Source of the DNA: Escherichia phage vB_EcoM_WFC
Sequence record: NC_048195.1
Length of the DNA: 64,000 nucleotides
Strand: one strand, 5' to 3'
Part shown: positions 1 to 64,000 of the stretch, piece by piece
Layout of the letters: the number at the start of each line of letters is the position of its first letter
How positions within the stretch are numbered: the stretch's first letter is position 1
Translations under genes and position numbers: made by a program
The notes under the pieces: generated by a model
Database searches by the model: none
Seen by the model: the letters and a program-made list of their open reading frames with translations, nothing else
Told to the model about the DNA's origin: nothing

Positions 1-68
1 ATTTTAAAAACATTTATATTAATTTTTTTCATATCCTCATACTTATGTTAATTTATATATTTAACGTA

Positions 69-131
69 TTATCCGTAAGATATAAGTAAAAACAAAGACT
101 TGCGGCAATACGGATGATACGTCATGATACG
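69..131. repeat. Iteron-like repeat units (TTATCCGTA; ACGGATGATACG-TCATGATACG) in AT-rich region
   Basis: Read directly: attatccgtaag at 69-80 and atacggatgatacgtcatgatacg at 108-131; same unit family recurs at 15969-16234. Confidence 0.5.
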
Positions 132-335
132 CTTCGACCAGCCAGCAGCGGCTAAGTCATTGATTTGCATAACAAGCGGCAAAAGGGATGGATTTCTTTT
201 ATACGTATCAAACAGTACACCACGCACCACGGTCCGCAATCCACGCAGCATTATGATTTGTGTACTTTTATAGCCATAATGAACATCAATCTGCACTTGA
301 ATATAATGTCCATCCATTGTATAATTCACACTATT

Positions 336-1543
336 AATTTGCACTATGGGATTTTGCACTATGAGTCAAGATTATGTAGCGATGCCTGAAGACTTTGAAG
401 ACCCGCGATTCGCAGAGCACAATCAGGCTTTATTCGATGAGTTCATTGACCTTGTTATTCAGGGCCATGACATGCGCGCAGCTTTTGCACTAGTATTTGG
501 AATGGAAGTTGCAACGGATAACTACACTGGCCAGCGAATCCTTTGCACGCAACGCAATCCATACTACAAGATGCGCTTCAAAAAGCGTATGGAAGAGATG
601 CCACTCAAGGATTTGTGGAGCGTAAAAGGTGCAATTCACAATTTGGTCAAGCTTGTGCGTGATCCAGAAGTCGCGGCGTCAGCCAAGCTTAATGCTATTC
701 GTGAACTGAATATCATCTACGGCATCACGATGATTGATGAAAACGGCAATAGTAAAATGGGCCGTTCCATGGACGATTTCTACAAGGATTTCGGAGAGGC
801 GGCCAAAGAAGGCGAGCAATTTTCCCGCCACTAGCCAATTTGCACTATAAAACGGCCCTAGAACACATTTTCTCCACTTCTAGGGCCATCGGTAATACGA
901 CGGGGAAGGTTGCAACCATAAACGCGTTAGAAAGTGTATTATTATAAGTCATCTTTTAGTCACTTTACGTAACAATTTACGACCTTCAACCGTCCAATCG
1001 AACGACTCCACCAGCAGATTCGCACTATAACCTAAGACGATGCGCCCTTTCTCGTTATCGACCCGCCAACAAGTCTCGAATAGCATTCGATTTGCACTAT
1101 TAACTATTGCCGCAACTCGCGTAGGATAAGCGCAATTTGCACTATGGTCGTAAAGGGATAAGGTGCGACCACTTCCGATGGACAACGTAGCGATGAGAAT
1201 AAGCGTATTCATAAGCCACCAATTTGCACTATGAAAAGCGACCCCGAAGGGCCGCCATTCGATTAGATAATCTGGAAGGTATAGGACTTGTTGCCGAACT
1301 CGAAGTTCAAGCGTCCAGCTTCTTTAAGCTTCATGCGGAAGCGAATGTGCTTGCTATCCGGTAAGCCCAGCGCGGCGAACGCTACGCGGACCGATTTGAA
1401 CTCGCCTACACCCTCGACCATAACGCCGTTACGGGTAAGACGCTTTTGCGCCACTTCCTTATTATCCCAACTTTTTGCAATGCCTTCGCTATTCGAACGG
1501 CGATGGGAAGGAGTTCCATTTTGCACTACGCAATTTGCACTAT
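336..1543. repeat. Dispersed 12-bp motif AATTTGCACTAT (about 9 copies incl. variants)
   Basis: Copies read at 336-347, 351-362, 837-848, 1018-1028 (ATTCGCACTAT), 1089-1100, 1134-1145, 1221-1232, 1518-1529 (..CACTAC), 1532-1543; two tandem pairs spaced about 14-15 bp. Confidence 0.6.
346..834 (+). CDS. Hypothetical protein (162 aa)
   Basis: Six-frame ORF; alternative in-frame ATG at 361; both starts sit directly after a GCACTAT motif copy. Confidence 0.5.
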   Translation: MGFCTMSQDYVAMPEDFEDPRFAEHNQALFDEFIDLVIQGHDMRAAFALVFGMEVATDNYTGQRILCTQRNPYYKMRFKKRMEEMPLKDLWSVKGAIHNLVKLVRDPEVAASAKLNAIRELNIIYGITMIDENGNSKMGRSMDDFYKDFGEAAKEGEQFSRH

Positions 1544-1889
1544 CGTTTAAACCGCTCTTAACGAAGGCTTCATACTCTTCGTCGGTCATCGCGTCGAGTT
1601 CTTCCTGCGTCGGCTCGGCCTTTTTAACGACCGCACGCGCCTTATGCGTTTTTACATCGCTGGACACTTCCTCGCGAGACTTCGCGTCGGGGATGGGCGA
1701 TTCGTTGGACGGCTCATCGAGCGCGTTTAAGGACTCGATTAACGCTATTACGCGAGTCTCGGCGGTCCGGCGGTCCGCAAATTTTTTAATCGGCTTCGAA
1801 CCGGAATTTGCATTATAAAATGCAACGAGGTCGGCGGTCTTAGTTGCGATAACGTCGCCGCTAGTCGAGAAACGATTTAAGCTAACCAT
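1263..1889 (-). CDS. Hypothetical protein (208 aa)
   Basis: Long ORF with protein-like composition; lies in CG-dinucleotide-rich island with distinct codon usage. Confidence 0.5.
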   Translation of the reverse strand: MVSLNRFSTSGDVIATKTADLVAFYNANSGSKPIKKFADRRTAETRVIALIESLNALDEPSNESPIPDAKSREEVSSDVKTHKARAVVKKAEPTQEELDAMTDEEYEAFVKSGLNDSANCVVQNGTPSHRRSNSEGIAKSWDNKEVAQKRLTRNGVMVEGVGEFKSVRVAFAALGLPDSKHIRFRMKLKEAGRLNFEFGNKSYTFQII

Positions 1890-1969
1890 AATGAACTCCT
1901 ATTTGTTAGGGCGCTAGGCGCGAAAGAATTTTATTAAAGCGCCGCGCACGACGCTCTAAAAATCCTCTC

Positions 1970-2284
1970 TTACTCTTCGTCATCTTCGATTAATTCGAGG
2001 GCGAAGGCGTAAGCTTTGCTATCGTAATTAACTAAAACGGCGAGTTCGAACTCGTTAATAAACGCCGTTTTACCGCATAAATTTAATTCCGCATCGACTT
2101 CGAAGAATCCGTTTTCGTCGCGCTCTAAGCGAGAAGCAGCGAGTTGCTCGATTACCGTCGCGTCGTTAATTTCTTCGCCTAAGCGAACGCCGGAGAATTT
2201 CGCGAGAATTTCGCCGTAAGTAAGCGTAACGCCCTGGACTTCGGCGGTTGCGTTTTCGAGGGTAAAGCGGGTAACGATAGCCAT
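1970..2284 (-). CDS. Hypothetical acidic protein (104 aa)
   Basis: ORF ending in acidic tail EDDEE; same island composition. Confidence 0.5.
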   Translation of the reverse strand: MAIVTRFTLENATAEVQGVTLTYGEILAKFSGVRLGEEINDATVIEQLAASRLERDENGFFEVDAELNLCGKTAFINEFELAVLVNYDSKAYAFALELIEDDEE

Positions 2285-2424
2285 AATAAACTCCTAGTTG
2301 GGAGAGGCGTTAACGACCTATTCGTTAACTCATCCCGTCCCGATATGAGTACATTATAATATAGTGTAGAAAAAAGTAAAGCACTTTTTCGATAAAAATG
2401 CGATAAATTATTTTATCTTTTTTC

Positions 2425-2452
2425 TTTACTTCTTCGTACACTCGCGTATACT
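2425..2452 (+). promoter_or_regulatory. sigma70-like promoter (TTTACT-N16-TATACT) with conserved leader
   Basis: -35 TTTACT 2425-2430, -10 TATACT 2447-2452; 19-bp block CTTTACTTCTTCGTACACT identical to copy at 2823-2841. Confidence 0.4.
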
Positions 2453-2508
2453 TGTTTATATCGAGACGGGCGATGGCCCTTTCTTCTACTAGCATCGGGA
2501 GCTTTATT

Positions 2509-2811
2509 ATGACTACTTTAATCTCTTCCATCCTTACTTACGACGAAGACCGCTTAACCGTTCGCTCTCTTATCGCCGCCGTTAACGCGGAACTAGAATC
2601 TAGCGCCATTAAGGTCCGCGCGGTCGCCTTCATCGGCCTTTCCTTCGACGATATGAAGTATGCCGAACGTAGCGCCATCCGCTTCGCGAAGACCGACGAC
2701 GAAGCCGTTACCCTTATCGAGACGGTTACGCCGCGCGGCGAAGCGTTAATTATCGTCGAGTATATCGACGTAGAAGGCGATAAATCTTATAAACATTTTA
2801 TCGCAGAATAA
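2509..2811 (+). CDS. Hypothetical protein (100 aa)
   Basis: ATG at 2509 preceded by GGGAG RBS; track ORF begins at an upstream TTG (2452). Confidence 0.55.
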   Translation: MTTLISSILTYDEDRLTVRSLIAAVNAELESSAIKVRAVAFIGLSFDDMKYAERSAIRFAKTDDEAVTLIETVTPRGEALIIVEYIDVEGDKSYKHFIAE

Positions 2812-2823
2812 CGAAAAAAGTGC

Positions 2824-2852
2824 TTTACTTCTTCGTACACTAAGACTATAAT
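2824..2852 (+). promoter_or_regulatory. sigma70-like promoter (TTTACT-N17-TATAAT) with conserved leader
   Basis: -35 TTTACT 2824-2829, -10 TATAAT 2847-2852; shares TTTATATCGAGA-GGG leader element with promoter at 2425. Confidence 0.45.
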
Positions 2853-2919
2853 GTTTTATATCGAGAGGGGATGAGGTAGCGAATAGGTCGCTACCCTCCC
2901 GACTAACTAGGAGAATATT

Positions 2920-3210
2920 ATGATTACTTTAGCCGCTATCCGTTCCGCTCGCGTCGAAACTTCCGAAAACTCTAACGTATTTGGCGAAAAACTTAAAAAC
3001 GTTTATCTTTTTAACGTAGATGCGACTATCGAGGAGCTTCATAGTCCTATCGATTTTAGCGAATTTACGGAACTCGAAGAGGAAGATATTTCTACCTTCC
3101 GCGTTACTATCGAAGGCAAGGTTTATTTTGCTACGGAGTTCGGCGGCGAATATCTCGCGGTATCCGAAGGCGAAGGCCGTTACTCTTTCTTTAAAATCGT
3201 TTCCTTATAA
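2920..3210 (+). CDS. Hypothetical protein (96 aa)
   Basis: ATG at 2920 preceded by AGGAGA RBS. Confidence 0.55.
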   Translation: MITLAAIRSARVETSENSNVFGEKLKNVYLFNVDATIEELHSPIDFSEFTELEEEDISTFRVTIEGKVYFATEFGGEYLAVSEGEGRYSFFKIVSL

Positions 3211-3229
3211 TACCCATCCGTTACTAATA

Positions 3230-3255
3230 GGCCGCGCTTAGTCGCGGCTTTTCTT
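3230..3255 (+). terminator. Rho-independent terminator
   Basis: GCCGCG stem / CGCGGC with 6-nt loop followed by TTTTCTT, directly after stop at 3210. Confidence 0.6.
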
Positions 3256-3375
3256 CGTCCCTATCTCGATGCGCTTCTCCGCGAAAACTCCTTTATCCTT
3301 CCCTTCGTCGTCGCATAATCTTCGTCGAGATGCGCCTTAGTTCGCATAACAGGTATTACGTTAAATGGAGAACAT

Positions 3376-3448
3376 CGCGTAAGTCGTTGTTTTATATAGA
3401 CACCTATATCGGACCGTTAGCGAGGGTCGCGTAAGTCGTTGTTTTATA
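3376..3448. repeat. 21-bp direct repeat CGCGTAAGTCGTTGTTTTATA x2
   Basis: Identical copies read at 3376-3396 and 3428-3448 in noncoding region. Confidence 0.6.
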
Positions 3449-3573
3449 AAGGCGCAAAACTTTCCCTTCGTTCCGAACTAAAACGAGGAATATGCCGACC
3501 CTTCGCCCGAAAATAGTACGCATGCGATATTACCGACATCTAGAATAATCCCTCCCGATATTATTACGCGCTC

Positions 3574-3636
3574 AATCATTAGCTTTCGAATCATTATGCT
3601 GCATACTATTATGCGCCAAATCATTAGCCTTCGAAT
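3574..3636. repeat. 18-bp direct repeat AATCATTAGC(T/C)TTCGAAT x2
   Basis: Copies at 3574-3591 and 3619-3636 (1 mismatch); TGTAACG also duplicated at 3637-3660. Confidence 0.55.
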
Positions 3637-3909
3637 TGTAACGCTGGAAACTGTAACGTCGATTGATTATTGCGTTCGTGTGGTTTTTAGGACATGGGTC
3701 TTTTGGTGCGTTTTGCTACTTGATGGAATTTGCAGTACACTAATCAAAATACGACACATTTGGTCCACTAACTTTTCAAAGAAAAAGTCCTAGACAGTAC
3801 CGTACTATTTTGTACCCACAGGAAATTTGCCGTACACTCCTGCGCGGCAGGCAAAATAAAGGGGCCGCACTAAGCGACCCACGATTCACGGTTAAATCAG
3901 CAACACCCA

Positions 3910-4290
3910 CTATTCACTCTTATGGGCATCACCAAAGCCATCAGCAATCTGGCTGATCAACGACTCAATGGACACGGTTTTACCAATTGATCGAGCGGTA
4001 ATAGCAAGCATATTATCAATCAAACCACGATTGACTTCACATGTTCCAGGCTTTGACTCATCTTTAGGACCACCAAAAAGCTGGTCGCGCAGACTTTCAA
4101 GAGAACGCTCAATATTTTCCAACTTCTCTTCTAAATCGGATTGGCGACGTAAAACCCACGTCAAGTCACGGTTGCCAACTTCCAATCCATCAGAATAGCA
4201 AGGTGGAGCGTCAATTTTGATGCTGGAACCAAAAGCAATGCCGCTGCCTTTAGTATATGTGTGGCTAATAGAATCATTTTTATTTGACAT
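3910..4290 (-). CDS. Hypothetical protein
   Basis: Start refined to ATG at 4290 (AAAGG RBS) inside track ORF 3910-4356. Confidence 0.45.
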   Translation of the reverse strand: MSNKNDSISHTYTKGSGIAFGSSIKIDAPPCYSDGLEVGNRDLTWVLRRQSDLEEKLENIERSLESLRDQLFGGPKDESKPGTCEVNRGLIDNMLAITARSIGKTVSIESLISQIADGFGDAHKSE

Positions 4291-4469
4291 ATCATTACCT
4301 TTAATATTTGGGTGATTAACAATAACTATAATAAAGCCGCATAGCGCGGCATTCAAATCGGTTTGTTAATTGTAACGATTGAATTTACTTATCCAACCAA
4401 TCAATAAGCGCAATCATGGCTACAACAAATACTGCACTTATTGCTAATATGATCAAAAACATCACGAAA

Positions 4470-4706
4470 TCAACGTTCATCAATCGATACCAATTGTGCA
4501 GGGTCGCCGGATACAGTTGCGCCGATGATACCCATCTGAGAGAAAAATTCTGAATAAACTTCCTTCCAGTACTTGCGCGCAGCTTTCTGGGCTTGACCTT
4601 TTCGCTTGTAGCTTTTACCTTGGAAGATGAAACGGTCGTTTGCCGCGTTATATTCCACCACACCTTCCAGCCATTGTAAGAATGCTACTGATTCATTTTG
4701 ATTCAT
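4470..4706 (-). CDS. Hypothetical protein (78 aa)
   Basis: ATG at 4706 preceded by GAGG RBS. Confidence 0.5.
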   Translation of the reverse strand: MNQNESVAFLQWLEGVVEYNAANDRFIFQGKSYKRKGQAQKAARKYWKEVYSEFFSQMGIIGATVSGDPAQLVSIDER

Positions 4707-4713
4707 GTTAACC

Positions 4714-5181
4714 TCAATATTTTAATAAGAAAGCACCCAACCAACTTTCCTCAATCTCGCGGCCAGTAGCCACACGGTCGGTCTTGGCTATGGGTCTGGA
4801 TTCGCCGCAGGGCAATCCGTCCTGTAGTTGTGTACTATTGCCAATTCTCACCAGAACCTTTCCATCAGGGTCGATATAAGCGCGACAACCCATGATTTCG
4901 AGTCGTTGTAGACACTGGCGAATCGTTTTCAGCTTCTCACCGGACCGGATAGAGCGCGGTCGCGACCGCTGACCGTTCTTATTCACTGTACGCTTGAAGA
5001 CCGGAATATCATTGGTGCGTTGCGGCTTGGGTCGGTAATAAGCCTCTTCGCCAGGAGTCGCACCTGGCGTCAATTCGCGCTTGAGCGCCTTTTCAATATC
5101 AATGATCATAATTATGCCGCAGCAGCGTGAATTATTGCGTAAACAATTCCTAACAGGGCGACAACGCAAATCGTGCCCCAA
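4714..5181 (-). CDS. Hypothetical basic protein
   Basis: Track ORF; real start may be internal ATG at 5109; start uncertain. Confidence 0.4.
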   Translation of the reverse strand: MGHDLRCRPVRNCLRNNSRCCGIIMIIDIEKALKRELTPGATPGEEAYYRPKPQRTNDIPVFKRTVNKNGQRSRPRSIRSGEKLKTIRQCLQRLEIMGCRAYIDPDGKVLVRIGNSTQLQDGLPCGESRPIAKTDRVATGREIEESWLGAFLLKY

Positions 5182-5214
5182 AATGCAAAGCGCCGTGCCT
5201 CTTTATCCATTTAT

Positions 5215-5490
5215 TTATCCCCCAACGTCCATGAAATTAAACACTAATTTTGCCATGTCATCTTGTGAAAAGACACTGTAGTGTTTAGGCAAATTGCTTT
5301 CTGACAATACCTTCTGGGCTTCTTCTGCTGTCTCAAATAAAGGAATGCACCAATTAACTGCATCGCCAGATTCATTGCTATCAACTTGCTTTAAGAAAAC
5401 CAAGCGGTTATCTTCAGGATCAATACCGCAGATGACATATTTAGGCAAGGCCTTTGCTTTCTGAGCTTTATCAATATCTTCAAATTTCAT
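5215..5490 (-). CDS. Hypothetical protein
   Basis: Start refined to ATG at 5490 with GAGGTG RBS. Confidence 0.5.
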   Translation of the reverse strand: MKFEDIDKAQKAKALPKYVICGIDPEDNRLVFLKQVDSNESGDAVNWCIPLFETAEEAQKVLSESNLPKHYSVFSQDDMAKLVFNFMDVGG

Positions 5491-5544
5491 AAAACACCTC
5501 ACTTGTTAACGTATAATGAGTATAACTTAATTGCGCATAAAGTA

Positions 5545-5564
5545 AAGGCGCTTTTCAGCGCCTT
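5545..5564 (-). terminator. Hairpin downstream of tail fiber gene (putative terminator)
   Basis: AAGGCGC/GCGCCTT stem with 6-nt loop; weak T-tract on minus strand. Confidence 0.35.
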
Positions 5565-5571
5565 GAGTGAA

Positions 5572-7929
5572 TTATTTCGCTGCTTTCAGCGCGACTATCT
5601 CTGCCTCTAGGGATTCAACTTTTTTCATCAACTCCTGCACCACGTGCATAGTATCCAAAAGCATAGGCGTTGTGTCAAGTTCCTTTTGTTCAACAATCTC
5701 TCCTGGATCACTGCCAACATATTTACGCGTCTTAACATATAAAGGCTCAACAACCTCTGCTTGCTGTGCAATCACGCCATGCCGAACTCGATTTTGTTCG
5801 TCATTGTCATAAATGAACTCTACAAATTCCAGACCTTGGATATTAGAGTATGACTTTTCAACGCCAACAGGAGCGATGCCGTGTTTTACACGTGAGTCAG
5901 AAGTTCCATTTTTCGTATAGCTGAAGTTTCCATAATCCGTTGATCCATATATTTGACCATCAATGTCAAAAAAGTAACGGCAGAATTTTCCATTGTCTCC
6001 ACCGATAACTACACAGGCTATGCCAAATGCGTCATTACCTGGAATATACATGTGATATCCAACCTTTGTTGGGTATCCATTAGGTCTGGTGCCGCCGATA
6101 GAATATCCGCGCACCAGAAGATCTGAGCCGCTCGAAATGGCCACCCTGTCCATTCCGTTAGTTGTCAAGGTTGATGGATTGGCGTCAGTTATTCCATTCC
6201 ATGTGCCTAAAGGCGTATACATGCGGAATGGGTTGGTCTTCCCTGACTGTCGGAAGTCAACTGTGCCATCCTCATAGAATTTATAAGCGTGTTTTGAAGC
6301 GCCTTCTGACTCTATGACGGCGGCGTTAGAAGAACCCCATAAAGAACTTGAGTACAGACGTGCAAATTGTGATAGTGATGGGTTGCTGTATTTTGACTCT
6401 ACTTTGCCGCCGATAACCACAGTATCTACTGCTGGCGCGCTTGAATCTGCGTTTATCACACTCCACTGCGTATTTGCGGCAACAAATCCACCCGATGCAC
6501 GAATCACCCAAACGCCAACGAAGTTACGGCCCATGATTTCATCTGTTGCCGCGCCATAGATTGGACTTGAGCGTGATGCATCAATGTTGATTGTATTTAA
6601 ACGTCCCTCTACTGCGCCACTTCCAACGGGGATTGTGTCTCCAGCGCCTTGAGGATACAAATCGTTGTTTGTGTAAAAAGCACCTCGGACGGCTGTGCCA
6701 AAGATTTGCGCATAAGTACCTGCCGATACGCCTGCAGCTGAACCTGTTATGTTTGGTGCAGCGGATTCAAATATTTGGCCGTTCGCAGTCGAGTTGCCGC
6801 CGTCGCCACGCCCGTACAGCGCCCGTACAGAACCTGTTTGCACACCGTTCAGGTCTGGTACACGGAAAGTGGTTGTGCCGTTGCCCAAAGAATACTTTGC
6901 ACGTTTGAACTTATCAGCAAGCCAATCAGCATCTGCGATGGGAGAAAGCATTTGTGCATATGCCCAAAGTTCAGGCCAATCGGCACGGTTTAATAGTTGA
7001 CCGTCTGCAACGACTTCATACGGCTGGATGTATGAGCGACTATTTCGAAGGTGAAAATCACCTACGCCATAGTTCATAACACCGTTCATGCTTGGGCCGA
7101 CAGTGCCAGTGTTGACTAAGTTTTCCACCCAACGCTTTGTTGCGGCATCATAATCATTTACTGGGTCACCAGCCAGCGGCGTTGAGCCTTGTGGTCGGAT
7201 GTTAAGCCACGCCTGAGCATTGTCAGCAGAGCCAGTACCGCCCATAGAAGTAGGGACAATATTTTGATCAGCAACCGTTCCGAATCCAAAAGCAGACTTC
7301 ATGCCCTGAATGGTTGTTTGGCCTGTGCCACCATTTGCCACTGGGATGGTGCTTTGCGTACTGTACATTTGCACCCAGTCCGACCATAATGATGATCCGG
7401 CATTATATAACCTTTGGTATATGGCATTAATCCAATAAGGGGTGTATCTTTGAACGCAACTTTCTCCTGCAACGCCAGTTTTATAAACTTCAAGAATCCC
7501 GGCTTGCGCAACTGGATAATTCAAGGCTGTCGATGCCCCAGCATTGGCTGATTGGTGATATTGCCCGAACCAACTTCCAGTAAGCGCATTGAGATTTATT
7601 CCGTTAGGAATTTCTCCAAAATTACGCACGGTGTTGGTCAAGGTTGCAGCAGTAGTTCGAATGGAAAGCATGTCGCCAGCCGCCCATGCGCGCGCTGCAG
7701 TTCCTTCCTGTGCACGCTGCACGGTAAGGACGTTTCCGACCACGGCTGTTACGGTGACGATTTCGAATTGTAAGCCTGTTGCAGCGTCGACGATTGTCGC
7801 CACTACGCGCTCGTTTGCGCCCAAGGTCGGAAAGCCCGACCCTGAACGAATTGTGATGGTGGTGTCTGAAGTCGTGGTTGGCTGAGCCAGTGCGACCTCA
7901 AAGTTGTTTTTGAATATTAGCCTTGGCAT
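5572..7929 (-). CDS. Tail fiber protein with tail-collar-like motif and C-terminal intramolecular chaperone-like domain
   Basis: 785 aa; motifs TFRVPDLNG, YDAATKRWVE; Gly/Thr/Asn-rich repeats; C-terminal coiled coil ...VESLEAEIVALKAAK typical of S74-type chaperone; GAGGA RBS. Confidence 0.7.
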   Translation of the reverse strand: MPRLIFKNNFEVALAQPTTTSDTTITIRSGSGFPTLGANERVVATIVDAATGLQFEIVTVTAVVGNVLTVQRAQEGTAARAWAAGDMLSIRTTAATLTNTVRNFGEIPNGINLNALTGSWFGQYHQSANAGASTALNYPVAQAGILEVYKTGVAGESCVQRYTPYWINAIYQRLYNAGSSLWSDWVQMYSTQSTIPVANGGTGQTTIQGMKSAFGFGTVADQNIVPTSMGGTGSADNAQAWLNIRPQGSTPLAGDPVNDYDAATKRWVENLVNTGTVGPSMNGVMNYGVGDFHLRNSRSYIQPYEVVADGQLLNRADWPELWAYAQMLSPIADADWLADKFKRAKYSLGNGTTTFRVPDLNGVQTGSVRALYGRGDGGNSTANGQIFESAAPNITGSAAGVSAGTYAQIFGTAVRGAFYTNNDLYPQGAGDTIPVGSGAVEGRLNTINIDASRSSPIYGAATDEIMGRNFVGVWVIRASGGFVAANTQWSVINADSSAPAVDTVVIGGKVESKYSNPSLSQFARLYSSSLWGSSNAAVIESEGASKHAYKFYEDGTVDFRQSGKTNPFRMYTPLGTWNGITDANPSTLTTNGMDRVAISSGSDLLVRGYSIGGTRPNGYPTKVGYHMYIPGNDAFGIACVVIGGDNGKFCRYFFDIDGQIYGSTDYGNFSYTKNGTSDSRVKHGIAPVGVEKSYSNIQGLEFVEFIYDNDEQNRVRHGVIAQQAEVVEPLYVKTRKYVGSDPGEIVEQKELDTTPMLLDTMHVVQELMKKVESLEAEIVALKAAK

Positions 7930-7967
7930 TTTACGGTCCTCGTTTTGTCGACAACCGTATTATAACC

Positions 7968-8309
7968 TTAATTTCTTTTGAGAGGAATATGACGATTGCT
8001 GCCATTATTTGGTTTAATAATGAGCATAAATATGATCAAAAAGATGATGGCTGATATACTTAATTCAATCAGCGCGGCCTGAGAAATGGATTGGTCTTCG
8101 TGATATTGCTTTTGCATTTCGGCCTTCTTTTGAGCGCAAACTTCAGGCGATATATAATCACCTTTTGAATTGCCATAATAGATTTCGCCGTTTTCTGAAA
8201 TAAGGCGTCCGCAAATATCTGTTTCGGCTTTTGCGCTGGACATCATAATTACAGTTCCAATGATTGCCGCGATGGTCCAGATTAGCAGTTGTGATAAGGT
8301 GTTATTCAT
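7968..8309 (-). CDS. Membrane protein (N-terminal signal/TM and C-terminal TM)
   Basis: 113 aa; hydrophobic segments at both ends. Confidence 0.5.
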   Translation of the reverse strand: MNNTLSQLLIWTIAAIIGTVIMMSSAKAETDICGRLISENGEIYYGNSKGDYISPEVCAQKKAEMQKQYHEDQSISQAALIELSISAIIFLIIFMLIIKPNNGSNRHIPLKRN

Positions 8310-8506
8310 AATAATCTCTCTTTTAAATCCCTTCCCATTTCGGGAAGGGTAATATTATTTAACGCGGTAAAACAGACGCGTTCCACACAGCGAGTCCCAA
8401 CGGCCTTCGCCATCCCATACCGACCCAACGCCAGCGGTAATTGGGCCAGCAGAATTGGCGGCATTGGCCCAGGCTAGACGTTTCAACTTCCAACTGCACC
8501 ATCGAT

Positions 8507-8740
8507 TCACAGTTCATCTCCAGATTGCAAAATAAGACCCGCATAGAGGATTGCCAAAGCCAAAGGTGCACCACCACCAGCCTCTCTATTCTCTTTGATT
8601 TGAAGAGTATCCTTAAGGAATTGCAACTGAACGTTGAATTCATTTTCAATTCCAAGAACTCCAGCCAATTCTTTTACAGAATCTGCATATGCCTTGTCTA
8701 GCAATTCTTTTGGTACTGTTAAAGTCAATTCATTTGCCAT
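8507..8740 (-). CDS. Hypothetical protein
   Basis: Start refined to ATG at 8740 inside track ORF 8507-8758. Confidence 0.4.
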   Translation of the reverse strand: MANELTLTVPKELLDKAYADSVKELAGVLGIENEFNVQLQFLKDTLQIKENREAGGGAPLALAILYAGLILQSGDEL

Positions 8741-8951
8741 TTTCTTTCCACTCCACAAATGTGCTGCCGCTTGTTTCTCTATTTAGCAGGTATCTGCCGC
8801 GCATTCCATGAAGGCTGAATTCAACCGTCGATGGATTAGATTTTGAAAGCCATATAGGTTGTCCGTCGAATGGACCGCCTATGCATGTGTATTTAGCTTT
8901 TGGCTCACTCCTTTTGGGCCGTTTTGCCCGCTCTTTGATTGATAGTCTCAT
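8730..8951 (-). CDS. Hypothetical protein (73 aa)
   Basis: ATG at 8951 with AAGGTGA RBS. Confidence 0.4.
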   Translation of the reverse strand: MRLSIKERAKRPKRSEPKAKYTCIGGPFDGQPIWLSKSNPSTVEFSLHGMRGRYLLNRETSGSTFVEWKENGK

Positions 8952-9166
8952 CAGTCTTCACCTTGAGATTCCAGACAAGTAAGGACAAGCCACGTCATCG
9001 GAAGAATCAAAACCAGAGAAATGAGGGACCAGATAGACCAGCACAAGATGACAGACTTGAATGTGTGAACGTCGCCAAACGCAGCAGTAAAACAGAATCC
9101 CATCACAAATGCAATAGCGGTGGAATGGTTGTCTATGGCTTTTATGGCACGGTCGATGAGTTTCAT
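8951..9166 (-). CDS. Small membrane protein with two TM segments (holin-like topology)
   Basis: 71 aa; two hydrophobic helices; function not established. Confidence 0.4.
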   Translation of the reverse strand: MKLIDRAIKAIDNHSTAIAFVMGFCFTAAFGDVHTFKSVILCWSIWSLISLVLILPMTWLVLTCLESQGED

Positions 9167-9343
9167 ATTACCTCCGGTTTTGAGTTAATATGATTATAAC
9201 GCAGAGTCTCAGAAAGGCAAACTTTTTGTGAATTTTAATCAAAAAAATGGCCAGAAAAAATCTGGCCGAAAGATCACCCTTTATCCACTACTAAGCTGGA
9301 ATCATAATTTTACTTGATATAGCTTGTACAAGCAAACTATAAT

Positions 9344-10804
9344 ATGAATAAAATATTAACACATAATTGGAAATTCATGTACCAGTTGAATCCTGCTTTA
9401 AAAGAAGTCTGGAAGACAAAAGCGCGATACAAAGTAATATACGGCGGTCGTGCATCTTCCAAATCGCATGATGCCGCTGGTTTTGCTATTTATTTGGCGG
9501 CAAACTTCAAATTAAAATTCCTTTGCGTTCGACAATTCCAGAACAAGATTTCTGAATCTGTATATACTCTATTAAAAGATAAAATAGAGATTTCTGATTT
9601 TAAAGATGAGTTCAATTTATTAAAGAACTCTATCGAGCATAAAAGAACTAAATCTGAATTTCTATTTTACGGTATCGCACGTAACGTTGATGAAATTAAA
9701 TCAACGGAAGGTGTTGATGTTCTTTGGCTGGAAGAAGCGCACGCACTTACTGAAGAACAGTGGGACATTATTGAGCCGACAATCCGTAAAGAAGGGTCAG
9801 AAATATGGATCATCTTTAACCCTGATGAAGAGGCCGATTTCGTCTACCAAAACTTTGTTATGCGACCGCCGAAGAATGCCATAGTTAAAAAGATAAACTG
9901 GCAAGACAACCCATTCTTGTCGCAAACAATGCTGGATGTTATCGCAGGCATGTACGAGCGCGACCCGAAAAAGGCAGAGCACGTTTATGGCGGCGTGCCG
10001 AAGACTGGCGGCGATAAATCTGTAATCAACCGTGCATTCGTTAAGGCCGCTCTTAATCTCCACAAACACCCTACGCTGGGCTGGAGTTTGTCAGGGTCTA
10101 ACCGTATAGGCTTTGACGTAGCGGACGATGGCGACGACCTTAACGCCACTGCATTCGTCACAGGAAACGTATTGCGCGGCATCAAGACGTGGGAAGGTCT
10201 GGAAGATGAATTGTTGAAATCGGCAAGCGGAGTTTGGAAAGATGCGCTTACATTTGGCGCTTCTATAACTTATGACGCCATCGGTGTCGGCGCTTTTGCT
10301 GGTTCAAAATTTGATGAACTAAACGAGTATGCAATACATGAAAATCCATCATTTCCAAGAATCGAATTTAATGCGTTCAACGCGCAAGGGTCTGTTGATG
10401 ATCCTGATGACGTTTTTCTTGAGCTACCACACGTTGAAATACTCAATAAAGACCATTTCGCAAACATAAAAGCGCAAAAGTGGACTGAAATTGCAGAGAG
10501 ATTCAGAAAGACATACGAATATGCAACTGGGCAAGCCGTATATCCGACTGATGAATTGATTTCAATCGACACCGATGGTATACCGGAACTTGGGATTCCA
10601 GCTTGGACTACTGAAGAGATTGAGACGTTTCTTTTTGAGATGTCAGCGCCGCGCAAAGATACGTCTGTTCTTGGCAAGTTCAAAGTTGAATCTAAAAAGG
10701 ATATGGCAAAGCGTGGAGTCAAATCACCTAACAAAGCGGACGCAGCAATCATGGCATTGATGAAACCAATCGTTGCAGCATCCGGCTTCTTCTCTAACCT
10801 TTAA
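9344..10804 (+). CDS. Terminase large subunit
   Basis: 486 aa; Walker A-like YGGRASSKS, LWLEEAH, IIFNPDEE nuclease-domain-like motifs; precedes portal. Confidence 0.85.
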   Translation: MNKILTHNWKFMYQLNPALKEVWKTKARYKVIYGGRASSKSHDAAGFAIYLAANFKLKFLCVRQFQNKISESVYTLLKDKIEISDFKDEFNLLKNSIEHKRTKSEFLFYGIARNVDEIKSTEGVDVLWLEEAHALTEEQWDIIEPTIRKEGSEIWIIFNPDEEADFVYQNFVMRPPKNAIVKKINWQDNPFLSQTMLDVIAGMYERDPKKAEHVYGGVPKTGGDKSVINRAFVKAALNLHKHPTLGWSLSGSNRIGFDVADDGDDLNATAFVTGNVLRGIKTWEGLEDELLKSASGVWKDALTFGASITYDAIGVGAFAGSKFDELNEYAIHENPSFPRIEFNAFNAQGSVDDPDDVFLELPHVEILNKDHFANIKAQKWTEIAERFRKTYEYATGQAVYPTDELISIDTDGIPELGIPAWTTEEIETFLFEMSAPRKDTSVLGKFKVESKKDMAKRGVKSPNKADAAIMALMKPIVAASGFFSNL

Positions 10805-10807
10805 CAA

Positions 10808-11047
10808 TTAAAGCATTCCGTGCTGAAGGTCTAGTTTTCTTGCAGCAAATGACCTGGCACGGAATCGCTTACCCGCTCTTACTGCCTGCCGAATCTTCTT
10901 TTGCATACACTTACGGTCAAAATCGTTGCGGTCAACGGCTTCGAGCAAATCCCGACGCAAAGCACCTAGTGTCGCCTTTTCGGATAATTCTACGCCCAGC
11001 GCGGCTGCAACGTCTTTCAAAACATCGAGTTCGGTTAACGTTCTCAT
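10808..11047 (-). CDS. Hypothetical small basic protein (79 aa)
   Basis: Antisense to packaging module; 4-nt overlap with upstream ORF. Confidence 0.45.
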   Translation of the reverse strand: MRTLTELDVLKDVAAALGVELSEKATLGALRRDLLEAVDRNDFDRKCMQKKIRQAVRAGKRFRARSFAARKLDLQHGML

Positions 11048-11460
11048 TTGATGATCCCCTTGATGTCTGATTCTGCCATAAAGATTGGAGTGCCGCCGCC
11101 AGGAACAATCGAGCGCGTTACTTTGTCGAACATATCGTTCTCTTCAACTTGAATACGATAAAATTTATTTTTGGATGAAGATGGGCACAATCCAATAAAT
11201 TTACCAATGCCGCGAACGCATTCATCTTCAAAGTATACTGTTTCACCTTGAATGGATTCGATGTTTTCAACCGGATACACCTTGCGACCTAAAAGCCATT
11301 CATCCATGGTCGCCTGCAACACGTTTCGCGCATCCAAAATCCAAGGGTCAACTGTGGCACCTTCATATCGCGCAGCAGTGGCTTTTGCCAGCTCTTCATA
11401 TTCGCATACGTTTACTACTTCGCCTTGATGAAGGACGACAAATACAATTGTTGTGCTCAT
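11044..11460 (-). CDS. Hypothetical protein (138 aa)
   Basis: Antisense ORF between terminase and portal; first gene of a two-gene minus-strand cassette. Confidence 0.5.
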   Translation of the reverse strand: MSTTIVFVVLHQGEVVNVCEYEELAKATAARYEGATVDPWILDARNVLQATMDEWLLGRKVYPVENIESIQGETVYFEDECVRGIGKFIGLCPSSSKNKFYRIQVEENDMFDKVTRSIVPGGGTPIFMAESDIKGIIK

Positions 11461-11555
11461 TTCAATCTCCTTTCGTTTGGTTAACTAAAATATAACTCAA
11501 AATGATACAAAAGCAAAATATTTTATGAACTATTTATGATTACTATACATATCAT

Positions 11556-11584
11556 TTGCTTACAAACACATGAATATTTATAAT
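11556..11584 (+). promoter_or_regulatory. sigma70-like promoter TTGCTT-N17-TATAAT upstream of portal
   Basis: -35 at 11556-11561, -10 at 11579-11584; AGGTGG RBS and ATG 11623 downstream. Confidence 0.4.
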
Positions 11585-11622
11585 ATAGATTGATTCCCTT
11601 TCACTGTCAGGTGGCGTTAACA

Positions 11623-13998
11623 ATGAAAATTCTTGGCATAAAACTCTGGGAGAAGACGCAACCAGAAGCCGAACCAGCGGAGATGCCGCCAGGCGACCCA
11701 TTGGCACCGTTTGAACGCCTGGAAAGGCGCGGCAGCGGTCAACGCTGGGATAAGACCGAAAGCAACCGCCCGACCTTTAAAACCGTTGATGACTTTCCTT
11801 TATATGAGCCTGATATCAACGGGGACGGTGTTGCAATCATCAAAGGTCGCTCAGTAGATTCAGCAACCGTATCCAAAAAAGTTATGGATAATGCTTTGAA
11901 GAACATCAGTTCAGAAGGGCAGGTTAATCCATACACAGTACCTATTCAGTTGCAAAACTGGTACTTATCGCAATCATTTATCGGATATCAAGCTTGCGCC
12001 ATCATCGCGCAGCACTGGCTGGTGAACAAGGCTTGTTCCATGGTAGGCCGCGATGCGGTCCGTAAAGGCTGGGAAGTCAAATCCAGTTCTGAGTCCGAAT
12101 TATCAGTGCAGGCCAGCGAACGCCTAAAGCAAATTGATAAAGAATTTAATATCAAAGAGCACTTAGTTGAAGCCGAACGATTCAAAAATATTTTTGGTAT
12201 CCGCGTCATCATATTTGATGTGCGTAGCGATGACCCAGAATACTACAGTAAACCTTTTAACATTGATGGTGTGACAAAGGGGTCTTATAAGGGGATCATT
12301 CAGGTTGACCCTTATTGGATGATGCCATTTCTGACGTCTGAAAACACCGCCGACCCTGCTTCACAGCACTTTTATGATCCAGAATACTGGGTGATCAGCG
12401 GACAACGTTATCATCGCAGCCACCTCATCATATTGCGCAACGATGAGCCAGCTGATATTCTTAAGCCGACTTACATCTACGGCGGCATTCCTCTAACTCA
12501 GCAGATTTATGAACGCATCTATGCCGCTGAACGTACCGCTAACGAAGCACCATTGTTGGCGATGTCTAAACGTACAACGACACTACGGACCGACGTTGAC
12601 AAGGCGATTGCCAATGAGCGGTCTTTTGCCGAACGCCTGATGATGTGGATTAAGTACCGCGACAACTATGCTGTTAAGGTACTTGGCCAAAAAGAAGAAA
12701 TGGACCAGTTCGACATCAACTTGTCAGACTTCGACAGCATCATCATGAACCAGTACCAGCTGGTGGCCGCAATCGCAAAAGTTCCGTCGACCAAACTGCT
12801 TGGGACTTCGCCAAAAGGCTTTAACGCCACTGGTGAATTTGAGATGGTCAGCTATCACGAAGAGTTGGAAACGTGCCAGCAGCATGACCTGACAAAAATT
12901 CTCGACCGCCATTACAAAATCCTTCTCAAATCAGAAGGGGTGGAAGTCGACGTTAAGGTTGCATGGGAACCAGTTGGCTCACTTACTGCTACTCAACTTG
13001 CAGAAATCAACGACAAGCGAGCTAACACTGGCAAAACTCTCATTGATGCTGGCGTCATTTCTCCTGATGAAGAGCGCGACCGCATCAAAGACGACAAAAA
13101 CAGCGGTTACAACCGTCTGCCGGAAGATGCAGCAGAAGAAACCCCAGGGATGTCTCCAGAGAATATGGCATTGCTTGGCAAGTCTGCTGGTGAAGTCCTG
13201 CAAGGTAAGGCTGATATTGAACAGGCAAAAGCTGATGTCGTTAAGATGGGCGGCCAGTTCTATAGCGAGACTGGTATTATGCCAGAAGGTGCCGCGCGTG
13301 GTGAGTTGGCGGAAAACCCTGACAGAGCACCTGTCGAAATTAACATGGACGATACCGATGATGAATCAAACCATCAGGTTGATGTCCTAACGCAGTTGAA
13401 AGAAGGTCTGGAGGGTATTGCGGATTACTACCTGAAAGAAGGTCAGGATGTGGATTTTGACCCTCAAAAAGATTCACGGTCGGTGCAGCCGTCTACCCTT
13501 CCAAGCGTCAAAGGTAATGTCGTAAACTTACGACACAACGTTGGCGAGATGGACGCAGCATCATTACCTAAGATGAAGTTGCACGGAATGATTCTTGGGA
13601 TTGAGAATCCTCGCAACAGCATCCGTAGAGGAAATAGCCTTGACGGTGAATGGGCAGTCAAGATGCCGCACCACTACGGATTCATCAAAGGCACCAAGGG
13701 CGCGGACGGCGATGAAGTCGACTGCTTTGTTGGCACAAATCTGAAGTCGCCGAAGGTCTTTATCGTGAACCAAAACGATAACTACTCTGGCGAGTTCGAT
13801 GAACACAAGTGCATGCTTGGATTCGATTCAGCAGAAGAAGCAAAAGAAGCTTATCAGGCATCATTTGGTAACGGTTGGAACGGATTCGACTCAATCCACG
13901 AATTAGATGTGAACTCATTCAAAGAGTGGTTGAAGGGTGATTGCTCTCAAGCATACGGAGCACTCAATAATCCTACTAATTCACCGAAGCAAGGTTGA
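11623..13998 (+). CDS. Portal protein with C-terminal extension carrying an inorganic-pyrophosphatase-like motif
   Basis: About 790 aa; position after terminase; C-terminus has HHYGFIKGTKGADGDEVDCFV matching the family I PPase pattern D-[SGDN]-D-[PE]-[LIVMF]-D-[LIVMGAC]. Confidence 0.7.
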   Translation: MKILGIKLWEKTQPEAEPAEMPPGDPLAPFERLERRGSGQRWDKTESNRPTFKTVDDFPLYEPDINGDGVAIIKGRSVDSATVSKKVMDNALKNISSEGQVNPYTVPIQLQNWYLSQSFIGYQACAIIAQHWLVNKACSMVGRDAVRKGWEVKSSSESELSVQASERLKQIDKEFNIKEHLVEAERFKNIFGIRVIIFDVRSDDPEYYSKPFNIDGVTKGSYKGIIQVDPYWMMPFLTSENTADPASQHFYDPEYWVISGQRYHRSHLIILRNDEPADILKPTYIYGGIPLTQQIYERIYAAERTANEAPLLAMSKRTTTLRTDVDKAIANERSFAERLMMWIKYRDNYAVKVLGQKEEMDQFDINLSDFDSIIMNQYQLVAAIAKVPSTKLLGTSPKGFNATGEFEMVSYHEELETCQQHDLTKILDRHYKILLKSEGVEVDVKVAWEPVGSLTATQLAEINDKRANTGKTLIDAGVISPDEERDRIKDDKNSGYNRLPEDAAEETPGMSPENMALLGKSAGEVLQGKADIEQAKADVVKMGGQFYSETGIMPEGAARGELAENPDRAPVEINMDDTDDESNHQVDVLTQLKEGLEGIADYYLKEGQDVDFDPQKDSRSVQPSTLPSVKGNVVNLRHNVGEMDAASLPKMKLHGMILGIENPRNSIRRGNSLDGEWAVKMPHHYGFIKGTKGADGDEVDCFVGTNLKSPKVFIVNQNDNYSGEFDEHKCMLGFDSAEEAKEAYQASFGNGWNGFDSIHELDVNSFKEWLKGDCSQAYGALNNPTNSPKQG

Positions 13999-13999
13999 T

Positions 14000-14851
14000 A
14001 TGGCTTTTAAAGCTTCGAAAAAACGTGAACGCCGCTCACCCGATAGAATCGGGCGCGGCAGTCCGATAATCCCATCAAACGCTATTGCGATGGCCTACCG
14101 TCGTGAGATGAAAGGTCTTTGCTATGCGATGATTGATGACTATCAGGCAGGCATTTCAGAATGGCTTGACAAGAAGCAGGTGCAGAAGTTTTTTGCGCAA
14201 GACTCTGCTGATTCGACATTCCAGACCCTTATGAAACGGCTGCAACTGAAATGGGCAAAGGCGTTTGCACGTGTTGGGTCGAAGATTGCCGCTGATTTTA
14301 TCAAATCGGTCGAAAAGGGTGCCACTTCTGCTACATTCGCAAGCCTTAAGTCCGCAGGCATAGAAGCGCCAAAGGCCACATATAACAAATTCGTTGAGAA
14401 CACTCTTAGAACAAGCGAGAAGTTTAACACGACTCTAGTGACTAAGGTCGGCGAGGATATTCACAACAGAGTGTACGAAGCAGTCATGCTTTCGCTGACT
14501 TCTCCCGACCCAGCCCAGCAAGGCACGTCAGGCATTCAGGCGGCATTGCGAAACGTAAAACACTTCTCTGCAAAGAGAGTCGACTTGATCGCTAAAGACC
14601 AGACAAGCAAATTGTATTGCGTTCTAAGCGATGAAAGGATGCGCCAGAATGGAGTCGAAGAATTTGAGTGGGCGCACTCAGGAGCAGGAAAGGAGCCGCG
14701 AATCTCTCATGAACACGTCGACGGAATGAGATTCAAACTTGATGACAAGCGCCTATGGGAAGTTGGCGGCGAATTGAAGTTCAAAAAGGGTGACATCGGT
14801 CCTCCTGGATGGGCAATACACTGCAAGTGCAGAAAAATACCAATCATTTGA
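14000..14851 (+). CDS. Minor head / head morphogenesis protein (Mu F / SPP1 gp7-like)
   Basis: Follows portal; C-terminal ...EWAHSGAGKEPRISHEHVDGMRF... resembles MuF-like domain; start overlaps portal stop. Confidence 0.6.
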   Translation: MAFKASKKRERRSPDRIGRGSPIIPSNAIAMAYRREMKGLCYAMIDDYQAGISEWLDKKQVQKFFAQDSADSTFQTLMKRLQLKWAKAFARVGSKIAADFIKSVEKGATSATFASLKSAGIEAPKATYNKFVENTLRTSEKFNTTLVTKVGEDIHNRVYEAVMLSLTSPDPAQQGTSGIQAALRNVKHFSAKRVDLIAKDQTSKLYCVLSDERMRQNGVEEFEWAHSGAGKEPRISHEHVDGMRFKLDDKRLWEVGGELKFKKGDIGPPGWAIHCKCRKIPII

Positions 14852-14858
14852 GGTCATT

Positions 14859-15779
14859 ATGACGATACCAATCAGCACGTTTCCTCTATCTGGACAAACG
14901 CCAGTATTGCCTGCTGTATATGCTAACGGTTTGGCGATTGTTTCAGAATTTACATCCGATAAAAACCTGATTGTTCCATTGAGTCCGCCATTGGCGTCTG
15001 GATACAATTCAGTTGGTCAATTCTTTATGATCGGTAATGATGGCGATTCTACCAGCAAGCCGAATCTGACACTTTCAGTTCCCAAAATGAACATAACAGA
15101 CGTGCAGACTGGTTTAACTGCATCTACAATCACCATCGCTTTTGGAGAAGCAGTGATTATAGGAATGGAGTCTGGAGGGTCAAAGAATGCTGTCGCCGTT
15201 AAAGTGGTCAAATCAAGCGGCAACCAATACACGTTACCAGCGGCAACGGCTTCTGTTCTCGGCGGCGTCAAAATAGGAAGCGGAATAAGCGTCGCAGGTG
15301 ACGGTACAATTAGCGTTACTCAATACTCATTGCCGATTGCGTCAGCATCTACTTTAGGCGGCGTAAAGGTCGGTACAACTCTATCAATTGATGGTTCCGG
15401 TGTGCTTAACGCAGCGGAAAGCACCGTCCAGAATGCCACGAACAGTGTTAGCAATCCTCCAACCACTTTGGTTAATCTGGCGACCTTAAACCTTCCTGCA
15501 GGAAAGTGGCTTGTGACGGCAAGTCAGTTGACTGTCGCGACAGCAGGAATTCAAGCGAATACCGGAATTACAGCCAAATTGTCAACAAGCGATTCAGATA
15601 TTACGGATGATGCATTTACGATGTCAGCTGGCATTCGGGCTGCAGGTCGTTTCGGCGGCAATATTCCAACAAAGATAATCACTCTTGCCGCGCCTGGCAA
15701 CGTGTATCTAAACTATCAATGCACAGAGGCGTTGACATCTACCGTTTACGGACAGATCACCGCAATCAAGCTGAACTAA
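14859..15779 (+). CDS. Fiber-repeat protein (possible head fiber/decoration)
   Basis: Internal repeats TASVLGGVKIGSG... and ASTLGGVKVGTT... resembling phage fiber repeats; GAGG RBS. Confidence 0.5.
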   Translation: MTIPISTFPLSGQTPVLPAVYANGLAIVSEFTSDKNLIVPLSPPLASGYNSVGQFFMIGNDGDSTSKPNLTLSVPKMNITDVQTGLTASTITIAFGEAVIIGMESGGSKNAVAVKVVKSSGNQYTLPAATASVLGGVKIGSGISVAGDGTISVTQYSLPIASASTLGGVKVGTTLSIDGSGVLNAAESTVQNATNSVSNPPTTLVNLATLNLPAGKWLVTASQLTVATAGIQANTGITAKLSTSDSDITDDAFTMSAGIRAAGRFGGNIPTKIITLAAPGNVYLNYQCTEALTSTVYGQITAIKLN

Positions 15780-15789
15780 AGAGGAAGTT

Positions 15790-15927
15790 ATGCAAAAGAT
15801 TATTCAGTCACGTTATGTTAAAGTGCGAAATATTAATTGCAACTCTTTGCTTTCTTGGAAATGGGCTGTTTATGACTCAATGCTGATTGGCGTTTTAGTT
15901 GCAGGAGTGCTATTTAATATCCACTGA
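15790..15927 (+). CDS. Small hydrophobic protein (45 aa), not in ORF track
   Basis: ATG 15790 after AGAGGAAG; encodes MQKIIQSRYVKVRNINCNSLLSWKWAVYDSMLIGVLVAGVLFNIH. Confidence 0.25.
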   Translation: MQKIIQSRYVKVRNINCNSLLSWKWAVYDSMLIGVLVAGVLFNIH

Positions 15928-15968
15928 ATTCATCGGCAAAGGATTGCCGCGAGTTTTATACGTATAAT

Positions 15969-16234
15969 GACGTATCATACGTATCAAGTAAGTTATTGTT
16001 TTCAAAAGAATCTTACGGATGATACGGATGATACGCGTTGCCGCCGTACTATATAGGAATTCAAATAAATTAATTTAAAATTATATATCTAATTTAATTT
16101 TATTTTTTTATAAACTCTTATATATGAAAAGTATCCGTATCATCCGTATCATCCGTAGCACACCAGTGATAGCGCGGCTTATACACCGATACGGATAAAA
16201 ATACGCCTCATTTTATCCGTATCATCCGTATCAC
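15969..16234. repeat. Inverted iteron cluster flanking about 100-bp AT-rich core (candidate origin/operator)
   Basis: TACGGATGATACGGATGATACG at 16014-16035; reverse complement at 16136-16157 and 16213-16233; variant at 15969-15985. Confidence 0.6.
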
Positions 16235-16342
16235 ACTAATAAAGGCGCGGCTATATCGGTTGTTATACATATTCAAACCATAATTATTGTTTGCCTAAGT
16301 TTTTTTCATTAGATATAATACACAATACTTATTTGAGGGTGG

Positions 16343-17761
16343 ATGCGAATGCAAACGGCACGCGAAATTGACAAAAATGGATTCTTGACGATTATGGGTT
16401 GTCCAATTTCGTCATTTGGCATTTTTGATTATTCTGCTGGTCAAGTTGGTCTTGATGGTGATCCGAATCGCATCGTAAAAGTCTATCGCCCTGAGTCAGC
16501 GGTGAAAGACCCCGAAGCGATAGATTCATTCAAAAATATCCCTTTCATCGACAATCACGAAATGCTTTCTGGATTTGAAGGTGATGAGGATAACACAGCA
16601 CCCGAAGAGTATGGAGTTGATGGCGTTCTGACTGGCAATGTTTATTATGACAAGCCATGGATGCGCGGCGACCTTAAAGTGTTTAGCCGTCGTCTGAAGA
16701 AGGCCATTGATTCTGGAAAGGTTGACTTGTCTTTGGGCTATGACTGTGAATTCATCATACAGTCTGGAGAGTTTGACGGGCAGCCGTATGAAGTGGTGCA
16801 GACAACTCTTCGCGGCAACCACATTGCTCTCGTGGACGTTGGTCGAGTACCAGGTGCACGGGTGCTGGATGGTCGTTGCTTTGACCATCTTTGTTTGACG
16901 ACTGTAACACCATCCAACGAGGATTTAGACATGCCAAAACCGTTAAAAGGTAAAGCGCGTGATAATGCTGTTGAACAGCTGAAATCACTGATCCCTGCGC
17001 TCGAACAATTTCTGAACGAAGAGAGTACTGAAGCTGCTCATCAGGATGAAGTTGAAGTGAAAGCAGAAGAGAAGGACTCAACCGAAAATCGTGAAGAAGT
17101 AATGGTTGATCCAGAAGTCAAGGCAGAAGCAGAAGAAACCCCAGAAGGTGAAGAGAAGTTTGAAGTTGAAACTGAATCTCACGCTGGCGGCGAACTTCCG
17201 CAATTGATCAGCCAAATCGAAGCACTTATTGCAAAACTGAAAGGTGGCGCGGTAGGTGATGAAGAAGAAGTTGAAGCCGAAGTCAAAGACGAAGAAGTTG
17301 AAGTCAAGGCTGAAGATGTATCACCTTGCGACAAAGCTGAAGATGTGGTTAGCGGCCTGCAAAACAGCAACGTAAAGGGGGCTTCGGTCGAAAAAGATGA
17401 CAAACCGACAAAAGCGGCGAAAGCGTCGCCAGGTCCAGCAAAAGGGGAACACTCAATGGCATCTGATTCAGCAGTTGCTGCTTTCTACGCTGATTCTGCT
17501 CGTAAGAATAGCCTCTACCAGCGCCTGTCTAAAGTTGTTGGTGCCTTTGATCATGCAACTATGGACTCCAAGTCCGTAGCGAAATATGGCGCTAAAAAGT
17601 TAGGCTTGAAGTGCGTTGATGGTGCTGAGTTTGACGTGGTGGATAATTATCTGCGCGGCGTTGAGCACGGTCAGAAACAGCGTGTAGTCGCAAAACAAAA
17701 GGCCGCTGCGGATTCTGCAGCAACTGACGAAGCATTTGAAGCTTGGTTGAAAGGGGAATAA
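16343..17761 (+). CDS. Prohead protease/scaffolding protein (putative)
   Basis: 472 aa; conserved N-terminal domain then highly acidic E/K-rich central region typical of scaffolds; directly upstream of capsid gene. Confidence 0.5.
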   Translation: MRMQTAREIDKNGFLTIMGCPISSFGIFDYSAGQVGLDGDPNRIVKVYRPESAVKDPEAIDSFKNIPFIDNHEMLSGFEGDEDNTAPEEYGVDGVLTGNVYYDKPWMRGDLKVFSRRLKKAIDSGKVDLSLGYDCEFIIQSGEFDGQPYEVVQTTLRGNHIALVDVGRVPGARVLDGRCFDHLCLTTVTPSNEDLDMPKPLKGKARDNAVEQLKSLIPALEQFLNEESTEAAHQDEVEVKAEEKDSTENREEVMVDPEVKAEAEETPEGEEKFEVETESHAGGELPQLISQIEALIAKLKGGAVGDEEEVEAEVKDEEVEVKAEDVSPCDKAEDVVSGLQNSNVKGASVEKDDKPTKAAKASPGPAKGEHSMASDSAVAAFYADSARKNSLYQRLSKVVGAFDHATMDSKSVAKYGAKKLGLKCVDGAEFDVVDNYLRGVEHGQKQRVVAKQKAAADSAATDEAFEAWLKGE

Positions 17762-17763
17762 AC

Positions 17764-18381
17764 ATGACTTTCCAAACTAGTGTAGGCCGTCAATATACAA
17801 CTGGCTTTCCTGGCGACATCGTTCGCGACGGCCCACAGCGTGGGAAGCCAGGCCGAATCGTTAGCGCCAACGACGGTGCAAACGTAAACGCCATCAGCCG
17901 TGTGTTTGGTTTTAAAGCCGACGTATCATTAATGGGTACTGGCCAAACCAAAACCTTGGGCGCGCAGGACTTTGAAGTTGAACTGGGCGGCACCAATTAC
18001 TATGGCATCCTTGGCAACAGCAAGCGTTACGCTCTGTATGGCAACTCTACTGGTCCTTTGGGTGCCAGCATGGTTCTGCCTCAATATAGCGAAGGCGAGT
18101 TCTATGATATGTGCACGGGCCTCGTAGTTGAAGTATTCAACCCAAGCACCAGTCCGCAGACGCTGAACTACGGCGACCTGCTCGCTTATGTACCTAAAGG
18201 CATTTCCAGCGGTAACAACCCGAACAACTTGCCTATCGGTGCAATTATCGCCTATACTGGCTCACTGCCAACTGGCATGGTTGCCATTCCAGGCGGTATC
18301 GTGATTGACCCGACTGCTATTGCCCTTTCCGGCCCAAGCGTCCAGTCTTCCACTTATACCATTGTACAATTGACTCGTTAA
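17764..18381 (+). CDS. Head protein (possible decoration protein)
   Basis: ATG 17764 overlapping upstream stop; between scaffold and capsid genes. Confidence 0.4.
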   Translation: MTFQTSVGRQYTTGFPGDIVRDGPQRGKPGRIVSANDGANVNAISRVFGFKADVSLMGTGQTKTLGAQDFEVELGGTNYYGILGNSKRYALYGNSTGPLGASMVLPQYSEGEFYDMCTGLVVEVFNPSTSPQTLNYGDLLAYVPKGISSGNNPNNLPIGAIIAYTGSLPTGMVAIPGGIVIDPTAIALSGPSVQSSTYTIVQLTR

Positions 18382-18395
18382 TAGGCAGGTGAATA

Positions 18396-19535
18396 ATGAC
18401 TCGCATTAGCCAAACACACTCTCGCCTCCCAGCGAGCAAGGTGCGCCCTTTTGATATGCAATCCGTTACTGACGCGGCTGTTTCCCAGCTTGCTCGTATC
18501 GGTATTGTGTTTGATTCCGCGATTGTGCGTGATCAGATTGAGCACTTAAACCGTGCAGGCGCTTTCCGCGTAGGTGACGCCGCGTTTACTGCGCCGCAGA
18601 CTACTCCGTCAATCCCGACCCCGTTGCAGTTCCTGCAGCAGTGGTTGCCTGGCTTCGTCAAAATCATGACCGCTGCTCGTAAAATCGACGAGCTGGTTGG
18701 TATTGATACCGTTGGTCAGTGGGAAGATGCAGAAATCGTTCAGGGCATCGTTGAACCAGCTGGCACCGCAGTTGAATATGGTGATTTCACCTCTATTCCT
18801 CTGGCAAGCTGGAACGTAAACTTTGAACGTCGTTCTATCGTTCGTGGCGAAATGGGCATGGCAGTTGGTATGCTGGAAGAAGGCCGCGCATCCGCTATGC
18901 GTCTGAACTCCGCAGAAACCAAGCGCCAGCAGGCTGCTGTATCTCTGGAAATCATGCGTAACGCAATCGGCTTCTATGGTTGGTACAACGGGAACAACCG
19001 CACATTCGGCTTCCTGAATGATCCAAACCTGCCAGCAGCGATGACTTCCAACACCACTTCCGGCTGGGCTACTGCGACTTTCCAACAGGTAACTGCAGAC
19101 ATCCGTTTGATGGTTCGTCAAATTCGTGTGAACTCTCAGGACCAGATTGATCCAGAGAAAGTTGACATGACTCTGGCGCTGCCGACTAACTCTATCGATT
19201 GGCTGTCCAACACCACTGACTTCGGTATTTCTGTACGTGACTGGATCACCCAGACTTATCCGAAGATGAAGATCAAATCTGCACCGGAACTCAACGGCGC
19301 ACTTGGCAGTGACCCGACTTTCTTGAACGTGGCATACCTGTACGCCGATCACATCGATTCCTCAATCGATGGTTCAAGCGATGATGGTTCCGTATTCAGT
19401 CAGCTGGTTCAAACCAAGTTCATGACTCTGGGCGTTGAAAAGCGTGCTAAGAGCTACGTTGAAGACTACGCAAACGCAACAGCAGGCGTTCTGCTCAAGC
19501 GTCCGTTCGCAGTCGTCCGTATGACTGGTATTTAA
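18396..19535 (+). CDS. Major capsid protein (putative)
   Basis: 379 aa; canonical position after scaffold; followed by strong hairpin. Confidence 0.6.
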
Positions 19536-19560
19536 TTGCTGTGATTACACAGTAAAACAC

Positions 19561-19590
19561 ATGGGGCGTGGTCGAAAGGCTTCGCCCCAT
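19561..19590 (+). terminator. Stem-loop after capsid gene (attenuator/terminator candidate)
   Basis: 8-bp stem ATGGGGCG/CGCCCCAT; no clear T-tract. Confidence 0.35.
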
Positions 19591-19650
19591 ATCAATAGAC
19601 CTCAAGGGCTGTAGGGGCTTATCTGAGGCTTATATAAATAGGACTACAAA

Positions 19651-20115
19651 ATGTCAAAATACATCGTTTCAACTATGTCTATGTCAGTTAACTACACTTT
19701 CTATACGGAAGTGAAAGAAAACCCGAATGCAAAAGCTGGTTCAGGCGCTCTTCCAAATATTCGCAAACAGATTCTAATCAAGGGCGGCGCTGGTCTTACT
19801 TCAGCAACTTCCGGCTTTGGTGAAATGGCAAAAGGCGCTGACGGTGCACCTTTGTGGACTCCTGAAGGAATCGTCACCGTTGTAAGCGATGCAGATTTTG
19901 AGCATCTGAAAGATCATCACGTGTTTAAGCAGCATCTTGAAAAAGGTTTGGTGAAAGTCGTAAATCACGACATTGTTGGCAACCACAAAGCCGTCGCTAA
20001 AGAAGTTCGCGGCATGTCAGACGACCCGTTTGCGCCTATGACGCGTGAAACTGCTGACAAGCGCATCAAGGTAAAATTGAGCGGCGACCAAGACGATGAT
20101 TTATTCCGCGTTTAA
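19651..20115 (+). CDS. Hypothetical structural protein (154 aa)
   Basis: ORF in head-tail joining region. Confidence 0.45.
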   Translation: MSKYIVSTMSMSVNYTFYTEVKENPNAKAGSGALPNIRKQILIKGGAGLTSATSGFGEMAKGADGAPLWTPEGIVTVVSDADFEHLKDHHVFKQHLEKGLVKVVNHDIVGNHKAVAKEVRGMSDDPFAPMTRETADKRIKVKLSGDQDDDLFRV

Positions 20116-20129
20116 ATAAGGTGAATGCC

Positions 20130-20585
20130 ATGTCATTAGATTACGAAAAGTTCAGAATTAAATTTCCACAGTTTGCTGATCAGGTTAAATTTCCTGACAC
20201 AACACTTCAAGTATTCTATGACATGGCATGTGAATTTATTGAATCACAAGACAGTCCTTGTCGTGTTTTAAATGGCAGTAAATTGGAGCTGGCATTGGAA
20301 TATATGACGGCTCATCTTTTATGCATAGCCGCAGACCAGCAAGTGTCTGTGTCTTCTGGTGACGGAGTTGAACAAGGCGGCTTCGTGACTGGCGCAACAA
20401 TTGGTGACATCACAGTGAACAAAGTTGCGCCGCCTGCGAGTGATGGCTGGGAATACTGGCTGTCAAGCACTCCTTATGGCATGGCGTTGTGGGCGCTTCT
20501 TCAAGCACTGGCCGTTGGCGGCTTGTCATTCGGTGGGCTTCCAGAGCGCGAAGGATTTCGTAAAATTGGTGGGGTATTCTGGTGA
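20130..20585 (+). CDS. Head-tail connector/adaptor protein (putative)
   Basis: ATG 20130 after AAGGTGA RBS (track begins at GTG 20121); position-based call. Confidence 0.45.
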   Translation: MSLDYEKFRIKFPQFADQVKFPDTTLQVFYDMACEFIESQDSPCRVLNGSKLELALEYMTAHLLCIAADQQVSVSSGDGVEQGGFVTGATIGDITVNKVAPPASDGWEYWLSSTPYGMALWALLQALAVGGLSFGGLPEREGFRKIGGVFW

Positions 20586-20968
20586 GGATTCCTGGCGTAA
20601 ACTTATATCGAGTTGCGACAAAGGTCATCGGTCGCCAACCGATTCAATATTACATGTACAAGGGGCGCACCCTTGATAAGATGCGCAACTATGTAACTAC
20701 ATATGAAGAACCAATCACCTTACTTGCTTCGGTGCAGGCTGTACTTCGAAACCAATACGTTGAGCTTGGTTTAGAGCTTCAAAAGAACTATGTCAAAATC
20801 TGGGTGGACAAAGACATTGTTGACCTTGACCGCGACGCTTCCGGCGACTATTTTGTGTTTGGTGGCAAAACGTACAAGATGGAAGATGAAACGACATGGT
20901 TTGACCAAGATGGTTGGACGTCTTGCCTTGCCGTGGAAGTAAAACAAAGCTTTCCAGTGTCTACTTGA
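20582..20968 (+). CDS. Head-tail joining protein (putative)
   Basis: GTG start overlapping upstream stop. Confidence 0.4.
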   Translation: MRIPGVNLYRVATKVIGRQPIQYYMYKGRTLDKMRNYVTTYEEPITLLASVQAVLRNQYVELGLELQKNYVKIWVDKDIVDLDRDASGDYFVFGGKTYKMEDETTWFDQDGWTSCLAVEVKQSFPVST

Positions 20969-20969
20969 G

Positions 20970-21551
20970 GTGTATATGACAGATGTCGACCTGATTGACA
21001 TGCTGGCAACGCGAATTGAAGAAGGTCTGGCGGCGTATAGTCGTGCAGACCTTTCTGCTGTTCCGGTCCAGAAAAAATACCAACCGACTCAACAGGGCAT
21101 TCCGACTGGTGATCAGATTTGGTTTAACCTTTTATTCTCAGTCCCATTCGGTTGGTCAATGAGAAAGAATGAATTTGTCAATGATGAATCTCAATTCGTT
21201 AATGGCAAATTTAAAGATATTGAAGATCAGATATACGCAACACGTTTTCAAATTAGCGGCTTATTTCCAGAAGTTCCTGGCAATCCAGAAAAGCCTACGG
21301 CTAATGACGTTTTGACTTATTTAGCAAGATTCATAACCCACAAGGCTAATTTGAGGGATTGGTTTAAAAGGCATCAAGCTTCAGTATATAGAGTCGACAT
21401 GAACAACAATGAAAAGTTCTATGACGACATGTCTCAGTTTGAATCGTTTCCTTCTTTTGATTTGGTAATCCTTCACAGAAACGCAATTTCAATTTACACG
21501 CCTGCTGTTGCAAGAGCTGTTAATAACGATTTAGGCGATATTCCGGTGTGA
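20970..21551 (+). CDS. Hypothetical structural protein (193 aa)
   Basis: ORF in head-tail module. Confidence 0.45.
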   Translation: MYMTDVDLIDMLATRIEEGLAAYSRADLSAVPVQKKYQPTQQGIPTGDQIWFNLLFSVPFGWSMRKNEFVNDESQFVNGKFKDIEDQIYATRFQISGLFPEVPGNPEKPTANDVLTYLARFITHKANLRDWFKRHQASVYRVDMNNNEKFYDDMSQFESFPSFDLVILHRNAISIYTPAVARAVNNDLGDIPV

Positions 21552-21552
21552 T

Positions 21553-22038
21553 ATGACAAAATCAAAAATGATAGAAAAACAGATAAAGGCGCTTCAATCG
21601 ATGAAGGGTCTTACTGTTGAAGCAGGATGGTTTGATTCTACCAGATACCCTTCAGAAACTGGTGGGGAAGGCATGTTGGTGTCAGAAGTCGCGCGGCTTA
21701 ATGAATTTGGTCACATAGCCGTTTTGAACTTTGGGCAAGGGCCAGTCAGGGTAGAAGTGCCACCCAGACCATTCATGAGATATGCCTATGAATTATTCGT
21801 TAGTGAGCGCAGTGAAATAGAGAATAAAATTGCTAAAAAGATTTTTTCCGGTAAAATAGACGCTAGACAGGCATTAGGTCAGATTGGGCTTGCGATGGAA
21901 GCAAAGATTGTCGAATCAATTAAAAACGGACCTTGGCAAAGAAACGCCAGATATACCGTGCGTGTGAAAGGATTCGACAAACCTTTAATTCACAGCAGCC
22001 TTATGTGGCAATCTGTCAACAGCCAAGTCATTAAATAA
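21553..22038 (+). CDS. Tail completion/neck protein (HK97 gp10-like, putative)
   Basis: 161 aa; immediately upstream of sheath-like gene. Confidence 0.4.
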   Translation: MTKSKMIEKQIKALQSMKGLTVEAGWFDSTRYPSETGGEGMLVSEVARLNEFGHIAVLNFGQGPVRVEVPPRPFMRYAYELFVSERSEIENKIAKKIFSGKIDARQALGQIGLAMEAKIVESIKNGPWQRNARYTVRVKGFDKPLIHSSLMWQSVNSQVIK

Positions 22039-22050
22039 GAGGACACCGAC

Positions 22051-23589
22051 GTGATCAGTCAATCTCGTTATATTAAAATTGTATCAGGGGTCGGAGCAGG
22101 CGCGGCTGTTGCAGTTCGCAAACTGTCGCTTCGCATCATGACTTCCAATACAGTTCTGCCGCCAGGCATTGTAGCAGAATTTTCAACTGCTGATGCCGTT
22201 GGATCATATTTCGGTTTTTCTTCCGAAGAATACAAGCGTGCAGCACTGTATTTCGGATTCATCAGCAAGCAAATCAACTCGCCTGATTCAATCAGCTTTT
22301 CTCGCGTTGTATCCACGGCGATTCCTGCAATGGTTATCGGCGACACTGAGCCTAAAACGCTTGCTACTTTCCAGGCATTCACTGGCGCTATCTTAAGCAT
22401 CACTTATGACGGCACAGACTACCTGACTGACGCCATCAACCTTTCAGCGGCAACAAGTCTTGCCAACGTAGCGGAACTTTTGGAAACGGCAATCAACACC
22501 AAGTTTGCAGCAGAAGGTGGCACGTCGGTGCCTGCACTTGCTGATGCGGAAGTGTATTGGAATGCCAACACCCAGCAGTTCACTTTGGAAGCCGCTCCGT
22601 CGACCGCTGGTGCTGGAAACCTTTCGATTAACGTCACAGGTCAACCGACAGACCCATCTCAGGCGCTTGGTTGGACGACTACTGGCACCGTTACGGTTGC
22701 TGGACAGGGTGTAGCAAGTCCGGTAGAAGCCATCGCGGCATCTGTGGAGATTTCCAACAACTTTGGCTCATTCCTTTTCGCTGGAGCAGACCGAACGCTG
22801 GAAGAAATCACAGCCGTTGCAGCTTGGACTCACTCGCAGAACAACATGTACATGTATCTGTTCTCGACTGCATTCGCCAACATCGGCTCATACTATACCG
22901 CGTTGAAAGGTTACTCAGGCGTTGGTATGATGATCCGTGCAACTAACCTCGCGAATGATTACATCGACCAGGCACCTGCTGAAATTCTTGCGGCGACAAA
23001 CTATAACACTGTAAATGCAACTCAAAACTATATGTATTATCAGTTTGAAACGCGAAATGTAACCGTATCGACTGATTCACGCGCAGATACTGCTGATCAA
23101 AACCGTGCAAACTATATCGGTGCGACTCAGCAAGCTGGTCAAACTCTCGCGTTCTTCCAGCGTGGTGTTCTGATGGGCGGGTCTACCGCAGCAGTTGACA
23201 TGAACACTTATGCCAACGAGATGTGGCTTAAATCTGCTATCACTTCTCAGCTGTTCAGCATGTTCTTGAATCTTGGTCGCGTGCCTGCAAACGAAGAAGG
23301 CAAAGCGACTGTCCAAGCCATGATTCAAGTTGCTGTTGACAATGCGAAGGTTAACGGCACCATCTCTGTCGGTAAGGCGCTGACGGAAATTCAGAAACAG
23401 TACATCACGCAAACCTCCGGTGACAACACTGCTTGGCGCCAGGTTGAGACTATCGGTTATTGGTTGACTGTCGATTTTGACACTGAAACCACTTCCGATA
23501 ACCGCACCGAATACTATGCAACATACACGCTAATCTACTCTAAAGATGATGCTGTGCGTCGCGTTGAAGGTCGTGACGTTCTTATTTAA
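22051..23589 (+). CDS. Tail sheath-like structural protein (putative)
   Basis: 512 aa; position upstream of tube paralogs; GTG start after AAGAGGA RBS. Confidence 0.5.
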   Translation: MISQSRYIKIVSGVGAGAAVAVRKLSLRIMTSNTVLPPGIVAEFSTADAVGSYFGFSSEEYKRAALYFGFISKQINSPDSISFSRVVSTAIPAMVIGDTEPKTLATFQAFTGAILSITYDGTDYLTDAINLSAATSLANVAELLETAINTKFAAEGGTSVPALADAEVYWNANTQQFTLEAAPSTAGAGNLSINVTGQPTDPSQALGWTTTGTVTVAGQGVASPVEAIAASVEISNNFGSFLFAGADRTLEEITAVAAWTHSQNNMYMYLFSTAFANIGSYYTALKGYSGVGMMIRATNLANDYIDQAPAEILAATNYNTVNATQNYMYYQFETRNVTVSTDSRADTADQNRANYIGATQQAGQTLAFFQRGVLMGGSTAAVDMNTYANEMWLKSAITSQLFSMFLNLGRVPANEEGKATVQAMIQVAVDNAKVNGTISVGKALTEIQKQYITQTSGDNTAWRQVETIGYWLTVDFDTETTSDNRTEYYATYTLIYSKDDAVRRVEGRDVLI

Positions 23590-23636
23590 ATAATTGCCGC
23601 CGTAAATGGCGGCCATCTCTCTGAGAGGAATCTGTA

Positions 23637-24104
23637 ATGATTAACGTTTCCGGTTTTGGCGCTTCGATTCGTTTGGTAGCATCAAACACTTTTCCGAATG
23701 GTGTGACTCTTTCTGATTTTGCAGATGATGCTGATCCGATTGACGCGCCGGACCTGCAAATTTCTGAGGCTGCAATGGGCCTTAACGGTGACTTAGTAGT
23801 ATGGAACCGTGCAAACCCGCTTGAAGTAGGTGTGAACATCATCCCTACTTCTGAAAGTGATGTCAACTTGGACGTTCTTGCAGCTGCAAACCGCGTAGGC
23901 AAGCGTAAGAACTCTGCAAAAGACGTGATCACACTTGTGCTGACTTATCCTTCTGGAATGGTTATCACGCTAAACAAAGGCACCTTGACAACTGGTTCAG
24001 TAATTCCTGGCATCCAGTCTCAAGGTCGTGTGAAAACACGTCAATATCGCTTCAAGTTTGAGAACGTAGTCAAAACTGGCGTGAGCAACCAAGAGATTTT
24101 ATAA
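23637..24104 (+). CDS. Tail tube protein (paralog 1)
   Basis: 155 aa; N-terminus MINVSGFGASIRLVA... paralogous to 25055-25552. Confidence 0.5.
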   Translation: MINVSGFGASIRLVASNTFPNGVTLSDFADDADPIDAPDLQISEAAMGLNGDLVVWNRANPLEVGVNIIPTSESDVNLDVLAAANRVGKRKNSAKDVITLVLTYPSGMVITLNKGTLTTGSVIPGIQSQGRVKTRQYRFKFENVVKTGVSNQEIL

Positions 24105-24433
24105 TGTATCAAATACCACTTGACAGCGTACCTAACCAGAATATCAGCTTTAACGTTGACGGTGCATATTGGCAGTTGCACATTTTTGCCGCTATCGAGC
24201 ACATGTGCGCCGACGTATACCGCAACGGTGAACTTTTGATTCAAGGGGTGCGCTGTTTTGGTGGTATCCCAATGGTGCCTTATAAGTATCTCATGATTGG
24301 GTACGGTAATTTCATTTTCGACAGCGTACCTGATTATGAAAGTTTTAACTCTGGCGGCTGTAATCTATATTACATGTCAGAATCTGAGTTGGCTGAATTC
24401 CAGGCCACTGCTGAAGCGGAGTTTGCAATTTGA
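24104..24433 (+). CDS. Hypothetical tail-associated protein
   Basis: ORF overlapping stop/start with neighbours. Confidence 0.4.
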   Translation: MYQIPLDSVPNQNISFNVDGAYWQLHIFAAIEHMCADVYRNGELLIQGVRCFGGIPMVPYKYLMIGYGNFIFDSVPDYESFNSGGCNLYYMSESELAEFQATAEAEFAI

Positions 24434-24786
24434 CAACTCTAACCATTGAAGTGAACGAAAATAATGACCTTTTTCTACCTGATGGAAGAAACTTAAATAT
24501 TCTTTCAGGAGAAAAAGCGATGGTGCAAGTAATCAAGGCCGCGCACCAGATGCGACTTGGCGAGGACTTGTACGATATAGAAAACGGTGTCGATTATTTG
24601 GGGACCGTTTTCAAGTCGCCCGTTGACGAAGACGGTGCGCGAAAGTCGATTGCAGATGCTATTCTGAAGAAAGCAGACGTTGCCGGAATCGACTCATTGA
24701 CTGTCACCATCCAAAACGGTATCCTTGGATTCACTGCAGAAGTGGTGACTATTTATGGCGAACGTATAAAGGTGAGTAATCAATAA
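24430..24786 (+). CDS. Hypothetical tail-associated protein
   Basis: ORF, 4-nt overlap with upstream gene. Confidence 0.4.
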   Translation: MTTLTIEVNENNDLFLPDGRNLNILSGEKAMVQVIKAAHQMRLGEDLYDIENGVDYLGTVFKSPVDEDGARKSIADAILKKADVAGIDSLTVTIQNGILGFTAEVVTIYGERIKVSNQ

Positions 24787-25052
24787 TGGCACAAGTAATT
24801 CATTTTGCAAATGGCGTCATGAAATTTGGCGAAAAATTTGAAGACGCATCAGAGCTGTTTAATAAGAAGGTTGAGCCTGTTGCAGAAATCAAAGAGCAGG
24901 TCGAAGAAAAATCCGTTGAACAAAAACTAGATTTTGATTCCATGAGCGTTTCAGAATTGAAGTCTTATGCTAAAGAAAATGGCATTGACATCAAGGGTCT
25001 TTCTTATAAGGATGAAATTCTTGCTGCAGTTAAATCTGCATCTGCGGAGTAA
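24786..25052 (+). CDS. Hypothetical protein (88 aa)
   Basis: ORF between tube paralogs. Confidence 0.4.
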   Translation: MAQVIHFANGVMKFGEKFEDASELFNKKVEPVAEIKEQVEEKSVEQKLDFDSMSVSELKSYAKENGIDIKGLSYKDEILAAVKSASAE

Positions 25053-25054
25053 AC

Positions 25055-25552
25055 ATGGTCAATATTAGTGGATTTGGCACAAGCATTAGAATTGTCGCTC
25101 TTCAATCTTTTCCTGTTGGGCTGAATATCAGTTCTTTGTCTGATGACCAGGATTCGCTAATTATTGAGGAAGTTGAATCAGTAGGTTATCAACTTACTTA
25201 CGACGGCGGCATTTGCATATACGACAAAGCCGCCGTCGTTCGCGTATCCATTGCGGTCATTCCAAACACTGAAGACGACATAAATCTTAAGCTTTTATTA
25301 TCTGCCCGTAAAGGTGGATTCAAGTGGTTGCCAATTCAGGATGTGACATCGATGCTCATTACATATCCTGACGGTGGAAGGGTGGCATTCTCTAACGGAA
25401 CGATAATCAGCGGTCCGCTTGGCGACTCCATAGAGCAATCAGGCCGTCGCAAGACAAACCGATACACATTTGTGTTTGCCAGCTACGGTGGCGCACAGAG
25501 CACGTCTCAAATTGCCAAGGGCGTGGTGCAGAGCATATTGGGGTCCATTTAA
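25055..25552 (+). CDS. Tail tube protein (paralog 2)
   Basis: 165 aa; MVNISGFGTSIRIVA... clearly related to 23637-24104. Confidence 0.5.
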   Translation: MVNISGFGTSIRIVALQSFPVGLNISSLSDDQDSLIIEEVESVGYQLTYDGGICIYDKAAVVRVSIAVIPNTEDDINLKLLLSARKGGFKWLPIQDVTSMLITYPDGGRVAFSNGTIISGPLGDSIEQSGRRKTNRYTFVFASYGGAQSTSQIAKGVVQSILGSI

Positions 25553-26085
25553 TGGCTATCGATTTACTGTCATATAGTCTATCAAACAGAAGCTTCACGA
25601 TAAAGAGCTTCAACCTTGGAGAAGTATCCACGCTTGGATGGGCCATAGTCAACGTCAAAATAAGACTCCAAGCGAAGATATTCAAAAACCAAAGGGAAGA
25701 CGGCAGCTATATTGTCGATGGCAGAGTAAAGATGCCGCGAATACTCACTGTCACCGTGATAGCTCAGACGAAAAGCGCATCAGATGCAATAGCTAAGATG
25801 TTGCAAAACAGGTCGACTATATACACAATTAATTCCCGTGGTCTAATATTCGAACGTATGGTGCTGCAAAATAACAACTTCAGCCAGGACGCTGACAATA
25901 TAACGTCTCAGCCCATACAATTGGTCTTCCATGAGATATTAACACAGCAGGATGTGTCTATTCAAACAGCGCAGGCAGGCGACTCAACAGTAATAGAGCG
26001 CGGCATTGCATACATAAAAGAAACTTCTGCCAGCGTCACTGGCGTCGCTACAAAGGTGATGAATGGTATCAAGGGGATGTTCTGA
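25552..26085 (+). CDS. Hypothetical tail protein
   Basis: ORF in tail module. Confidence 0.4.
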   Translation: MAIDLLSYSLSNRSFTIKSFNLGEVSTLGWAIVNVKIRLQAKIFKNQREDGSYIVDGRVKMPRILTVTVIAQTKSASDAIAKMLQNRSTIYTINSRGLIFERMVLQNNNFSQDADNITSQPIQLVFHEILTQQDVSIQTAQAGDSTVIERGIAYIKETSASVTGVATKVMNGIKGMF

Positions 26086-26645
26086 TGGACTTCGTTTCGA
26101 TTCTGCTTTCTGGTCAATCTTTGGCCATAACGAATGAGTCAACAGGTCTTCCTGTCTGGACAAGGCTTTCACCTGTTTCTGCAGAAATAACATCCCCAGC
26201 AGAAACAACTCAATTCCCTCTTGCTGGTACAGCCATGCAGGTTGTCGAAGTATCAAGCACGTCATCAGTAAGCAATTTACAGGCGGCAAAGGTTGTAATG
26301 CCAGCCCATATGGCGTTAAACGTAATTTGCAATGACCAGTCTACAATTGAAAATATCATAAATTCATTTGATGATGACGAAGTCACATTTTCAATAACTT
26401 CTCGAAGCATCATTGCCAGTAAAATGTCGATGTCCGACGTTGAAATAACCCAGTCAGAAGAAAACTTGAATGGAGTCTCAATAGTAATAACTTTCGAGCA
26501 AACGTCATTTAGCATTCAAGGAAGCTTCGACCCTAAACAATCTGCAGACGAATCATCAAATGGTGTTGCCATTAAAGAACCAGTCAGTTTGACTACAACT
26601 GTGAGTTCGTTATATAATAAAATAAAATCAACAGTAGGAATATAA
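26085..26645 (+). CDS. Hypothetical tail protein
   Basis: ORF in tail module. Confidence 0.4.
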   Translation: MDFVSILLSGQSLAITNESTGLPVWTRLSPVSAEITSPAETTQFPLAGTAMQVVEVSSTSSVSNLQAAKVVMPAHMALNVICNDQSTIENIINSFDDDEVTFSITSRSIIASKMSMSDVEITQSEENLNGVSIVITFEQTSFSIQGSFDPKQSADESSNGVAIKEPVSLTTTVSSLYNKIKSTVGI

Positions 26646-26646
26646 A

Positions 26647-27063
26647 ATGAAGATCACCAACAAACAAACTGGTCGTACAGTAGAAATTAAAATCAGCAAA
26701 ATGACTGCGATGGAAGGCTGGAATATTCAGCGTCGATTCGTAGAATTTGCAATGTCGAAAGACCCTGCTTTTCGTTCAGAGTATACGATGGAAGTGTTGA
26801 GCTTTGCAAAAGTCGAGCTTGACGTGGGACAAGAAATCCCATTAAGCACTGGTGCACTAATTGACAACCATCTTGGTGACTGGGAAAACCTTAAAGAAGT
26901 ATTTGAAGCAGTTCTCATGGAGAACGGTATAAACCCAGACACCCACGCCGAGCGTGAAGGCTACTGGGAACAAGCTGGCGGCGAAATGGCTGCAGCATTC
27001 ATCGGCGAATCGATGCGATTAATCGCGCCATTCCTCAGCGGCGAGACTCCAAACAAGGGGTAA
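26647..27063 (+). CDS. Tail assembly chaperone (putative)
   Basis: 138 aa immediately upstream of tape measure gene. Confidence 0.4.
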   Translation: MKITNKQTGRTVEIKISKMTAMEGWNIQRRFVEFAMSKDPAFRSEYTMEVLSFAKVELDVGQEIPLSTGALIDNHLGDWENLKEVFEAVLMENGINPDTHAEREGYWEQAGGEMAAAFIGESMRLIAPFLSGETPNKG

Positions 27064-27066
27064 ACT

Positions 27067-29247
27067 GTGTCTGACTCATTAGAAAAATTTGTGCTTCAAT
27101 ATACGGTGGACTTGAAAGAGTCCATCAATCGTCTTGAGCAATTGCAAGATAAGGTTGATCAGACAAACAAAAAGGCAAAATCCGCTGGCAAAGATTTCTC
27201 TGGAGCATTCAAAGATGTTTTTGGCGAGCTAAAGCCGCTTACTGGTGAGCTAGGGTCAATTGACGGAATACTTGCGCGACTGACATATCGTTTTGCCGCG
27301 CTCGTTCCTGTTGTCGCAGGATTGGCCGTCGTCGTCAAATCCATCGTTGATGTTCGAAAAGAATACGAAGCGCAAAGAAAGCTTGGTTTTGAAGCCGGAC
27401 TCTCTCCAATGGGTGTCGAGCAACTACAACGACAGTTGAATGAAAGTTCAGGCGGCATCCTTGGCGCACAGGGGTCGCGAGATTTAATCAGCAAAGCTTC
27501 TAATCTGGCATTCAATGCATACACCAACCCCGATGTGATGAACAAGGACAACTTGTTGTTGAACAAGATGGGGACAAGTCCTTTCAACAGTAACGGCGGC
27601 ATCAAAGACACGAATCAGCTGCTTGATGAAATTGGAACAAAGCTGAGAAGTGTTAATGAGCAAACCGCTCGTGCCATTGGTGCTCTGGCAGGTTTTACCG
27701 CCGATGAAGTCCGCGCCCTTCGCGAGCGCAACCAGTCTGTGAAAGAAAGCACACGCATAAGCGATGAGGAAACGGCAAAGCTGCAGCGCCAACAAGCTGC
27801 TCTTGAGACTATACGAAATAGTATGGGGCAAATTCAAGAAGATTGGCGACGTATTGAATTGGTCATCGGTGAAAACGTTATGCCTGCATTCTCGACGCTT
27901 GTCAGCAAAACCGCCGATACAGTCGAAGGATTCCAGATGATGTTCCAAAGAATGTCTGACGGATGGAGCGAATTTGTCGACAATTTCATTGCTGACTTGA
28001 AACACCCGTTTGATAAACAGGCGGCTGTTAACGAGCGTCACGAGCGTGCCGTTGATAGATGGATCACGCAGATGGCCGAAGGCGATGTGAAACGCCAGAG
28101 GAACCAGGAGCAAAACGCAGCTGAACAACGTTCTGCGCAAGCACTTTTCACTCGCGATATAAACCTGTTTTCAAGCGCCGTTTCAACATTTGCTGGCGTC
28201 ATTGATGAGCGACAAGCATGGGCTGCATGGGCTGGTGAAATAGGACGAAGCGCAGGTCAATCTGCCATGCCTGGAACACCAGCACTAAGTACTGGCGCGA
28301 CCGTAGGCAACAACTTGGGATCAGGCAATCCGACCGCTTACGACTCAATATATGAGGAAGCATCCAAGCGTTATGGAATCCCTGTTGCGATGATGAAGGC
28401 CGTAACAGAAGTCGAATCTGGATTCAACCCCAATGCCGTAAGCGGAGCAGGTGCGACCGGACTGATGCAAATCATGCCTTCCAACTTCAAGGGTCTTGGT
28501 ATCACAGACGGCAACGACCCTAGACAAAACATTATGGGCGGTGCTCAACTGTTGAAAGAGTATTTAAACGCTGCCAACGGCGATTGGAATCTTGCGCTGA
28601 CGATGTATCACGGCGGCTACGACCGCAGCGGCTGGGGCAAGAATACACGCGCTTATCCTGGAAAGGTCATGGCCGCTCTCGACCGACAATCCAATGGTGA
28701 GTATGCCACGGCAGCGCCGCAAGGTGCACCAGTTGCTCCAGTACTTAGCGGTAGCGGAGCGGAAGCACCAAAGGGCAGCTATGCACCAGTACAAGGCCAA
28801 TCGCGCCAAACGGTGCAATACAGGCAATTGCAAGAAGCCATTGCAGGATACCTGAACGTACCAGTTGAGCAGTTGATGCAGGGACAAGTAAACAAAGGTG
28901 ATATTGACTTTGCTCAAACTTACCTTAAGCTTGGAACGCAAAGGGATTATATTAAAAATATGCAGCTGGCTTCAACTCCAGGTGTAAGACCGAACATTCA
29001 AGCCGAAGCGATGAAAAACGCTCGTCTTGCTGCATTCCAACTTGAAGCATTCCAGAAATATGGCGGCGACCTTTCCGCGAATAGTCGACCTGGTGGGCGT
29101 GATATTACTATGGGTCAGAAAAACGTTGTCATCAACGTCAACGGCGCTCAAGACCCACGCAGCACGGCGTTCGAAACGAAACGGGTGCTTGAACAAGATG
29201 ATATCAACGACATAAACAACCTTACTGCTACACCTTTGAAGTGGTGA
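27067..29247 (+). CDS. Tail tape measure protein with lytic transglycosylase (SLT) domain
   Basis: 726 aa; coiled-coil N-terminus; SLT motifs TEVESGFNPNAVS...GLMQIMPSNF...MYHGG. Confidence 0.75.
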   Translation: MSDSLEKFVLQYTVDLKESINRLEQLQDKVDQTNKKAKSAGKDFSGAFKDVFGELKPLTGELGSIDGILARLTYRFAALVPVVAGLAVVVKSIVDVRKEYEAQRKLGFEAGLSPMGVEQLQRQLNESSGGILGAQGSRDLISKASNLAFNAYTNPDVMNKDNLLLNKMGTSPFNSNGGIKDTNQLLDEIGTKLRSVNEQTARAIGALAGFTADEVRALRERNQSVKESTRISDEETAKLQRQQAALETIRNSMGQIQEDWRRIELVIGENVMPAFSTLVSKTADTVEGFQMMFQRMSDGWSEFVDNFIADLKHPFDKQAAVNERHERAVDRWITQMAEGDVKRQRNQEQNAAEQRSAQALFTRDINLFSSAVSTFAGVIDERQAWAAWAGEIGRSAGQSAMPGTPALSTGATVGNNLGSGNPTAYDSIYEEASKRYGIPVAMMKAVTEVESGFNPNAVSGAGATGLMQIMPSNFKGLGITDGNDPRQNIMGGAQLLKEYLNAANGDWNLALTMYHGGYDRSGWGKNTRAYPGKVMAALDRQSNGEYATAAPQGAPVAPVLSGSGAEAPKGSYAPVQGQSRQTVQYRQLQEAIAGYLNVPVEQLMQGQVNKGDIDFAQTYLKLGTQRDYIKNMQLASTPGVRPNIQAEAMKNARLAAFQLEAFQKYGGDLSANSRPGGRDITMGQKNVVINVNGAQDPRSTAFETKRVLEQDDINDINNLTATPLKW

Positions 29248-29251
29248 TAAT

Positions 29252-30124
29252 TTGAAAAAGAGAATCCTTAAAGTCACCTTATCTATGCCGGATGGCACAA
29301 GCCAAGTGCTTGATGAAGGATTGATGCTTAGATGCCGAATCAAAAAGGCAGCACTTTCCGTGCAAAATAAGGCCACAATCGAAGTCGCAGGATTGACAGG
29401 GTACTTGAGAGAGTACCTGCTTTCCAACTTCACCGCATTCAACAAACGTCTGCGTGATCAAGGCCAATTGGCGGCGAATCACGTCAACGTAACAATTGAA
29501 GCTGGATATAGAGAAGGCAACGTTGTTAGCAGCAACTTAGTCTACAAGGGGCAAGTCACAACGGTCGAGATAACAGCGCCGCCGCCGAACATCGTCATAC
29601 GCATCACTTGCTACACCAACCAGATAAACAGGACTAAGTTCATCACTCAAGCTGCACCGTCAAACCCAACATTCAAAGAGTTTGTGGAGTGGTCGGCAAA
29701 GCAAATGGATATTGATACTGTTATATGCGATACTTCGATTAACAATCAGCGTCTTGTTAACCCAGGCCGCACAACATATGTTGCAGCCGCCTTGCTGCTT
29801 GAGATTCAGAACTATCAAAGGAACTCTATTGCGGCATATATCGATGATGATACGCTCATCGTCAAGGATAAAGACAAAATTCTGAATCCAGAACAGATAA
29901 CGGTGATTGAGGAATTTGTCGGAATACCGATGTGGAACGAGTGGGGTGCTGACTTCACTTGCATGTATAACGCGGATTTGAAGCTTGCCCAAGGTGTGAA
30001 ATTCAAATCAGTCTTAAACCCAAGCTTGAACGACACCACATTCGTCATCATGCAACTTGAATATGATTTAGCAAGTCGTGATGACATATTTACGGTGACG
30101 GGCGGCGTTGCACCATCGGCCTAA
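29252..30124 (+). CDS. Baseplate/distal tail protein (putative)
   Basis: 290 aa; TTG start; follows tape measure. Confidence 0.45.
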   Translation: MKKRILKVTLSMPDGTSQVLDEGLMLRCRIKKAALSVQNKATIEVAGLTGYLREYLLSNFTAFNKRLRDQGQLAANHVNVTIEAGYREGNVVSSNLVYKGQVTTVEITAPPPNIVIRITCYTNQINRTKFITQAAPSNPTFKEFVEWSAKQMDIDTVICDTSINNQRLVNPGRTTYVAAALLLEIQNYQRNSIAAYIDDDTLIVKDKDKILNPEQITVIEEFVGIPMWNEWGADFTCMYNADLKLAQGVKFKSVLNPSLNDTTFVIMQLEYDLASRDDIFTVTGGVAPSA

Positions 30125-30126
30125 AT

Positions 30127-30648
30127 ATGAGAAAGAATAAAGTAATTGAGTTGTTTGGAGTTACTTATGAAATACATCAATTCAGCGCAATAGATGCGTT
30201 TGAAATGGTTGATGCGATAAGCATATTAACTCCACTTGAATTATTAAGTGAATGTCATGTTATTAAATATGACGGAACTAAAGTCAGGCTGAATTCTGAG
30301 AAGGCCATCAGTGAAGAAGTGAAAAGTGTGCCAAATCACTTGCCGCCCAACCTTGTATTGAAAGTTCTAATGGAAGCGGTAAAGAAGCACAATTTTGGAT
30401 TCCTCAGTGATTGGAAAGGCACTAAGATTCCAAATAGATTCTTGGCTGACGTTCCGACCGTGGAGCCTAATTATCTTGAGCCGATGGTTGCAAGCCTAAT
30501 AAACAATGGTCTTGCTTCGTTAAAAGAATTGGAAGAATATTATTCATTGCGTGATGCATTCGCCATGTTTGATGGACTAATAGCAAAATCACTTAATGAA
30601 GCCTACTCAAACGAAGCTGCCATTAAAGAATCAAAGTCAAATCGCTAA
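30127..30648 (+). CDS. Hypothetical baseplate protein
   Basis: 173 aa ORF. Confidence 0.45.
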   Translation: MRKNKVIELFGVTYEIHQFSAIDAFEMVDAISILTPLELLSECHVIKYDGTKVRLNSEKAISEEVKSVPNHLPPNLVLKVLMEAVKKHNFGFLSDWKGTKIPNRFLADVPTVEPNYLEPMVASLINNGLASLKELEEYYSLRDAFAMFDGLIAKSLNEAYSNEAAIKESKSNR

Positions 30649-30660
30649 AATATTGCTTAT

Positions 30661-30705
30661 AGACTCCTTATAGATTATAATTTGTTGATCAGATATAAGG
30701 AGTCT
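30661..30705 (+). promoter_or_regulatory. Perfect 12-bp inverted repeat sequestering the RBS of the spike gene
   Basis: AGACTCCTTATA (30661-30672) and TATAAGGAGTCT (30694-30705) with 21-nt loop; AAGGAG RBS is inside the 3' arm. Confidence 0.5.
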
Positions 30706-31434
30706 ATGATGGCAGAAAAGTTAACCCAACTTACAAGCCCCAACCAAACTGACAAATCAAGTATGTTTGCCGCGCTGCAGGGAATGCTGGACCGTGGCAA
30801 GTATACCACTGACGGCATGATTCCTGCACAAGTAATATCTTATGACCGCAAACAGAATTTAGCAGTCATAAAGCCTGTTATTCATTTCGTAAGTCTTGAT
30901 GATAGACCAGTGGAGCGTCAACCACTGGTGTCAATTCCTGTATTGGCAATCGGCGGCGGCGGCTTCGTAATCAACTTTCCTCTGAAAGAGGGTGATTTGG
31001 GCTGGATATTCGCTGGCGACCGCGAGTTGTCGACATTCCTTGAAGAATTGAAGCCGACCGCGCCTACCAATGGCCGCGCGAAAACTTTCGCTGATGGACT
31101 GTTCATACCGGATGTATTTAGAAAATACACCATAAGCGGAGAGGATGCAGGCTCAATGGTAATCCAGTCACTCAGCGGCGCTGTCCGCATTGCATTAAGT
31201 GATGACTCGATAAACATAACTGCATCGGCTGGAGTAAATGTGAAAACACCAATAACCACTATCGACCAACAATTGATAGTTAATGGAAAGGCAACGTTCA
31301 ATGGTGGTATAGAAGGGAAAGAAGGAACGACGGCAACGCTTCCGACTGGCACAACAATCGGCGGCACAAATGTATCCACTCACGGTCACATAGGTAACGG
31401 ACCTGGAAACAGAACTGGGGATATGATAGAATGA
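30706..31434 (+). CDS. Baseplate central spike protein (gpV-like, putative)
   Basis: Gly-rich core; C-terminal STHGHIGNGPG His motif reminiscent of spike apex. Confidence 0.5.
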   Translation: MMAEKLTQLTSPNQTDKSSMFAALQGMLDRGKYTTDGMIPAQVISYDRKQNLAVIKPVIHFVSLDDRPVERQPLVSIPVLAIGGGGFVINFPLKEGDLGWIFAGDRELSTFLEELKPTAPTNGRAKTFADGLFIPDVFRKYTISGEDAGSMVIQSLSGAVRIALSDDSINITASAGVNVKTPITTIDQQLIVNGKATFNGGIEGKEGTTATLPTGTTIGGTNVSTHGHIGNGPGNRTGDMIE

Positions 31435-32702
31435 GTGCACAATATTCTTACATAGTAAGCACTGGTGTAATAACCATCGACACAGCCGATTTGCTGGCTG
31501 ACGTTCAAAGTGAATGGATTGAGTCATTAGGGGTCGGGCTTGACGTTGATGCCTCGACACCGCAAGGCACCCTAATCGCGACAGAGACTTTGGCAAGAAC
31601 TTCAGTCATGAAGAACAATGCCGAGCTGGGAAGTCTCATCAACCCTAATTATTCATATGGCGTATACCTTGATGCCATCGCGGCGTTGCTTGGTATTGAG
31701 CGAACGAAAAACATCAGCACGATGTTGAAAGGAATTACCGCAGAAGGAACGCCGCTGTTGGAAATTCCTGCTGGAAGTTTGCTGACGGATTCAAACGGTA
31801 CATACTGGTATGTTCTTGAAGACGTTCAAATCACTTCGACTGGCAAGACAGGCAATATGACTCTTGCATCAAAAGAGTATGGCTCATTTACTGTTGCGCC
31901 TGATGAAGAGTTTACCGTGGTGCAAGGATATGACGTCATCGGATGGTCAAGAACGTATTCAACATCAGCAACGACGACCGTACCAGGTACGCAATACATG
32001 GGCGACGGAGCGTTAAAGGCCGCTCGCGTTAAGCGCCTTTACCAGCAGGGAATTGCATCGCTTGGTGCTATTCGCGCTCGCGCCATGTCGGTCGACGGCG
32101 TGGAATCGGTGATGGTCGTGGAGAACGACACGGGATTGCCTGGAACGGTGCGCGGCATCACCTTTTCAACGCCTAACGGTGTCTGGGTGTGCGCAAGCGG
32201 AACGTTCGATAAGCAAGTTTTTGCTGAGACTATTTTCAAGGCAAAGATGGGTGGCCAGCCGTGGGACTTTGGTGCTACCAACCAGGGTGATCCAGTCAAC
32301 TCGCCTGATGGAATAGAAGTTGTCGACGAAGAATCGCAACTGTCTTATTTCGTAAAGTTCAACACTGCTGTCATATATGACTTGTATGTCGACATTACTG
32401 TTGTAAGAGGCACCGCAACCGCCGATGCCGAATCTATTATTGCCGCTGTGTTGAATTACGGTAATGGAAATTTTAACGGCGAGCAAGGATATGCAGTGGG
32501 CCAATCTCAATCTTCTTTTGAGATTGCTTCAGCAGTGTCTTGCGAGTATCCAGGTCTGTACATTAAAGATTGCAAAATTGCAGCAGTAAAAAGCGGACAG
32601 GCAGCGCCAAATTATCCATCCGATTACGGCAGCGAGTGGATTGCCAATCCTTGGGATAAGGCTAATACTATGCGCGGCTTCATCAACGTTAAATTTGTGT
32701 GA
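31431..32702 (+). CDS. Baseplate J-like protein
   Basis: 423 aa; position and size typical; 4-nt overlap with spike gene. Confidence 0.55.
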   Translation: MSAQYSYIVSTGVITIDTADLLADVQSEWIESLGVGLDVDASTPQGTLIATETLARTSVMKNNAELGSLINPNYSYGVYLDAIAALLGIERTKNISTMLKGITAEGTPLLEIPAGSLLTDSNGTYWYVLEDVQITSTGKTGNMTLASKEYGSFTVAPDEEFTVVQGYDVIGWSRTYSTSATTTVPGTQYMGDGALKAARVKRLYQQGIASLGAIRARAMSVDGVESVMVVENDTGLPGTVRGITFSTPNGVWVCASGTFDKQVFAETIFKAKMGGQPWDFGATNQGDPVNSPDGIEVVDEESQLSYFVKFNTAVIYDLYVDITVVRGTATADAESIIAAVLNYGNGNFNGEQGYAVGQSQSSFEIASAVSCEYPGLYIKDCKIAAVKSGQAAPNYPSDYGSEWIANPWDKANTMRGFINVKFV

Positions 32703-32708
32703 GGAACT

Positions 32709-32981
32709 ATGCAAAAGTTTGACACAAACCTGTTGCAAAACCTTAAGTGGATGCAGAACAATGCGCCAAACATCACATCTTTGGTGCAAAAGAAAAGTGA
32801 CTGGTATGAAAGATACCAAGATCAGTTTTGGACTGACTGGTACAATAACATTTTTAACATTGACACTTGTGATGCAATGGGCATTTATATTTGGTGCGAC
32901 ATTCTTTGCATACCAAGAGACTTTGTGGACTTAAGCAATTATGAGCACAACTGGGCGTTTGGACCGACGCGACAACTTTGA
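32709..32981 (+). CDS. Baseplate/tail fiber-associated protein, N-terminal segment (possibly frameshifted gene)
   Basis: 90-aa ORF overlapping next ORF in +1 frame. Confidence 0.35.
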   Translation: MQKFDTNLLQNLKWMQNNAPNITSLVQKKSDWYERYQDQFWTDWYNNIFNIDTCDAMGIYIWCDILCIPRDFVDLSNYEHNWAFGPTRQL

Positions 32982-33219
32982 AGGTGCGGACAACATCGGC
33001 GGCAACTTCTTTGGTGCTGGCGGGAAGGTTGTAAAGAATATCGAAGAAGCACGCATACTTCTTAAGCTTCGTTATCTGACGCTCACAAGTGATGGCCGCA
33101 TCGAAAGTATCAACCGCATGCTTAAGTGGATTTTCAACCGTGGAGAGGCTTGGGATTACTCTTCATCACGCTACGCATACGTGGACCGACAACACTCAAG
33201 GCGCAGTATCTTCATCTGA
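32941..33219 (+). CDS. Baseplate/tail fiber-associated protein, second segment (possibly frameshifted gene)
   Basis: 92-aa ORF overlapping both neighbours in different frames. Confidence 0.3.
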   Translation: MSTTGRLDRRDNFEGADNIGGNFFGAGGKVVKNIEEARILLKLRYLTLTSDGRIESINRMLKWIFNRGEAWDYSSSRYAYVDRQHSRRSIFI

Positions 33220-35446
33220 ATCAACAAATGGATCATTCCTTCTATACGACTGGCAGGGGTCAACTGAGATTCAGCACGATTATAAGCAGATACTTTTAAG
33301 CCATGGCAACAACGCCGGACTGACTATCAGCGGAGTGTCAGGCACCGTGTCACGGATGGCGCATCCAGATTGGTACTCATGGGGGAATGGTTCCGGCACA
33401 GGTCTTGTCGGCGGCGACACAAGACAGTATGGCGGCCCTGATTACTATGGGCAGTTGTGTGGCGATTACCCAGGTGAGGCAATAGAGAATTTTGCCAACG
33501 CAGTAAGGGTCGTCAAGACGGCTTCAAGCGGTGAGCCTGTGTATTCTTTGGCCAATAATCCAAGCGCACAGTCAATTGCCCTTCCTTCGCAGGCTGGCGT
33601 TAACGTTTGCTATAGCTTCTACATAAAGGTGCTTTCTGAAAACGTCGCTTCTGTTTCTGTTACAGAGAATAGTGATGCATCGAGTAATGGAAAGCTGTTT
33701 GACCCCGTCACTGGCCAGTTCAACTTGGACCCGTCATTGAGCTATTTCATCAAAGGTAAATTCGATGGAGTAAGAAGGGAATCAAACCGTGGTGGCATAA
33801 AAGCAATTGGCGGCGATTGGTATCGAATCTGGATTGTAGAGCAGACGGCAACCGCTGCTTCTGGAGTAAGTACCAGCTTTTCAATAGAGTTGAAGGCGAC
33901 TGCCGCTGGATCAACTCAAACTCGTGAATTGCCTGAAGGGTCTGATGCTCTTTTGTTTGGATACTCGATTTGCGTCTGCGACCCTGTTCAGAATCCAAAT
34001 GGACCTGAGCCTTATTTTTATGGAACGCAAAACCCTCCTTCTGACGGAACAGCAATCCTGTCTGTAACGGCGGGAACGCTCAATAACATCTCCTGTGCAA
34101 ACGGACCGCTGACGACAAGAAACGGTGTAGTTGGCGAGTCATTCATGCAACCTGGCTCATCACTTGCATACTCTGGCTCAATCGGTGGCTACCCGTACCC
34201 AGGGAACGCCACGCTGATTGCAGAGACTGATGGAATCAGACGCTCATGGAACGTTAGCAGGCTGGATGGAGTACCGCCGCCGCCGACCGCCGACTATTAC
34301 ATGGAATACGTCATCGGACCTTATTTCGCCAACAACCTGTCTGACAACTTTAAGACGCTAGTTGGCGACAGGAATGAAGGATTCTTGCCAGCAAATGCCG
34401 GAATACGCTGGCAGCTTTACCAAGAAGTCGCAGACTTATCTGATATCGATTTGACTGTCAACGACATAACAGACACGCGCGTAGGATTTGAAACGGAAGG
34501 TGTTGCGTGGATTAACACTGACGGTATCATTAGAGTTGGCGGCATCAACGAGTGGCCGCTGAACAACTTCAACGGTGTGATACGCCAGCTTGAATCTTTG
34601 AAAGGTGTAAACCAGGTCGTCGACGGCGCACTTGTCAACGACTATTCAATCTCAAAAGCATCAAGAGATGACTTTGGTCGTGAAATACCACGCGCGGCAA
34701 TCACTAACTATTGGCGCTACACACAGCCAAACGACGGTACATCTTTTGGCAATATCATTGAGGATGGCGCAAACACTGTCACAGCTACGCCAATCAGCGG
34801 TGTGCCCAACCAGTTCCCATCATTCAAGCTTTCCGCTACAATAGGGACTGTGCCAGCGTCCGGTTATGCACGCGCTGTACTTGCTACTAAATACACTGGC
34901 ACCCTGACTGGCCCTTTGTCATTTATCGCAATAGTCAAAAACAACACGGTTAACGGTCAAAAACTTTTTGTAACTGTACCGGATGGGATGGGTGGCTATA
35001 TCCCTAAATTCTACAACATAGGCGCAGGTGATTTGCAACGTATCGAAATTGACCTTGCCGCTGAGATTGTTGAAGGCGCTACCTGGGATGGATCAACAGG
35101 CGGCATCAGCATCGGTTTGATATCAGGGAAAGACTTGCCGACCGAAGTTGGTACGACTCTTGAACTTGATATTTTAAGCTTGATGCTTGTGTCTGGTAGT
35201 ACGATGAATGCGCTTGCAATTTCAACAAGCGAAGATTTCGCAAAGAAAACTGCGACTTCTATATACATCAAAAACCCAGGATCACTTGCCACTGGAGTTC
35301 AACTGATTGCTTCTAATGGTGATGTTGTAGCAACAGTAAACTTTCCGAGAAGTGCTGCTGGTGGTTATGTTTCAAGCATGAACATAACTGACTTAACTGG
35401 TGATTGGGCAACAACCCTTTTGTCAAAAATTAAATACATCGTGTAG
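33089..35446 (+). CDS. Tail fiber / baseplate wedge protein
   Basis: 785 aa, Gly/Ser/Thr/Asn-rich; tail-gene context; N-terminus overlaps upstream ORF by 130 nt. Confidence 0.5.
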   Translation: MMAASKVSTACLSGFSTVERLGITLHHATHTWTDNTQGAVSSSESTNGSFLLYDWQGSTEIQHDYKQILLSHGNNAGLTISGVSGTVSRMAHPDWYSWGNGSGTGLVGGDTRQYGGPDYYGQLCGDYPGEAIENFANAVRVVKTASSGEPVYSLANNPSAQSIALPSQAGVNVCYSFYIKVLSENVASVSVTENSDASSNGKLFDPVTGQFNLDPSLSYFIKGKFDGVRRESNRGGIKAIGGDWYRIWIVEQTATAASGVSTSFSIELKATAAGSTQTRELPEGSDALLFGYSICVCDPVQNPNGPEPYFYGTQNPPSDGTAILSVTAGTLNNISCANGPLTTRNGVVGESFMQPGSSLAYSGSIGGYPYPGNATLIAETDGIRRSWNVSRLDGVPPPPTADYYMEYVIGPYFANNLSDNFKTLVGDRNEGFLPANAGIRWQLYQEVADLSDIDLTVNDITDTRVGFETEGVAWINTDGIIRVGGINEWPLNNFNGVIRQLESLKGVNQVVDGALVNDYSISKASRDDFGREIPRAAITNYWRYTQPNDGTSFGNIIEDGANTVTATPISGVPNQFPSFKLSATIGTVPASGYARAVLATKYTGTLTGPLSFIAIVKNNTVNGQKLFVTVPDGMGGYIPKFYNIGAGDLQRIEIDLAAEIVEGATWDGSTGGISIGLISGKDLPTEVGTTLELDILSLMLVSGSTMNALAISTSEDFAKKTATSIYIKNPGSLATGVQLIASNGDVVATVNFPRSAAGGYVSSMNITDLTGDWATTLLSKIKYIV

Positions 35447-35456
35447 AGGAACGGCA

Positions 35457-37241
35457 ATGCCAACACTTATTAACAGACCTTTCGCGCAAAGCGGTGATGT
35501 ATCCGTGGTGCCGGATGCAAGTCCAAGCGGTTATGTGAACTTCCAGCGCGGCTACACCCCTGACTATGCACTTGCGCTGGAAGCCGGAAACGTCGCCGCG
35601 AAAGCAGTTGAACGTGAGTCGATGAACTGGTTGCTGAATCTGATCACCGACAACCTTATGTTCATCCAGGACCACGGCGCTCAACAGTATTTCTCGTCTG
35701 ACTTGAAGCCAGATGGATACCCGAAAAATGCCATCGTTGTCAGCAACTCCGGCACCCCTTCAGCGCCTGAATGGCGCATTTTCCAGAGTGTGGTAGACGG
35801 CAACACCAGCGCAGTCCCAGCTAACGGCGAAACGGAATCTTGGCAGGAATTGACGCTGCCTAGCGAAGCGCGAAAATATATTCCTATGCCTGCTGGCGGC
35901 GATGCGCAAAACCCGTATTTTGTTCGCGGACTGATTTCAAACTTTGTGGACTTTGATAATATCACGACTTCCACAACTATTGTTATTCAATCTGACGCAG
36001 TCGCCGCTCTCTGCTCTAACATCCCGAACGCGGTTGGTGCGACGAAGGTTGCAGGTCGTCTCCAGGTTTGCGCTTGGCAGGTTAATGCGCAGACTTTCGC
36101 CCTGCAACAATACACGTCAATGAACGGATATGTTTTCACCCGCTCTTATACTTCTGGTGCCTGGAGTGCCTGGATTCAAAATGCTACTGTTCAAGACGTG
36201 CAAATTGGAACGCCGAATCTTGCATCAGGTAAAGGCGCACAAGATATAATCCTTACCGTTCCAGCAGGTTATTCATGGCCTCCGTCAGCAGGTAGTCGCC
36301 TGACCATCATTAATGATGTCACGACCACCGGACCTGTCACCGTGACCATTGGTGCAAACAAAGTTGCAGTCCTTGGATTCGACGGCGGCGAGCTGCCAGC
36401 AGGGTCCATCGTCGGGCTTCTTCCTTTTACTATTATTTATGACGGCACCGTTTGGCGTCTTCTTCAAGCATTCGGCGCGGCGCAAATCGGTGTCGATGCT
36501 AGTGAGCCGCAACAGTTTGTTACAAAGCGCCAACTCGATGCTTTGGCCGCGAAGTTGATCACTATGGGTGATGTGTTCGAAGTCGGTGAGACTCGATTCT
36601 TGACTAATGGCACCAACCCAAATACTAAACTGGGCGCTTACGGTCAGGTATGGACCAGGTTGCCTGATAACATGGTCATCAGGACGTCTGGCACGGCAAG
36701 AAACGGTCTTGACACTGGAGGTGCAGACTCTGTTACTCTTACCGCCGCCATGCTTCCTCTCCACAATCACAGCGTGGACATCACTACGCGACAAAGTGGT
36801 CCATGGTCCAATACCACTGGAGACGCAGGCAACCATAACCACACAGGCGATACTAGTCAGAACGGTGCTCACGTGCACGGAATGGATGCCGCTGGTAATC
36901 ATTATCACGACAGTGGCTGGGGTGAGGCTTATGCAGACCAGGCTAGATACGGGGTATATGATGGCACGCACAATAACCTTGGAAGTGCAAGATCTGATTA
37001 TGACAACTATAAATACAACACCTCAACTAACGGCAACCACGTTCACAATATTCAATCTTCTGGGTCACACACTCATGGGTTGAATATAAATTACGCTGGC
37101 AATCACAGCCATGGATATACCCTCCCCGCTCACACTCACGATGTGGTCGGTAACACTGGCGATGCAGGGCAGTCCGTCCCAACGGCTGTTTCAACTCTGC
37201 CGCGATATGTCGTCTTGAACGGCTGGTACAGAAGCGCATAA
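35457..37241 (+). CDS. Tail fiber with His-x-His repeat tip (gp37-like metal-binding motifs)
   Basis: ATG 35457 with GAGGA RBS; C-terminal HNHTGD, HVHG, HYHD, HVHN, HTHG, HSHG, HTHD repeats. Confidence 0.65.
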   Translation: MPTLINRPFAQSGDVSVVPDASPSGYVNFQRGYTPDYALALEAGNVAAKAVERESMNWLLNLITDNLMFIQDHGAQQYFSSDLKPDGYPKNAIVVSNSGTPSAPEWRIFQSVVDGNTSAVPANGETESWQELTLPSEARKYIPMPAGGDAQNPYFVRGLISNFVDFDNITTSTTIVIQSDAVAALCSNIPNAVGATKVAGRLQVCAWQVNAQTFALQQYTSMNGYVFTRSYTSGAWSAWIQNATVQDVQIGTPNLASGKGAQDIILTVPAGYSWPPSAGSRLTIINDVTTTGPVTVTIGANKVAVLGFDGGELPAGSIVGLLPFTIIYDGTVWRLLQAFGAAQIGVDASEPQQFVTKRQLDALAAKLITMGDVFEVGETRFLTNGTNPNTKLGAYGQVWTRLPDNMVIRTSGTARNGLDTGGADSVTLTAAMLPLHNHSVDITTRQSGPWSNTTGDAGNHNHTGDTSQNGAHVHGMDAAGNHYHDSGWGEAYADQARYGVYDGTHNNLGSARSDYDNYKYNTSTNGNHVHNIQSSGSHTHGLNINYAGNHSHGYTLPAHTHDVVGNTGDAGQSVPTAVSTLPRYVVLNGWYRSA

Positions 37242-37249
37242 GGTGATTT

Positions 37250-37894
37250 ATGATTAATGCAAACGTAATATCTAAAGGGACCGGATGCAGCATGGATGTT
37301 GCTGAAAAATGGGTCGACCCCTTCAAGCAGGCTTGTGAGCACTACGGAATCAAAAGCAAGAATGCCATCGCGGCGCTGCTTGCAAACGTAGGAGTGGAAA
37401 CAGGCAGCCTGAAGACCTTTGTGGAAAACCTGAATTATTCCGCTCAAGGTCTTGCTAATACGTGGCCTAGCCGTTACAGCGCCAGCGGTCGTTTCGGTGG
37501 CGCACCAAACTCCTTGGCATTGTCGATTGCCCGTAAACCAATGGAAATCGCCAATAATACATATGCAAACCGAATGGGAAATGGTTCGGTAGCATCTGGC
37601 GACGGTTGGAAGTACCGTGGCCGTGGTGCCATTCAGCTGACTGGAAAGGCTAACTATGCAGAGTATTCAAAGCAATCAGGGTATGACGCATTGAATAACC
37701 CTGACATTTTGACTGAGCCGAAATACATCGCTGACAGCGCGGCGTGGTTCTTCAAGAACAGCGGTTGCATTCCACTTGCCGATGCGGGTGCATTTGATTC
37801 GACCGTGAAGCGGATTAACGGGGCCGCGCCGAATACGGCTAACCATGGGGATTTGCGACGGAAGCGTTACAAGGATGTACTAGCAGTCATGTAA
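37250..37894 (+). CDS. Endolysin, glycoside hydrolase family 19 (chitinase-like lysozyme)
   Basis: 214 aa; YRGRGAIQLTGKANY motif characteristic of GH19. Confidence 0.8.
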   Translation: MINANVISKGTGCSMDVAEKWVDPFKQACEHYGIKSKNAIAALLANVGVETGSLKTFVENLNYSAQGLANTWPSRYSASGRFGGAPNSLALSIARKPMEIANNTYANRMGNGSVASGDGWKYRGRGAIQLTGKANYAEYSKQSGYDALNNPDILTEPKYIADSAAWFFKNSGCIPLADAGAFDSTVKRINGAAPNTANHGDLRRKRYKDVLAVM

Positions 37895-37895
37895 G

Positions 37896-37926
37896 AAAAA
37901 GGCCCATATGGGCCTTTGTTTATTTT
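37896..37926. terminator. Bidirectional rho-independent terminator between convergent genes
   Basis: GGCCCA-TA-TGGGCC hairpin flanked by A-tract and T-tract. Confidence 0.6.
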
Positions 37927-38150
37927 ACGGCTTCAACCTGGACAGGCGGCGCGGAACTTGTATCAATGTCTGGCAAGTCGAAGTAATACCCCGCCATGCC
38001 AATCACGCCAACAATCGCGGCCCGTGCCACCTTGTTGCTAATTGACTCCCCAATAAGCTTTACCAACAGGGACAAGATTTGAGACGTCAAAGCCTTTTTC
38101 AGCCTTTTGTTTTCTTCCAAATCTTTCTGCATAACTACCACCCATGTCAA
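37920..38150 (-). CDS. Small membrane protein (1 TM)
   Basis: 76 aa; hydrophobic AAIVGVIGMAGYYF. Confidence 0.4.
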   Translation of the reverse strand: MTWVVVMQKDLEENKRLKKALTSQILSLLVKLIGESISNKVARAAIVGVIGMAGYYFDLPDIDTSSAPPVQVEAVK

Positions 38151-38689
38151 CGCACATCCTGTGTCTTAACATTACCTGAAGCATCTCTTAAGGGCAGTGG
38201 ATAGTAGGCCATTTGGTAGTCTGATACGCCTTCAACATGATAAAACACGATTACGTCTTTGCTGTTGATGAGCATGTTAACGACATCTGATTTATCTTCT
38301 GGAGTGAGTATGAGTGCGCCGCCTGTCCTGCTGTCTACTGCAACAGGGTATGTCTTGTCGACAAGGCCGCTGTCCAATGTATTATACCTGACAACGATTT
38401 CAGCGGCATCAACTTTTGCAATTGACATTCCGAACACAAACGAAACGACTTGGCGACCGCGATCATTCATTACGCACATCTTTTCCTTATCAAACCTTTT
38501 CTTTATCACATCATATTTGTTCCAGCAAAATTCGAACGATTGGCCGTTGTTAAAATATCTCGTTAACACTTTGGCATTACTATTTGGCGGCGTAAACATA
38601 CTTTCAGCCGCTGCACTTTTGGTGAAGAACAAGACTGTCAGCATAGCCATGATGGTGATCAAAACAATCTTTAAAGTTTTCGATTTCAT
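38147..38689 (-). CDS. Secreted/periplasmic protein with N-terminal signal peptide
   Basis: 180 aa; MKSKTLKIVLITIMAMLTVLFFTKSAAAE signal-like N-terminus. Confidence 0.5.
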   Translation of the reverse strand: MKSKTLKIVLITIMAMLTVLFFTKSAAAESMFTPPNSNAKVLTRYFNNGQSFEFCWNKYDVIKKRFDKEKMCVMNDRGRQVVSFVFGMSIAKVDAAEIVVRYNTLDSGLVDKTYPVAVDSRTGGALILTPEDKSDVVNMLINSKDVIVFYHVEGVSDYQMAYYPLPLRDASGNVKTQDVR

Positions 38690-38760
38690 TATAATTCACC
38701 TTTTGATTACGAATATTAATAGTATAGGCCGAAGGTTTTGAAAGTAAATAAGGCGAAAGG

Positions 38761-38793
38761 TAAATAAAAGAAAAGCCGGAGATTTCCGGCTTT
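38761..38793 (-). terminator. Rho-independent terminator (minus strand)
   Basis: AGCCGGA/TCCGGCT hairpin followed on minus strand by TTTTCTTTTATTT. Confidence 0.55.
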
Positions 38794-38865
38794 ATGTATA
38801 CACTGTATATTAAATTCTATAAAACGACGCGATAGATTATCCGCACCAATTATTTATCTAGTGTC

Positions 38866-39828
38866 TTAAAAATACTCCATATCGGTAATATCACGGAAGC
38901 ATTTATACAAAGCAGAGCGCGGCACGTCGACGATGCCAAAGTTAAAGAATTTATACGTTAGGTATTTATCGCGATAGTTCTCGCGATTCTCCCAAAGCAT
39001 TTTACGCTCTGCCATAGGCATTGAACCAGCGGAGACGCGGAAAGGAATCATTTCACCTTTCTCATCCACATATTTTGGATTGACGACTACGAATGAGCCA
39101 AGGTATCCTTTCGCAACTAAACCTTCAGCCTCTTTTGAACGCTTGGTGCGACCCAATTCGTCAATGAATGCTTCGTTGTTATTCTCCATCATCTCAACGA
39201 AGTCTATGATCAACCCTTCTTCATCGGTCCACGGCTTGTCCTTCCACACATCACGTGACTTCGGCGTCGCGCGCCCATGCTTATATTTGCCCGTCCAAGA
39301 CTTGCCATACAAGCCTTCATATCCAAGCTGGTCTGCTTCGATTTGCATCGCCGCGTACTGTTCCATATTTTCGATGTTTCGATATTCGAGAGCGCGAAGG
39401 AATGGGCGTCGACCATGGTTGATGAGATGTTGATTAACTTCAGCAACTCTAGCTCGATAGTTTGCATAACGCTTTTCAAAAGGCAGATCAGGGTCGCTGA
39501 AGTCATCAAACACCCACCATGTAAAGTTAGTGATTGCATCAGTATTCATGCATGCAGTATAGGCCTGTTGCATGACGTTCTTATCATTTGGATTGCCGTC
39601 GATTAGCTCTCCATCAAGTCCGTGAATTAGTTCACCCAAAAAGAGGAACTCTTTTTTGATTTGAACGTTGCGCAACGGCATGCCGGAAGTGCCCATTGGC
39701 AAGTTGTCATACGCCATTGCACGTATGCCATCGACCTTGAATGACAGTCCGCAAGGCAGCGGCACGTCCTCGCCGCGCTCGATAATCTGCTTACGTTGGC
39801 AACCCTTCATTGGTTTTAATGCTGTCAT
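38866..39828 (-). CDS. ATP-dependent DNA ligase (phage-type)
   Basis: 320 aa; nucleotidyltransferase motif I KVDGIR. Confidence 0.6.
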   Translation of the reverse strand: MTALKPMKGCQRKQIIERGEDVPLPCGLSFKVDGIRAMAYDNLPMGTSGMPLRNVQIKKEFLFLGELIHGLDGELIDGNPNDKNVMQQAYTACMNTDAITNFTWWVFDDFSDPDLPFEKRYANYRARVAEVNQHLINHGRRPFLRALEYRNIENMEQYAAMQIEADQLGYEGLYGKSWTGKYKHGRATPKSRDVWKDKPWTDEEGLIIDFVEMMENNNEAFIDELGRTKRSKEAEGLVAKGYLGSFVVVNPKYVDEKGEMIPFRVSAGSMPMAERKMLWENRENYRDKYLTYKFFNFGIVDVPRSALYKCFRDITDMEYF

Positions 39829-39830
39829 AA

Positions 39831-40454
39831 TTATTGTCCTGTAACTTCTCTGATCACACGGTCTTCAAGTTCCAGCTTCTTTACCATTTTGCAGGAGTGC
39901 TCATAAGCGGGATCAGTAGATTTGATGAACGTTCCGTTGTACATGACACCTTTGCGGTCCTTGATGTCTTCGTAGGCCGCTTGCGCACAGTCGGATAAGC
40001 GAAGGCCATAATCATGAGCTACGCCGGAAAGGTAATCGACTGCGGCCATGATGGTGACGTCAATATCCATGGTCTGATTCTTAGCAATAGCATCACCAAG
40101 CCGTCCAAGGGTCTTTGCCAGGCGAAGGATGAATGAATGAGGGTGAGCGCCTTTATCAGCGCAACCGCCGCCATTAATGTTTTCGATTTCAGTACCGTTT
40201 TGCGCCGCCAGGATGGTCAACACAACAAGACAATCGCCAATGTCGTCCTTGATTGCAGCTTGCAAGTCACAGATGGCCTGCTCTGTATATCCAATTTCAG
40301 GGTCGAAGAACACAAGGTCATGGAGTTGATCAACGTGGTCGGTTAACTCCCCAAACTCGCTGATAAGCTTCGGGTATTGGTCCTTAAGGTCGCAACCTTG
40401 GATGATGTTACGGTCAGAAGCCCACTGGCGAATGTTTGCATAAATCTGTTTCAT
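39831..40454 (-). CDS. MazG-like nucleotide pyrophosphohydrolase
   Basis: 207 aa; two MazG-like helical repeats with EFGELTDHV and DIGDCLVVL signatures. Confidence 0.6.
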   Translation of the reverse strand: MKQIYANIRQWASDRNIIQGCDLKDQYPKLISEFGELTDHVDQLHDLVFFDPEIGYTEQAICDLQAAIKDDIGDCLVVLTILAAQNGTEIENINGGGCADKGAHPHSFILRLAKTLGRLGDAIAKNQTMDIDVTIMAAVDYLSGVAHDYGLRLSDCAQAAYEDIKDRKGVMYNGTFIKSTDPAYEHSCKMVKKLELEDRVIREVTGQ

Positions 40455-40970
40455 CTATTTTTCCTTTGATGCATTGAATTGATCGATTTTTATTTTAGCC
40501 TGATTATAAGTATCAATCAAGCTATTAACTTTCTCTTTTAATCGATTTGTTTCTGCGGCGAACTGAACAAGAAATCTGACATCCTCTTCTGATAGTCCAC
40601 AGTTTCCTTCTGGGATAGAGAGGCGTCCAGTGGTCGCAGAGTCGGGCACACTCCTGAGTAACTCACGGGAGCAGCTGAGTTGCTCGCGCAACTTGACATT
40701 CCCAGACTTGTAACGAGCAATAGTGTCATCAGCAACCAGTTGCGCTTCCTGGCGACCCTTCTCATATGCCGATGCCGATTCAACCTGTAAAGTTGCAATT
40801 TGCTCTTCGAGTGCATTTATCTTGTCCTTACGCTCATTAAGCGATGTCAGATATTGATTATCCTTGGCCAGTGATGCGTTGGTTTGCTGCAGGTCTTCAA
40901 CGTATGATCCAGCGGCAAACGCGCCAACAAGGGCCAGAATCTTCAGGAGCGGTACAATTCTTTCTATCAT
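40455..40970 (-). CDS. i-spanin (Rz-like)
   Basis: 171 aa; N-terminal TM then coiled coil; embedded +1 frame lipoprotein ORF. Confidence 0.55.
   Translation of the reverse strand: MIERIVPLLKILALVGAFAAGSYVEDLQQTNASLAKDNQYLTSLNERKDKINALEEQIATLQVESASAYEKGRQEAQLVADDTIARYKSGNVKLREQLSCSRELLRSVPDSATTGRLSIPEGNCGLSEEDVRFLVQFAAETNRLKEKVNSLIDTYNQAKIKIDQFNASKEK
40538..40765 (-). CDS. o-spanin (Rz1-like) embedded in Rz frame
   Basis: Embedded ORF with signal-like MRRVARKRNWLLMTLLLVTSLGMSSC and near-lipobox Cys; start uncertain (40765 or 40729). Confidence 0.4.
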   Translation of the reverse strand: MRRVARKRNWLLMTLLLVTSLGMSSCASNSAAPVSYSGVCPTLRPLDASLSQKETVDYQKRMSDFLFSSPQKQID

Positions 40971-41027
40971 GATGCACCAGATAAATAAAAGGCCGCCAAA
41001 CGGCAGCCTTGTTGATTTGATTGTCGA

Positions 41028-41888
41028 TTAAAACTCTTCTGCGTCGGTCGGAGTTTCATTGACAGGACCAGCGGCACCGCTTGCTTCTTCCTGCTTGCTG
41101 CGGTCGATGTTAACGTTACCGCCAACTACGTCGTTGTGGAATGCCTTGGCGACTTCGTACAGGCCTTTGTCCTGCACCAGACCTTCCAGCTCAAACTTCA
41201 GAACAGACCAGGTGTTGCCGTCTTTGGACTGGGATGCAGTACCCATGCGAACGATGTTCATAAAGGTCGGCGGCGTTTTCAGACCCTGCGGAGTCTGAAC
41301 TTTCTTCTGCTGCAGAGCGGTCATCAGCATGCGAGACGGCTTGATCATGGAAGAAGTCAGAGACAGCATTGCGCTACCAAATTCACCAGTTTCTTCGTTC
41401 AACAGAATTACGAAGTGGTTGCGTGTATCTGCGTAGTAAGGAGATTTCTTCTCGTGCACCTTGCCGTTTTCGTCCGGCACGAATACCTTACCGTTGATCT
41501 CAACAGCGCGGCCTGCCGCGACTTCTGCATCAACGTGCTCTTTGGTGAATTCACCTTTAAAGCCTTTATCGTCGGACTCGCGACCGCCCCAAAGAATGAA
41601 GGTGCGTTTGAATGCGCAAGGGATGATTTGCACGCCTTTCTTGCCGTCATACAACTCACCAGTAACGGTGTTGTAAAGCATGCCAGCTTTTGCGCCAGGA
41701 ACGTGTTTTGGATCATCTTCGTCGACCATAGGAGACATCTTCTGCAGTACGACGATAAAAGGAATGGCATACGCATCGGCATCGGCACCTTCAAAACCAG
41801 CGCCAAAATCGGTCATGTCGACAAAATCAGCCATAGCGGACATCTGGGTGTTTTTCACTGCAACTTCGGTGGTTTCTTTCTTAGACAT
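41028..41888 (-). CDS. Hypothetical replication/recombination-associated protein
   Basis: 286 aa; function not recognisable (ssDNA-binding/annealing role is a guess). Confidence 0.35.
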   Translation of the reverse strand: MSKKETTEVAVKNTQMSAMADFVDMTDFGAGFEGADADAYAIPFIVVLQKMSPMVDEDDPKHVPGAKAGMLYNTVTGELYDGKKGVQIIPCAFKRTFILWGGRESDDKGFKGEFTKEHVDAEVAAGRAVEINGKVFVPDENGKVHEKKSPYYADTRNHFVILLNEETGEFGSAMLSLTSSMIKPSRMLMTALQQKKVQTPQGLKTPPTFMNIVRMGTASQSKDGNTWSVLKFELEGLVQDKGLYEVAKAFHNDVVGGNVNIDRSKQEEASGAAGPVNETPTDAEEF

Positions 41889-41947
41889 TTGATATTTTCC
41901 TATAGTATCAAGTTTCGTGGCAACCTGATTTCAAGATAAAGGTTAAA

Positions 41948-42505
41948 TTACTTTTTGCTTTTAGGCAAGGTTATTTTAGCTTCTTTGTATTCAAAAACGC
42001 TAATATCTTCACTAACTGGATTGCCCGCTTCCAGCTGTTCTTTTACAAACGACTTCAGTGTAGCAGAATGAACGCCTTGTTTCAACGTGGCTTCAACACC
42101 ATCTTCACGCAGCGCAGCAACAATCTCTTGCGCCTGTTCGATTTCTTCGCGACCGAACTCAGCCGTGACGCTGGACTTGATCAAGCCGCCGTAACCGTTG
42201 TTGACAAGCCAATCGAAAACTTTTAATTCGTTTTCTTTCTTGATTGAAGCGTTCACCCTGGACTCGACCTTGATTTTGGTCTTGTCCTCAAGCTTGATTT
42301 CGGACACGCCAAGCTCATCCATAACGCCAGGAAGCAGAACAGTTTTGATTTCACTGATGCGCTGCTTTTGCATATCAGCTTCATCTTCAAGCTCTGTCAA
42401 AGCTTCTTGTCGTTCTGCCAGTTCAGACACTAAGCGCGCAAGGCGCTCTTGAATGCTCTCAGGAGCAACCTGCGGCAAATCATCTTCCCAATTAATATTG
42501 CTCAT
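41948..42505 (-). CDS. Hypothetical acidic coiled-coil protein
   Basis: 185 aa ORF. Confidence 0.45.
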   Translation of the reverse strand: MSNINWEDDLPQVAPESIQERLARLVSELAERQEALTELEDEADMQKQRISEIKTVLLPGVMDELGVSEIKLEDKTKIKVESRVNASIKKENELKVFDWLVNNGYGGLIKSSVTAEFGREEIEQAQEIVAALREDGVEATLKQGVHSATLKSFVKEQLEAGNPVSEDISVFEYKEAKITLPKSKK

Positions 42506-42765
42506 ATTTTACCTTCTTGCATTAGCCCTTCAACACGGGTCATTTGATAACGTTCAGGTTTCCAAGCCGCCAAAGCCTTCTCAGCGCCTTTCAAGGTTTT
42601 ATATGCCTTGATGCCAGGCATAATAACGGTATTCACCCCAGCACCGTTGCCATAATCAAACTCTTTAACAACGCGGAACATCCCGTCAATTTCTTTGACC
42701 AAAAGACGTTTGAAAGCGATTGCGCCAGTAGCTTCATTTTTGTAACGTTCAAGGATGCGTACCAT
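42502..42765 (-). CDS. Hypothetical protein (87 aa)
   Basis: ORF with 4-nt overlap to downstream gene. Confidence 0.45.
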   Translation of the reverse strand: MVRILERYKNEATGAIAFKRLLVKEIDGMFRVVKEFDYGNGAGVNTVIMPGIKAYKTLKGAEKALAAWKPERYQMTRVEGLMQEGKI

Positions 42766-42839
42766 TTTGTGTTCCTCTGTTTCGTTTCGATGAAGTAATT
42801 ATGACTCATCTTCCATGACAAGTCAAATTATTTTTGATA

Positions 42840-44363
42840 TTAATTCATCTTTTTGCCGTCGAGGATGTGATCAGCAAGCATAGATTTCATGCTCAGTGAA
42901 CGCTGAATTTCTTCGTCGATGGTATCAACGCCAATAAAATCAACATACAACACGCTTGATTTGGTGCCGATGCGGTGATTTCGGTCTTCGGATTGCTTGC
43001 GCAACTCGTTGTCATAGTTGCAAGAATAATAGATTGCCAAGTCGGCGGCTGTAAGCGTGATTCCGATGCCTGCCGCTGCAGCGTGGCAAACCAAGACTTG
43101 TGTTCCACCGTTCTCGACTGTGTTTTTCTGGAAGTCATCAATCAAGAACTCTCGCTGCTCTTTTGACGTTTCACCGTTGTATACACCAGTGACCACGCCT
43201 TCAGACTCAAGCCAATCCTTAATCTGGTTCATCTCTTCCTTGAAGATGGCCCAAACAATGAATTTGCGCCCTGGGTCGTCTTCCAGCACCCCTTCCACAT
43301 AATCCTTAAAGGCCGTGAATCGTGGGTTGTCTTCCATGTAGACCATCTCATCATACACCTTAACAAAGCCTGATGTCACCTGCTTCATCTTAGTGCGAGA
43401 TGCGATCATCTCAAACTTAACGTTTTCTTCTTCGCCTTTGTACTCCATCAGATAGTTGTACTCATTCTTGAGTTCATCGTAGACATCGCGCTGCTTAGGC
43501 GACAACTCGAAGTCGATAAACTTGTACACCTTCTCTGGAAGGTCCGGCAAGTATTCCGCTTTTGTCGCGCGGAAATAGTGCGGCTCCATCAGCCGGATAA
43601 GCTTGTCAAGGTTTTTGTACATCGGTCGACCAAACTGGTCTTTGCGCGGCACTTGCGGAATGCCATAACCGTTGCCGCCGATTTTCTTGAGAATGGCCTG
43701 CATCTCTGGGTCGTGCGCTTCAAGTAGCACTGTGAATTCAGAGTTGAATGCACGGAACGATTTGGTGCCGAGCAATCCTGCTTCAAGGAAGTGGTATTGC
43801 ATGTAAATATCCGCAGGGGAGCGCGGCAACGGCGTGCCAGAAAGGATTCGACGGGCCTTGGCCAGCCGTCCCAATTCCACAACCTTGATGGAGCGTTTGG
43901 CTGTGTTATTCTTGATGCGCGTTGATTCGTCGATGATCATCAGGCAGCGGTACTTCTTCAAGACCGACTCGATGTGTTGATAACCTACTGGTGTGTTGAC
44001 GGTATCGATGTTGAATGAGAAGATGCGCGCAGGCACTTCACCTTCAGGGTAGTGATCAGCAAACATCTTCTCCCAAAGCGCCTTGCCCTTTTTAGTTTTC
44101 ATCTTATCGTTGCCGCGCCAGTAGTGCCCAATCCACTTGATGGAAAGGTGCTCTGGTGCTTCACGACGAATCCAGTTTGAGTGGACCCCGTTTGGAGCGA
44201 TAACGACCATGGCGTCGAACGCGCCAGCGGTGAAGTGCTTTTCAAACTCTGCCAAAGCGGTCCAAGTTTTACCAAGACCCTGTTCCATGAAATAGGCAAA
44301 GTATTTTCTGCGGCCTGCTTTATCAAGCGCCAGAAGCTGGTGGCGCATCCCTTGTGTTTTCAT
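42840..44363 (-). CDS. SNF2-family (DEAD/DEAH-like) helicase
   Basis: 507 aa; Walker A GLGKT, DEST box, C-terminal QSEDRNHRIG motif VI. Confidence 0.75.
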   Translation of the reverse strand: MKTQGMRHQLLALDKAGRRKYFAYFMEQGLGKTWTALAEFEKHFTAGAFDAMVVIAPNGVHSNWIRREAPEHLSIKWIGHYWRGNDKMKTKKGKALWEKMFADHYPEGEVPARIFSFNIDTVNTPVGYQHIESVLKKYRCLMIIDESTRIKNNTAKRSIKVVELGRLAKARRILSGTPLPRSPADIYMQYHFLEAGLLGTKSFRAFNSEFTVLLEAHDPEMQAILKKIGGNGYGIPQVPRKDQFGRPMYKNLDKLIRLMEPHYFRATKAEYLPDLPEKVYKFIDFELSPKQRDVYDELKNEYNYLMEYKGEEENVKFEMIASRTKMKQVTSGFVKVYDEMVYMEDNPRFTAFKDYVEGVLEDDPGRKFIVWAIFKEEMNQIKDWLESEGVVTGVYNGETSKEQREFLIDDFQKNTVENGGTQVLVCHAAAAGIGITLTAADLAIYYSCNYDNELRKQSEDRNHRIGTKSSVLYVDFIGVDTIDEEIQRSLSMKSMLADHILDGKKMN

Positions 44364-44782
44364 GACAATTCCTCTAAATACTTGATGATGTGGTGAATAG
44401 TTCCCTTCACGATTATCTCACGTTGAACGTCTGCAATATTATAACGCTTTAATTCAATCGAAGGGTGGACTAAATAAAACATCTTCTCAGAATCGACTTT
44501 AAGCAAAACAAATGATGGGTATTTCCAATCATTCCACGAAGAAAGAAAGCTGCACTGGCCTTTCTCAAATGCATTTCTGAAAGGTGCAGTGGTGGCCCTT
44601 GCAGGCCACGATTCAAAGAACTTCATTTCAAGCCAAAAGCCGCGACCTTTCCGGTTGGTGCCGATTACGTCCGGCACACCATCACCCGTCATGGATTCGA
44701 TTCTTTGAAGCTTCAATACTGATTCTGAATGCTTCTTCAGAGGCACAAAAATGTATTTTTGTTCACGGTTGTTTGTTGCCAT
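44360..44782 (-). CDS. PD-(D/E)xK nuclease (VRR-NUC/resolvase-like, putative)
   Basis: Start refined to ATG 44782 (AGGTG RBS); DGVPDVIG...FWLEMK motif pattern. Confidence 0.45.
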   Translation of the reverse strand: MATNNREQKYIFVPLKKHSESVLKLQRIESMTGDGVPDVIGTNRKGRGFWLEMKFFESWPARATTAPFRNAFEKGQCSFLSSWNDWKYPSFVLLKVDSEKMFYLVHPSIELKRYNIADVQREIIVKGTIHHIIKYLEELS

Positions 44783-47666
44783 CTGGATACACCTGTTTGA
44801 TAACGTCGACGATGAACATATCAATGCCTTCAAGCTTGCGGCCTTTCATCAGGAAGAATGCACCGTTCCCGACGTTCTCTGCGATGTACTTCCCGTATTT
44901 CTGGAACTTCTCTGGGCGAATCCTGAAGCGCATTGGCGAGTCGGTTGAGTCATCCTTGCACATAAGGTCGATGAACTGAGTCTCAAGCTTGTTTCCATAC
45001 TGGTCAAACTCTGCGTAGCGACCATCAGCTTGAAGACCCTTTTTAAGTTTGCCGTGCTTTGTGTAAATGCCGCGCTCAAGACGTTTACGGATGCGTGTTG
45101 CTTCGTTCTCGTCTGCCAGCACTTTCTTGGTCAGTTTGCCGATTACTATTGCACGCTCATCATCGCCTACTTCCTTCATCTGGCGTATTGAAGCGCCGGA
45201 AGTGACGCCAATAAGATATGGGTCATTATATGCCCAGCCGAACTTGGTGTGCATCTCTGTAAGGTCGCCGTATTTGACTTCAGCATTGGCCAATGCATCC
45301 TTCTGCTTTTGCGTTAAGGTTCCGGCTTCACGTGCTTCGATGTACTTCATCGCCTTCACCATTCCGTACCCTTTAGCGTTCATGATGCCGCCGATTAGCT
45401 TTCCGTTAGCGATGGTCCAGTTCATTGAAGAGTGATCAGGGTCGATTGGCACATAATCCACGCCTTCCTTCGCAAGTTCACGTAATATCGCAATCGTCTG
45501 GTCTTCGTCCTTAGCAGCGCGTAAGCAAGCAGCGGCAAATTCCAACGGGTAGTGTCGTTTAAGCCACAAGGTCCAGTAGGTCACGACCGCGTATGACACG
45601 GAGTGTGACTTGTTAAAGCCCCATGACCCGAACGTCGCCATCGCCTGCCAAAGCTTTCTTGCATCCGCTTCCGGTACGCCATTATTTATTGCGCCTGCAA
45701 CGAAGTCTTCGCCAAGCTTGTTAAAGTATTCCTCACCCTTACGGCCTGACATCGCCTTACGTACAGCGGATGTTTTCGCCCAGTCAAATGAACCAATCTC
45801 TTTAACCACGGCCATGATTTGCTCTTGGTAAAGAAACACGCCGTAAGTCTCTTTTAAGTACGGCTCAAGCTGCGGCACATCATACTCAATCGGTGCACGC
45901 CCTGCCGCGCGTTCGATGTATTTCTGGGCCATACCGGATGACAACGGGCCAGGTCGACCAAGTGCTGTCAGGTTATCGATTTTGTTAAAGTTATCAACGT
46001 GCACAAAGTTGGTTACTGAGCGTACAGCGTCACCTTCAAACTGGAAGATGCCTGACATTTTGTTTTCGTTAAGGATGTCAAGGACGCTTTGATCATCAAG
46101 CTTGATTCCGTACAGCGTTTCAGCATCTATCACGCCAGTATCAGAAATGATGCCGAGGGTACGAAGGCCCAACGCATCAAGCTTCAAAAGGTTAAGGTAT
46201 TCGCTGTCAGGCTTATCAATTTGCGCAATCCCTTCTGCAGTTACAGTACAGTAATCAGAGATTGGGTCATTACACACAATGATTCCCGCTGCGTGAACAC
46301 CTGTGTGAGACGGGTGAATCTCAAGGTCACCCATGCAACGCGCGGCGTCAGGATATTTCGCCACGAACTCTTGACCCGTGGTCGTTGTTGCAAAGGTATC
46401 CTCCAGGCCGTGACCATAACGGGCGTCACCGGATGAGTATTCAAGCAGTGCGTTTTTAATGTTGGCCGTTTCGTGGTATCCAATGTTGAACTTCTTACCA
46501 ACCTGCGCCATTACTGAGTTGGCCTTAAGCGTGTTGATGTTGCCAAGCTTTGCAACGTTCATTTCGCCGTATTTCTCTTTAAGATAATCAAACACCATAT
46601 AGCGTTTGGTATCTTCAAAGTCGATGTCGATGTCAGGAAGGTCGGCGCGGCTTACGTCGATGAATCGGGCAAACAGCAGCTTATACGGTATTGGGTCCAC
46701 TTCCGTGATGCCGAGGCAATAGCAAACAAGTGAACCAGCCGATGAGCCGCGTGCAGGACCGACAAGCATTTTTGTTTTTGCGAATCGTACAAGGTCGGCT
46801 ACTACCAGAAAGTATGAGTCGAAATCTTTCAGCTGAATCTGGTGAATTTCTTCGTTGAAGCGGTCCTCATATTCCTGAGTCCATTCTTTGATGTGACCTG
46901 CTTTTAGACGGTACTCCATCCCCTCGCGAGCAAGCTTTACCATGTCACCAGCAAGGTGAATAATCGGTGCCTTACGCAATTTCAAGTCAAGTCCGACTAT
47001 GCCGTTTGCTATGTCAACAGCATTGGCCGTTGCCTGATTGAGCTCATCTTCAGTCAAGATGCCTTTAAGCTGTTTGCGCAAGTCTTCCACGTCAACGATG
47101 CAATGCGGCTTCACAGTGTCGCGAACTTCCCAAGCATAAGCGAAGTCAACGTGCTCAGGAGAAGGCATGTGATTGTATCCGGTTAAAACCAGCGGCCTTC
47201 CACCGCTACGATGAGCCAATGCCTGGCGCTTTGCCAAAAGGAACGATGATGGGTTGACGTCTATATAGTCGTAGTCCTCTGGCCGCAGCAGCTCCACGGC
47301 ACCGCCACAGAATTTAACGACGCCATCGAGCGCCCCGAACTCTGCACGGGTAAGTCCACCGCGCTGCGTTGCAAGTGTTGTAGCGTTGTAAAAAGATTTT
47401 AAGTCAAGGGCCAATATCCAAGCCTTCGGTTTGAATCCCTTTTTCGGGTCCGCATCAGGGTCGATGATTGGAATCTCCATCCCAAACATAGGCTTAATAT
47501 CATTTTTCTGGCATTCCTTTTCCCAGCGAACGTGACCCCATGTATTGTTATCAACTAATGCCGCGACTTCGCAGCCCAACTCTTTGAGCCGTGCTATAAT
47601 TTCAGGATGCCGTCCATAAACTTCTTTGAACGTGTAACCGCTGCGAACTCTCAATTGTGGAAACAT
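44763..47666 (-). CDS. dnaE: DNA polymerase III alpha subunit-like replicative polymerase (PHP + Pol IIIa)
   Basis: 967 aa; conserved Pol III alpha core segments incl. GPARGSSAGSLVCYCLGITEVDP and PDIDIDFE. Confidence 0.85.
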   Translation of the reverse strand: MFPQLRVRSGYTFKEVYGRHPEIIARLKELGCEVAALVDNNTWGHVRWEKECQKNDIKPMFGMEIPIIDPDADPKKGFKPKAWILALDLKSFYNATTLATQRGGLTRAEFGALDGVVKFCGGAVELLRPEDYDYIDVNPSSFLLAKRQALAHRSGGRPLVLTGYNHMPSPEHVDFAYAWEVRDTVKPHCIVDVEDLRKQLKGILTEDELNQATANAVDIANGIVGLDLKLRKAPIIHLAGDMVKLAREGMEYRLKAGHIKEWTQEYEDRFNEEIHQIQLKDFDSYFLVVADLVRFAKTKMLVGPARGSSAGSLVCYCLGITEVDPIPYKLLFARFIDVSRADLPDIDIDFEDTKRYMVFDYLKEKYGEMNVAKLGNINTLKANSVMAQVGKKFNIGYHETANIKNALLEYSSGDARYGHGLEDTFATTTTGQEFVAKYPDAARCMGDLEIHPSHTGVHAAGIIVCNDPISDYCTVTAEGIAQIDKPDSEYLNLLKLDALGLRTLGIISDTGVIDAETLYGIKLDDQSVLDILNENKMSGIFQFEGDAVRSVTNFVHVDNFNKIDNLTALGRPGPLSSGMAQKYIERAAGRAPIEYDVPQLEPYLKETYGVFLYQEQIMAVVKEIGSFDWAKTSAVRKAMSGRKGEEYFNKLGEDFVAGAINNGVPEADARKLWQAMATFGSWGFNKSHSVSYAVVTYWTLWLKRHYPLEFAAACLRAAKDEDQTIAILRELAKEGVDYVPIDPDHSSMNWTIANGKLIGGIMNAKGYGMVKAMKYIEAREAGTLTQKQKDALANAEVKYGDLTEMHTKFGWAYNDPYLIGVTSGASIRQMKEVGDDERAIVIGKLTKKVLADENEATRIRKRLERGIYTKHGKLKKGLQADGRYAEFDQYGNKLETQFIDLMCKDDSTDSPMRFRIRPEKFQKYGKYIAENVGNGAFFLMKGRKLEGIDMFIVDVIKQVYPDGNKQP

Positions 47667-48208
47667 TATTTACTCCAGATGTCATATACGCCAATTTGTT
47701 GGCAGACTTTGTGCAGTAATATTACGTCGTCTAATGCACGGTGCTTCTGTTCATATTTTCCGAAATATAATTCATACAGCTCTTGAAGCTTAACTCTTCG
47801 GCCAAAAATAGGCAAGGTTTGCTCAACTGTACATATGTTTATTTCTGGAAAATTAACATCATCAAGCGTAAGTCCTTCGCGCTGTAGTGCATAATCAAGA
47901 ATGTTTTTATCGAACGCATGGTTGTGCGCGATAGTTGCATCAGTCTTCTTGAAGATTTCTTTTAGCTGCGGGACGAAATTGATGAACGGTGGATTGCACT
48001 CAAGATCTTCATTTGTTAATCCGGTAATCTTTGTGATAATTTCTTCAATCACGATTTCAGGATTAATTATGAATTCAAACGTTTCAAGAATCTCTTTGCC
48101 GTCTGTCAGCAAGCCTGCAAATTCAATAGGGCGCGGCTGCATCCCAAGCGGCGCTTTCGGGTGCACGGTCAATCCGGTTGTTTCGAAGTCATAAGGGAGA
48201 AATAACAC
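47666..48208 (-). CDS. DnaQ-like 3'-5' exonuclease (proofreading subunit)
   Basis: 180 aa; Exo I DFETTG, Exo II HNHAFD, Exo III H-x4-D. Confidence 0.8.
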   Translation of the reverse strand: MLFLPYDFETTGLTVHPKAPLGMQPRPIEFAGLLTDGKEILETFEFIINPEIVIEEIITKITGLTNEDLECNPPFINFVPQLKEIFKKTDATIAHNHAFDKNILDYALQREGLTLDDVNFPEINICTVEQTLPIFGRRVKLQELYELYFGKYEQKHRALDDVILLHKVCQQIGVYDIWSK

Positions 48209-48219
48209 ATTAGCCTCCT

Positions 48220-48246
48220 ACAAAAAGGCCGCCCATTAGGACGGCC
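48220..48246 (-). terminator. Rho-independent terminator (minus strand)
   Basis: GGCCG/CGGCC hairpin followed on minus strand by TTTTTG. Confidence 0.5.
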
Positions 48247-48262
48247 ACAGATTCACGATTCG

Positions 48263-48814
48263 TTATACAGTGTACGGAGTACCGTCTTGATTCAAGCGCA
48301 CGATAAACTTCAAATCAACGCCGATGATTTCACGCGTATCAAAGATCACATAGTTGTAACGACGTTGACCAGCAATGTTTGGGTTGGTGTGAGAGTCGGT
48401 CACAACTTCCTGCGCAACCTGAATGCCTTCTTCTTTAAAGAACTTGCGCCATTCAGCAAGTTCAGCGGCAGTCACGTGCATACCAAGATGGCTAACCTGA
48501 TTGTCGTGCGCATCGATGTATTCGATGTTTTCGTGAATCCAGTTGCAACCTTTTGTATAGTCAAGAATTTCAAGCTCAAGAGGCTTACCAGCGCCGCCAT
48601 CGGTGCCGTTGCCAGCCTGATAGTTGAAGCGCAAGTCAGCTTCGTTGGTGCAATCGCCGCGCTGACCCTTAAAGACATCAGCTTCAAATACGCGACCAGT
48701 AGCAACAACGTGATCATGGAACCATTCTGTCAGGCCGATTTTAGCCAGGAAATTCTGTGCGCGCTGAGCACCTGGAATTGACAGGGCGATTTGTTCAATT
48801 TTAAAATGTGGCAT
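48263..48814 (-). CDS. Hypothetical enzyme-like protein (possible VOC/glyoxalase fold)
   Basis: 183 aa; fold assignment weak. Confidence 0.4.
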   Translation of the reverse strand: MPHFKIEQIALSIPGAQRAQNFLAKIGLTEWFHDHVVATGRVFEADVFKGQRGDCTNEADLRFNYQAGNGTDGGAGKPLELEILDYTKGCNWIHENIEYIDAHDNQVSHLGMHVTAAELAEWRKFFKEEGIQVAQEVVTDSHTNPNIAGQRRYNYVIFDTREIIGVDLKFIVRLNQDGTPYTV

Positions 48815-48910
48815 TTTGTTTCCTTAATTAAATATTATTGATTAATTACTGTGTTGTCTTCGTCCTGTTTCTTTTCAGGAGCGGGTGTGACAACTTCAAA
48901 TGTTCGTGAT

Positions 48911-49594
48911 TTATTTACCAAATGGAATATCAGTGCCAGACATAAAGCGCCATGCGCCCGTAATTAAGATATGGCGAATGAAGTCAGCAATTACTTGCGG
49001 CTCAGTCTCCAATCCATTCATCAATGCCTTTTTCTGGTATTCAGCGGCGTATTCAGGAGTCCAGCCGCGAGTCGCGCAAACGGCATCTTCAATCTGTTTA
49101 GACATGCCAGTGCCGCGCAACTTGTTAGGACTAATAGAGAATACCGTGATGCCGTACTTAGGCGTAAGTTCGTGAGCCATCTGCTTGCTGATCATAAGCG
49201 CAGCAGCCTTGGATGCATTATAACATAAGCTGGACGTCATAGGAATATGCGCAGCGTTGGAAACGATGTTGATCACAAAGCCTTTGTTGTCGATAAGACT
49301 TTTCAGCGCAGCCTGAGTCGTGTTAACGAAAGAGAATGCGTTGGTGTGCATAACGCGGTTAAACTCTTCATAGTTTACATCTTCAAACCAATTGTTAGAG
49401 TTGACACCAGCACAGTTGATCAAGCCTTCAACATCATATGGGCTTAAAATTTCTTTCATCTGTTTAGCATCGCGGACGTCATATCCGTATGCTGAATCGA
49501 TGCCAAGCACGTTATGACCGTAAGCGCCAAGGGTGTCAAAAATAGATTTACCAAGACCGGAATTGGAACCTGTTACAACAATTACTTTTTTCAT
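48911..49594 (-). CDS. Short-chain dehydrogenase/reductase (SDR) family oxidoreductase
   Basis: 227 aa; N-terminal TGSNSGLG (TGxxxGxG) and catalytic YNASK (YxxxK). Confidence 0.75.
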   Translation of the reverse strand: MKKVIVVTGSNSGLGKSIFDTLGAYGHNVLGIDSAYGYDVRDAKQMKEILSPYDVEGLINCAGVNSNNWFEDVNYEEFNRVMHTNAFSFVNTTQAALKSLIDNKGFVINIVSNAAHIPMTSSLCYNASKAAALMISKQMAHELTPKYGITVFSISPNKLRGTGMSKQIEDAVCATRGWTPEYAAEYQKKALMNGLETEPQVIADFIRHILITGAWRFMSGTDIPFGK

Positions 49595-49660
49595 TTATTT
49601 ATCCTTTTTTGGACTTCGTTTCGATGAGGTAAATATAACTCATCGAAACGCACAAGTAAA

Positions 49661-50536
49661 CTATTTATTGAAATTAATATTATGGGTGTTGACAAGACGT
49701 TCACACATGGCGCTATAAACACCATCATCGTGTATCGAGTCTTCATGCTTCAGGCCGCTGATTGCGAAGCGTGTAAGCTTGACAATCTTAAGCTCGAACA
49801 GGTGCCACATGTGGTAGTCTTCCGGTGTCTTCAACGTTACGCCATTAGGGAACAACACCTGCATAACCTGACCTACCATCACAGCGTTATCGCCATAAAC
49901 GGCATTGCGCTCACGGAAGGTCGCGGCCATCGCATCAAGAATATCAGCAGCGGTTGCTGGGGCTTGTTGTTCAACTTCAACAAGTTTAGTCTCTTCTTTC
50001 CCTGTTGCACTTGGATCAACTGCTAATTGTTGCACCACTTCACCTGCCTTGCAAAGATTAAATGTAAAGGCGATTTTATTTTGCGCCATGGAATTATAAT
50101 GCAAAGCTTCTTCTTGCATCCGCGCGAGTACGTCTTGTCTATCTTCAAATACGTTGATTATTCGATAATCGCCGTGTCGCAATACATACGATAACCATGC
50201 AGATTTCATAACAGTTGATGGACGCTTGTCGCCATGTTCTCTCATCTTGATTGTGAATTCATCAAAAGGGAAAACGTTGTCCAGACGTTCAAAAGTGACT
50301 TGTCTGTATTTTTCTGGTCTTGCAGTCCAATATTCAACCGCCTCACCGCGAAGTGATGCCGTCTCTACTGCTGACGCAATGTTAGGATAGAACTGATCAT
50401 AACCAATGCCGCTGTGGTAATCATCATAGTCGGACAACGGGCCTGCCACCCTGATACGGTCTAAGCGCCAACGGTCATCAAACAGAGTTCCGTCAAGGTC
50501 GAATACGTTTAAGATTTGGTTATTTTTGATACTCAT
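49661..50536 (-). CDS. HAD-superfamily phosphatase fused to C-terminal domain of unknown function
   Basis: 291 aa; HAD motif I FDLDGTLFDD; about 150-aa C-terminal extra domain. Confidence 0.55.
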   Translation of the reverse strand: MSIKNNQILNVFDLDGTLFDDRWRLDRIRVAGPLSDYDDYHSGIGYDQFYPNIASAVETASLRGEAVEYWTARPEKYRQVTFERLDNVFPFDEFTIKMREHGDKRPSTVMKSAWLSYVLRHGDYRIINVFEDRQDVLARMQEEALHYNSMAQNKIAFTFNLCKAGEVVQQLAVDPSATGKEETKLVEVEQQAPATAADILDAMAATFRERNAVYGDNAVMVGQVMQVLFPNGVTLKTPEDYHMWHLFELKIVKLTRFAISGLKHEDSIHDDGVYSAMCERLVNTHNINFNK

Positions 50537-51336
50537 CCTTTTGATACTCCATCTTTGGCAACTGGATTATTGGTGATTGGCATCGCATCCCAAAACTGGA
50601 TGCGCAACTCTTCTTGCTGTGCAGTGGTATCCATCCAATCACGATACCATGGGCAATGGGCCTTACCGTGACGAGGAAATGCGCACTTACCCATACCGAT
50701 GCACTGCGGCTGTAGTAAAGGATTGGCCCACGGGTGCACCTTAAGGACTTCCGCAACCATTGCACGGAATACTTCTTGATACTCGCCTTGAGTACGCGTG
50801 CACAAGCGGTTAGAGGCCATTTGTTGTAGAGTGCGCAAGTTGAACTTTGCCATGATATGCGTTTGCATATTAGAAGGCAACACGGCACGTGCATCTTGAA
50901 TCTCTGCGCCAGCCGCGCGAAGTTCTTGGTATAGGGCGTCAATGGTTGCCATTGCATCATCCCATTTCTCTGCCAGTTCAGCAGCCTTCTCGTCATGACG
51001 AGTCCATCCCTTTGGATCATCCTCTGGGTAAGTAAATTTGGCAGGACGAATCGCATCAAACGCTGATGACTCTTGAGCGCGGCTTGTGCGTTCTTGATAT
51101 GCACCTGTTCGTGTGCGCACCATCTGATGAGTCATATTCTTTGATACATCAGTGATGTCAAAGATATAGTCAACAAAGTCGAAAGGTGACTTGATGGTGT
51201 CAAGCATGTAGCGCCAGTGCTCTTGCTTCTCTGATTCTGTCATCTCAGAGACGGGCTTGCCAGTCATGCGCGTGTTCTTTGTTTCCAGCAAAAGGTCAAG
51301 TGCATCTTGGGTGTATCGAATTAATTCAACTTTCAT
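50533..51336 (-). CDS. thyX: Flavin-dependent thymidylate synthase ThyX
   Basis: 267 aa; THQMVRTRTGAYQERTSR aligns to ThyX core RHR...Y.E.S.R; second block ARAVLPSNMQTHIMAKFNLRTL; 4-nt overlap with HAD gene. Confidence 0.7.
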   Translation of the reverse strand: MKVELIRYTQDALDLLLETKNTRMTGKPVSEMTESEKQEHWRYMLDTIKSPFDFVDYIFDITDVSKNMTHQMVRTRTGAYQERTSRAQESSAFDAIRPAKFTYPEDDPKGWTRHDEKAAELAEKWDDAMATIDALYQELRAAGAEIQDARAVLPSNMQTHIMAKFNLRTLQQMASNRLCTRTQGEYQEVFRAMVAEVLKVHPWANPLLQPQCIGMGKCAFPRHGKAHCPWYRDWMDTTAQQEELRIQFWDAMPITNNPVAKDGVSKG

Positions 51337-51349
51337 TTTAATTATCCTA

Positions 51350-51796
51350 TTAACGGTAGTTAACTAGTTGCTGATCACCAGAGAAGGTGCAATGATAAAC
51401 GAATTGTGCGTTATAAAGCAACTGAAAACTTTTCTTTGGTTCATTATTAGAACTCATTGATGTAAAGATTTCTGCACCAGAACGGTTTTCACCAATAAGG
51501 TTGATAAAGCCGCCAGTTGAACGAGGTTGGACGAAAGTGAAACGTTGCATCCACGGAGTGCGGTTGGCACCTTTCCCTGTGAATCCCTGAATCTGAATAT
51601 TCAGACCTTCTTGCTCGTTCACACCGATGTAAGTGGTAATTGTTGCGCCAGTCGTCGCTGCAGTCTTGCCGTCCATCGCTTCGCAATCGTAAACAGCGAT
51701 TGAATCGGAAGTACGGACAGCGGCTTCAGTCGCTTCCATATACATGGTTCCGAGAATAGCAGTTGCGGCAAGCGCGATTCCAGTGATGCGTTTCAT
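51350..51796 (-). CDS. Small secreted protein with signal peptide (function unknown)
   Basis: 148 aa; MKRITGIALAATAILG... signal-like N-terminus; two Cys. Confidence 0.5.
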   Translation of the reverse strand: MKRITGIALAATAILGTMYMEATEAAVRTSDSIAVYDCEAMDGKTAATTGATITTYIGVNEQEGLNIQIQGFTGKGANRTPWMQRFTFVQPRSTGGFINLIGENRSGAEIFTSMSSNNEPKKSFQLLYNAQFVYHCTFSGDQQLVNYR

Positions 51797-51861
51797 TTTC
51801 GTTTCCTCTATGAGTTCTGCTTCAATGATTAAAGTATACGCCCATTGAAGCAGAAAGCAAA

Positions 51862-52857
51862 TTATTTATTAGCAATATAAGCAAATTTTTGATAGTTATT
51901 TGCTTTGATGAGTTTTTCAACTTCAGCAAGGTCATGGGCGACGTCATCAAGCAAAATGTTTCGCCAAGTAGCGAATCGACCGACACTAAATACGTTCAAA
52001 TCCATGGTCAGTTGCAGGAGTAGGGCGTGTCGTAAGTCTTTCGGAATGTCGACAATCTTGCCATACTTCTGGTCAACCTTTTCAACTTCTTCAAGAGCGA
52101 TGTCACTCCATGAGAGGCCAAAAGCCGTCAATACTTCGTCAACTTCTGCACGCAACTTAATGTCACGGTAACGAGTAATGCCGCCAGCGGCTTCAACTGC
52201 GGCTTCACTTACGCTAACCAAAGGAATTGTTTCAATGATCAGCGTGTCACCAGTGATTGATGCGCGGTAAGTTCTGACGGAGTAGTCAGGAAAGTAAATG
52301 GTTTGATACAGTTCACACTTGCGTTTAATCTTAAAGCGGTAAACACGAATGTTTGCCTTATCGAATGAGAAATCAATCTTTTGATCAATCCCAGCAAGCT
52401 TCATCATGACTGGCAGCGGCGATGTGTTGATGATTGGCGTCTCGCTATAGCCGCAAAGCGTGTCGACCGGAGTATTAAAGAATATACGGTCACCCAGTTT
52501 ATCGACAAGCTGATCATAAAAGTCATCAGGCGCAATATAACGCGTTGCAGTTTTAAGCTTCATGATTGAACGGCTGCCAAACTGATTGGTGACCTTCATG
52601 GAATACATATTGGCAAGGTTGATTGGGCAATGGTCGTGATAGTAGTTACCGCGAAAATACACAGCCTTGTCAACTGTCACGGCCTTAAAAGGGATTCCGG
52701 TAATACGGCTTACTTCTTCGCCGCGAAAGCGTAGCAGTGCCTTGTGCTGTGGCGCTCGCTCCCCTGCTTCGTACACAATAGAGTTCGGGAAGTGACACGC
52801 GGTAATAAGTCCTGCCAAACCGCCGCCGATAATCATTACAGGTTGTTTCATGTTCAT
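51862..52857 (-). CDS. FAD/NAD(P)-binding oxidoreductase
   Basis: 331 aa; N-terminal Rossmann dinucleotide motif VMIIGGGLAGL. Confidence 0.6.
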   Translation of the reverse strand: MNMKQPVMIIGGGLAGLITACHFPNSIVYEAGERAPQHKALLRFRGEEVSRITGIPFKAVTVDKAVYFRGNYYHDHCPINLANMYSMKVTNQFGSRSIMKLKTATRYIAPDDFYDQLVDKLGDRIFFNTPVDTLCGYSETPIINTSPLPVMMKLAGIDQKIDFSFDKANIRVYRFKIKRKCELYQTIYFPDYSVRTYRASITGDTLIIETIPLVSVSEAAVEAAGGITRYRDIKLRAEVDEVLTAFGLSWSDIALEEVEKVDQKYGKIVDIPKDLRHALLLQLTMDLNVFSVGRFATWRNILLDDVAHDLAEVEKLIKANNYQKFAYIANK

Positions 52858-52930
52858 TTGTCCTTTGTGGGTGATATGAGAAGTATAATAGCTAAATTAT
52901 TTTACAGCAACAAGTCATTTCTATTTAGTA

Positions 52931-52963
52931 CAGACGAAAAAAGACCCACAACAAGTGTGGGTC
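52931..52963 (-). terminator. Rho-independent terminator (minus strand)
   Basis: GACCCACA/TGTGGGTC hairpin followed on minus strand by TTTTTTCG. Confidence 0.55.
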
Positions 52964-52991
52964 AATTACCGCTATATAACCGTCCTACAGG

Positions 52992-53837
52992 TTATTCCGC
53001 TTGATCACCGTCTTCAGCATCGTCGTTGGATTCAACATCGACAAACTCGATGTGGCCCATCTCTTCCAGCTTGCTCAGGTAGGAGCGAACGGAAGCGCCA
53101 AACAGTTGATCTTTAACTTTTTCGCCCAGCTCATCGATAGACTGTGCCACACCAACTTCGCCTTCTTTGATCGCCGCCAGAACGCGTCCACGGGTGGAAT
53201 GCTCTTGCGGCTGGCTCAGGCCATTGCCAGTGTAGATGAAGTGAGTGGCTTTTGCACGACGCTGACCGTTTGCCTTTTTAGCAGCCTTACGTTCTGCGAT
53301 GGCTTTGCGACGTTCTTCAGCTTCTTTCTTACGCTGTTCTTTCTGCTGTTCTGCAGCTTCTTTCGCCGCAATCTTAGCAGCTTCACGCTCTGCCTTGCGT
53401 TTCGCTTTAGCTTCTTCTTTGGCCTTCTCTTTTTCGGCCTTCGCTGCAGCACGGGCTTGATCACGCTCTGCTTTCTTGGCCGCAGCCTGCTCAGCTTTCA
53501 GGCGCTTGGCTTCTTCTTTAGCCTTTGCCTTTTCGATTTCTTTTGCTGCTTTAGCGGCTTCACGCTCTGCTTTCTTAGCAGCAGCCTTTTCTGCACGCTC
53601 TTTAGCTTTCTTAGCTGCTTCTTCAGCACGCTTCTGAGCCTTCTCATCAGCAGCCTGCTTGCGTTTCAGCGCAGCTTCTTCACGCTTGGCTTGTTTTTCC
53701 TGCTCACGCTTCTGGCGTTTTTCTTCGGCTTCTTTCTTTTTAGCCAGGCGTTTTTCTTCAGCCACGCGACGACGTTCTGCTGCGGCTGCTTGTTTTTCTT
53801 CTTTAGATAATACTTTGATTGCTTCGGCCATATTCAC
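52992..53837 (-). CDS. Lys/Ala/Glu-rich low-complexity coiled-coil protein with globular C-terminal domain
   Basis: 281 aa; about 200 aa of KAEEKR-type charged repeats then about 80-aa non-repetitive C-terminus. Confidence 0.55.
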   Translation of the reverse strand: MNMAEAIKVLSKEEKQAAAAERRRVAEEKRLAKKKEAEEKRQKREQEKQAKREEAALKRKQAADEKAQKRAEEAAKKAKERAEKAAAKKAEREAAKAAKEIEKAKAKEEAKRLKAEQAAAKKAERDQARAAAKAEKEKAKEEAKAKRKAEREAAKIAAKEAAEQQKEQRKKEAEERRKAIAERKAAKKANGQRRAKATHFIYTGNGLSQPQEHSTRGRVLAAIKEGEVGVAQSIDELGEKVKDQLFGASVRSYLSKLEEMGHIEFVDVESNDDAEDGDQAE

Positions 53838-53990
53838 AGTCCTTAAATAAATTAGTTTATTTTATATTCCCCGTTTGGGATAACTTAATTATGCCTTCAG
53901 TCGCCGCCAGTAGCAACTAAAAACTATGGCGGCAATGCCACTTTAATTAAACTGATTTTCAGTTTTATTTTTCGTAAATTTACGTCAACA

Positions 53991-55175
53991 TTAACGCGCT
54001 TTCAAATCACGGTACACGGTCAGATTCTTCTTAGCGCGGGTGATTGCGGTGTACATCATCTTGGAGTACGGGACGCCGCGCAAGATTTCTTCCAGCACGC
54101 ACACATTATCCCACTCGCTGCCTTGCGATTTGTGCACCGTGATTACATAGCCATAGTCCATCCCGCCAACAGCGCGTTGCGCTTCTTTGCGCACTTCCTG
54201 ATCAGTAGAGAAGGAAAGAGGATTGATCTTCACCTTTATATCTTTACCATCAGTTAATGAACGCAAGTTGACATACATTATTTCATTCGACTCGTCTTCA
54301 TCCCTTTCAAAGTCCGGCACTGGTTCATAGCTAATAACAATCCCTTGCTCGCCATTACAGAATCCTGGCCCGTGCTGGTTGAAGGTGCAAATAACTTTCT
54401 CGCCGATTCCTGGCATTGGCGTTATACGTCCGCTCACTTGCCGTAATAATGAATTCCATTTATCTTTGGTGCTATTATAGGAGCAAATAATTTGATCATC
54501 TTCGCCCATGAATTTCTTCAATGCAGTAACGCGCGGCGATTCTGCCAATACTTTGACGTCATCGTATTCACGCGGAGGAAGGCGGTTGCCTTGGCGCACG
54601 AAGAAGGAGGCGCGGATTATATTGGACTCTTTCCCTTGCCGCATGATTTCGGTTAACAGCACGTCAACGGCATCTTCAGTAAAGTAGGCGGCGGCTTTTA
54701 CCGGAGGGACTTGTCCAATGTCGCCTAATGCCAGGACAGGGATGCGGTGATCAAGAAGGCGCTCTGTGTCCCACTCGCCAACCATCGACGCTTCATCGAG
54801 TACAACAAGGTGCGGCCTTTCATCCAGCTTTGACTTTCTCGAAAAGATTGGCTCATTGTCGTCATTTACGCCGCGCACGTTATAGATGAACTGGTGAAGG
54901 GTCTTAGCGCCACGACAGCCTTTTTGCTTTAATCGGCTTGCAGCCTTTCCGGTCGGCGCAATATAGATAGCGCCGTACTCACCGACACAGCGGCGCACAA
55001 TCTCACGAGCAATAGAGGTTTTACCAGTCCCTGCATAGCCAGCAATGAAAAACACACGCTTCGTCGTTTTACCGTCCTGCAATCGCTTGTACCATGCAAC
55101 GGCCTTCTCGATGGCATCGATTTGTTGCGCGTTAAACTGAATAACTGGCTCATCATTAAATTCTGGAATGTTCAT
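53991..55175 (-). CDS. Dda/RecD-like superfamily 1 DNA helicase
   Basis: 394 aa; Walker A GYAGTGKT, Walker B VVLDEASM, C-terminal VHKSQGSEWD. Confidence 0.8.
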   Translation of the reverse strand: MNIPEFNDEPVIQFNAQQIDAIEKAVAWYKRLQDGKTTKRVFFIAGYAGTGKTSIAREIVRRCVGEYGAIYIAPTGKAASRLKQKGCRGAKTLHQFIYNVRGVNDDNEPIFSRKSKLDERPHLVVLDEASMVGEWDTERLLDHRIPVLALGDIGQVPPVKAAAYFTEDAVDVLLTEIMRQGKESNIIRASFFVRQGNRLPPREYDDVKVLAESPRVTALKKFMGEDDQIICSYNSTKDKWNSLLRQVSGRITPMPGIGEKVICTFNQHGPGFCNGEQGIVISYEPVPDFERDEDESNEIMYVNLRSLTDGKDIKVKINPLSFSTDQEVRKEAQRAVGGMDYGYVITVHKSQGSEWDNVCVLEEILRGVPYSKMMYTAITRAKKNLTVYRDLKAR

Positions 55176-55501
55176 TATAACTCCACTACGCTGTCAAGGT
55201 CCAGATATACTGGAATAAAATGGCAATCTTCTTTTCGTTCAAACATCTCACCATCAACATGGCTGAAGAAAACAGTTGTGTTTGGTATCTTCCATCCTTT
55301 CTCGTCGCGCACTAAGTACGCCATGGATTCAACAGGGATGTACAGCGATACCGGATTTGCGGCAAAAATAAATTTGATTCTGTCTGGTTGACCCAGGAAT
55401 CGCATGATTGTTAGGCTTGAATTCAATCTTGTATTAAGGAAGGACTCAACGATTCCGACGTGTGTTGCACGTTCGCGTTGCTTCGTCTCTTTTTCGTTCA
55501 T
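55175..55501 (-). CDS. Hypothetical protein (108 aa)
   Basis: ORF at end of minus-strand operon. Confidence 0.45.
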   Translation of the reverse strand: MNEKETKQRERATHVGIVESFLNTRLNSSLTIMRFLGQPDRIKFIFAANPVSLYIPVESMAYLVRDEKGWKIPNTTVFFSHVDGEMFERKEDCHFIPVYLDLDSVVEL

Positions 55502-55604
55502 TTCAGGCGACCTTTGTTAGTGCGGAAATATTTTTTGATAGTATAATTGCAGATATAGTATAAAGCAAAGTAAATCGAAATTGTGAACTAAATGGTAAAT
55601 ATTG

Positions 55605-55632
55605 TTGACTTTGTATCACTCAATATTATACT
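55605..55632 (+). promoter_or_regulatory. sigma70-like promoter TTGACT-N16-TATACT for early operon
   Basis: -35 at 55605-55610, -10 at 55627-55632 in divergent intergenic region; ATG 55662 downstream. Confidence 0.45.
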
Positions 55633-55661
55633 GCAGGTATTGATCACCGAAGGAAAGAAAG

Positions 55662-56744
55662 ATGGCTAGTTTAAGAGAAGAAGCAAAAATAATTGAAGAG
55701 TTTTTAACAGAACTCCAAAGAGGCATTCCAGAAGATGAGCGCGTCATGACGGTGTTTGCTCCTGAAGCAACGGTACAGACCGACGAGCGCGGCAAGAAGA
55801 TTAACAGCAGCTTCTGGCCTAAGCCTTGGAAGTTGGGCAAGCCGCTCATGCAGCACCAAAACGGCTATGCTTGCATCAGTTCAATGCGTAAGTCTCCCAA
55901 CCCAAAGACGGGTGAGATGCGATACTGGCGTACAGAGTCTGCCTTTGGTCACGGCATGGCGATGATGGTTGATGACATCGGTCACGGTAAAGGGTCCAAA
56001 GGTGATTTAGATTTGGAATTCTTTTTCGAGCGACTGAAGCCGACTGTCATCGTCGAGACTTCACCGAACAACCACCAGCTTTGGTACTTCTTTAAAGAAC
56101 CGATTGACCATCTTATTCAGTTCAAAGCGTTCCTTGGGTCTTTCGTTAACATGGTACTCAAGAAGGGCGGCGACAACACGATTAAAGACGTAACGCGCGT
56201 GGGTCGTGTTCCTGGGTGCATCAATAACAAGCGTGTGACTCACGACGGCCCCTATAAATATGTCGATGAGAACGGCGACCCGTTCCGCTGCCGACTTGTC
56301 CATGCAGACTACTCCTTGCGCTACACCATCGAAGACATTTGTCAGGCATTTGGCTTTCACGTCGTCATGCCGCAAAAGCGTGAGATTCAAATTGACGTCG
56401 ATGAATACAAGTATGATGCTGTTTGGTATAAAATAGCCCAGCAGATTCTAGCGCGCAACAAGATGGGTGAAGGGTCTGATGGCGACGTCATCGAGAATAT
56501 GTCAGGCAAGTGTCGCATAATCTGTCCTTGGGGTGAAGAGCACACCAACGGCGACCCGTATGGCGCTTACTTTCGCGGCCCTATCCCTGGTGCAGAACAT
56601 GAATTTGTGTTCGGTTGCGCCCACGACTGCCACCGGAAAGGGGAAGGCAAGAAAGGTTGGACTGCTTTTGTTGAAGCAATCGTCATGCCTTATATTGAGA
56701 ATCAACTTGACATGATAAATCGTCGTGCAGGTGGCATAAAATAG
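55662..56744 (+). CDS. Primase-polymerase (archaeo-eukaryotic primase superfamily) with C-terminal Cys/His cluster
   Basis: 360 aa; AEP-like motifs MMVDDIG, TSPNNHQLWYFF, RVGRVPGCINNK; CPWGEEH...CAHDCH. Confidence 0.6.
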   Translation: MASLREEAKIIEEFLTELQRGIPEDERVMTVFAPEATVQTDERGKKINSSFWPKPWKLGKPLMQHQNGYACISSMRKSPNPKTGEMRYWRTESAFGHGMAMMVDDIGHGKGSKGDLDLEFFFERLKPTVIVETSPNNHQLWYFFKEPIDHLIQFKAFLGSFVNMVLKKGGDNTIKDVTRVGRVPGCINNKRVTHDGPYKYVDENGDPFRCRLVHADYSLRYTIEDICQAFGFHVVMPQKREIQIDVDEYKYDAVWYKIAQQILARNKMGEGSDGDVIENMSGKCRIICPWGEEHTNGDPYGAYFRGPIPGAEHEFVFGCAHDCHRKGEGKKGWTAFVEAIVMPYIENQLDMINRRAGGIK

Positions 56745-56802
56745 TTTGCTTTTATTTTCATAGCAACTATAATCATTTTATGAACTGAAGCAGAGGTGAT
56801 TC

Positions 56803-56949
56803 ATGCAAAGCGAAGAATTGAACATCGAGGTTGAATGTCTGTTAAAGTCGTTAGAACCTAAACCAGCAGAGCTTCCGACCCTTCAAGGAGTCATGGCTCA
56901 CCATCAAGCGGCTGCGGCCAAACACTACTCTGAATTTGTTAAGGAATAA
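56803..56949 (+). CDS. Small protein (48 aa), not in ORF track
   Basis: ATG 56803 after AGAGGTGA RBS. Confidence 0.3.
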   Translation: MQSEELNIEVECLLKSLEPKPAELPTLQGVMAHHQAAAAKHYSEFVKE

Positions 56950-56951
56950 AA

Positions 56952-57242
56952 ATGAACGAACCAAAAATGATGACCGTTGAAGAAGCACAAAAGCTTCGTG
57001 TTGAAAACGAGCTTAAGCTTGTCAACCAGATTCTCCCCTTGTTTGCAGGCTACGCAGTGGAGGAAGTTGTTGGGGCAATCCTTAACGTATCCACGCATGT
57101 CGCTATGAATCTTCAGGCAGAGCGATTCAACACGCTGCTGACTATTAAAGACCTTACAGTCAGTGCAACGTTCACCGTTGAGCCAGTCAATTTTGACGAA
57201 GCTTCAGCCGCGATTCAACAGCAAAGAGATCAAGAGGTGTAG
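56952..57242 (+). CDS. Hypothetical protein (96 aa)
   Basis: ORF in early block. Confidence 0.45.
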   Translation: MNEPKMMTVEEAQKLRVENELKLVNQILPLFAGYAVEEVVGAILNVSTHVAMNLQAERFNTLLTIKDLTVSATFTVEPVNFDEASAAIQQQRDQEV

Positions 57243-57243
57243 C

Positions 57244-57507
57244 ATGGGCGCTTTCCGTAACGAGTTCACCTGGAACGTTACCAGCAATCTCTCGACTTGT
57301 CCTAACTGTGCAAGCGATGTTATCAAGGTGCGGCAGCATCGCAACGCGGAGGAAGGTGCCTGGGAAGATGGCGACCTTGTAGAGTGCCAGTGCTGTTCTC
57401 ATGAAGGTGTTGTTGAGCTTCAAGCTGGCGAAGGTTGTCCACCAGCAGAACGTACAGCACGCGTTGAATGGGATGCAACAGACTCCATTGGTGATCCTCA
57501 ACAGTAA
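57244..57507 (+). CDS. Zinc-ribbon-like small protein
   Basis: ATG 57244 after AGAGGTG; CPNC...CQCC cysteine pairs. Confidence 0.45.
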   Translation: MGAFRNEFTWNVTSNLSTCPNCASDVIKVRQHRNAEEGAWEDGDLVECQCCSHEGVVELQAGEGCPPAERTARVEWDATDSIGDPQQ

Positions 57508-57626
57508 ATTTAGGTATAGATACTTATGAAAGCCGTAAAGAAATACACATTAATCATTTCCCTTGTCATCATCCTGGGGCTATTATATGTATTGGATATG
57601 GCATATTATTTGGCAGGGGTGAGTGG

Positions 57627-57917
57627 ATGAATATTGTAATTCTTTATGGTGAAAATATCAGCGATGACGACATCGAAGTTGCCGTTGATGTTTACGGTAT
57701 CGATGAGGTGAAACGTGTTGAAGAAATTAGTGGCGCAAATCTCAATGAGATTGTCAAAGAAGCTGGCTGCCCTTCGGAAGAGATTCTGGTGGTTACTAAC
57801 GATGACCTGTCTTCTATGGATCATTTGCGCCGCATCTTCACCGATTGCCAATACCTTCATGCTGTTCAATCAGTAAACAAATTGAGAAAGGCATACGCCA
57901 ACCAATTTCCTTGCTGA
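57627..57917 (+). CDS. Hypothetical protein (96 aa)
   Basis: ORF; preceded by possible 34-aa TM micro-ORF at 57526-57630. Confidence 0.45.
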   Translation: MNIVILYGENISDDDIEVAVDVYGIDEVKRVEEISGANLNEIVKEAGCPSEEILVVTNDDLSSMDHLRRIFTDCQYLHAVQSVNKLRKAYANQFPC

Positions 57918-58053
57918 TAGTTCACCAGTTATATTGCTTTAAATTGAGTTTTACTATATTAATATACAACGCCAGATTTCTGGCGTTTATTTACCGCACC
58001 CTGAAAGGATATATCCATGCAACAATATAACAAAGCCGTATCAGGAGGATTAA

Positions 58054-59724
58054 ATGTCAATTAATAATGACAATCTTCCAGAGGATACAGGTGATGAATT
58101 TGGTGCAATCTTTGACGAAATTCAAGATGCAGGCGTTTCGGAAGAAATGCAGGCAGCAGAGCAGCAAGGCACCAGAGCTAAAATCAGCCTTCAACATAAA
58201 GCTGTTGAAAAAGATTCAGAGCGCATGGAATGCTACGGTGAAGAAGACTTGGTTGAAAGAGCACGCTTGCTCGCCTCACTTCAGGTAATCAAGTTCCCTC
58301 ACTACAAGCCTACCAAAGATGACTTCGTTCTACAGGCAGACCGGACGAGTGACATGAACCGTTATGCGGTTTTCGACGCGTTGTTTGATAAGGGAAGTGG
58401 CGTTGTTCCATTCCCTCACAAAGATACTTTTCGTGGGCGCTTAGTCGACCATCGCGGCGAAACATTCACTGACCGTACCTTGGAAGTCACAGAGATAGTT
58501 GCCGCTGTCGACGCAGCAGGGTTGTCCAACCCAAACTCACGTCAGGTCGCTCAATCCTATAAGGAATGGGCCATGCGTTATCAGCGCGACGACCTGATGG
58601 ACTTCTTCTACAAGAAGCTGCCTGAATGGGACGGTACTGCGCGCATCGAGAAATACCTTATCGAGCTATTCCGACCGTTCGATACAGAGTTAAACCGACA
58701 AATCGGTGTGTATTTTTGGCTATCGCTCTACAACCGCCTGACCAACCCTGGCTGTCAAGCGCCAATCTCCATCGCGCTCATCGGCGGCCAGAACGCAGGG
58801 AAGAGTTATTTTAGCAAGCTGCTTTGCGAAGCTATTATGAACGACCGCCACGCAACACCGATTCCGTTGAACTTAGCCGCGCAAAACTTCAACCCGTTCT
58901 TGCGAGCTATCACGGGTCGCTCGATTATCGCGAACGTCGGCGAGATGACAGGCTTTAAAAAGGCCGACATCGAAAACATGAAAGCATTCCTGACTAAGAC
59001 GGAAGATGACCTGGACTTCAAATTTGAAGATACGCAGGTTAAACCACGCCAGTGGATTGCTATCATGGACGGCAACGAATACGCAGGCATGCAGCGTGAT
59101 GACACGGGCAACCGTCGTGTGTATCCTATCTTTGTTGGCCAACTCGCTGACAAGGACGGGCAACCGAACTGGTCGAAAGACTTCCAAGCTGACCTTTCCA
59201 CTTTGAAAGAAGACGTTTGGCAGCTTATGGCTGAGTGCGCTGCGTGGATGGAGAAGCACGGCGAAGCAGGCTATAACGCGTTTGTTGGTGAAACATCTCG
59301 CATGCTTACTGAGTTCAGTAAAAACGAAATGGAACGCGCTCGCGGCGTTATCCGTGATGAGATGGTTGATAACGACCTTGTTGAAGTCGTCATCACCGCG
59401 CCTTATGACCGACATCACAGCGGACGCTGGCACATCACCAGTGGTGCTATTGCTATGGGATTCAGAGCGAAGTGCGGCAAGTCGCCTTTCTCTCGTACCC
59501 TTGCGCCACACATGTCGAAGCTTGGTTTTGAGCCTGCGACCTATCGCAACCAGCGCGGTTACTTTACGCCGCTGATTAAGAATGAAGCAGGGGAATACAT
59601 TTCTGATTTGATGACCATCTTAGCGTATCTTATCCGCGATGAGTCTGACCCTGAAGATATTGAATTCTTGAAGAAGGTTATTGAGCGTAAACGTTCTTTG
59701 GGAAGAGATAAGGATGAATTCTGA
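58054..59724 (+). CDS. Primase-associated P-loop NTPase/helicase (VirE/D5-like)
   Basis: 556 aa; Walker A GGQNAGKS; VirE-like region. Confidence 0.55.
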   Translation: MSINNDNLPEDTGDEFGAIFDEIQDAGVSEEMQAAEQQGTRAKISLQHKAVEKDSERMECYGEEDLVERARLLASLQVIKFPHYKPTKDDFVLQADRTSDMNRYAVFDALFDKGSGVVPFPHKDTFRGRLVDHRGETFTDRTLEVTEIVAAVDAAGLSNPNSRQVAQSYKEWAMRYQRDDLMDFFYKKLPEWDGTARIEKYLIELFRPFDTELNRQIGVYFWLSLYNRLTNPGCQAPISIALIGGQNAGKSYFSKLLCEAIMNDRHATPIPLNLAAQNFNPFLRAITGRSIIANVGEMTGFKKADIENMKAFLTKTEDDLDFKFEDTQVKPRQWIAIMDGNEYAGMQRDDTGNRRVYPIFVGQLADKDGQPNWSKDFQADLSTLKEDVWQLMAECAAWMEKHGEAGYNAFVGETSRMLTEFSKNEMERARGVIRDEMVDNDLVEVVITAPYDRHHSGRWHITSGAIAMGFRAKCGKSPFSRTLAPHMSKLGFEPATYRNQRGYFTPLIKNEAGEYISDLMTILAYLIRDESDPEDIEFLKKVIERKRSLGRDKDEF

Positions 59725-60371
59725 TGAATAAAGCAATCAACATCGCTAAATTCTTTCAACATCTTGGTGAACTGAACAAAGAGAGTGACGTTCACGGAGA
59801 AGAAATGAACCGGATGATTTCAACCGTGTTGCGTGGCTTTGGTTATGATAAGGACTCCATCACTTGCAAGCGCACAAAGCTTGTCGATGAGTCTTATCTT
59901 TACTACGTAGAGCTGCGCATTGGTAAAGATGTAATGATCATTGACCCTAAACTGGAAGGTGCGCACTGTTTTGGCGCTCATCCTCGTGCGAGTGAATTCA
60001 AGGGTCGCGGTCGCAACCGAATCCAGAAACTTGATGACGCAGGCGACTTGAACATTGCCATGTTCCTTAAAGAGTTCCTTGCGCTACCGAAGGTTGCATC
60101 ATCCACTGGTCGTGATGACCCTTGCAAGATTGGATTCCGAACTAAAGATTTGCGCAATGCGCTACGCAAGAAGGGATTTGTGCCTTCTTATGACAATGTC
60201 GCCGCGCTGATGGCTTCAATGGAGGAAGCTGAAGCGATGGACAAGGTGCGCGGCTATTTCCTGAATACAGGCTTCACCATGTATGAATGGCACACGAAGG
60301 GATTGACTGTCGCCGACTTCATCTATTCATTAGAGCAGAAGTATGTACGCAATATGCAGGCCACAGGATAA
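59724..60371 (+). CDS. Hypothetical protein (215 aa)
   Basis: ORF with start overlapping upstream stop. Confidence 0.45.
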   Translation: MNKAINIAKFFQHLGELNKESDVHGEEMNRMISTVLRGFGYDKDSITCKRTKLVDESYLYYVELRIGKDVMIIDPKLEGAHCFGAHPRASEFKGRGRNRIQKLDDAGDLNIAMFLKEFLALPKVASSTGRDDPCKIGFRTKDLRNALRKKGFVPSYDNVAALMASMEEAEAMDKVRGYFLNTGFTMYEWHTKGLTVADFIYSLEQKYVRNMQATG

Positions 60372-60410
60372 TTATCATCAAAATATTTGCTTTTCTGACG
60401 AGGTGATATT

Positions 60411-60635
60411 ATGATTAATTTAGACAGGATTGAGTTAGCACTTAGTACCTTAATCAAATATTACCAGTTTGCGTTTAAGGCTAGTTTGTTTGGCTTGTTC
60501 AATCCTCATCAAGCAGCAAAGGCGAGAAGCAATGCCAACCGCCTGCGCTGTACTGGTATAGTTATCCATGACCGGATATTGACAGAGGGTAGATTCAGCC
60601 ATGAATACACAGGGGAGAATAACAAATCAACGTAG
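60411..60635 (+). CDS. Hypothetical protein (74 aa)
   Basis: ATG after GAGGTGA RBS. Confidence 0.4.
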   Translation: MINLDRIELALSTLIKYYQFAFKASLFGLFNPHQAAKARSNANRLRCTGIVIHDRILTEGRFSHEYTGENNKST

Positions 60636-60806
60636 GGCTTTACAAGTCCTCATCCACTACCTGTCACGCCTTTATCCAACGGCGCACGAGCAGAATCCAG
60701 CAACTGGTCATCTGTTTAAGCGCCGTAACCTTTCGCTAAAAACATTCGCTTTAATCCAATATGACCGCTACCTGGACGGGCGCTACTGCGGCCCGAAGGA
60801 TTCTCT

Positions 60807-61085
60807 ATGATTAATACATACAAAGTATTCTTTGTCAAGTGCACATCATCTATTGATGACCAATTTACTGCTGGCAAGAATTATCCCGTGATTTCTGAGT
60901 CAAGGCTAGATATAATCTTGAATGATCATGAAATCTATGAGCCGATGCCAGCGACTGCGTTTGATGTTATCGGTCACGTTCGGATTAAGACTAATGTTGA
61001 TACGATGCATGATCCGTTGTTCAAGAAGCAAATCAAGAATGCCATGCAAGACTTTTGCGCGGCTATGTTTAAATATTATAAGTGA
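60807..61085 (+). CDS. Hypothetical protein (92 aa)
   Basis: ORF. Confidence 0.4.
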   Translation: MINTYKVFFVKCTSSIDDQFTAGKNYPVISESRLDIILNDHEIYEPMPATAFDVIGHVRIKTNVDTMHDPLFKKQIKNAMQDFCAAMFKYYK

Positions 61086-61092
61086 GTTGAAG

Positions 61093-61314
61093 ATGAGCAA
61101 GAAAACCCTTAAGGCTGGCGACCGTATCCGTTGGATGTCAGGACAGAATATGCGCGCAGGCACCATCCTTGAGCTGGATGAATACCTTACCGATTCGCGC
61201 GGTCGCAATCATTACCGTGTCAGAATCGATACAGTAAAAGAAGATGACAAGTCACTTGTTGGTGAAGTGGTCATCGTTACTCCACGTCAAATCAAGGCGG
61301 CTTGTGAAGCATGA
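61093..61314 (+). CDS. Small protein (73 aa)
   Basis: ATG 61093 inside track ORF 60922-61314; in-frame start after upstream gene stop. Confidence 0.4.
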   Translation: MSKKTLKAGDRIRWMSGQNMRAGTILELDEYLTDSRGRNHYRVRIDTVKEDDKSLVGEVVIVTPRQIKAACEA

Positions 61315-61468
61315 ATAAATTTCAGTTCAACGATAACAAGATCAGTAAAGCAGACGCAATCAAGCAGCTTCGTCGCGTACTTGAAGCCAGTGGCCATACG
61401 AAAGAGCGTGCACGCGTCTTGGCCAAAGAACATTATAAACGTTTTGTGTCACAAATCAGAGGTTAATT

Positions 61469-61963
61469 ATGATCATCCATCGCCCTTTAATGTTAAAGAA
61501 AGAAGAGTGTGAAGAAATCTTACACGCATTGAGACGTGCAGAAGCAGATGTTAACCTTCGAATAAAGGTAAGAGACTTCATTATGAAGCAGTTCGAAAAT
61601 GATGATGTTGACTATGCCATTGATGAATTGCTGAATCGCAACGTCAAAGGCGCAACAAGACCCATTTGCCATCAATCACGTTGCGCAAGAGTCCCTATTC
61701 AAAATTATGTTCATAAAAAGCCGCGCCTTAAACCTGTTCCGGCTGATAAAATAGAAGTCGGTGATGTTATCGTCTGCGTCTATTACGGCAGTCAGATTTT
61801 CAATGCCGTTGTGGTAAGGCGATACAGCATAAACGGTTGCCAATACATGGAAGTGACAAACGCAAAGAAAGAACCTGGCAGCTTGAACGTGGCTTACGCA
61901 TTAAGGGAATTCAGCAGTCCTTCTTGCATTCTTTATAAGGTACTCGACCATGGCTCATGTTAA
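61469..61963 (+). CDS. Hypothetical protein (164 aa)
   Basis: ORF; C-terminal half has VGDVIV... pattern shared with neighbours. Confidence 0.45.
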   Translation: MIIHRPLMLKKEECEEILHALRRAEADVNLRIKVRDFIMKQFENDDVDYAIDELLNRNVKGATRPICHQSRCARVPIQNYVHKKPRLKPVPADKIEVGDVIVCVYYGSQIFNAVVVRRYSINGCQYMEVTNAKKEPGSLNVAYALREFSSPSCILYKVLDHGSC

Positions 61964-62297
61964 AGACGAAGTGCTGTTTGGCGCAGAGATTAAGAAACGT
62001 GTCAGAGAAATGGCAGGAGAAGAAAGAATGAAGCCGTTGCGAAAAGGTTTTGATCACATCAATGGCGTATCCGGCACGAAGGAGATGGGCGTGTTGGTGA
62101 AAGACATCCGCGTTGGCGATGTCATGGTCATCGACCGACAAGCGCGAGTCGTTATCCAGGTGCAACCTAACGATGATGAAGGATGTGTCCTATTGAAGCT
62201 GAAGAAGCTTTCATCCAGCCCAGCGAAAGCAGTCATCAAGAAGGTGTGGCCTGAAGGATTACGCAAACTCATCCGTCGACCCGTGGAGAATGCATGA
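61950..62297 (+). CDS. Hypothetical protein (115 aa)
   Basis: ORF overlapping upstream gene end. Confidence 0.45.
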   Translation: MAHVKDEVLFGAEIKKRVREMAGEERMKPLRKGFDHINGVSGTKEMGVLVKDIRVGDVMVIDRQARVVIQVQPNDDEGCVLLKLKKLSSSPAKAVIKKVWPEGLRKLIRRPVENA

Positions 62298-62533
62298 TGG
62301 AAGATTATATTAACGCGATGTATATGGCATTCTATGTCGTGCAACTTCCCAATGGCGCGGTATTTTATGGCGAGTATACCTTTGACGTTCAATACGACGT
62401 TTCAGAGCGTACAGTGTTGACAAGGGAGTTGATTGCGGACCTTAAGGACGACATCAAACGCGTCGCGCGGCAGCAGTTCAATTTGGATGACACAGTCATC
62501 GTTCGAATTACCGGAATAACAGAGGTGCAGTGA
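62294..62533 (+). CDS. Hypothetical protein (79 aa)
   Basis: ORF, 4-nt overlap. Confidence 0.4.
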   Translation: MMEDYINAMYMAFYVVQLPNGAVFYGEYTFDVQYDVSERTVLTRELIADLKDDIKRVARQQFNLDDTVIVRITGITEVQ

Positions 62534-62862
62534 TGACCCGTGATCAGATACTCGCCGCGCATGAGCGTGAGAAGGTGAAAGAGATTTGTAAAAGGCACAA
62601 ATCATTTGCTGACTCTTATGTGTTCTTAAAGTCTTGCATCAAACAAAACGCAAGGATGGATAACACTGTATTGACATTCAACCTTTTGTCTAACGGAGCA
62701 AAGCTTGATGCGATATGCGGGTGCAGAATTGCCAGCATGACGTTTGAACGAGGTGCTCACAAAGACTCTTTCTTCTATCAATTCTCCCATCGGACGGGTG
62801 ATACAAAGATAACAAGGACGCGGCACGAGATAGAGATTGACCTGCTCCACTATGTAAAATGA
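62530..62862 (+). CDS. Hypothetical protein (110 aa)
   Basis: ORF, 4-nt overlap. Confidence 0.45.
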   Translation: MMTRDQILAAHEREKVKEICKRHKSFADSYVFLKSCIKQNARMDNTVLTFNLLSNGAKLDAICGCRIASMTFERGAHKDSFFYQFSHRTGDTKITRTRHEIEIDLLHYVK

Positions 62863-62877
62863 ATATCAAAAAGGTGA
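62857..62877. repeat. 21-bp direct repeat AAATGAATATCAAAAAGGTGA (copy 1)
   Basis: Identical to 63070-63090; contains upstream gene stop TGA and AAGGTGA RBS. Confidence 0.65.
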
Positions 62878-62880
62878 TTT

Positions 62881-63075
62881 ATGAGTGTTAAACTAGACAT
62901 ACAGAAAACCCTTGACAAAGCTGCTGCAATAAAGAACTTCATGGATTGTTACGCCAGTTGCACGCTTTATGGAAGCGTTCCAAACGGTGATGTGAGACCG
63001 GAAAGCATGCTTGAGTGGCTTGTTGAGCACCGTTACATAATCGACATAGTTGATGAATACATAAAGCAGAAATGA
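62881..63075 (+). CDS. Hypothetical small protein (64 aa) flanked by 21-bp direct repeats
   Basis: ORF bounded on both sides by the identical 21-mer. Confidence 0.4.
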   Translation: MSVKLDIQKTLDKAAAIKNFMDCYASCTLYGSVPNGDVRPESMLEWLVEHRYIIDIVDEYIKQK

Positions 63076-63090
63076 ATATCAAAAAGGTGA
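63070..63090. repeat. 21-bp direct repeat AAATGAATATCAAAAAGGTGA (copy 2)
   Basis: Identical to 62857-62877. Confidence 0.65.
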
Positions 63091-63160
63091 GCTAAATGCT
63101 TGCCTTTTCTTTTATCAATACTTATACTCTTTTCATCAAGACGAACAAGTGAGGTGAATT

Positions 63161-63478
63161 ATGATTTACTTAGGAATGGACGAAGATGCGCACAAAGACC
63201 TTTCAAGGGTGCCAAACGTTAAGTTAGACACAGCTGTACACATCAAGCCTTGGCCAATCGCCCACCCTGACGTAGTTGTACCAGTCGCGCCTGGCACGCG
63301 TTACGTGGCCATTGATGACGACGGAGTAATTCACTGTTATTCGGAAAAACCAAAGTATATAAAGCAATATCACGGTTGGTTTTTGGACGAGCGTGCAATG
63401 GCGCGTTACTGCGGCGAAGTCGGTCTGGAAGGTTGGAGCTTCAAGGCTAGTGAATCGTGTGTCGAGGTGCAATTATGA
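63161..63478 (+). CDS. Hypothetical protein (105 aa)
   Basis: ORF after GGTGA RBS. Confidence 0.45.
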   Translation: MIYLGMDEDAHKDLSRVPNVKLDTAVHIKPWPIAHPDVVVPVAPGTRYVAIDDDGVIHCYSEKPKYIKQYHGWFLDERAMARYCGEVGLEGWSFKASESCVEVQL

Positions 63479-63693
63479 ATGCCGCGCTGGGTAAGTTGTC
63501 TTTCAATAAACGCAACGAGCTGCGCATGGTGTCGCGCTTTCAACAAACGTATTCATCACTAATAAAGATTACAAATAAGGCCGACTCTAGAGCTTGCCCT
63601 AAAGAAGAATGGGAAGCATTGAACGAGCGTCGTAAACAATTACAACATGCTGCATTCAAGCTGCAGCAATATGCTATGGAGTATGCAAAATGA
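63457..63693 (+). CDS. Hypothetical protein (78 aa)
   Basis: ORF overlapping neighbours. Confidence 0.4.
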   Translation: MCRGAIMNAALGKLSFNKRNELRMVSRFQQTYSSLIKITNKADSRACPKEEWEALNERRKQLQHAAFKLQQYAMEYAK

Positions 63694-63974
63694 AGATGCA
63701 AAGATGTCCCCATTGCTTGTCCACGATGCGGCTTACTGCTGAAGAATATTTACATCACGTTAACGTTTGTGAGGCTAATCCTGAAAACTCGACGCGTTAC
63801 TATTATCATTATCACGCAGAAGCGGAAGATGGATCAGGCGCAACAGGCATCGTCACCACTAAAGAAATGGTGATAACTAAAAAGGCATATGAAAGCTTGC
63901 TGGAGACGATTAAAGAAGTTTCTGGCAAAGAAATCACCTGTATTAAATCTTTATCTTTCTTGCACGAGGTATAA
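63690..63974 (+). CDS. Small Cys-containing protein (MKMQRCPHC...), paralog of truncated ORF at 63977
   Basis: 94 aa; next ORF at window end begins MRMKRCPY. Confidence 0.45.
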   Translation: MKMQRCPHCLSTMRLTAEEYLHHVNVCEANPENSTRYYYHYHAEAEDGSGATGIVTTKEMVITKKAYESLLETIKEVSGKEITCIKSLSFLHEV

Positions 63975-64000
63975 AATGAGAATGAAGCGTTGCCCTTACT

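Follow-up and report, generated by a model that had tools for sequence, protein, structure and literature searches.

A gene for a long tail fibre-like protein is found on the minus strand of the 64,000-nucleotide stretch of Escherichia phage vB_EcoM_WFC DNA analysed here in full (NC_048195.1; hereafter the window), well away from the tail genes, and the question raised by this locus is what the protein does and whether the gene is an exchangeable host-range cassette, as the initial annotation proposed. We conclude, with a probability of roughly 85%, that its product is the variable side fibre by which a Wifcevirus-type myophage sets its host range and that it belongs to the 'T-shaped' kind of tail fibre with two receptor-binding domains (RBDs), which has been described for the BASEL phages Bas98-101 (Humolli et al., 2025; PMC11990801). 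Infection by these phages depends completely on the O16 O-antigen (PMC11990801). The architecture of the fibre, its O-antigen dependence and the horizontal spread of its domains were all published in 2025 (PMC11990801), so that the locus opens no new question; the only new element is the mix of swapped segments in this particular allele.

The gene and its genomic setting

The window is Wifcevirus-like myophage DNA that is 96% identical to that of Bas98. The fibre reading frame (Table 1) is intact from ATG to TAA and encodes 785 aa, the chance of that many open codons being (61/64)^785 or approximately 4e-17, and a good ribosome-binding site (GAGGA) is located 7 nt upstream of the start. A separate, oppositely oriented fibre gene, as originally recognised, is thus present, and its distance from the main fibre genes was also correctly perceived: it lies 25-27 kb from the plus-strand tail module, which comprises baseplate J (31431-32702), a large structural gene ending at 35446, with an apparent 2-nt frameshift near position 32968, a conserved second fibre (35400-37241) and the endolysin (37250-37894). 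The locus is orthologous and syntenic in all 9 Wifcevirus loci examined, where it is found outside the tail module and divergent from the terminase gene in the Wifcevirus backbone. The fibre gene is surrounded by small early-looking genes and is encoded on the strand opposite to the structural operon.

Both flanks of the gene are conserved. The upstream flank is 98-99% identical across all relatives (DNA comparison, 7901-8000) and could act as a left homology arm for exchange; the TATAAT-like hexamer within it is a putative promoter element. The terminator-like hairpin directly 3' of the stop codon lies in a flank (5501-5600) that is 90-98% conserved genus-wide. The flanking genes had been taken for small membrane-protein genes, which fits the upstream neighbour (7968..8309, 113 aa), with its signal-peptide-like N-terminus and C-terminal transmembrane segment, and the second downstream reading frame (5112..5210, 32 aa), which is hydrophobic, but not the immediate downstream neighbour (5215..5490, 91 aa), which is soluble. 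A tRNA scan of the window found none.

This setting might also suggest a non-virion early or accessory protein of the non-structural left arm, such as a decoy or a superinfection-related factor, given the small genes around the fibre gene, its opposite orientation, the sigma-70-like promoter upstream of it (9220-9193) and the adjacent gene for a predicted membrane protein. We consider this extremely improbable. The protein has a full fibre architecture, with an anchor homologous to those of virion-attached fibres, and ends in a chaperone of a type not known outside fibres, spikes and MyRF-type proteins. In particular, the orthologue vB_Eco4M-7_27 was detected by mass spectrometry in phage preparations with 34 peptides, 80% coverage and the top score, and the ECML-117 gp24 orthologue was detected as well (PMC7048862). 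These data, which bear on the virion proteomics that had been proposed as a check, indicate expression and probable, not proven, incorporation into the virion, since the preparations also held non-structural proteins, for example a DNA helicase (PMC7048862).

Table 1. Features of the fibre locus in the window (aa, residues of the fibre precursor)
Feature	Coordinates	Strand	Basis
Predicted variable receptor-binding side fibre, complete CDS	5572..7929	minus	ORF listing and translation; 785 aa precursor; stop codon 5572-5574
Upstream flank with GAGGA ribosome-binding site and TATAAT-like hexamer	7930..8000	minus	Sequence; conservation of 7901-8000
N-terminal anchor (attachment) domain, aa 1-100	7630..7929	minus	Conservation; match to 8jov_1
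Pyocin-type knob, aa 101-197 (variable part ~aa 122-197)	7339..7629	minus	phmmer, Foldseek
Conserved stem and LtfA-type, putatively gp12-like core of RBD1, aa 198-394	6748..7338	minus	Conservation; LtfA alignment
Hypervariable insert (tip) of RBD1, aa 395-470	6520..6747	minus	19 types, mean pairwise identity 37%
Conserved segment between RBD1 and RBD2, aa 471-497	6439..6519	minus	Candidate recombination joint
Predicted distal receptor-binding domain RBD2, aa 498-676	5902..6438	minus	Hypervariable, all-beta
Peptidase_S74 intramolecular chaperone (IMC), aa 677-785	5575..5901	minus	Nucleophile S677, K682 at +5, terminal helix 753-784
Putative terminator-like GC hairpin directly 3' of stop codon	5545..5564	minus	Pattern scan, sequence

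Domain architecture of the fibre

The predicted domain order, derived from sequence comparison and structural models, is anchor, knob, stem with RBD1, RBD2 and IMC. The protein matches the tail fibre family PHROG 6921 over its full length (E 3e-224). The closest described counterpart is 'Gp114' of ManiWeber/Bas99 (locus tag Bas99_0109; PMC11990801), with orthologues in WFH, CWP003, ECML-117, FEC19 and vB_Eco4M-7, which share the position, synteny, length, domain order and S74 chaperone; overall identity is 82-84% to Bas99, WFH and CWP003 and 70% to ECML-117, and the difference lies in the triple combination of modules. The T shape and the lateral placement of RBD1 are descriptions of these relatives and would apply to the present fibre by analogy.

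The anchor belongs to a single sequence type (mean identity 96%) and is 94-99% identical in all Wifcevirus orthologues. It is similar to residues 4-98 of a solved fibre (8jov_1; E 4.5e-10 with the single sequence, 9e-18 with the family profile), which tblastn identified as the fibre of the Ralstonia podophage GP4, deposited in entry 8jov as 18 chains (six trimers). The GP4 fibre (PDB 8JOV chain 1) thus shares a homologous N-terminal domain of ~95 aa and ends in an S74-type chaperone as well, but is a podovirus protein of 439 aa that has neither the knob nor an LtfA-type RBD1. A comparison between the two fibres of the present phage, aimed at a shared anchor, yielded no similarity between their sequences. 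By analogy with relatives, the anchor would attach the fibre trimer to the tail or baseplate, using a site other than that of the conserved second fibre.

Alternatively, the protein might be a distal branch whose carrier is a different fibre or an adaptor protein, like LtfB on LtfA in DT57C and Gp24 on Gp22/23 in Bas32, rather than the baseplate itself. In Tequintavirus, Nonagvirus and Kuravirus phages, the homologous distal module directly follows a proximal fibre gene and has no anchor, and in the Wifcevirus tail module a large structural protein of 912 aa (Bas98_0030 orthologue) adjoins the conserved fibre. Nevertheless, the Wifcevirus fibre possesses an N-terminal domain of its own, of ~100 aa, GP4-homologous and conserved throughout the genus, no proximal-fibre gene adjoins its locus, and direct attachment to the baseplate was predicted by Humolli et al. 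(PMC11990801), so that we regard such an indirect attachment as unlikely.

Next to the anchor is a knob homologous to those of R-type pyocin fibres. Residues 98-189 match R2-type pyocin fibres in phmmer searches (6ct8, E 2.2e-7; 6cl6, E 8e-7), the family profile matches pyocin fibre structures with an E value of 1.4e-7, and the modelled fold (pLDDT 74-86) matches 6cl6/6cl5 in Foldseek (E 3e-4). Accordingly, members of the family are named 'pyocin knob domain-containing S74 family peptidase' at NCBI. The similarity to the R-type pyocin tail fibre (PA0620/Prf15; 6CL6, 6CL5, 6CT8) is confined to the knob: the pyocin fibre terminates in a 'foot' whose folding relies on a separate chaperone rather than on an S74 domain, whereas the Wifcevirus fibre has a single knob, near its N-terminus.

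The stem and the core of RBD1 represent one sequence type, with mean identities of 95% for aa 196-300 and 82% for aa 301-400. A close alignment was obtained between residues 229-516 and residues 535-823 of DT57C LtfA (E 4e-108 for that stretch), a branched lateral tail fibre of the T5-like kind (PDB 8HQZ chain d; Golomidova 2016, Ayala 2023), and the RBD1 region is clearly homologous to that of Bas99 as well. The tail-collar-like motif noted earlier is weak when taken alone, with Pfam Collar at residues 345-362 scoring 16.6 bits (cut-off 24; E 0.0077) and hence remaining below threshold, in contrast to the very close LtfA alignment of the surrounding region. The family profile of the fibre did not match T4 gp12 in the PDB. 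In the annotation of Mansfield, SSF88874 (gp12-like/tail-collar type) is cited.

Residues 952-1073 of LtfA correspond to the chaperone. LtfA binds O-antigen, its divergent C-terminal region sets specificity in experiments, and this region has been swapped by recombination through identical flanks, with a switch in host range (PMC4728585). In 8HQZ, the LtfA segment corresponding to RBD1 lacks a resolved structure (PMC10713586). The two proteins differ in that LtfA combines a long helical shaft with an N-terminus of the T5 type, which inserts into the siphovirus LtfC collar, whereas the Wifcevirus fibre carries a different anchor and a pyocin knob and belongs to a myovirus; the RBD2 sequences are unrelated.

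The C-terminal chaperone-like domain predicted in the initial annotation is supported by Peptidase_S74 (PF13884) at residues 677-729, with a score of 32.8 bits, above the curated cut-off of 22, and precomputed assignments give the same Pfam domain to almost all of the 120 listed homologues. The pair S677/K682 occurs without exception in 68/68 homologues; in a broader alignment, K and D678 are invariant and the nucleophile is Ser in 24 sequences and Cys in 4. The spacing equals that of the experimentally defined cleavage site of T5 pb1, S1264/K1269 (PMC4690869). The fold is that of the chaperone family, in which a mixed alpha/beta domain precedes a long C-terminal helix that forms a trimeric coiled coil; in the present fibre, the helix is predicted with confidence as a 32-residue segment. 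The full-length monomer AlphaFold model (pLDDT 54.6) is usable for the knob and the chaperone and uninterpretable for the stem and RBD1; a second model, of aa 500-785, was built from a more diverse alignment and reached a pLDDT of 79.3. For the body of RBD2, searches with the latter model gave generic beta-sheets and porins and no specific fold match. R651, D655, D657 and D665, upstream of S677, are candidate oxyanion-hole residues (cf. T5 R1250/D1239, from the neighbouring chain).

Several proteins are related through the chaperone. The T5 pb1 tip with its intramolecular chaperone (4UW7/4UW8; Garcia-Doval 2015) has no significant sequence similarity to the fibre beyond the motif, and the match to its tip domain is weak; pb1 has 1396 aa and only one RBD, whose ligand is polymannose O-antigen. 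The Peptidase_S74 family also includes the chaperones of K1F endosialidase (3GW6) and of the GA-1/phi29 neck appendage (3GUD) and the ICA domain of MyRF (7DC3), in which the chaperone is preceded by a sialidase beta-propeller and stalk or by a transcription factor rather than by a fibre tip. On the paradigms of T5 pb1 and K1F endosialidase, three chains would trimerise with the chaperone coiled coil as the nucleus, and correct folding of the distal domain would be followed by self-cleavage of every chain between T676 and S677, releasing the 109-aa chaperone and leaving a mature fibre of 676 aa. RBD1 and RBD2 would bind surface glycans, most likely O-antigen, in the first, reversible step of adsorption, as in the relatives.

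An enzymatic tailspike or depolymerase, such as an endosialidase, that degrades the capsule or the O-antigen rather than just binding it appears very unlikely. The SP13 orthologue is annotated as 'endo-N-acetylneuraminidase', the Pfam family bears the name 'chaperone of endosialidase', and there is a weak Foldseek match to the Acinetobacter phage tailspike 6eu4 (E 0.07); however, the similarity to endosialidases is limited to the C-terminal chaperone (residues 677-785), and the structural matches to 3gw6 involve a construct of the chaperone only. Searches of the fibre with Pfam, PHROGs and NCBIfam detected no domain of the glycosidase, sialidase or pectate-lyase beta-helix kind, and no NCBIfam family matched it at all. 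Moreover, its nearest characterised relatives, DT57C LtfA (PMC4728585) and T5 pb1 (PMC4690869), bind without enzymatic activity, and Humolli et al. class the Wifcevirus protein as a fibre, not a tailspike (PMC11990801). The name endosialidase should be avoided for the gene, which can confidently be annotated as a receptor-binding tail fibre that carries an S74 intramolecular chaperone, with cleavage predicted at T676/S677.

Exchange of fibre modules among relatives

The comparison with related phages that had been suggested reveals a mosaic fibre in a conserved backbone. The window diverges strongly from Bas98 only at 4.5-8.5 kb, the fibre gene being the sole strongly divergent locus, and the backbone is 93-97% DNA-identical in 27 genomes, whereas the fibre protein is only 56-84% identical among relatives. 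Typing of the modules in 53 full-length orthologues at 70% identity gave 17 types of the knob, 19 of the RBD1 insert and 12 of RBD2. Quartets with all four combinations occur between these three modules, indicating free reassortment; no such quartet was found for RBD2 versus the chaperone, which are always inherited together in the 53 orthologues. The distal part of the fibre is shared with Tequintavirus, Nonagvirus and Kuravirus phages. The idea of an exchangeable host-range cassette therefore holds for three internal segments that are swapped independently, and not for the gene as a whole, whose anchor and stem are fixed, as are its two flanks.

A candidate recombination joint is the short segment between RBD1 and RBD2, with a conservation of 0.95 over aa 472-490. 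A breakpoint from ECML-117-like to WFH-like sequence is located just 3' of this segment, at ~nt 6380-6400, and in the identity profile the nearest relative switches at ~aa 516/517. The comparison indicates that host range evolves by homologous recombination at conserved joints, which are located in the flanks, in the anchor, in the stem and at aa 471-497. Such events swap the knob, the RBD1 insert and the RBD2-chaperone unit independently of each other, with partners that include other members of the genus as well as Tequintavirus, Nonagvirus and Kuravirus phages.

Whether every variable segment contributes to recognition is a separate issue. It is conceivable, if doubtful, that only one of RBD1 and RBD2 binds a receptor, the other and the knob being structural, with their variability due to hitch-hiking or to immune or defence evasion. 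Bas98-101 all require the O16 O-antigen (PMC11990801) and yet differ in their RBD2 types, the sequence of Bas100 being 21-26% identical to the type of the window and Bas99 in aa 517-670; the RBD1 inserts differ too. In DT57C, the specificity determinant is narrower than the divergent region (PMC4728585). The 12-19 types per segment and their free reassortment are, however, hard to explain without selection on each segment, and all three are surface-exposed in homologous fibres. Conversely, the fibre might be a recognition device of three modules, with the variable part of the knob as a third ligand-binding site or as an element that tunes specificity. This would account for a knob that is as diversified as the RBDs and reassorts independently of them; we nevertheless hold it to be rather unlikely. 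If it were true, each Wifcevirus fibre would be a combinatorial code of three glycan-binding units joined at fixed recombination joints, and the present allele would be a previously unsampled combination.

Two candidates for genes linked to the exchange were rejected. The distal fibre gene in IME178, BUCT632 and BRET has small ORFs beside it that are mutually related but unrelated to the 113-, 91-, 32- and 131-aa ORFs flanking the fibre in the window, which speaks against an accessory gene travelling with the cassette. The upstream membrane protein might have been a receptor blocker in the style of T5 Llp that co-varies with the RBD type, but its DNA identity is uniform, 79-93% to all relatives regardless of that type.

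With a dual-RBD side fibre as the preferred reading, the locus can be viewed as a natural map of the module exchange that a myophage fibre tolerates, with fixed joints, three swappable segments and a distal domain that must travel with its cognate chaperone. This map can be put to direct use in engineering the host range of Wifcevirus phages, whose application against E. coli O157 and Shigella has been proposed. The allele in the window combines an RBD1 insert of the type shared with the ECML-117 lineage (88% identity over aa 401-516), an RBD2-chaperone unit of the WFH/Bas99 type and a knob type shared with yet other lineages, and this combination is unique among the 53 sampled orthologues. 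The best public protein match, that of P0001, is 92% identical and differs in the knob segment only.

Domain architecture and predicted maturation of the fibre

The minus-strand fibre gene is an uninterrupted frame of 785 codons from ATG to TAA, as initially annotated, with a GAGGA ribosome-binding site 7 nt upstream of the ORF and a GC-rich hairpin (5564-5545) directly after the stop codon. The original view of its product as a tail fibre ending in a self-cleaving chaperone is confirmed as an observation and supported as an interpretation; in particular, a domain search identified a C-terminal Peptidase_S74 intramolecular chaperone above the Pfam cut-off (table).

Modules of the fibre and surrounding genes. 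Types were defined in 53 full-length orthologues with a 70% identity threshold; identity is the pairwise mean
Feature	Position	Strand	Types	Identity	Remarks
Fibre gene	5572..7929	-
Anchor (N-terminal)	aa 1-100		1	96%	94-99% identity in all orthologues
Knob (pyocin-type)	aa ~101-197		17	59%	Matches R-type pyocin fibre knobs 6ct8, 6cl6 (sequence, E about 1e-7) and by fold
RBD1, conserved stem and core	aa 198-516
Stem segment	aa 196-300		1	95%
RBD1 insert	aa 395-470		19	37%	Hypervariable
RBD2, distal	aa ~498-676		12	34%	All-beta
Peptidase_S74 chaperone	aa 677-785		9	55%	Pfam 32.8 bits, cut-off 22
32-aa ORF	after 91-aa ORF				Hydrophobic
91-aa ORF	5215-5490	-			Directly downstream of fibre; soluble
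113-aa ORF	7968..8309	-			Directly upstream of fibre; signal-peptide-like N-terminus, C-terminal transmembrane segment
Terminase	9344-10804	+
Conserved tail fibre	35400-37241	+
Endolysin	37250-37894	+

The attachment domain is the N-terminal anchor, which matches residues 4-98 of the solved tail fibre 8jov_1, identified as that of Ralstonia podophage GP4; 18 chains, or six trimers, are deposited. The docking sites of this variable fibre and of the conserved second fibre should differ. Family members are named "pyocin knob domain-containing S74 family peptidase" at NCBI. Within the first putative receptor-binding domain (RBD1), aa 229-516 align very closely with residues 535-823 of DT57C LtfA (E 4e-108), and a Pfam Collar match is below threshold; an exhaustive search recovered only a handful of clusters (50% identity) covering the second such domain, RBD2, in full.

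In a second structure model, the chaperone has pLDDT values of 85-95 and a 32-residue terminal helix. Residues S677 and K682 are invariant in all 68 homologues, and the arrangement T676-S677...K682 has the same layout as the experimentally defined T5 pb1 site T1263-S1264...K1269 (PMC4690869). If it acts like its counterparts in T5 pb1 and the K1F endosialidase, the chaperone would nucleate trimerization and folding of the distal domain, and we infer that each chain would cleave itself between T676 and S677, releasing the chaperone as a 109-aa fragment and leaving a mature chain of 676 aa. The anchor would attach the mature trimer to the tail, with two or possibly three variable surfaces facing the cell envelope.

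In a broader alignment of distant homologues, Cys replaces the chaperone's Ser nucleophile at the position of residue 677 in 4 of 28 sequences (motifs such as N-C-D-R-D-I-K), and D678 and K682 are invariant even there, pointing to a Cys-Lys version of the S74 autoprotease. The orthologue in phage SP13 (OP352608.1) is labelled "endo-N-acetylneuraminidase", apparently owing to the chaperone domain only; an endosialidase identity is unsupported, the chaperone alone being common to endosialidases.

Exchange of internal modules

By sequence comparison, the window belongs to a Wifcevirus-like E. coli/Shigella myophage. A 22-kb structural stretch shows 93-97% DNA identity to 27 sequenced phages, with the BASEL phage Bas98 on top (97.4%), and the window as a whole matches Bas98 at 96% identity across 98.5% of the window length. 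The sole strongly divergent stretch against Bas98 (4.5-8.5 kb) is centred on the fibre gene, whose product shares only 56-84% identity with Wifcevirus orthologues. Synteny is kept in each of the nine relatives examined: the divergent terminase is followed by five or six small ORFs, then by the 113-aa membrane ORF, the fibre gene and further small ORFs.

The initial annotation proposed an exchangeable host-range cassette; comparison of the locus among related phages bears out exchange of internal modules, but the whole gene is not the unit. The identity profile is mosaic: aa 1-516 follow ECML-117 (88-100%), whereas aa 517-785 follow WFH, Bas99 and CWP003 (85-96%) and are only 19-36% identical to ECML-117, the nearest relative switching in DNA near nt 6380-6400. 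All relatives share the flanks (7901-8000 and 5501-5600) at 90-99% identity. Quartets, in which two types at each of two modules occur in all four combinations, number 3 for knob and RBD1, 9 for knob and RBD2 and 12 for RBD1 and RBD2, providing evidence of reassortment. RBD2 and the chaperone form exactly 12 combinations and zero quartets among the 53 orthologues, which indicates that the distal tip travels with its own chaperone, the two being strictly co-inherited in these sequences; intimate tip-chaperone contacts in T5 pb1 fit this pattern (PMC4690869).

Homologous regions extend to other genera: in Tequintavirus (IME178, BUCT632) and Nonagvirus BRET, fibres match aa 236-785 at 64-97% identity per segment, and only aa ~301-785 are shared with Kuravirus Bas90 (53-83%). 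In all of these phages, the homologous part comes after a gene for a proximal fibre and has no anchor.

The exact protein is absent from a collection of 5.8 billion clusters. The best public match, P0001 (92% identity), is near-identical from aa 198 on and differs in the knob only (~35% identity over aa 121-190), and the way its knob, RBD1 and RBD2 types are combined is unique among the 53 sampled orthologues. The fibre represents a new allele of a type described only recently: the T-shaped Wifcevirus tail fibre with N-terminal anchor, Gp12-like RBD1, T5-like RBD2 and chaperone, in which both receptor-binding domains are highly variable and spread horizontally across morphotypes (Humolli et al., PLoS Biol 2025, PMC11990801). 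The correspondence is by locus and anchor, the T shape being the published description; the S74 profile with its catalytic pair, the chaperone fold and the knob were likewise found here. Added by the present work are the precise position of the predicted cleavage, the coordinates of modules and joints, the strict co-inheritance of RBD2 and chaperone, and the knob as a third, independently reassorting variable module. A role of the knob as a third specificity element seems unlikely. Bas99 (PQ850618.1) carries a naming mismatch, its fibre, "Gp114" in the BASEL paper, having the locus tag Bas99_0109 in GenBank.

Likely receptor and probable presence in virions

The O-antigen is the likely ligand, by analogy, because all four BASEL Wifcevirus isolates fully require the O16 O-antigen (PMC11990801), the homologous LtfA proteins of DT57C and DT571/2 recognize O22-like or O87 O-antigen via a divergent C-terminal region, and the host range of these phages was switched experimentally by recombination via identical flanks at a frequency of ~1e-4 (PMC4728585). 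Published mass spectrometry detected the orthologues vB_Eco4M-7_27 (34 peptides, 80% coverage, top score) and ECML-117 gp24 (18 peptides) in preparations that also contained some non-structural proteins (PMC7048862), which supports production of the fibre protein and makes its incorporation into virions probable rather than proven.

Gene neighbourhood and genome context

The gene was correctly described as oriented opposite to the main fibre genes and ~25 kb distant from them, since the structural module (terminase, head, sheath and baseplate genes, conserved tail fibre, then endolysin) lies on the plus strand. Of all sigma-70-like promoter matches in the scanned stretch, the two best lie in the intergenic region 9167-9343, between the fibre block and the divergent terminase: one is on the minus strand (9220-9193, 10/12), the other on the plus strand (9314-9343, 11/12), where it extends exactly to the terminase ATG. 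A terminator-like hairpin (9267-9249) is also present. The fibre may therefore be co-transcribed with early-looking small genes, driven by a promoter of host type. For phage Mansfield (7103-8289; roughly 1-3700 in the window), PhageTerm predicts a direct terminal repeat of 3.7 kb whose end is ~1.8 kb from the fibre gene, placing the locus near a physical genome end in this genus.

Small membrane-protein genes had been proposed on both flanks, which holds for the 113-aa ORF but not for the adjacent 91-aa ORF, which is soluble; the 32-aa ORF beyond the latter is hydrophobic. The 113-aa ORF, annotated likewise in vB_Eco4M-7, has no Pfam or PHROG family, is kept across the genus (~79-93% DNA identity) and shows no co-variation with the receptor-binding types among genus relatives. 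The 91-aa ORF is an orthologue of vB_Eco4M-7_26 (64% identity), found in phage preparations by mass spectrometry (5 peptides, 62% coverage); ECML-117 has an unrelated 69-aa ORF in its place, likewise detected. The 91-aa product may be a small protein of the virion or one associated with the fibre. The small ORFs do not travel with the exchanged fibre part between Wifcevirus and Tequintavirus/Nonagvirus. No tRNA or tmRNA genes occur in the 64-kb window.

Between a baseplate wedge gene and the conserved tail fibre lies the orthologue of Bas98_0030 (32709..35446, plus strand), a 912-aa protein corresponding to the mass-spectrometry-detected 98.6-kDa structural protein vB_Eco4M-7_62. A CG repeat at ~32960-32975 is 2 nt shorter in the window (GACGCGCGAC in Bas98, GACGCGAC here), and the resulting frameshift, either a sequencing error or a genuine tail-protein mutation, leaves 88 aa before a stop, with 33089..35446 as the longest remaining ORF. 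Away from the fibre locus, secondary variable spots with minor dips against Bas98 (86-89% identity, against 96-97% in the remainder of the genome) are found at 14001-15000, 39501-40000 and 50501-51000, and a further one, with 75% coverage, at 62501-63000.

Follow-up and report, generated by a model that had tools for sequence, protein, structure and literature searches.

Paralogous iteron loci with AT-rich cores in Escherichia phage vB_EcoM_WFC: a probable Rep-type replication origin or helper site among the head genes, with its twin at the virion DNA end

Within the morphogenesis genes of Escherichia phage vB_EcoM_WFC (NC_048195.1), a gap of 415 bp contains arrays of a short repeat that face each other across very AT-rich DNA, and the question arises of what such a structure does among head genes. 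The phage, a myophage of E. coli, belongs to Wifcevirus and is a distant relative of the PB1-like Pbunavirus of Pseudomonas; its closest records are Bas98, Bas100, vB_Eco4M-7 and SP13 (95-98% identity over 3 kb). The stretch analyzed, referred to here as the window, comprises 64,000 nucleotides, and its coordinates are used unless stated otherwise; genome-wide scans were carried out on a 72,472-bp IMG/VR contig of phage WFC that matches the window exactly where compared. A first-pass annotation of the window had proposed that the locus is a replication origin or a multi-operator control region. Pbunaviruses rank among the Pseudomonas phages most used in therapy and, to our knowledge, neither the origins nor the packaging signals of Pbunaviruses and wifceviruses have been mapped. 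Wifceviruses have been reported to replicate unusually fast. We found no description of the locus, or of the paralogue presented below, in the Wifcevirus and Pbunavirus literature; the published guesses are based on GC skew, from which a Pbunavirus paper inferred origins at other positions, or consist of one proposed pac coordinate (JG024, PMC10913387).

The locus, designated locus B, extends from 15956 to 16233 and contains about 10 copies of the iteron TACGGATGA. The gap that holds it is bounded by a 45-aa ORF following the head-fibre gene (end 15927) and by the head protease gene (16343), with the capsid gene located downstream of the latter at 18396, and the placement inside the morphogenesis module, which had been described as odd, is correct. 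A terminator-like hairpin with a T-run (15934-15958, + strand) closes the upstream head-gene block and varies more among Wifceviruses than any other part of the gap. Outer-left iteron variants (TATACGTATAATGACGTATCATACGTATCA; 15956-15986, − strand) follow, and the variant copy CGTATCATACGTATCA, previously placed at 15969-15985, is present with its true position two bases away, at 15971-15986. The inner-left array (16011-16035, + strand) has 2.5 units of TACGGATGA and the inner-right array (16132-16160, − strand) has three units in the opposed orientation, both being invariant in six Wifceviruses. Two + iterons on the left side (16014-16031) face three − iterons on the right side (16133-16157) across a core of 96 bp (16036-16131), presumed to be a DNA-unwinding element. 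As first described, TACGGATGATACGGATGATACG at 16014-16035 is mirrored at 16136-16157 by an exact 22-nt reverse complement (100% complementary, 100 nt apart), and a third copy, TTATCCGTATCATCCGTATCA, is found at 16213-16233. The distal iterons (16188-16233) consist of a 13-bp hairpin (GATACGGATAAAA / TTTTATCCGTATC) composed of two opposed units, and then a tandem unit; the hairpin is perfect and is formed by pairing of the unit at 16190 with 16211-16223. A sigma-70-like promoter for the protease, scaffold and capsid genes (TTGCCT-17-TATAAT; 16291-16319, + strand) completes the gap, and the protease genes of Erwinia phage TropicalSun and Pseudomonas phage LS1 are likewise preceded by the TATAATACA −10 region.

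The length of an exact inverted repeat is a weak statistic, as dinucleotide shuffles of the AT-rich stretch concerned gave a mean of 11 nt and once reached 22, and significance was judged by motif clustering: the 64-kb window has 16 TACGGAT heptamers, and half of them are in the 415-bp gap (8/16, binomial P = 4e-14). The highly AT-rich spacer of the first-pass annotation was also found as described, with a G+C content of 18.8% in the core and 9.8% in 16050-16131, compared to 46.1% in the window. The 80 bp starting at 16050, in the core of locus B, are the G+C minimum of the whole 72.5-kb genome scanned in 80-bp stretches. A search of Rfam for a non-coding RNA returned only sub-threshold matches to plant microRNA hairpins, caused by the inverted repeat, and this candidate was rejected.

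The genome scan with the 9-mer, which had been suggested as a check, located the TACGGATGA motif at exactly two loci, locus B and a second one designated locus A. The iteron motif was absent from E. coli genomes and plasmids and, the motif being confined to two loci, a common dispersed repeat was ruled out. Ranked against the whole genome, loci B and A are the first and third repeat clusters and have the lowest and second-lowest G+C contents, respectively. The units that had been seen to recur at 69-131 are the right half of locus A. A 67-bp module at 15961-16026 has 76% identity with the reverse complement of 65-131, and the outer-left variants of locus B together with 16014-16035 form a 65-nt module homologous to window positions 131-65. 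The two loci, including their AT-rich cores, align over ~300-390 bp with 60-65% identity, whichever the orientation, since each is quasi-palindromic, and the scores were 131 and 169 compared to 59 ± 8 for shuffles. These results showed that loci A and B are paralogues.

Locus A coincides with the end of the virion DNA. The linear records of SP13, Ro157lw, WFH and Mansfield all begin at base 1 of the window; for Mansfield this start was chosen deliberately, as PhageTerm had identified a direct terminal repeat of 3,673 bp there, and a terminal repeat of ~3.7 kb was published for WFC and WFH (Korf 2019). The shared record starts, together with the PhageTerm and published repeats, indicate that the virion DNA physically begins, at its left end, with base 1 of the window. 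In WFC, the direct terminal repeat occupies positions 1-3784 and is found again from 68,689 onwards in the 72,472-bp genome. In locus A, positions 1-64 form the right half of the AT-rich core, 65-131 the right-hand iteron module, and 197-213 (− strand) an outlying iteron variant, TTTTATACGTATCAAAC. The left-hand arrays are located outside the window, at genome positions 68,460-68,645, where they immediately precede the right-hand terminal repeat, and the sequence of this half of the locus is available from SP13, Bas100 and the WFC contig. Locus A is the concatemer junction, and it adjoins the gene for the small terminase, TerS (361-834, + strand), which was identified by a match to E217 TerS (PDB 7UXE, E = 7e-34) in agreement with the annotators of Mansfield; sigma-70-like promoters are found at 280-325, ahead of terS. 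Across the junction locus A reads AATCTTACGGATGATACGGATAAAA, ...TATATATAGAATTCGAAAAATTAATTAACTCC, the cut, ATTTTAAAAACATTT..., CGTATCATCCGTAAGAT, and the locus B counterpart of the cut region reads AATCTTACGGATGATACGGATGATACG...TATATAGGAATTCAAATAAATTAATT... Hence, the end of the packaged DNA arises within the AT-rich core of locus A, flanked by the opposed arrays.

The same coincidence was found in relatives. The virion left end lies within the locus A core of Pantoea phage Kyle (3,603-bp terminal repeat), the PhageTerm repeat of Serratia phage MTx begins within the core, and the terminal repeat of Serratia phage MyoSmar (1-3559) has its boundary between the arrays. The pac site proposed at 59,376 for JG024, a headful-packaging Pbunavirus (PMC10913387), is inside the locus A core of that phage. 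No virion end at locus B was found in records, annotations or papers, every one of which places the ends at A. We infer that B is not cut, with the annotated ends being compatible with cutting at low frequency. In Kyle, locus B keeps 26 of the 31 bases around the cut point of A, so that a lack of cutting at B is not self-evident.

Several minor features of the terminal repeat were recorded. No third iteron locus was found at its right boundary, where the repeats are unrelated. The position of this boundary differs by record (3784 in WFC; PhageTerm in Mansfield places it at about 3705 of the window). Just inside it, in 3560-3790, AATCATTAGC/AATCATTATGC occurs four times and TGTAACG twice, and these repeats might mark the right-end cut. 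A CCCACGA tandem repeat immediately outside the terminal repeat of Mansfield (L005 3840-3880, compared to window 3860-3900) is absent from WFC and is a variable microsatellite. The small ORFs annotated over locus A (69-359, − strand, and 124-273, + strand; SP13_001, Mansfield_001, Bas100_0090/0091) overlap the iterons, vary by record, and are probably spurious gene calls. A small regulator gene annotated in the terminal repeat of ECML-117 is not intact in the window.

Six or more related lineages keep the pair of loci, and the iteron differs from one lineage to the next: TACGGATGA in Wifcevirus, GGTAATTTG in Pbunavirus, TTACTTTTCGTTTTT in Myosmarvirus, and GAATATCCGAA and GGTTATTT in Pantoea phage Kyle. 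TropicalSun and LS1 have the same pair, upstream of terS and of the protease gene, with iterons (TTACTTTTCGTTTTT and GGTAATTTG, respectively) unrelated to that of Wifcevirus. When 16 pairs from IMG/VR contigs were compared within genomes, the A-B similarity was highly significant in 14 (z = 7-27, at least six lineages); the exceptions, without such similarity, were a FoX6-like phage and a further contig. Across genera, the B loci showed a similarity no higher than that of shuffled sequence. Such concerted evolution of A and B points to a phage-encoded, co-evolving binder whose demands A and B must both meet. In an alignment of locus B from six Wifceviruses, 392 of 421 columns are invariant, and almost all the variation is in the first 70 columns, round the terminator.

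Two mosaics were observed at locus A. In ECML-117 (L011 560-640), the left arm, GATGATACGCGTCGCCGCTATACTTTATA, resembles locus B rather than locus A of the other Wifceviruses, and the DNA further to the left is unrelated; as far as the sequences can tell, this suggests gene conversion between A and B and a breakpoint near the core. Comparison of two Pbunavirus contigs, L030 and L031, which were the closest informative pair, showed that the left half of locus A, from the rep stop codon to the core, is essentially unrelated, whereas the core and right half do not differ at all. Near identity was also observed for the B loci of the two contigs, for the TerS N-terminus and for the winged-helix region; the mosaic junction is at the proposed pac position. 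Mosaic breakpoints at the A core, such as these in Wifcevirus and Pbunavirus, are expected if DNA ends arise there.

Other repeats may be shared by the two loci. The motif GCGCGGCTTATAC is present at 16172-16184 (+ strand) and again at 16245-16256. Sequences of the type GCGCGGCT / ACAGTCGCGGC are found in three genera at ~60-150 bp from the protease promoter, on its upstream side (the two positions just given; L009 ~12180; L007 ~9180), TCGCGGCA is frequent in locus A of many relatives, and CGCGGC-type motifs are present in loci A and B of relatives. The GCGCGGCT-type motif may be a second protein-binding motif common to A and B.

The identity of the iteron binder was then considered. The first-pass annotation had pointed to DnaA on account of TTATCCGTA, which indeed has two mismatches with the DnaA box TTATCCACA. 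These mismatches fall in the conserved CACA part of the box. A cluster of consensus boxes was not found, the best candidates (TTATCCGTA at 69-77 and 16213-16221) are variants of the iteron, and relatives in the same host order have entirely different iterons, which counts against DnaA. No other feature points to DnaA, and the hint is without support. GC skew, also suggested as a check, was uninformative and was discarded as an origin locator because it follows gene orientation; the cumulative skew turns at ~12.5, 37.5 and 55 kb, where gene orientation flips. The proposal of a replication origin is nevertheless the best-supported reading now, on different grounds, namely a Rep1-type helicase, the architecture of the locus, and the location of locus A 3′ of rep in relatives.

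The gene at 58054-59724 (+ strand), annotated as 'DNA primase' in most relatives, specifies by domain match a VapE-like helicase (PF05272 at 1.6e-28). This protein, Rep, is a self-loading initiator helicase and a candidate iteron binder. Rep matches 7PDS, the complex of SaPI1 Rep1 with DNA, at the sequence level (phmmer, 4e-11), and 7PDS was also the best PDB match of its AlphaFold2 model (pLDDT 91.6; E = 2e-16; target-normalised TM-score, 0.63). The match covers ~480 columns and nearly the whole length of the target (451-457 residues), showing that Rep is a full-length homologue of the SaPI1 Rep1 initiator helicase. Since the match of the model is near full-length, it implies that the C-terminal domain is included. 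In the model, residues 436-504 are winged-helix-like, with a helix at 436-448, a strand at 459-462, helices at 463-474 and 480-489, and a hairpin at 493-504 (pLDDT >90). A gene for a RepB-type primase (55662-56744, + strand; PF16793 at 4.5e-36; phrog_4861) is located upstream of rep. The iteron modules flanking the core form stable hairpins as single-stranded DNA (z = −4.9 to −6.1), with folding energies of −16.3 kcal/mol for the 65-nt left-hand module (z = −4.9) and −11.1 kcal/mol for the distal set at 16188-16233 (z = −6.1). By analogy with ssiA and ssiB of RSF1010, which are priming signals, these hairpins might be priming signals for the RepB-type primase; they are also an automatic result of opposed iterons.

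The origin of SaPIs, with which the loci can be compared, directly follows rep on its 3′ side and comprises 6-12 iterons arranged around an AT-rich centre, two or more per side and in opposed orientations; they are read by the C-terminal winged helix of Rep, and a hexamer is loaded on each side (PMC9371898). Locus B has the number and the opposed arrangement of iterons, at least two per side, and the AT-rich centre, with units of 9 bp, and the phage encodes a Rep1/VapE-like helicase with a primase gene upstream, as SaPIs do. The position directly 3′ of rep was not found for B, which adjoins rep in no lineage and is always upstream of the head protease gene. It was found for locus A in 15 of 20 related loci, where the gap between the rep stop codon and the start of terS (656-1261 bp) holds the locus, and in two integrase-bearing elements, from Cupriavidus (L133 6672-7332) and Caballeronia (L134 6729-7367), in which rep, an iteron gap of 640-660 bp and terS follow one another. 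Wifcevirus differs in that locus A is 8.7 kb downstream of rep and locus B ~30 kb from it around the circular map; no separate origin was found directly after rep in this genus. Where rep and terS are separated (Wifcevirus, Kyle, L021 and L037), locus A stays with terS, not with rep. Conversely, the sole iteron locus of Xanthomonas phage FoX6 (GCGTTATTTAAT/GCGTTATTAAT) is directly after rep and 2.9 kb upstream of terS, beside which nothing comparable was found.

Further differences from SaPIs are the length of the units (5-6 bp in SaPIs), the presence here of two paralogous loci per genome, one of which holds the virion DNA end, and the nature of the carrier, a satellite in one case and a virulent myovirus in the other. 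Other known systems show the duplication. The alpha primase-helicase of P4 binds ori and crr, so that iterons are present at two loci, the second of which is related to the origin; a primase-helicase-type initiator and iterons at two separate loci would be the points in common with the arrangement described here, although the P4 loci are 4.5 kb apart and those described here 16-20 kb, and we know of no relation of P4 ori to DNA ends. SPP1 has two paralogous origins, oriL and oriR, with iterons and an AT-rich region, one of them in the late-gene region, and A and B may be compared to these as a pair with one member among late genes. However, the SPP1 initiator, G38P, is unrelated and the SPP1 pac is separate from both origins. 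The element is of a known kind, an origin with Rep, iterons and an AT-rich region, and what appears to be new, judging from the sequences, is that it is present twice, 16-20 kb apart, once within the head-gene region and once at the very site of the packaging cut.

On balance, we favor the reading that B is a second Rep-type replication origin or a helper site like P4 crr. Its architecture matches that of the origin of the Rep that the phage itself encodes, the paralogous locus A is found 3′ of rep in most relatives, FoX6 has its iterons beside rep, and the AT-richness of the core is extreme. According to this reading, Rep would recognize the TACGGATGA iterons by its C-terminal winged-helix domain, load on both sides of the AT-rich core at 16036-16131, and melt the core; the RepB-type primase would then begin DNA synthesis. 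Locus A, at the concatemer junction between the rep side and terS, would be the first site and would also hold the point of the virion left end. Locus B would act as a second origin, should it fire, or as a cis-acting helper of A. With a single annotated pair of terminal-repeat boundaries, at A, cutting is unlikely to be the function that B shares with A, and the single end fits an origin function of B without a cutting function. The functions of A and B we infer from sequence, structure prediction, synteny and published termini. Some observations speak against the origin reading: the unit length differs from that of SaPI iterons, the locus follows terS in the four lineages where rep and terS drifted apart, and the virion end or proposed pac within the A core in five lineages ties the architecture to terminase action, something that a pure origin model would not predict.

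The last of these observations also speaks for the main rival explanation, which we consider rather unlikely for B, that the locus is a second, pac-like binding site of TerS without productive cutting. TerS rings would bind the arrays at A and B, the large terminase would cut the A core and packaging would start there, and B would serve as a partner for two-site pairing, like Black's 'twin-ring pac synapsis' in T4, or as a sink or regulator tying TerS to the capsid operon. The left end or proposed pac cut is within the A core in Wifcevirus, Kyle, MTx, MyoSmar and JG024, terS is directly downstream of A in almost all lineages, even where rep has moved away, the B core of Kyle keeps the sequence around the cut point, and the mosaic breakpoints at the core are as expected of recombinogenic DNA ends. 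The layout of locus A is also that of P1 pac and SPP1 pacL-pacC-pacR, in which short repeats bound by the small terminase are found on both sides of the first-cut region; those sites differ in being single-copy and in that their centres are not extremely AT-rich cores of the unwinding type. The pac of SPP1 makes multiple contacts (PMC9611059). In T4, the pac homologues of genes 16 and 19 are two related sites a few kb apart that bracket the terminase genes, and they differ from the loci described here in being short coding sequences without arrays or an AT-rich core (PMC9611059). The two-site model of T4 and a ring-stacking helix proposed in E217 TerS agree with this explanation, but twin-ring synapsis is unproven and thought to be limited to T4, and appreciable binding of E217 TerS to DNA was not seen in vitro (PMC9611059). 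Moreover, the FoX6 iteron locus is beside rep with none near terS, the architecture fits the origin of a Rep encoded by the phage, a 100-bp core with ~10-19% G+C is expected of an unwinding element and unnecessary at known pac sites, and cutting at B would lead to defective genomes of ~56 kb. The proteins themselves did not separate the two candidates: the C-terminal part of Rep and the N-terminal part of TerS are the most divergent regions of their proteins, and across 18 lineages the covariation with iteron type was weak (correlations of 0.34 for the TerS N-terminus and 0.16 for the Rep C-terminus), which does not tell Rep from TerS as the binder because both parts evolve fast.

A role in transcription is improbable. 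A phage regulator acting on the iterons would time or boost the protease-scaffold-capsid operon, and terS at locus A, with the AT-rich core as a bending or UP-like element. Both loci are upstream of + strand late genes with strong sigma-70-like promoters (16291-16319 and 280-325), a terminator precedes B, and promoters needing phage factors exist in phage 14-1. However, the iterons are 60-350 bp upstream of the promoter, too distant for ordinary sigma-70 activation or repression, just two operons have them, the terL-portal operon and the tail genes being without iterons, no regulator gene was found beside A or B, and the DNA end in the A core is left unexplained. The phage-specific promoter motif of 14-1 (CTGGG near the start site) differs from the iteron, and the main text of the 14-1 transcription-start study does not mention the loci. 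The operator hub of the first-pass annotation was its weakest option. Even less probable, and in our view very remote, is that B is a functionless duplicate of A, similar to it only through gene conversion. Exchange between the loci is apparent in the left arm of ECML-117 locus A, which resembles B, but B occupies the same syntenic position in at least six lineages despite completely changed iterons, and a dead copy would decay or be deleted in compact genomes rather than retain invariance in 392 of 421 columns.

The origin reading of the loci, preferred for B, and the TerS reading are not exclusive at locus A, which may be both an origin and a packaging start. We tentatively raise the possibility that the start of replication and packaging share one site, the AT-rich centre of the SaPI-type origin A being the substrate for the terminal-repeat boundary or pac cut by terminase, which could, for example, recognize Rep-melted or replicating DNA. 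Rightward firing of the origin at A might then duplicate the 3.8-kb terminal repeat, and B would be indispensable as its partner, acting as a second origin or a synapsis site. The arrangement rep-iteron-terS would constitute a portable 'replicate-and-package' module, as the integrated Burkholderiales elements suggest. That the only genomic twin of B is the cut site of the virion end is an unexpected link between replication start and packaging, and a DNA end made in the middle of an origin-like structure would, if confirmed, bear on how long terminal repeats arise. Candidate cis elements for replication and packaging, with a likely binder, are now available for these phages and, if confirmed, could guide genome design in synthetic rebooting.

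Three additional observations concern single lineages or loci. In FoX6, the gap upstream of the protease gene is kept (L014 7331-7700, L015 3514-3985) and has no paralogue elsewhere in the genome; judging from these sequences, the lineage appears to have one site instead of two, and the termini are not reported in the FoX6 paper. The iterons of the integrated elements are GGCACTTAAGG (9 copies) and GAGTTACAG (6 copies), with the common central motif AAATGCAAA..CCCG.CGG, and the Cupriavidus and Caballeronia elements may be prophages or satellites that use the replicate-and-package module. The second-strongest repeat cluster of the WFC genome, at 53376-53700 of the window, is composed of AGAGCGTG-type units with an AT skew of −0.38, lies within an ORF (52992-53837, − strand), and is probably a repetitive coding segment.

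Follow-up and report, generated by a model that had tools for sequence, protein, structure and literature searches.

The window (the whole 64-kb stretch of phage WFC DNA that was analyzed) is by its sequence that of a Wifcevirus, an E. coli myophage. In particular, the 2 kb at the spike locus are 99.9% identical to Escherichia phage ManiWeber_Bas99 and 90–99% identical to 26 further Wifcevirus records. The gene order there runs from a tail lysin/tape-measure-like gene through the baseplate hub gene (Pfam E217_GP41), a gene for a 173-aa protein and the gene for the central spike to a Baseplate_J wedge gene (coordinates are given in Table 1). The spike protein has the PDB relatives 4ru3, 9b45 and 8eon_F ("Baseplate spike gp43"; E ~1e-54), matches Pfam family PF18352 and is a trimer in the solved structures, and most of the related records annotate its start at 30709. 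The 60-nt gap 5′ of the spike gene is among the very few gaps in a tightly packed structural module on the plus strand, and it is this gap that concerns us here.

The 173-aa gene upstream of the gap is annotated as hypothetical in all relatives examined, and its product has no Pfam domain and no PDB relative. Homologs of this gene precede the gap in phages Kyle, MTx, E217, 14-1 and Carpasina and in the IMG/VR lineages, and the gene is a marker of the phage clade that carries the spike gap. Across the family the protein is conserved, and its LE-YYS--DAF motif is invariant. Its neighbors, the hub and the spike, are present in the E217 virion models, and the 173-aa protein itself is without a relative of solved structure; it may be a non-virion assembly factor.

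Table 1 Features of the spike locus and related sites (window coordinates), with gap lengths in relatives
Feature	Position	Strand	Basis or remark
173-aa gene, 5′ neighbor of spike gene	30127..30648	+	ORF list; stop TAA 30646–30648
Baseplate central spike (puncturing protein), 241 aa	30709..31434	+	PDB and Pfam; alternative ATG 30706
−35 element TTGCTT	30653..30658	+	TTGCYT-N17-TATAAT motif
−10 element TATAAT, in hairpin loop	30676..30681	+	Sequence; recurs in gaps of relatives
Predicted transcription start, 7–8 nt past −10	30688..30689	+	Inferred from mapped start site of phage 14-1
5′ arm (anti-SD, has CUCCUUA)	30659..30672	+	Fills promoter spacer, upstream of expected start site
3′ arm	30694..30707	+	Holds SD AAGGAG (30697–30702) and first ATG (30706)
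Full RNA hairpin expected on read-through RNA	30657..30709	+	16 outer pairs (one G-U), 3-nt bulge, 5 inner pairs
Strong promoter-like site TTGACT-18-TATAAT	26589..26618	+	11/12 match; best sigma70 match of structural region
Site 2, TTGCTT-16-TATACT	51815–51855	−	−10 in loop; 3′ arm ends 18 nt before ATG
Site 3, TTTACT-17-TATATT	49617–49650	−	−10 in loop; 3′ arm ends 25 nt before ATG
Spike gap, Pantoea phage Kyle			Length 63 nt
Spike gap, Serratia phage MTx			Length 67 nt
Spike gap, Pseudomonas phages E217 and 14-1			Length 55 nt
Spike gap, Xanthomonas phage Carpasina			Length 53 nt

The initial annotation of this DNA had described a perfect 12-bp inverted repeat with a 21-nt loop in front of the spike gene. 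The repeat lies where it was placed, and is in fact slightly longer: its perfect arms, ATAGACTCCTTATA and TATAAGGAGTCTAT, are 14 nt each and enclose a 21-nt loop. Among perfect inverted repeats in the window whose loop is at most 40 nt it ranks as the longest, and because just two of 200 dinucleotide shuffles of the window reach at least 14 bp (about p 0.01) it is beyond chance on its own, and much more so given its conservation (below). The arm sequence has no second copy in the window, and the 10 matches found at 3 mismatches, against 3.2 expected, are a marginal excess.

As RNA, the helix gains the pairs U30658-G30708 and U30657-A30709 beyond the perfect arms, and an inner 5-bp helix joins 30673–30677 to 30686–30690. 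The ribosome-binding sequence AAGGAG had been said to lie inside the 3′ arm just before the start codon, and so it does, in the middle of the arm, and the helix has both possible ATGs (30706 and 30709) at its base; of the 18 nt surrounding the spike translation start, 16 are paired in the predicted fold. A folding-energy calculation, which the same annotation had put forward as a check, bears out the stability of the hairpin: 30640–30730 folds with an MFE of −26.7 kcal/mol, where its dinucleotide shuffles give −11.95 ± 2.63 (z −5.61, 0 of 200 as stable), and the hairpin is kept in both the MFE and the centroid structures of a 361-nt context.

What the initial annotation missed is a sigma70-type promoter, TTGCTT-17-TATAAT, that occupies the loop and the 5′ arm. 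TATAAT agrees with the sigma70 hexamer at 6/6 positions and TTGCTT at 3/6 (with the TTG kept), and the two are separated by a 17-bp spacer, within the 16–18 bp usual for sigma70 promoters; a generic promoter scan with a −35 threshold of 4/6 skipped the site, which scores 3/6. The motif TTGCYT-N17-TATAAT has three exact matches in the 64 kb (11556–11584, 16291–16319 and 30653–30681), all of them on the plus strand in gaps of the structural module, and eight matches in the window at no more than one mismatch, where 0.89 are expected. The translation starts at the other two exact sites are not occluded (z −0.08 and −0.39). At the spike gene, the predicted start near 30688 would fall between the two arms of the repeat, and the pairing partners in the 5′ arm lie at −31 to −16 relative to it. 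The several promoters of this kind also suggest a structural "late" cluster under the control of several host-type promoters, the situation reported for phage 14-1.

In phage 14-1 (Pbunavirus) the orthologous promoter has been mapped. According to the article and its bioRxiv supplement, ONT-cappable-seq places promoter P018, of the sigma70 class, at start site 28318 (Putzeys et al. 2024, PMC10914365), the supplement lists a transcription unit, TU018, that spans gp42 (spike) and gp43, and the article describes P018 as active in msfGFP reporter assays in E. coli as well as in P. aeruginosa. The article also indicates that long transcripts were not captured in the long-read data (PMC10914365), and no termination site near the orthologous site is reported in the supplement. 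The 14-1 record has the end of gp41 at 28281 and the start of the spike gene gp42 at 28337, so the P018 start lies in the orthologous gap, 8 nt past a TATACT, with the spike ATG 19 nt further on, and the 14-1 5′ arm, GGGAAGGCU, lies upstream of this mapped start. The two loci are alike in the gap itself (between the homolog of the 173-aa gene and the spike gene), in promoter class, in transcripts (predicted in WFC) that cover the spike and wedge genes, and in a predicted helix, GGGAAGGCU / GGCUUUCCC in 14-1, that joins promoter-spacer sequence to the SD region. They differ in the −10 element, which is TATACT in 14-1, and in the 14-1 stem, which is GC-rich, 9–10 bp long and has two G-U pairs. 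The text of the article that was searched treats the promoter only, with no mention there of a hairpin or of its relation to the start site (PMC10914365).

A transcript can include the 5′ arm only if it begins farther upstream than the start site, and spike mRNA is therefore expected in two forms. Opening the SD and AUG is calculated to cost 23.2 kcal/mol on read-through RNA and 4.75 kcal/mol on RNA from the predicted start site; with shuffled upstream segments the cost is 7.3 ± 2.3 kcal/mol (z 7.1, 0 of 100 as high). RNA that begins at the predicted start has no significant structure around the SD (z +0.99). Thus the proposal of a translational-control hairpin made in the initial annotation would hold for read-through RNA, on which a stable helix is predicted to bury the SD and AUG, and would fail for RNA started at the promoter; since the latter is without the 5′ arm, the hairpin should not damp translation of every spike mRNA alike.

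Going by its promoter-like sequence, the site at 26589–26618 is likely to supply the read-through RNA that arrives at the spike gap. Its position corresponds to that of the mapped 14-1 promoter P017, upstream of gp38, and a scan found no terminator-like site on the plus strand between 25134 and 31670; read-through is plausible because of this strong promoter-like site and the lack of a terminator-like site before the gap. The site itself lies inside coding DNA, ~29 nt before the gene at 26647.

We propose the following arrangement. The gap would hold an internal sigma70-type promoter that overlaps the hairpin and gives, from ~20 nt 5′ of the spike ATG, a transcript of the spike gene and the downstream baseplate-wedge genes. 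The anti-SD arm (CUCCUUA) would be written in the promoter spacer, where sequence is free, and the 3′ arm would consist of the SD and start codon. Read-through RNA, with both arms, would have its SD and AUG locked in the hairpin (about −26 kcal/mol), and the spike would be poorly translated from it; RNA from the internal promoter, with the 3′ arm only, would be open and translatable. Spike synthesis would in this way be tied to the firing of its own promoter and not to upstream transcription. That read-through RNA is translationally closed for the spike and promoter-initiated RNA open, as at T4 gene e, is the reading we favor with moderate confidence; for WFC we infer the start site, the presence of read-through RNA, the effect on translation and the biological purpose alike. 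From the known footprint of the ribosome, one that terminates at the UAA of the 173-aa gene should reach no farther than the few lowest base pairs of the helix. It is not obvious why a protein of which a virion needs three copies should have a strong, accessible SD on promoter-started RNA, and with a 5′ UTR of ~20 nt the overlap of helix and SD could come partly from crowding.

Comparison with relatives extends these observations beyond the genus. For the comparison we drew on GenBank phages and IMG/VR contigs, which gave 25 distinct gap sequences. In 17 of these 25 lineages the gap has a perfect TATAAT, against 0.81 expected from shuffles; it lies 21–32 nt before the start codon in 16 of these 17 and 6 nt before it in lineage L054, and its usual partner, at a distance of 17 nt upstream, is TTTACT or TTGCNT. 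As a measure of how far the translation start is occluded, we calculated for each lineage the free energy needed to unpair −15 to +3 of the spike start, on RNAs that begin at the upstream stop codon and on RNAs that begin at the predicted start site; for the RNA from the upstream stop the control was a set of 100 versions in which the segment 5′ of the start site had been shuffled. In 13 of the 25 lineages, occlusion by the natural upstream segment exceeds that by at least 97% of its shuffles, a count to be read in the light of mononucleotide shuffles, lineages that are not all independent and start sites that are predicted.

The arms are unrelated in sequence between lineages, for example ACCTCTTACAGT/ACTGTAAGAGGT in Kyle and TCTCTCCCGGTG/CACCGGGAGAGA in L022, with further unrelated pairs in L059 (CTCCATGAC/GTCATGGAG), L066 (GCACCCGCT/AGCGGGTGC) and L054 (below). 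The partner strand always lies between the −35 element and the start site, in a register that differs by lineage, and in most helix-bearing lineages 10–16 nt of the 18-nt start region are paired. Conservation in relatives, another check that the initial annotation had named, is found in part. Helices of differing sequence occlude the start significantly in 13 of 25 lineages; about 10 of the 25 retain the promoter but show no significant occlusion, and in L044 the whole gap is gone, so that the hairpin is not a feature of every lineage. A comparison of sense and antisense folds as a test of RNA against DNA gave a marginal preference for the sense strand (17 vs 7 lineages, p 0.056).

Lineage L054 (IMG/VR contig 3300048898_000066, 1710–1750) has an arrangement of its own. 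RNA started from its TATAAT, which is 6 nt from the spike ATG, would be leaderless, and on read-through RNA a 9-bp helix (GCCATCCGT/ACGGATGGC) lies over the start codon.

Within the genus the locus hardly varies. Among 14 Wifcevirus genomes 14.4% of columns are variable over 2 kb, and 30580–30800 is the least variable part, with 0–4 variable columns per 60 nt against a maximum of 20 elsewhere and an implied mean of ~9. The longest invariant run, 30604–30686, spans the −35 element, the 5′ arm and the −10 element, and the 161 nt around the repeat are invariant in the 14 genomes except for a loop change in AV128 and a stem change in Eco4M-7 (A30695C, next to the loop, the sole stem variant and uncompensated). 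This speaks for strong constraint, and there is no covariation signal among the 14 genomes because the region is invariant. In the Pbunavirus genomes likewise the stems and the −10 element are invariant, with variation just in the loop and upstream. A MAFFT alignment of the window with Kyle anchors on the promoter and leaves the arms 2 nt out of register, and we therefore claim no column-wise compensatory changes between the two; our claim is that each forms a perfect helix and that the SD/anti-SD pair differs (AAGGAG/CTCCTT in the window vs AAGAGG/CCTCTT in Kyle).

The spike hairpin has company in the genome. The window has four perfect inverted repeats of at least 12 bp, where 0.17 are expected, and two of the other three share the layout of the spike repeat, with a −35 element, the 5′ arm in the spacer, the −10 element in the loop and the 3′ arm in the leader (sites 2 and 3, Table 1). 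Site 2 is a 13-bp perfect repeat (TTCTGCTTCAATG) with a 15-nt loop in the gap before gene 51350–51796; its SD, GAGGAA, is free, and the element is invariant in four Wifcevirus genomes. Site 3 is a 12-bp perfect repeat (CGTTTCGATGAG) in the gap before a FabG-like reductase gene (48911–49594), with an RNA fold z of −4.7, and its sole stem variant among relatives is a C to T change in Bas99 that turns a G-C pair into G-U on the sense RNA. Both lie in 65-nt gaps between co-directional genes, both have the SD outside the helix, and both are invariant in the genus except for that one G-C to G-U change. A hairpin around a promoter is thus a repeated design here that need not always act on translation, and because sites 2 and 3 leave the SD free the hairpin may have a more general role at the RNA level.

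Several other noncoding features of the window may be noted. The 415-nt gap at 15928–16342, before the head-protease gene, contains eight 9-nt repeats of the CGTATCATC type, which occur in both orientations, as well as a 22-bp perfect inverted repeat that flanks a 100-nt AT-rich core, and a 13-bp repeat at 16188–16223; it looks iteron-like and might be an origin of replication or an array of regulator-binding sites. The Bas99 gap at 58746–58945 has similar GATACGGAT repeats. GC-rich hairpins at 19536–19650 and 23590–23636 follow the major head gene and the sheath gene and may be attenuators or stabilizers. A probable bidirectional terminator (AAAAAGGCCCATATGGGCCTTT) lies at 37896–37920 between the convergent endolysin gene and minus strand genes.

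The main rival to transcript-dependent translation of the spike is a role in RNA processing or stability. The hairpin would then be mainly an intercistronic element on read-through RNA (a 3′ exonuclease barrier, an element that stabilizes the upstream unit, or a processing site of the RNase III type) that is packed on the next promoter, with occlusion of the SD as a by-product. It draws on sites 2 and 3, where the same layout occurs with the SD free of the helix, on terminator hairpins that abut or overlap −35 elements elsewhere in the genome, and on the size of the spike helix: RNase III substrates are about two turns of double-stranded RNA, the spike helix is about the same size, and its 16 + 5 bp with a bulge are compatible with the length of such a substrate. 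Placement of the helix argues the other way, as the spike SD sits at the center of the arm with the AUG at its base, most helix-bearing lineages pair 10–16 of 18 nt around the start, and sites 2 and 3 manage to place the arm clear of the SD in a gap just 5 nt longer; a terminator form of the idea also lacks a U-tract after the stem. We regard an intercistronic role of this sort as less likely than gating, though as a rival to be taken seriously. The locked translation start predicted for read-through RNA holds under both the gating and the processing/stability readings. If, on the other hand, the loop TATAAT were not a working promoter, the hairpin would be present on all spike mRNA and might serve to set a low copy number, in keeping with a stable helix that buries the SD and AUG and with a low-copy virion part that is a trimer in the solved structures. 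Recurrence of the promoter motif at three gaps of the structural module, conservation of the −10 element far above chance over 25 lineages and the mapped start with reporter activity in E. coli at the orthologous 14-1 site make such a constant damper very unlikely; moreover, 23 kcal/mol would be expected nearly to abolish translation, not to tune it.

Two further readings give the RNA helix no part. A dimeric regulator might bind both arms as DNA and control the promoter between them, and the perfect Watson-Crick palindromic arms that bracket the −10 element, in the same layout at three promoters, are what such an operator might look like. Yet the three repeats have no common half-site sequence, the half-sites at the spike gene are 35 bp apart center to center, and in the relatives arm sequence, arm length (8–16 bp), loop (10–27 nt) and arm position relative to the −35 and −10 elements all vary while pairing of the start persists. 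The G-U pairs (two each in the window, Kyle, MTx and E217) would be mismatches in DNA, and the one stem change at site 3, C to T in Bas99, gives a G-U pair on the sense RNA. The G-U pairs, the varying geometry with pairing kept and the absence of a common half-site favor action at the RNA level over the DNA level, and we hold an operator to be still less likely than a constant damper. The smallest probability goes to a chance repeat without a function of its own, carried along in a conserved promoter region. Two of 200 window shuffles do reach 14 bp, and since all of 30580–30800 is conserved, the arms are not singled out by their conservation; such a repeat would, however, have to be squared with significant occlusion in 13 of 25 lineages independently and with unrelated sequences, and with four perfect repeats of at least 12 bp (0.17 expected), three of which share one layout.

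To return to the favored reading, in which read-through RNA is closed and promoter-started RNA open for the spike, it would mean that spike synthesis is uncoupled from the upstream tail genes in Wifcevirus, Pbunavirus and their relatives, a widespread group of candidates for phage therapy, and that edits in the spacer would alter spike translation from read-through RNA with the promoter hexamers untouched. It would also account for the short transcription units of the 14-1 structural cluster, would extend a device of T4 late promoters to ordinary sigma70 promoters, and would make the 53–67-nt gaps regulatory and not spare DNA. More speculatively, hairpins with the −10 element in the loop might be a family-wide device for control that depends on transcript origin and needs no phage sigma factors, in which a family without its own RNA polymerase writes one strand of a helix into the spacers of host-type promoters at several loci, of which the WFC genome shows three. 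The outcome of such a device would be translational at the spike and would concern RNA fate at the two minus strand sites; we think so wide a role doubtful at present. In the literature searched we found no report of Wifcevirus promoters, nor of a relation between hairpin and promoter; the orthologous promoter of 14-1 had already been published.

Several known classes of element resemble the spike hairpin in some respect. An Rfam 15 scan of 30300–31100 returned two chance-level snoRNA matches (E 5–8, far below gathering scores). RNA thermometers (ROSE, fourU) and riboswitch platforms likewise occlude the SD by intramolecular pairing. The SD helix of a thermometer is weak, contains mismatches and melts at 30–42 °C; a perfect 14-bp core at −26.7 kcal/mol (37 °C) should be too stable to melt physiologically, and a loop of just 21 nt holds no aptamer, by which reasoning we set both classes aside. 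A cruciform promoter was rejected on the grounds that the −35/−10 geometry would be lost, and an intrinsic terminator because the stem is AT-rich and is followed by AUGAUGGCAG with no U-tract, the terminator scan making no call there. The class of palindromic operators fits poorly, given the lack of half-sites common to the three repeats, the varying spacing and register in relatives, and the G-U pairs.

RNase III processing hairpins, such as the intergenic R sites of T7 and the λ N leader, are closer, as they too include ~20-bp intergenic hairpins on polycistronic phage RNA, and the λ N leader structure also covers a ribosome-binding site, like the spike hairpin. The spike helix differs from T7 R sites in being a perfect 16-bp duplex plus 5 bp without the typical internal loop, and the promoter-in-loop layout is not a known feature of the T7 and λ sites.

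The closest parallel is with T4. On the longer early transcripts of T4 genes e, soc, 49 and I-TevI the SD or AUG is sequestered, and late promoters that lie in the DNA of the 5′ strand yield transcripts that are without this strand and are translated; at gene e the structure cuts lysozyme synthesis ~100-fold (PMC3014915). The spike locus is like these genes in the predicted locking of its SD and AUG on upstream-initiated RNA and in a putative promoter embedded in the DNA of the 5′ strand or loop, and in both cases related phages keep the layout while the sequence changes. By prediction, the spike SD and start lie in a helix on the longer RNA, and both the promoter motif and the mapping of P018 in 14-1 put the start site downstream of the 5′ strand. 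The two systems differ in promoter type, which is host sigma70 at the spike and the gp55-dependent late TATAAATA type in T4, and in the WFC anti-SD arm, which sits in the −35/−10 spacer. The gated gene in WFC is a baseplate spike gene within a co-directional structural cluster, where an early-vs-late logic is not evident, and the gating in WFC is predicted from sequence. What is new here is best read as a T4 gene e-type arrangement in a different phage family, built around a host-type promoter.

Follow-up and report, generated by a model that had tools for sequence, protein, structure and literature searches.

Organisation of the locus

The window analysed here is the whole stretch of 64,000 nucleotides taken from the genome of Escherichia phage vB_EcoM_WFC (NC_048195.1), the founding isolate of the genus Wifcevirus (Korf et al. 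2019, PMC6563267). Within its tail gene region, three overlapping open reading frames (ORFs) lie between a gene for a Baseplate_J-like protein and a tail fibre gene. The features of this region are as follows.

31431-32702, + strand: upstream neighbour, Baseplate_J-like wedge protein (Pfam PF04865), intact
32701-32706, + strand: Shine-Dalgarno-like GAGGAA, serving ATG 32709, the only credible start of the gene
32709-35446, + strand: disrupted baseplate wedge gene ("triplex", E217 gp45-like), orthologue of the 912-aa Wifcevirus protein
32709-32981, + strand: ORF1, 90 aa, ATG start
32941-33219, + strand: ORF2, 92 aa, ATG start
33089-35446, + strand: ORF3, 785 aa, GTG start
32968-32971, + strand: first lesion, (CG)2 here against (CG)3 in Bas100 and FEC19, a 2-bp deletion
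32976-32981, + strand: CTT TGA at the end of ORF1, a prfB-like +1 site created by the deletion
33183-33184, + strand: second lesion, GG here against a single G in relatives, a 1-bp insertion
35457-37241, + strand: downstream neighbour, conserved HxH-rich tail fibre, 97.1% match to Bas100_0031 in a single frame, intact

The starts of the three ORFs (32709, 32941 and 33089) are 0, 1 and 2 modulo 3, each a step of +1 from the one before, and neighbouring ORFs overlap by 41 nt (ORF1/ORF2) and 131 nt (ORF2/ORF3). The ORF listing agrees exactly with the coordinates in the initial annotation, which had described three overlapping frames each shifted by +1. The ORFs are colinear on the profile phrog_4797 (positions 3-91, 89-171, and 171-567), and in tblastn and alignment they tile the 912-aa product of Bas100_0030 at residues 1-88, 88-159, and 160-912, with identities of 98.9% for ORF1, 100% for ORF2, and 99.2% for ORF3. 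Because they are colinear on one profile and on one 912-aa orthologue, the arrangement is, judged from the sequence, not due to chance. These alignments identify the three ORFs as consecutive pieces of one conserved structural gene.

Each ORF combines genuine and spurious coding sequence. ORF1 encodes residues 1-87 of the wedge protein, followed by two aberrant residues (QL) and TGA. The genuine coding part of ORF2 is 32968-33183 only (residues 88-159), flanked by out-of-frame read-through of 9 residues at the start and 11 at the end. In ORF3, genuine coding runs over 33185-35443 (residues 160-912). The 5' parts of ORF2 (32941-32967) and ORF3 (33089-33184) are out-of-frame DNA that is open by chance. 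Exact protein look-up identified ORF2 as "hypothetical protein WFC_00049" of GenBank and RefSeq (QBQ77441.1 and YP_009823602.1), which forms a singleton protein cluster present in one contig only. The same look-up gave no match for ORF1 or for ORF3 with two alternative starts. WFC_00049 is most likely a product of the two indels.

Most confirmed starts in the window have anti-Shine-Dalgarno duplexes of -5 to -9 kcal/mol, and the GAGGAA upstream of ATG 32709 (-6.2 kcal/mol) is inside this range. The ATG of ORF2 has a weak Shine-Dalgarno sequence (-3.0 kcal/mol), and the values for ORF3 are +0.7 kcal/mol at GTG 33089 and -0.2 kcal/mol at ATG 33092. ORF2 and ORF3 have no usable ribosome-binding site, and internal initiation of either was rejected for lack of a Shine-Dalgarno sequence. 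The only decent pair of Shine-Dalgarno sequence and start in the frame of ORF3 is at GTG 33347 (-6.4 kcal/mol), and a start there would omit the first 213 residues, including the whole conserved N-terminal domain.

Two indels unique to the WFC record

In megablast, 27 related phage records match 31400-35500 at 89-99% nucleotide identity. In all 27, the matched span is one base longer than in the window (H14: 126 + 1), as the two indels together predict. A single CDS of 2739 nt and 912 aa is annotated in all five records that were read directly (Bas100, FEC19, Mansfield, WFH, and vB_Eco4M-7n), where it adjoins the Baseplate_J-like gene on one side and the next tail gene on the other. The intact orthologues (Bas100_0030, FEC19 gp53, Mansfield_050, WFH_00046, and vB_Eco4M-7 gp62) have the same start, stop, neighbours, and 912-aa product as the WFC gene, without the 2-bp deletion and the 1-bp insertion. 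Phage WFH comes from the same study as WFC, and its gene is unbroken. The orthologues form a 90% cluster of 205 members; among the 15 listed, 13 are 912 aa long and two are flagged as partial by their source. A distant relative (P0003, on a 72.5-kb contig) has a single ORF of 1082 aa, with 39% identity over the full length and the same gene order.

Alignment of the gene shows exactly two length differences, which were placed by DNA alignment and by blastn against Bas100. The window reads GACGCGAC at 32968-32971; the corresponding sequence is GACGCGCGAC in Bas100 and FEC19 and CACACGCGAC in Mansfield, in each case two bases longer. At 33183/33184, CGTGACC of the relatives is changed to CGTGGACC in the window. 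The lesions fall at residues 87/88 and 159/160 of the wedge protein, with a spacing of 216 nt. Each moves the true frame by +1 (0 to 1 to 2), and with a net length change of -1 the frame is never restored. The -2 change followed by the +1 change therefore reproduces the observed three-frame pattern.

In-silico repair (CG added and one G removed) gives an ORF of 2739 nt and 912 aa without an internal stop. The repaired protein is 99% identical to the orthologues; relative to Bas100_0030, the repaired gene has 14 synonymous and 7 non-synonymous codon differences. Because the repaired ORF is free of stops and has this pattern of codon differences, the wedge gene is without any sign of decay. The initial annotation had offered two structural readings of the locus. 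One of them, a baseplate or fibre gene broken by two frameshifts, is borne out by relatives with a single 2739-nt ORF, from which the window differs by -2 and +1 indels. The other, unusually overlapped small genes, is refuted by the annotation's own criterion applied in reverse, as the homologues have one gene and not three.

Both lesions are confined to this record. In IMG/VR, degenerate patterns of the two mutant junctions matched the WFC contig only. The deletion-junction pattern had no match in metagenome contigs, and the wild-type form of the first junction was found in other viral contigs.

The remainder of the WFC sequence was compared with phage Bas100. When 98 Bas100 proteins were searched against the window with tblastn, the wedge gene alone was split across frames; none of the other 95 proteins with a counterpart in the window was frame-broken, and a few divergent or window-end cases matched partly. 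Bas100_0096 and Bas100_0111 (Bas100 61013-61297 and 68106-68336) have no counterpart in the window, where they would be expected at ~1980-2280 and ~9234-9241, and the window has a 45-bp insertion at ~3586 relative to Bas100. These are accessory-gene differences between close relatives. Comparison of blastn positions with CDS coordinates placed the other uncompensated indels between Bas100 CDSs. An assembly that is error-ridden overall was rejected, given that only one of the 98 tested CDSs is frame-broken and that the other uncompensated indels are intergenic in Bas100. A platform artefact that drops CG units at (CG)3 sites was also rejected, as ~30 other (CG)3/(GC)3 sites in the window are intact.

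The genomes of the founding study were produced with PacBio RSII/HGAP3 or Illumina/SPAdes (Korf et al. 2019, PMC6563267); for WFC, its supplement gives a length of 72,472 bp and a coverage of 319.8x. An intergenic inverted repeat at 3838-3870 reads CCTGC-GCG-GCAGG in the window and CCTGC-GCGCG-GCAGG in Bas100, a difference of one 2-bp (GC) unit. A 1-bp difference in a G run lies 20 nt after this repeat. Both differences are relative to Bas100 alone and carry no direction of change.

Identity of the encoded protein and its neighbours

The Pfam domain PF11041 (DUF2612/Phage_Wedge1) is at the N-terminus of the protein, and in the window it is divided between ORF1 (37.9 bits, profile positions 3-63) and ORF2 (22.1 bits, profile positions 102-135). 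The ORF2 part alone is just below the Pfam gathering score of 23.5 bits. In the intact cluster representative (P0002), which is 99% identical to Bas100_0030, the domain is one contiguous match of 59.9 bits at residues 10-146. These profile matches place the WFC wedge protein in the PF11041 baseplate wedge family. The family is named DUF2612 in the hmmscan library and Phage_Wedge1 in a newer Pfam release, and the latter name agrees with the structural assignment.

Bas100_0030, which is 99% identical to the repaired window protein, was used as the phmmer query against PDB sequences. Its residues 4-185 match 8ENV_K (4.3e-41) and 9B45_v (1.2e-41). These chains represent E217 gp45, the "triplex" protein (PDB 8ENV/8EON), and the Pbunavirus "gp46 baseplate wedge 2" (PDB 9B45). 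A weaker C-terminal motif match joins query residues 509-572 to residues 442-503 of the E217 gp45/9B45 gp46 chain. According to the BASEL paper, Wifcevirus is related to Pbunavirus. PF11041 is common to the Wifcevirus protein, E217 gp45, and 9B45 gp46, and so is the gene order of J-like wedge gene, this gene, and tail fibre. The Wifcevirus protein differs from the other two in its length (912 aa against 500-504 aa) and in a diverged middle region, and the WFC gene, unlike theirs, is frame-broken in the deposited record. By homology, the protein is identified as a counterpart of the E217 gp45 baseplate wedge/triplex subunit, the fibre anchor.

The E217 baseplate has six "nut" units, each a triplex in which two conformers of gp44 (J-like) join one gp45. 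Loop 76-123 of gp45 inserts into the coiled coil at the N-terminus of fibre gp46, whose gene lies directly downstream (PMC10329688). By analogy with gp45, the N-terminal PF11041 domain of the Wifcevirus protein would hold together two copies of the J-like protein encoded upstream and, through one of its loops, anchor the tail fibre encoded downstream. By position, the gene at 31431-32702, whose product is 99.8% identical to Bas100_0029 in a single frame, corresponds to the triplex partner gp44 of E217, and the gene at 35457-37241 corresponds to E217 gp46. In the phmmer alignment to E217 gp45, the two lesions map to approximately gp45 residues 88 and 168. The first is within the fibre-attachment loop, and both are within the conserved N-terminal domain. 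In virions of vB_Eco4M-7, mass spectrometry detected the orthologue, a 98.6-kDa "putative structural protein" whose entry stands between those of Baseplate J and the tail fibre (PMC7048862).

Compared with its Pbunavirus homologues, the Wifcevirus wedge protein has ~400 additional residues. The last ~340 aa of the protein (residues 573-912, ~34425-35443) are conserved in the 39%-identical distant relative and have no Pfam match, and the C-terminal 598 aa had no match among PDB sequences at E values up to 10. This C-terminal extension may serve as a further module, for binding or at the baseplate periphery. An AF2 model of the full-length orthologue, made from an alignment of two sequences only, had a pLDDT of 33.9 and a pTM of 0.28, values too low for use.

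Identity as a tail fibre was rejected for this protein, which matches PF11041 alone in Pfam, and in PHROGs matches families of unknown function and one generic "structural protein" family. The initial annotation had called the locus a tail fiber gene, a label that is inaccurate: the protein is an E217 gp45-like wedge subunit, and the fibre is encoded by the next gene (35457-37241). The fibre ORF mechanically opens at GTG 35400, overlapping the end of the wedge gene, and the start supported by homologues is ATG 35457, which has a GAGGAA Shine-Dalgarno sequence. The fibre protein contains many HxH motifs (HNH, HVH, HYH, HTH, and HSH) typical of a T4 gp37-like fibre tip. The BASEL paper describes a T4 gp37-like tip for the conserved Wifcevirus fibre, and it recognises two fibres in the genus, the conserved HxH-tipped fibre and a variable T-shaped fibre. 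In the window, the conserved fibre is at 35457-37241 and the T-shaped fibre at 5575-7929 (- strand); neither is the wedge gene.

The T-shaped fibre at 5575-7929 has dual receptor-binding domains and 62.7% protein identity to Bas100, against at least 97% for most other proteins. Its gene looks like a horizontally exchanged host-range module, such as the BASEL paper describes for the genus. Two neighbouring genes in the tail region (23637-24101 and 25055-25549) are paralogues with 33% protein identity. The label "tail fiber protein" on their Bas100 counterparts is probably a mislabel, as the genes encode proteins of ~155-165 aa and come right after the sheath gene.

Origin of the two indels

We infer that the two indels are probably sequence errors, introduced locally in the consensus or assembly, rather than real mutations. 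Errors are the most likely explanation because the indels are unique to this record, the sequenced phage forms plaques, and a wedge component is essential in related systems. Homologous wedge subunits are essential in model myophages (T4 gp7, P2 gpI, and Mu gp48), and their null alleles are lethal. By analogy with the E217, T4, Mu, and P2 homologues, the Wifcevirus wedge gene is presumably essential. In 64 kb that are otherwise clean, only 216 nt separate the two lesions. By our own estimate, two independent events would lie this close with a chance of ~0.7%, and the closeness suggests one locally bad stretch of consensus. Counting against error, two consensus errors are surprising in an otherwise clean assembly with ~320x coverage, neither lesion is a classic long-homopolymer error, and CG units are not lost systematically in the window.

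A rather unlikely explanation, although some evidence favours it, is that the sequenced WFC stock carried both indels as real mutations. In that case the gene would have become a pseudogene very recently, or the library would have been dominated by a defective or heterogeneous sub-population. Survival would depend on a dispensable protein or C-terminal part on the propagation host, or on complementation by intact genomes. An assembly at ~320x coverage without other CDS-level errors is consistent with this explanation, as are lesions that are atypical for homopolymer errors. A second (GC) unit is lost relative to Bas100 at the intergenic hairpin near 3842, and dinucleotide slippage may occur in the lineage. 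However, both lesions are inside the conserved N-terminal domain that in E217 gp45 forms the triplex and the fibre-attachment loop, and the lethality of null alleles in the model myophages argues against survival of such mutants. The net shift is -1, and the second lesion does not suppress the first. All three pieces retain 99-100% amino acid identity with no further decay, and the first junction occurs in no other isolate or metagenome contig.

Programmed recoding is very improbable as the explanation. Under it, ribosomes would reach the full-length protein by shifting +1 twice in succession, first at the prfB-like CUU UGA. As at the E. coli prfB (RF2) site CUU UGA C, ORF1 ends in CUU UGA and the continuing frame is +1. 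A +1 slip at CTT TGA (32976-32981) would give a near wild-type product with DNF changed to QL, and the predicted junction peptide is …GPTRQL-EGADN… / …WAFGPTRQLEGADN…. Unlike prfB, the site has no SD-like AGGGGG stimulator (the bases upstream of CUU UGA are GCGACAA), its context is UGA A, it is not conserved, and a second, unrelated shift is needed. The CUU UGA owes its existence to the deletion alone; at this position the relatives have AAC TTT GAA in frame. No slippery codon was found at the second junction, where the ORF ends in AUC UGA (ATC TGA in the DNA), and the DNA lacks the long A or T runs on which transcriptional slippage could act. The homologues examined use one frame and have no conserved recoding signal. 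From what is generally known of prfB-type sites, two inefficient events in series would be expected to give a negligible yield.

Among the causes listed in the initial annotation, indel error is probable and pseudogenisation by very recent mutation rather unlikely. Programmed slippage is not supported, given that the homologues need no frameshift, the second junction is not slippery, and a stimulator is missing at the first.

Three independent overlapping small genes whose products assemble non-covalently are barely conceivable: ORF2 is annotated as a separate protein in GenBank and RefSeq and the first split point falls in a loop of the E217 homologue, but the split is absent from all homologues examined, the start duplexes of ORF2 (-3.0 kcal/mol) and ORF3 (+0.7/-0.2 kcal/mol) compare poorly with the -5 to -9 kcal/mol of most real starts, and the ORF3 start, 125 nt upstream of the ORF2 stop, would be too far away for coupled re-initiation. 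Even taken together, recoding and split genes have at most a very slight probability. It is very improbable that WFC carries both indels and yet builds a working baseplate, whether through two +1 frameshifts or through non-covalent assembly of fragments. If true, this would be a natural case in which spontaneous recoding rescues an essential virion gene from a double frameshift that looks lethal.

The locus is an ordinary baseplate gene of a known kind that carries two record-specific indels, and it gives no pointer to a new mechanism. In the reference genome of the Wifcevirus type species (vB_EcoM_WFC, in both GenBank and RefSeq), the baseplate wedge gene is broken, and it accounts for at least one annotated "hypothetical protein", the fragment WFC_00049. 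The consequences are an inflated gene count, singleton protein clusters, and the possible misleading of comparative or recoding screens. Once two positions are corrected, the gene again encodes a 912-aa structural protein. A Wifcevirus "hypothetical protein" can now be named as an E217 gp45-like triplex/fibre-anchor subunit whose C-terminal extension of ~340 aa is uncharacterised. The value of the finding is mainly in curation of the Wifcevirus reference genome.
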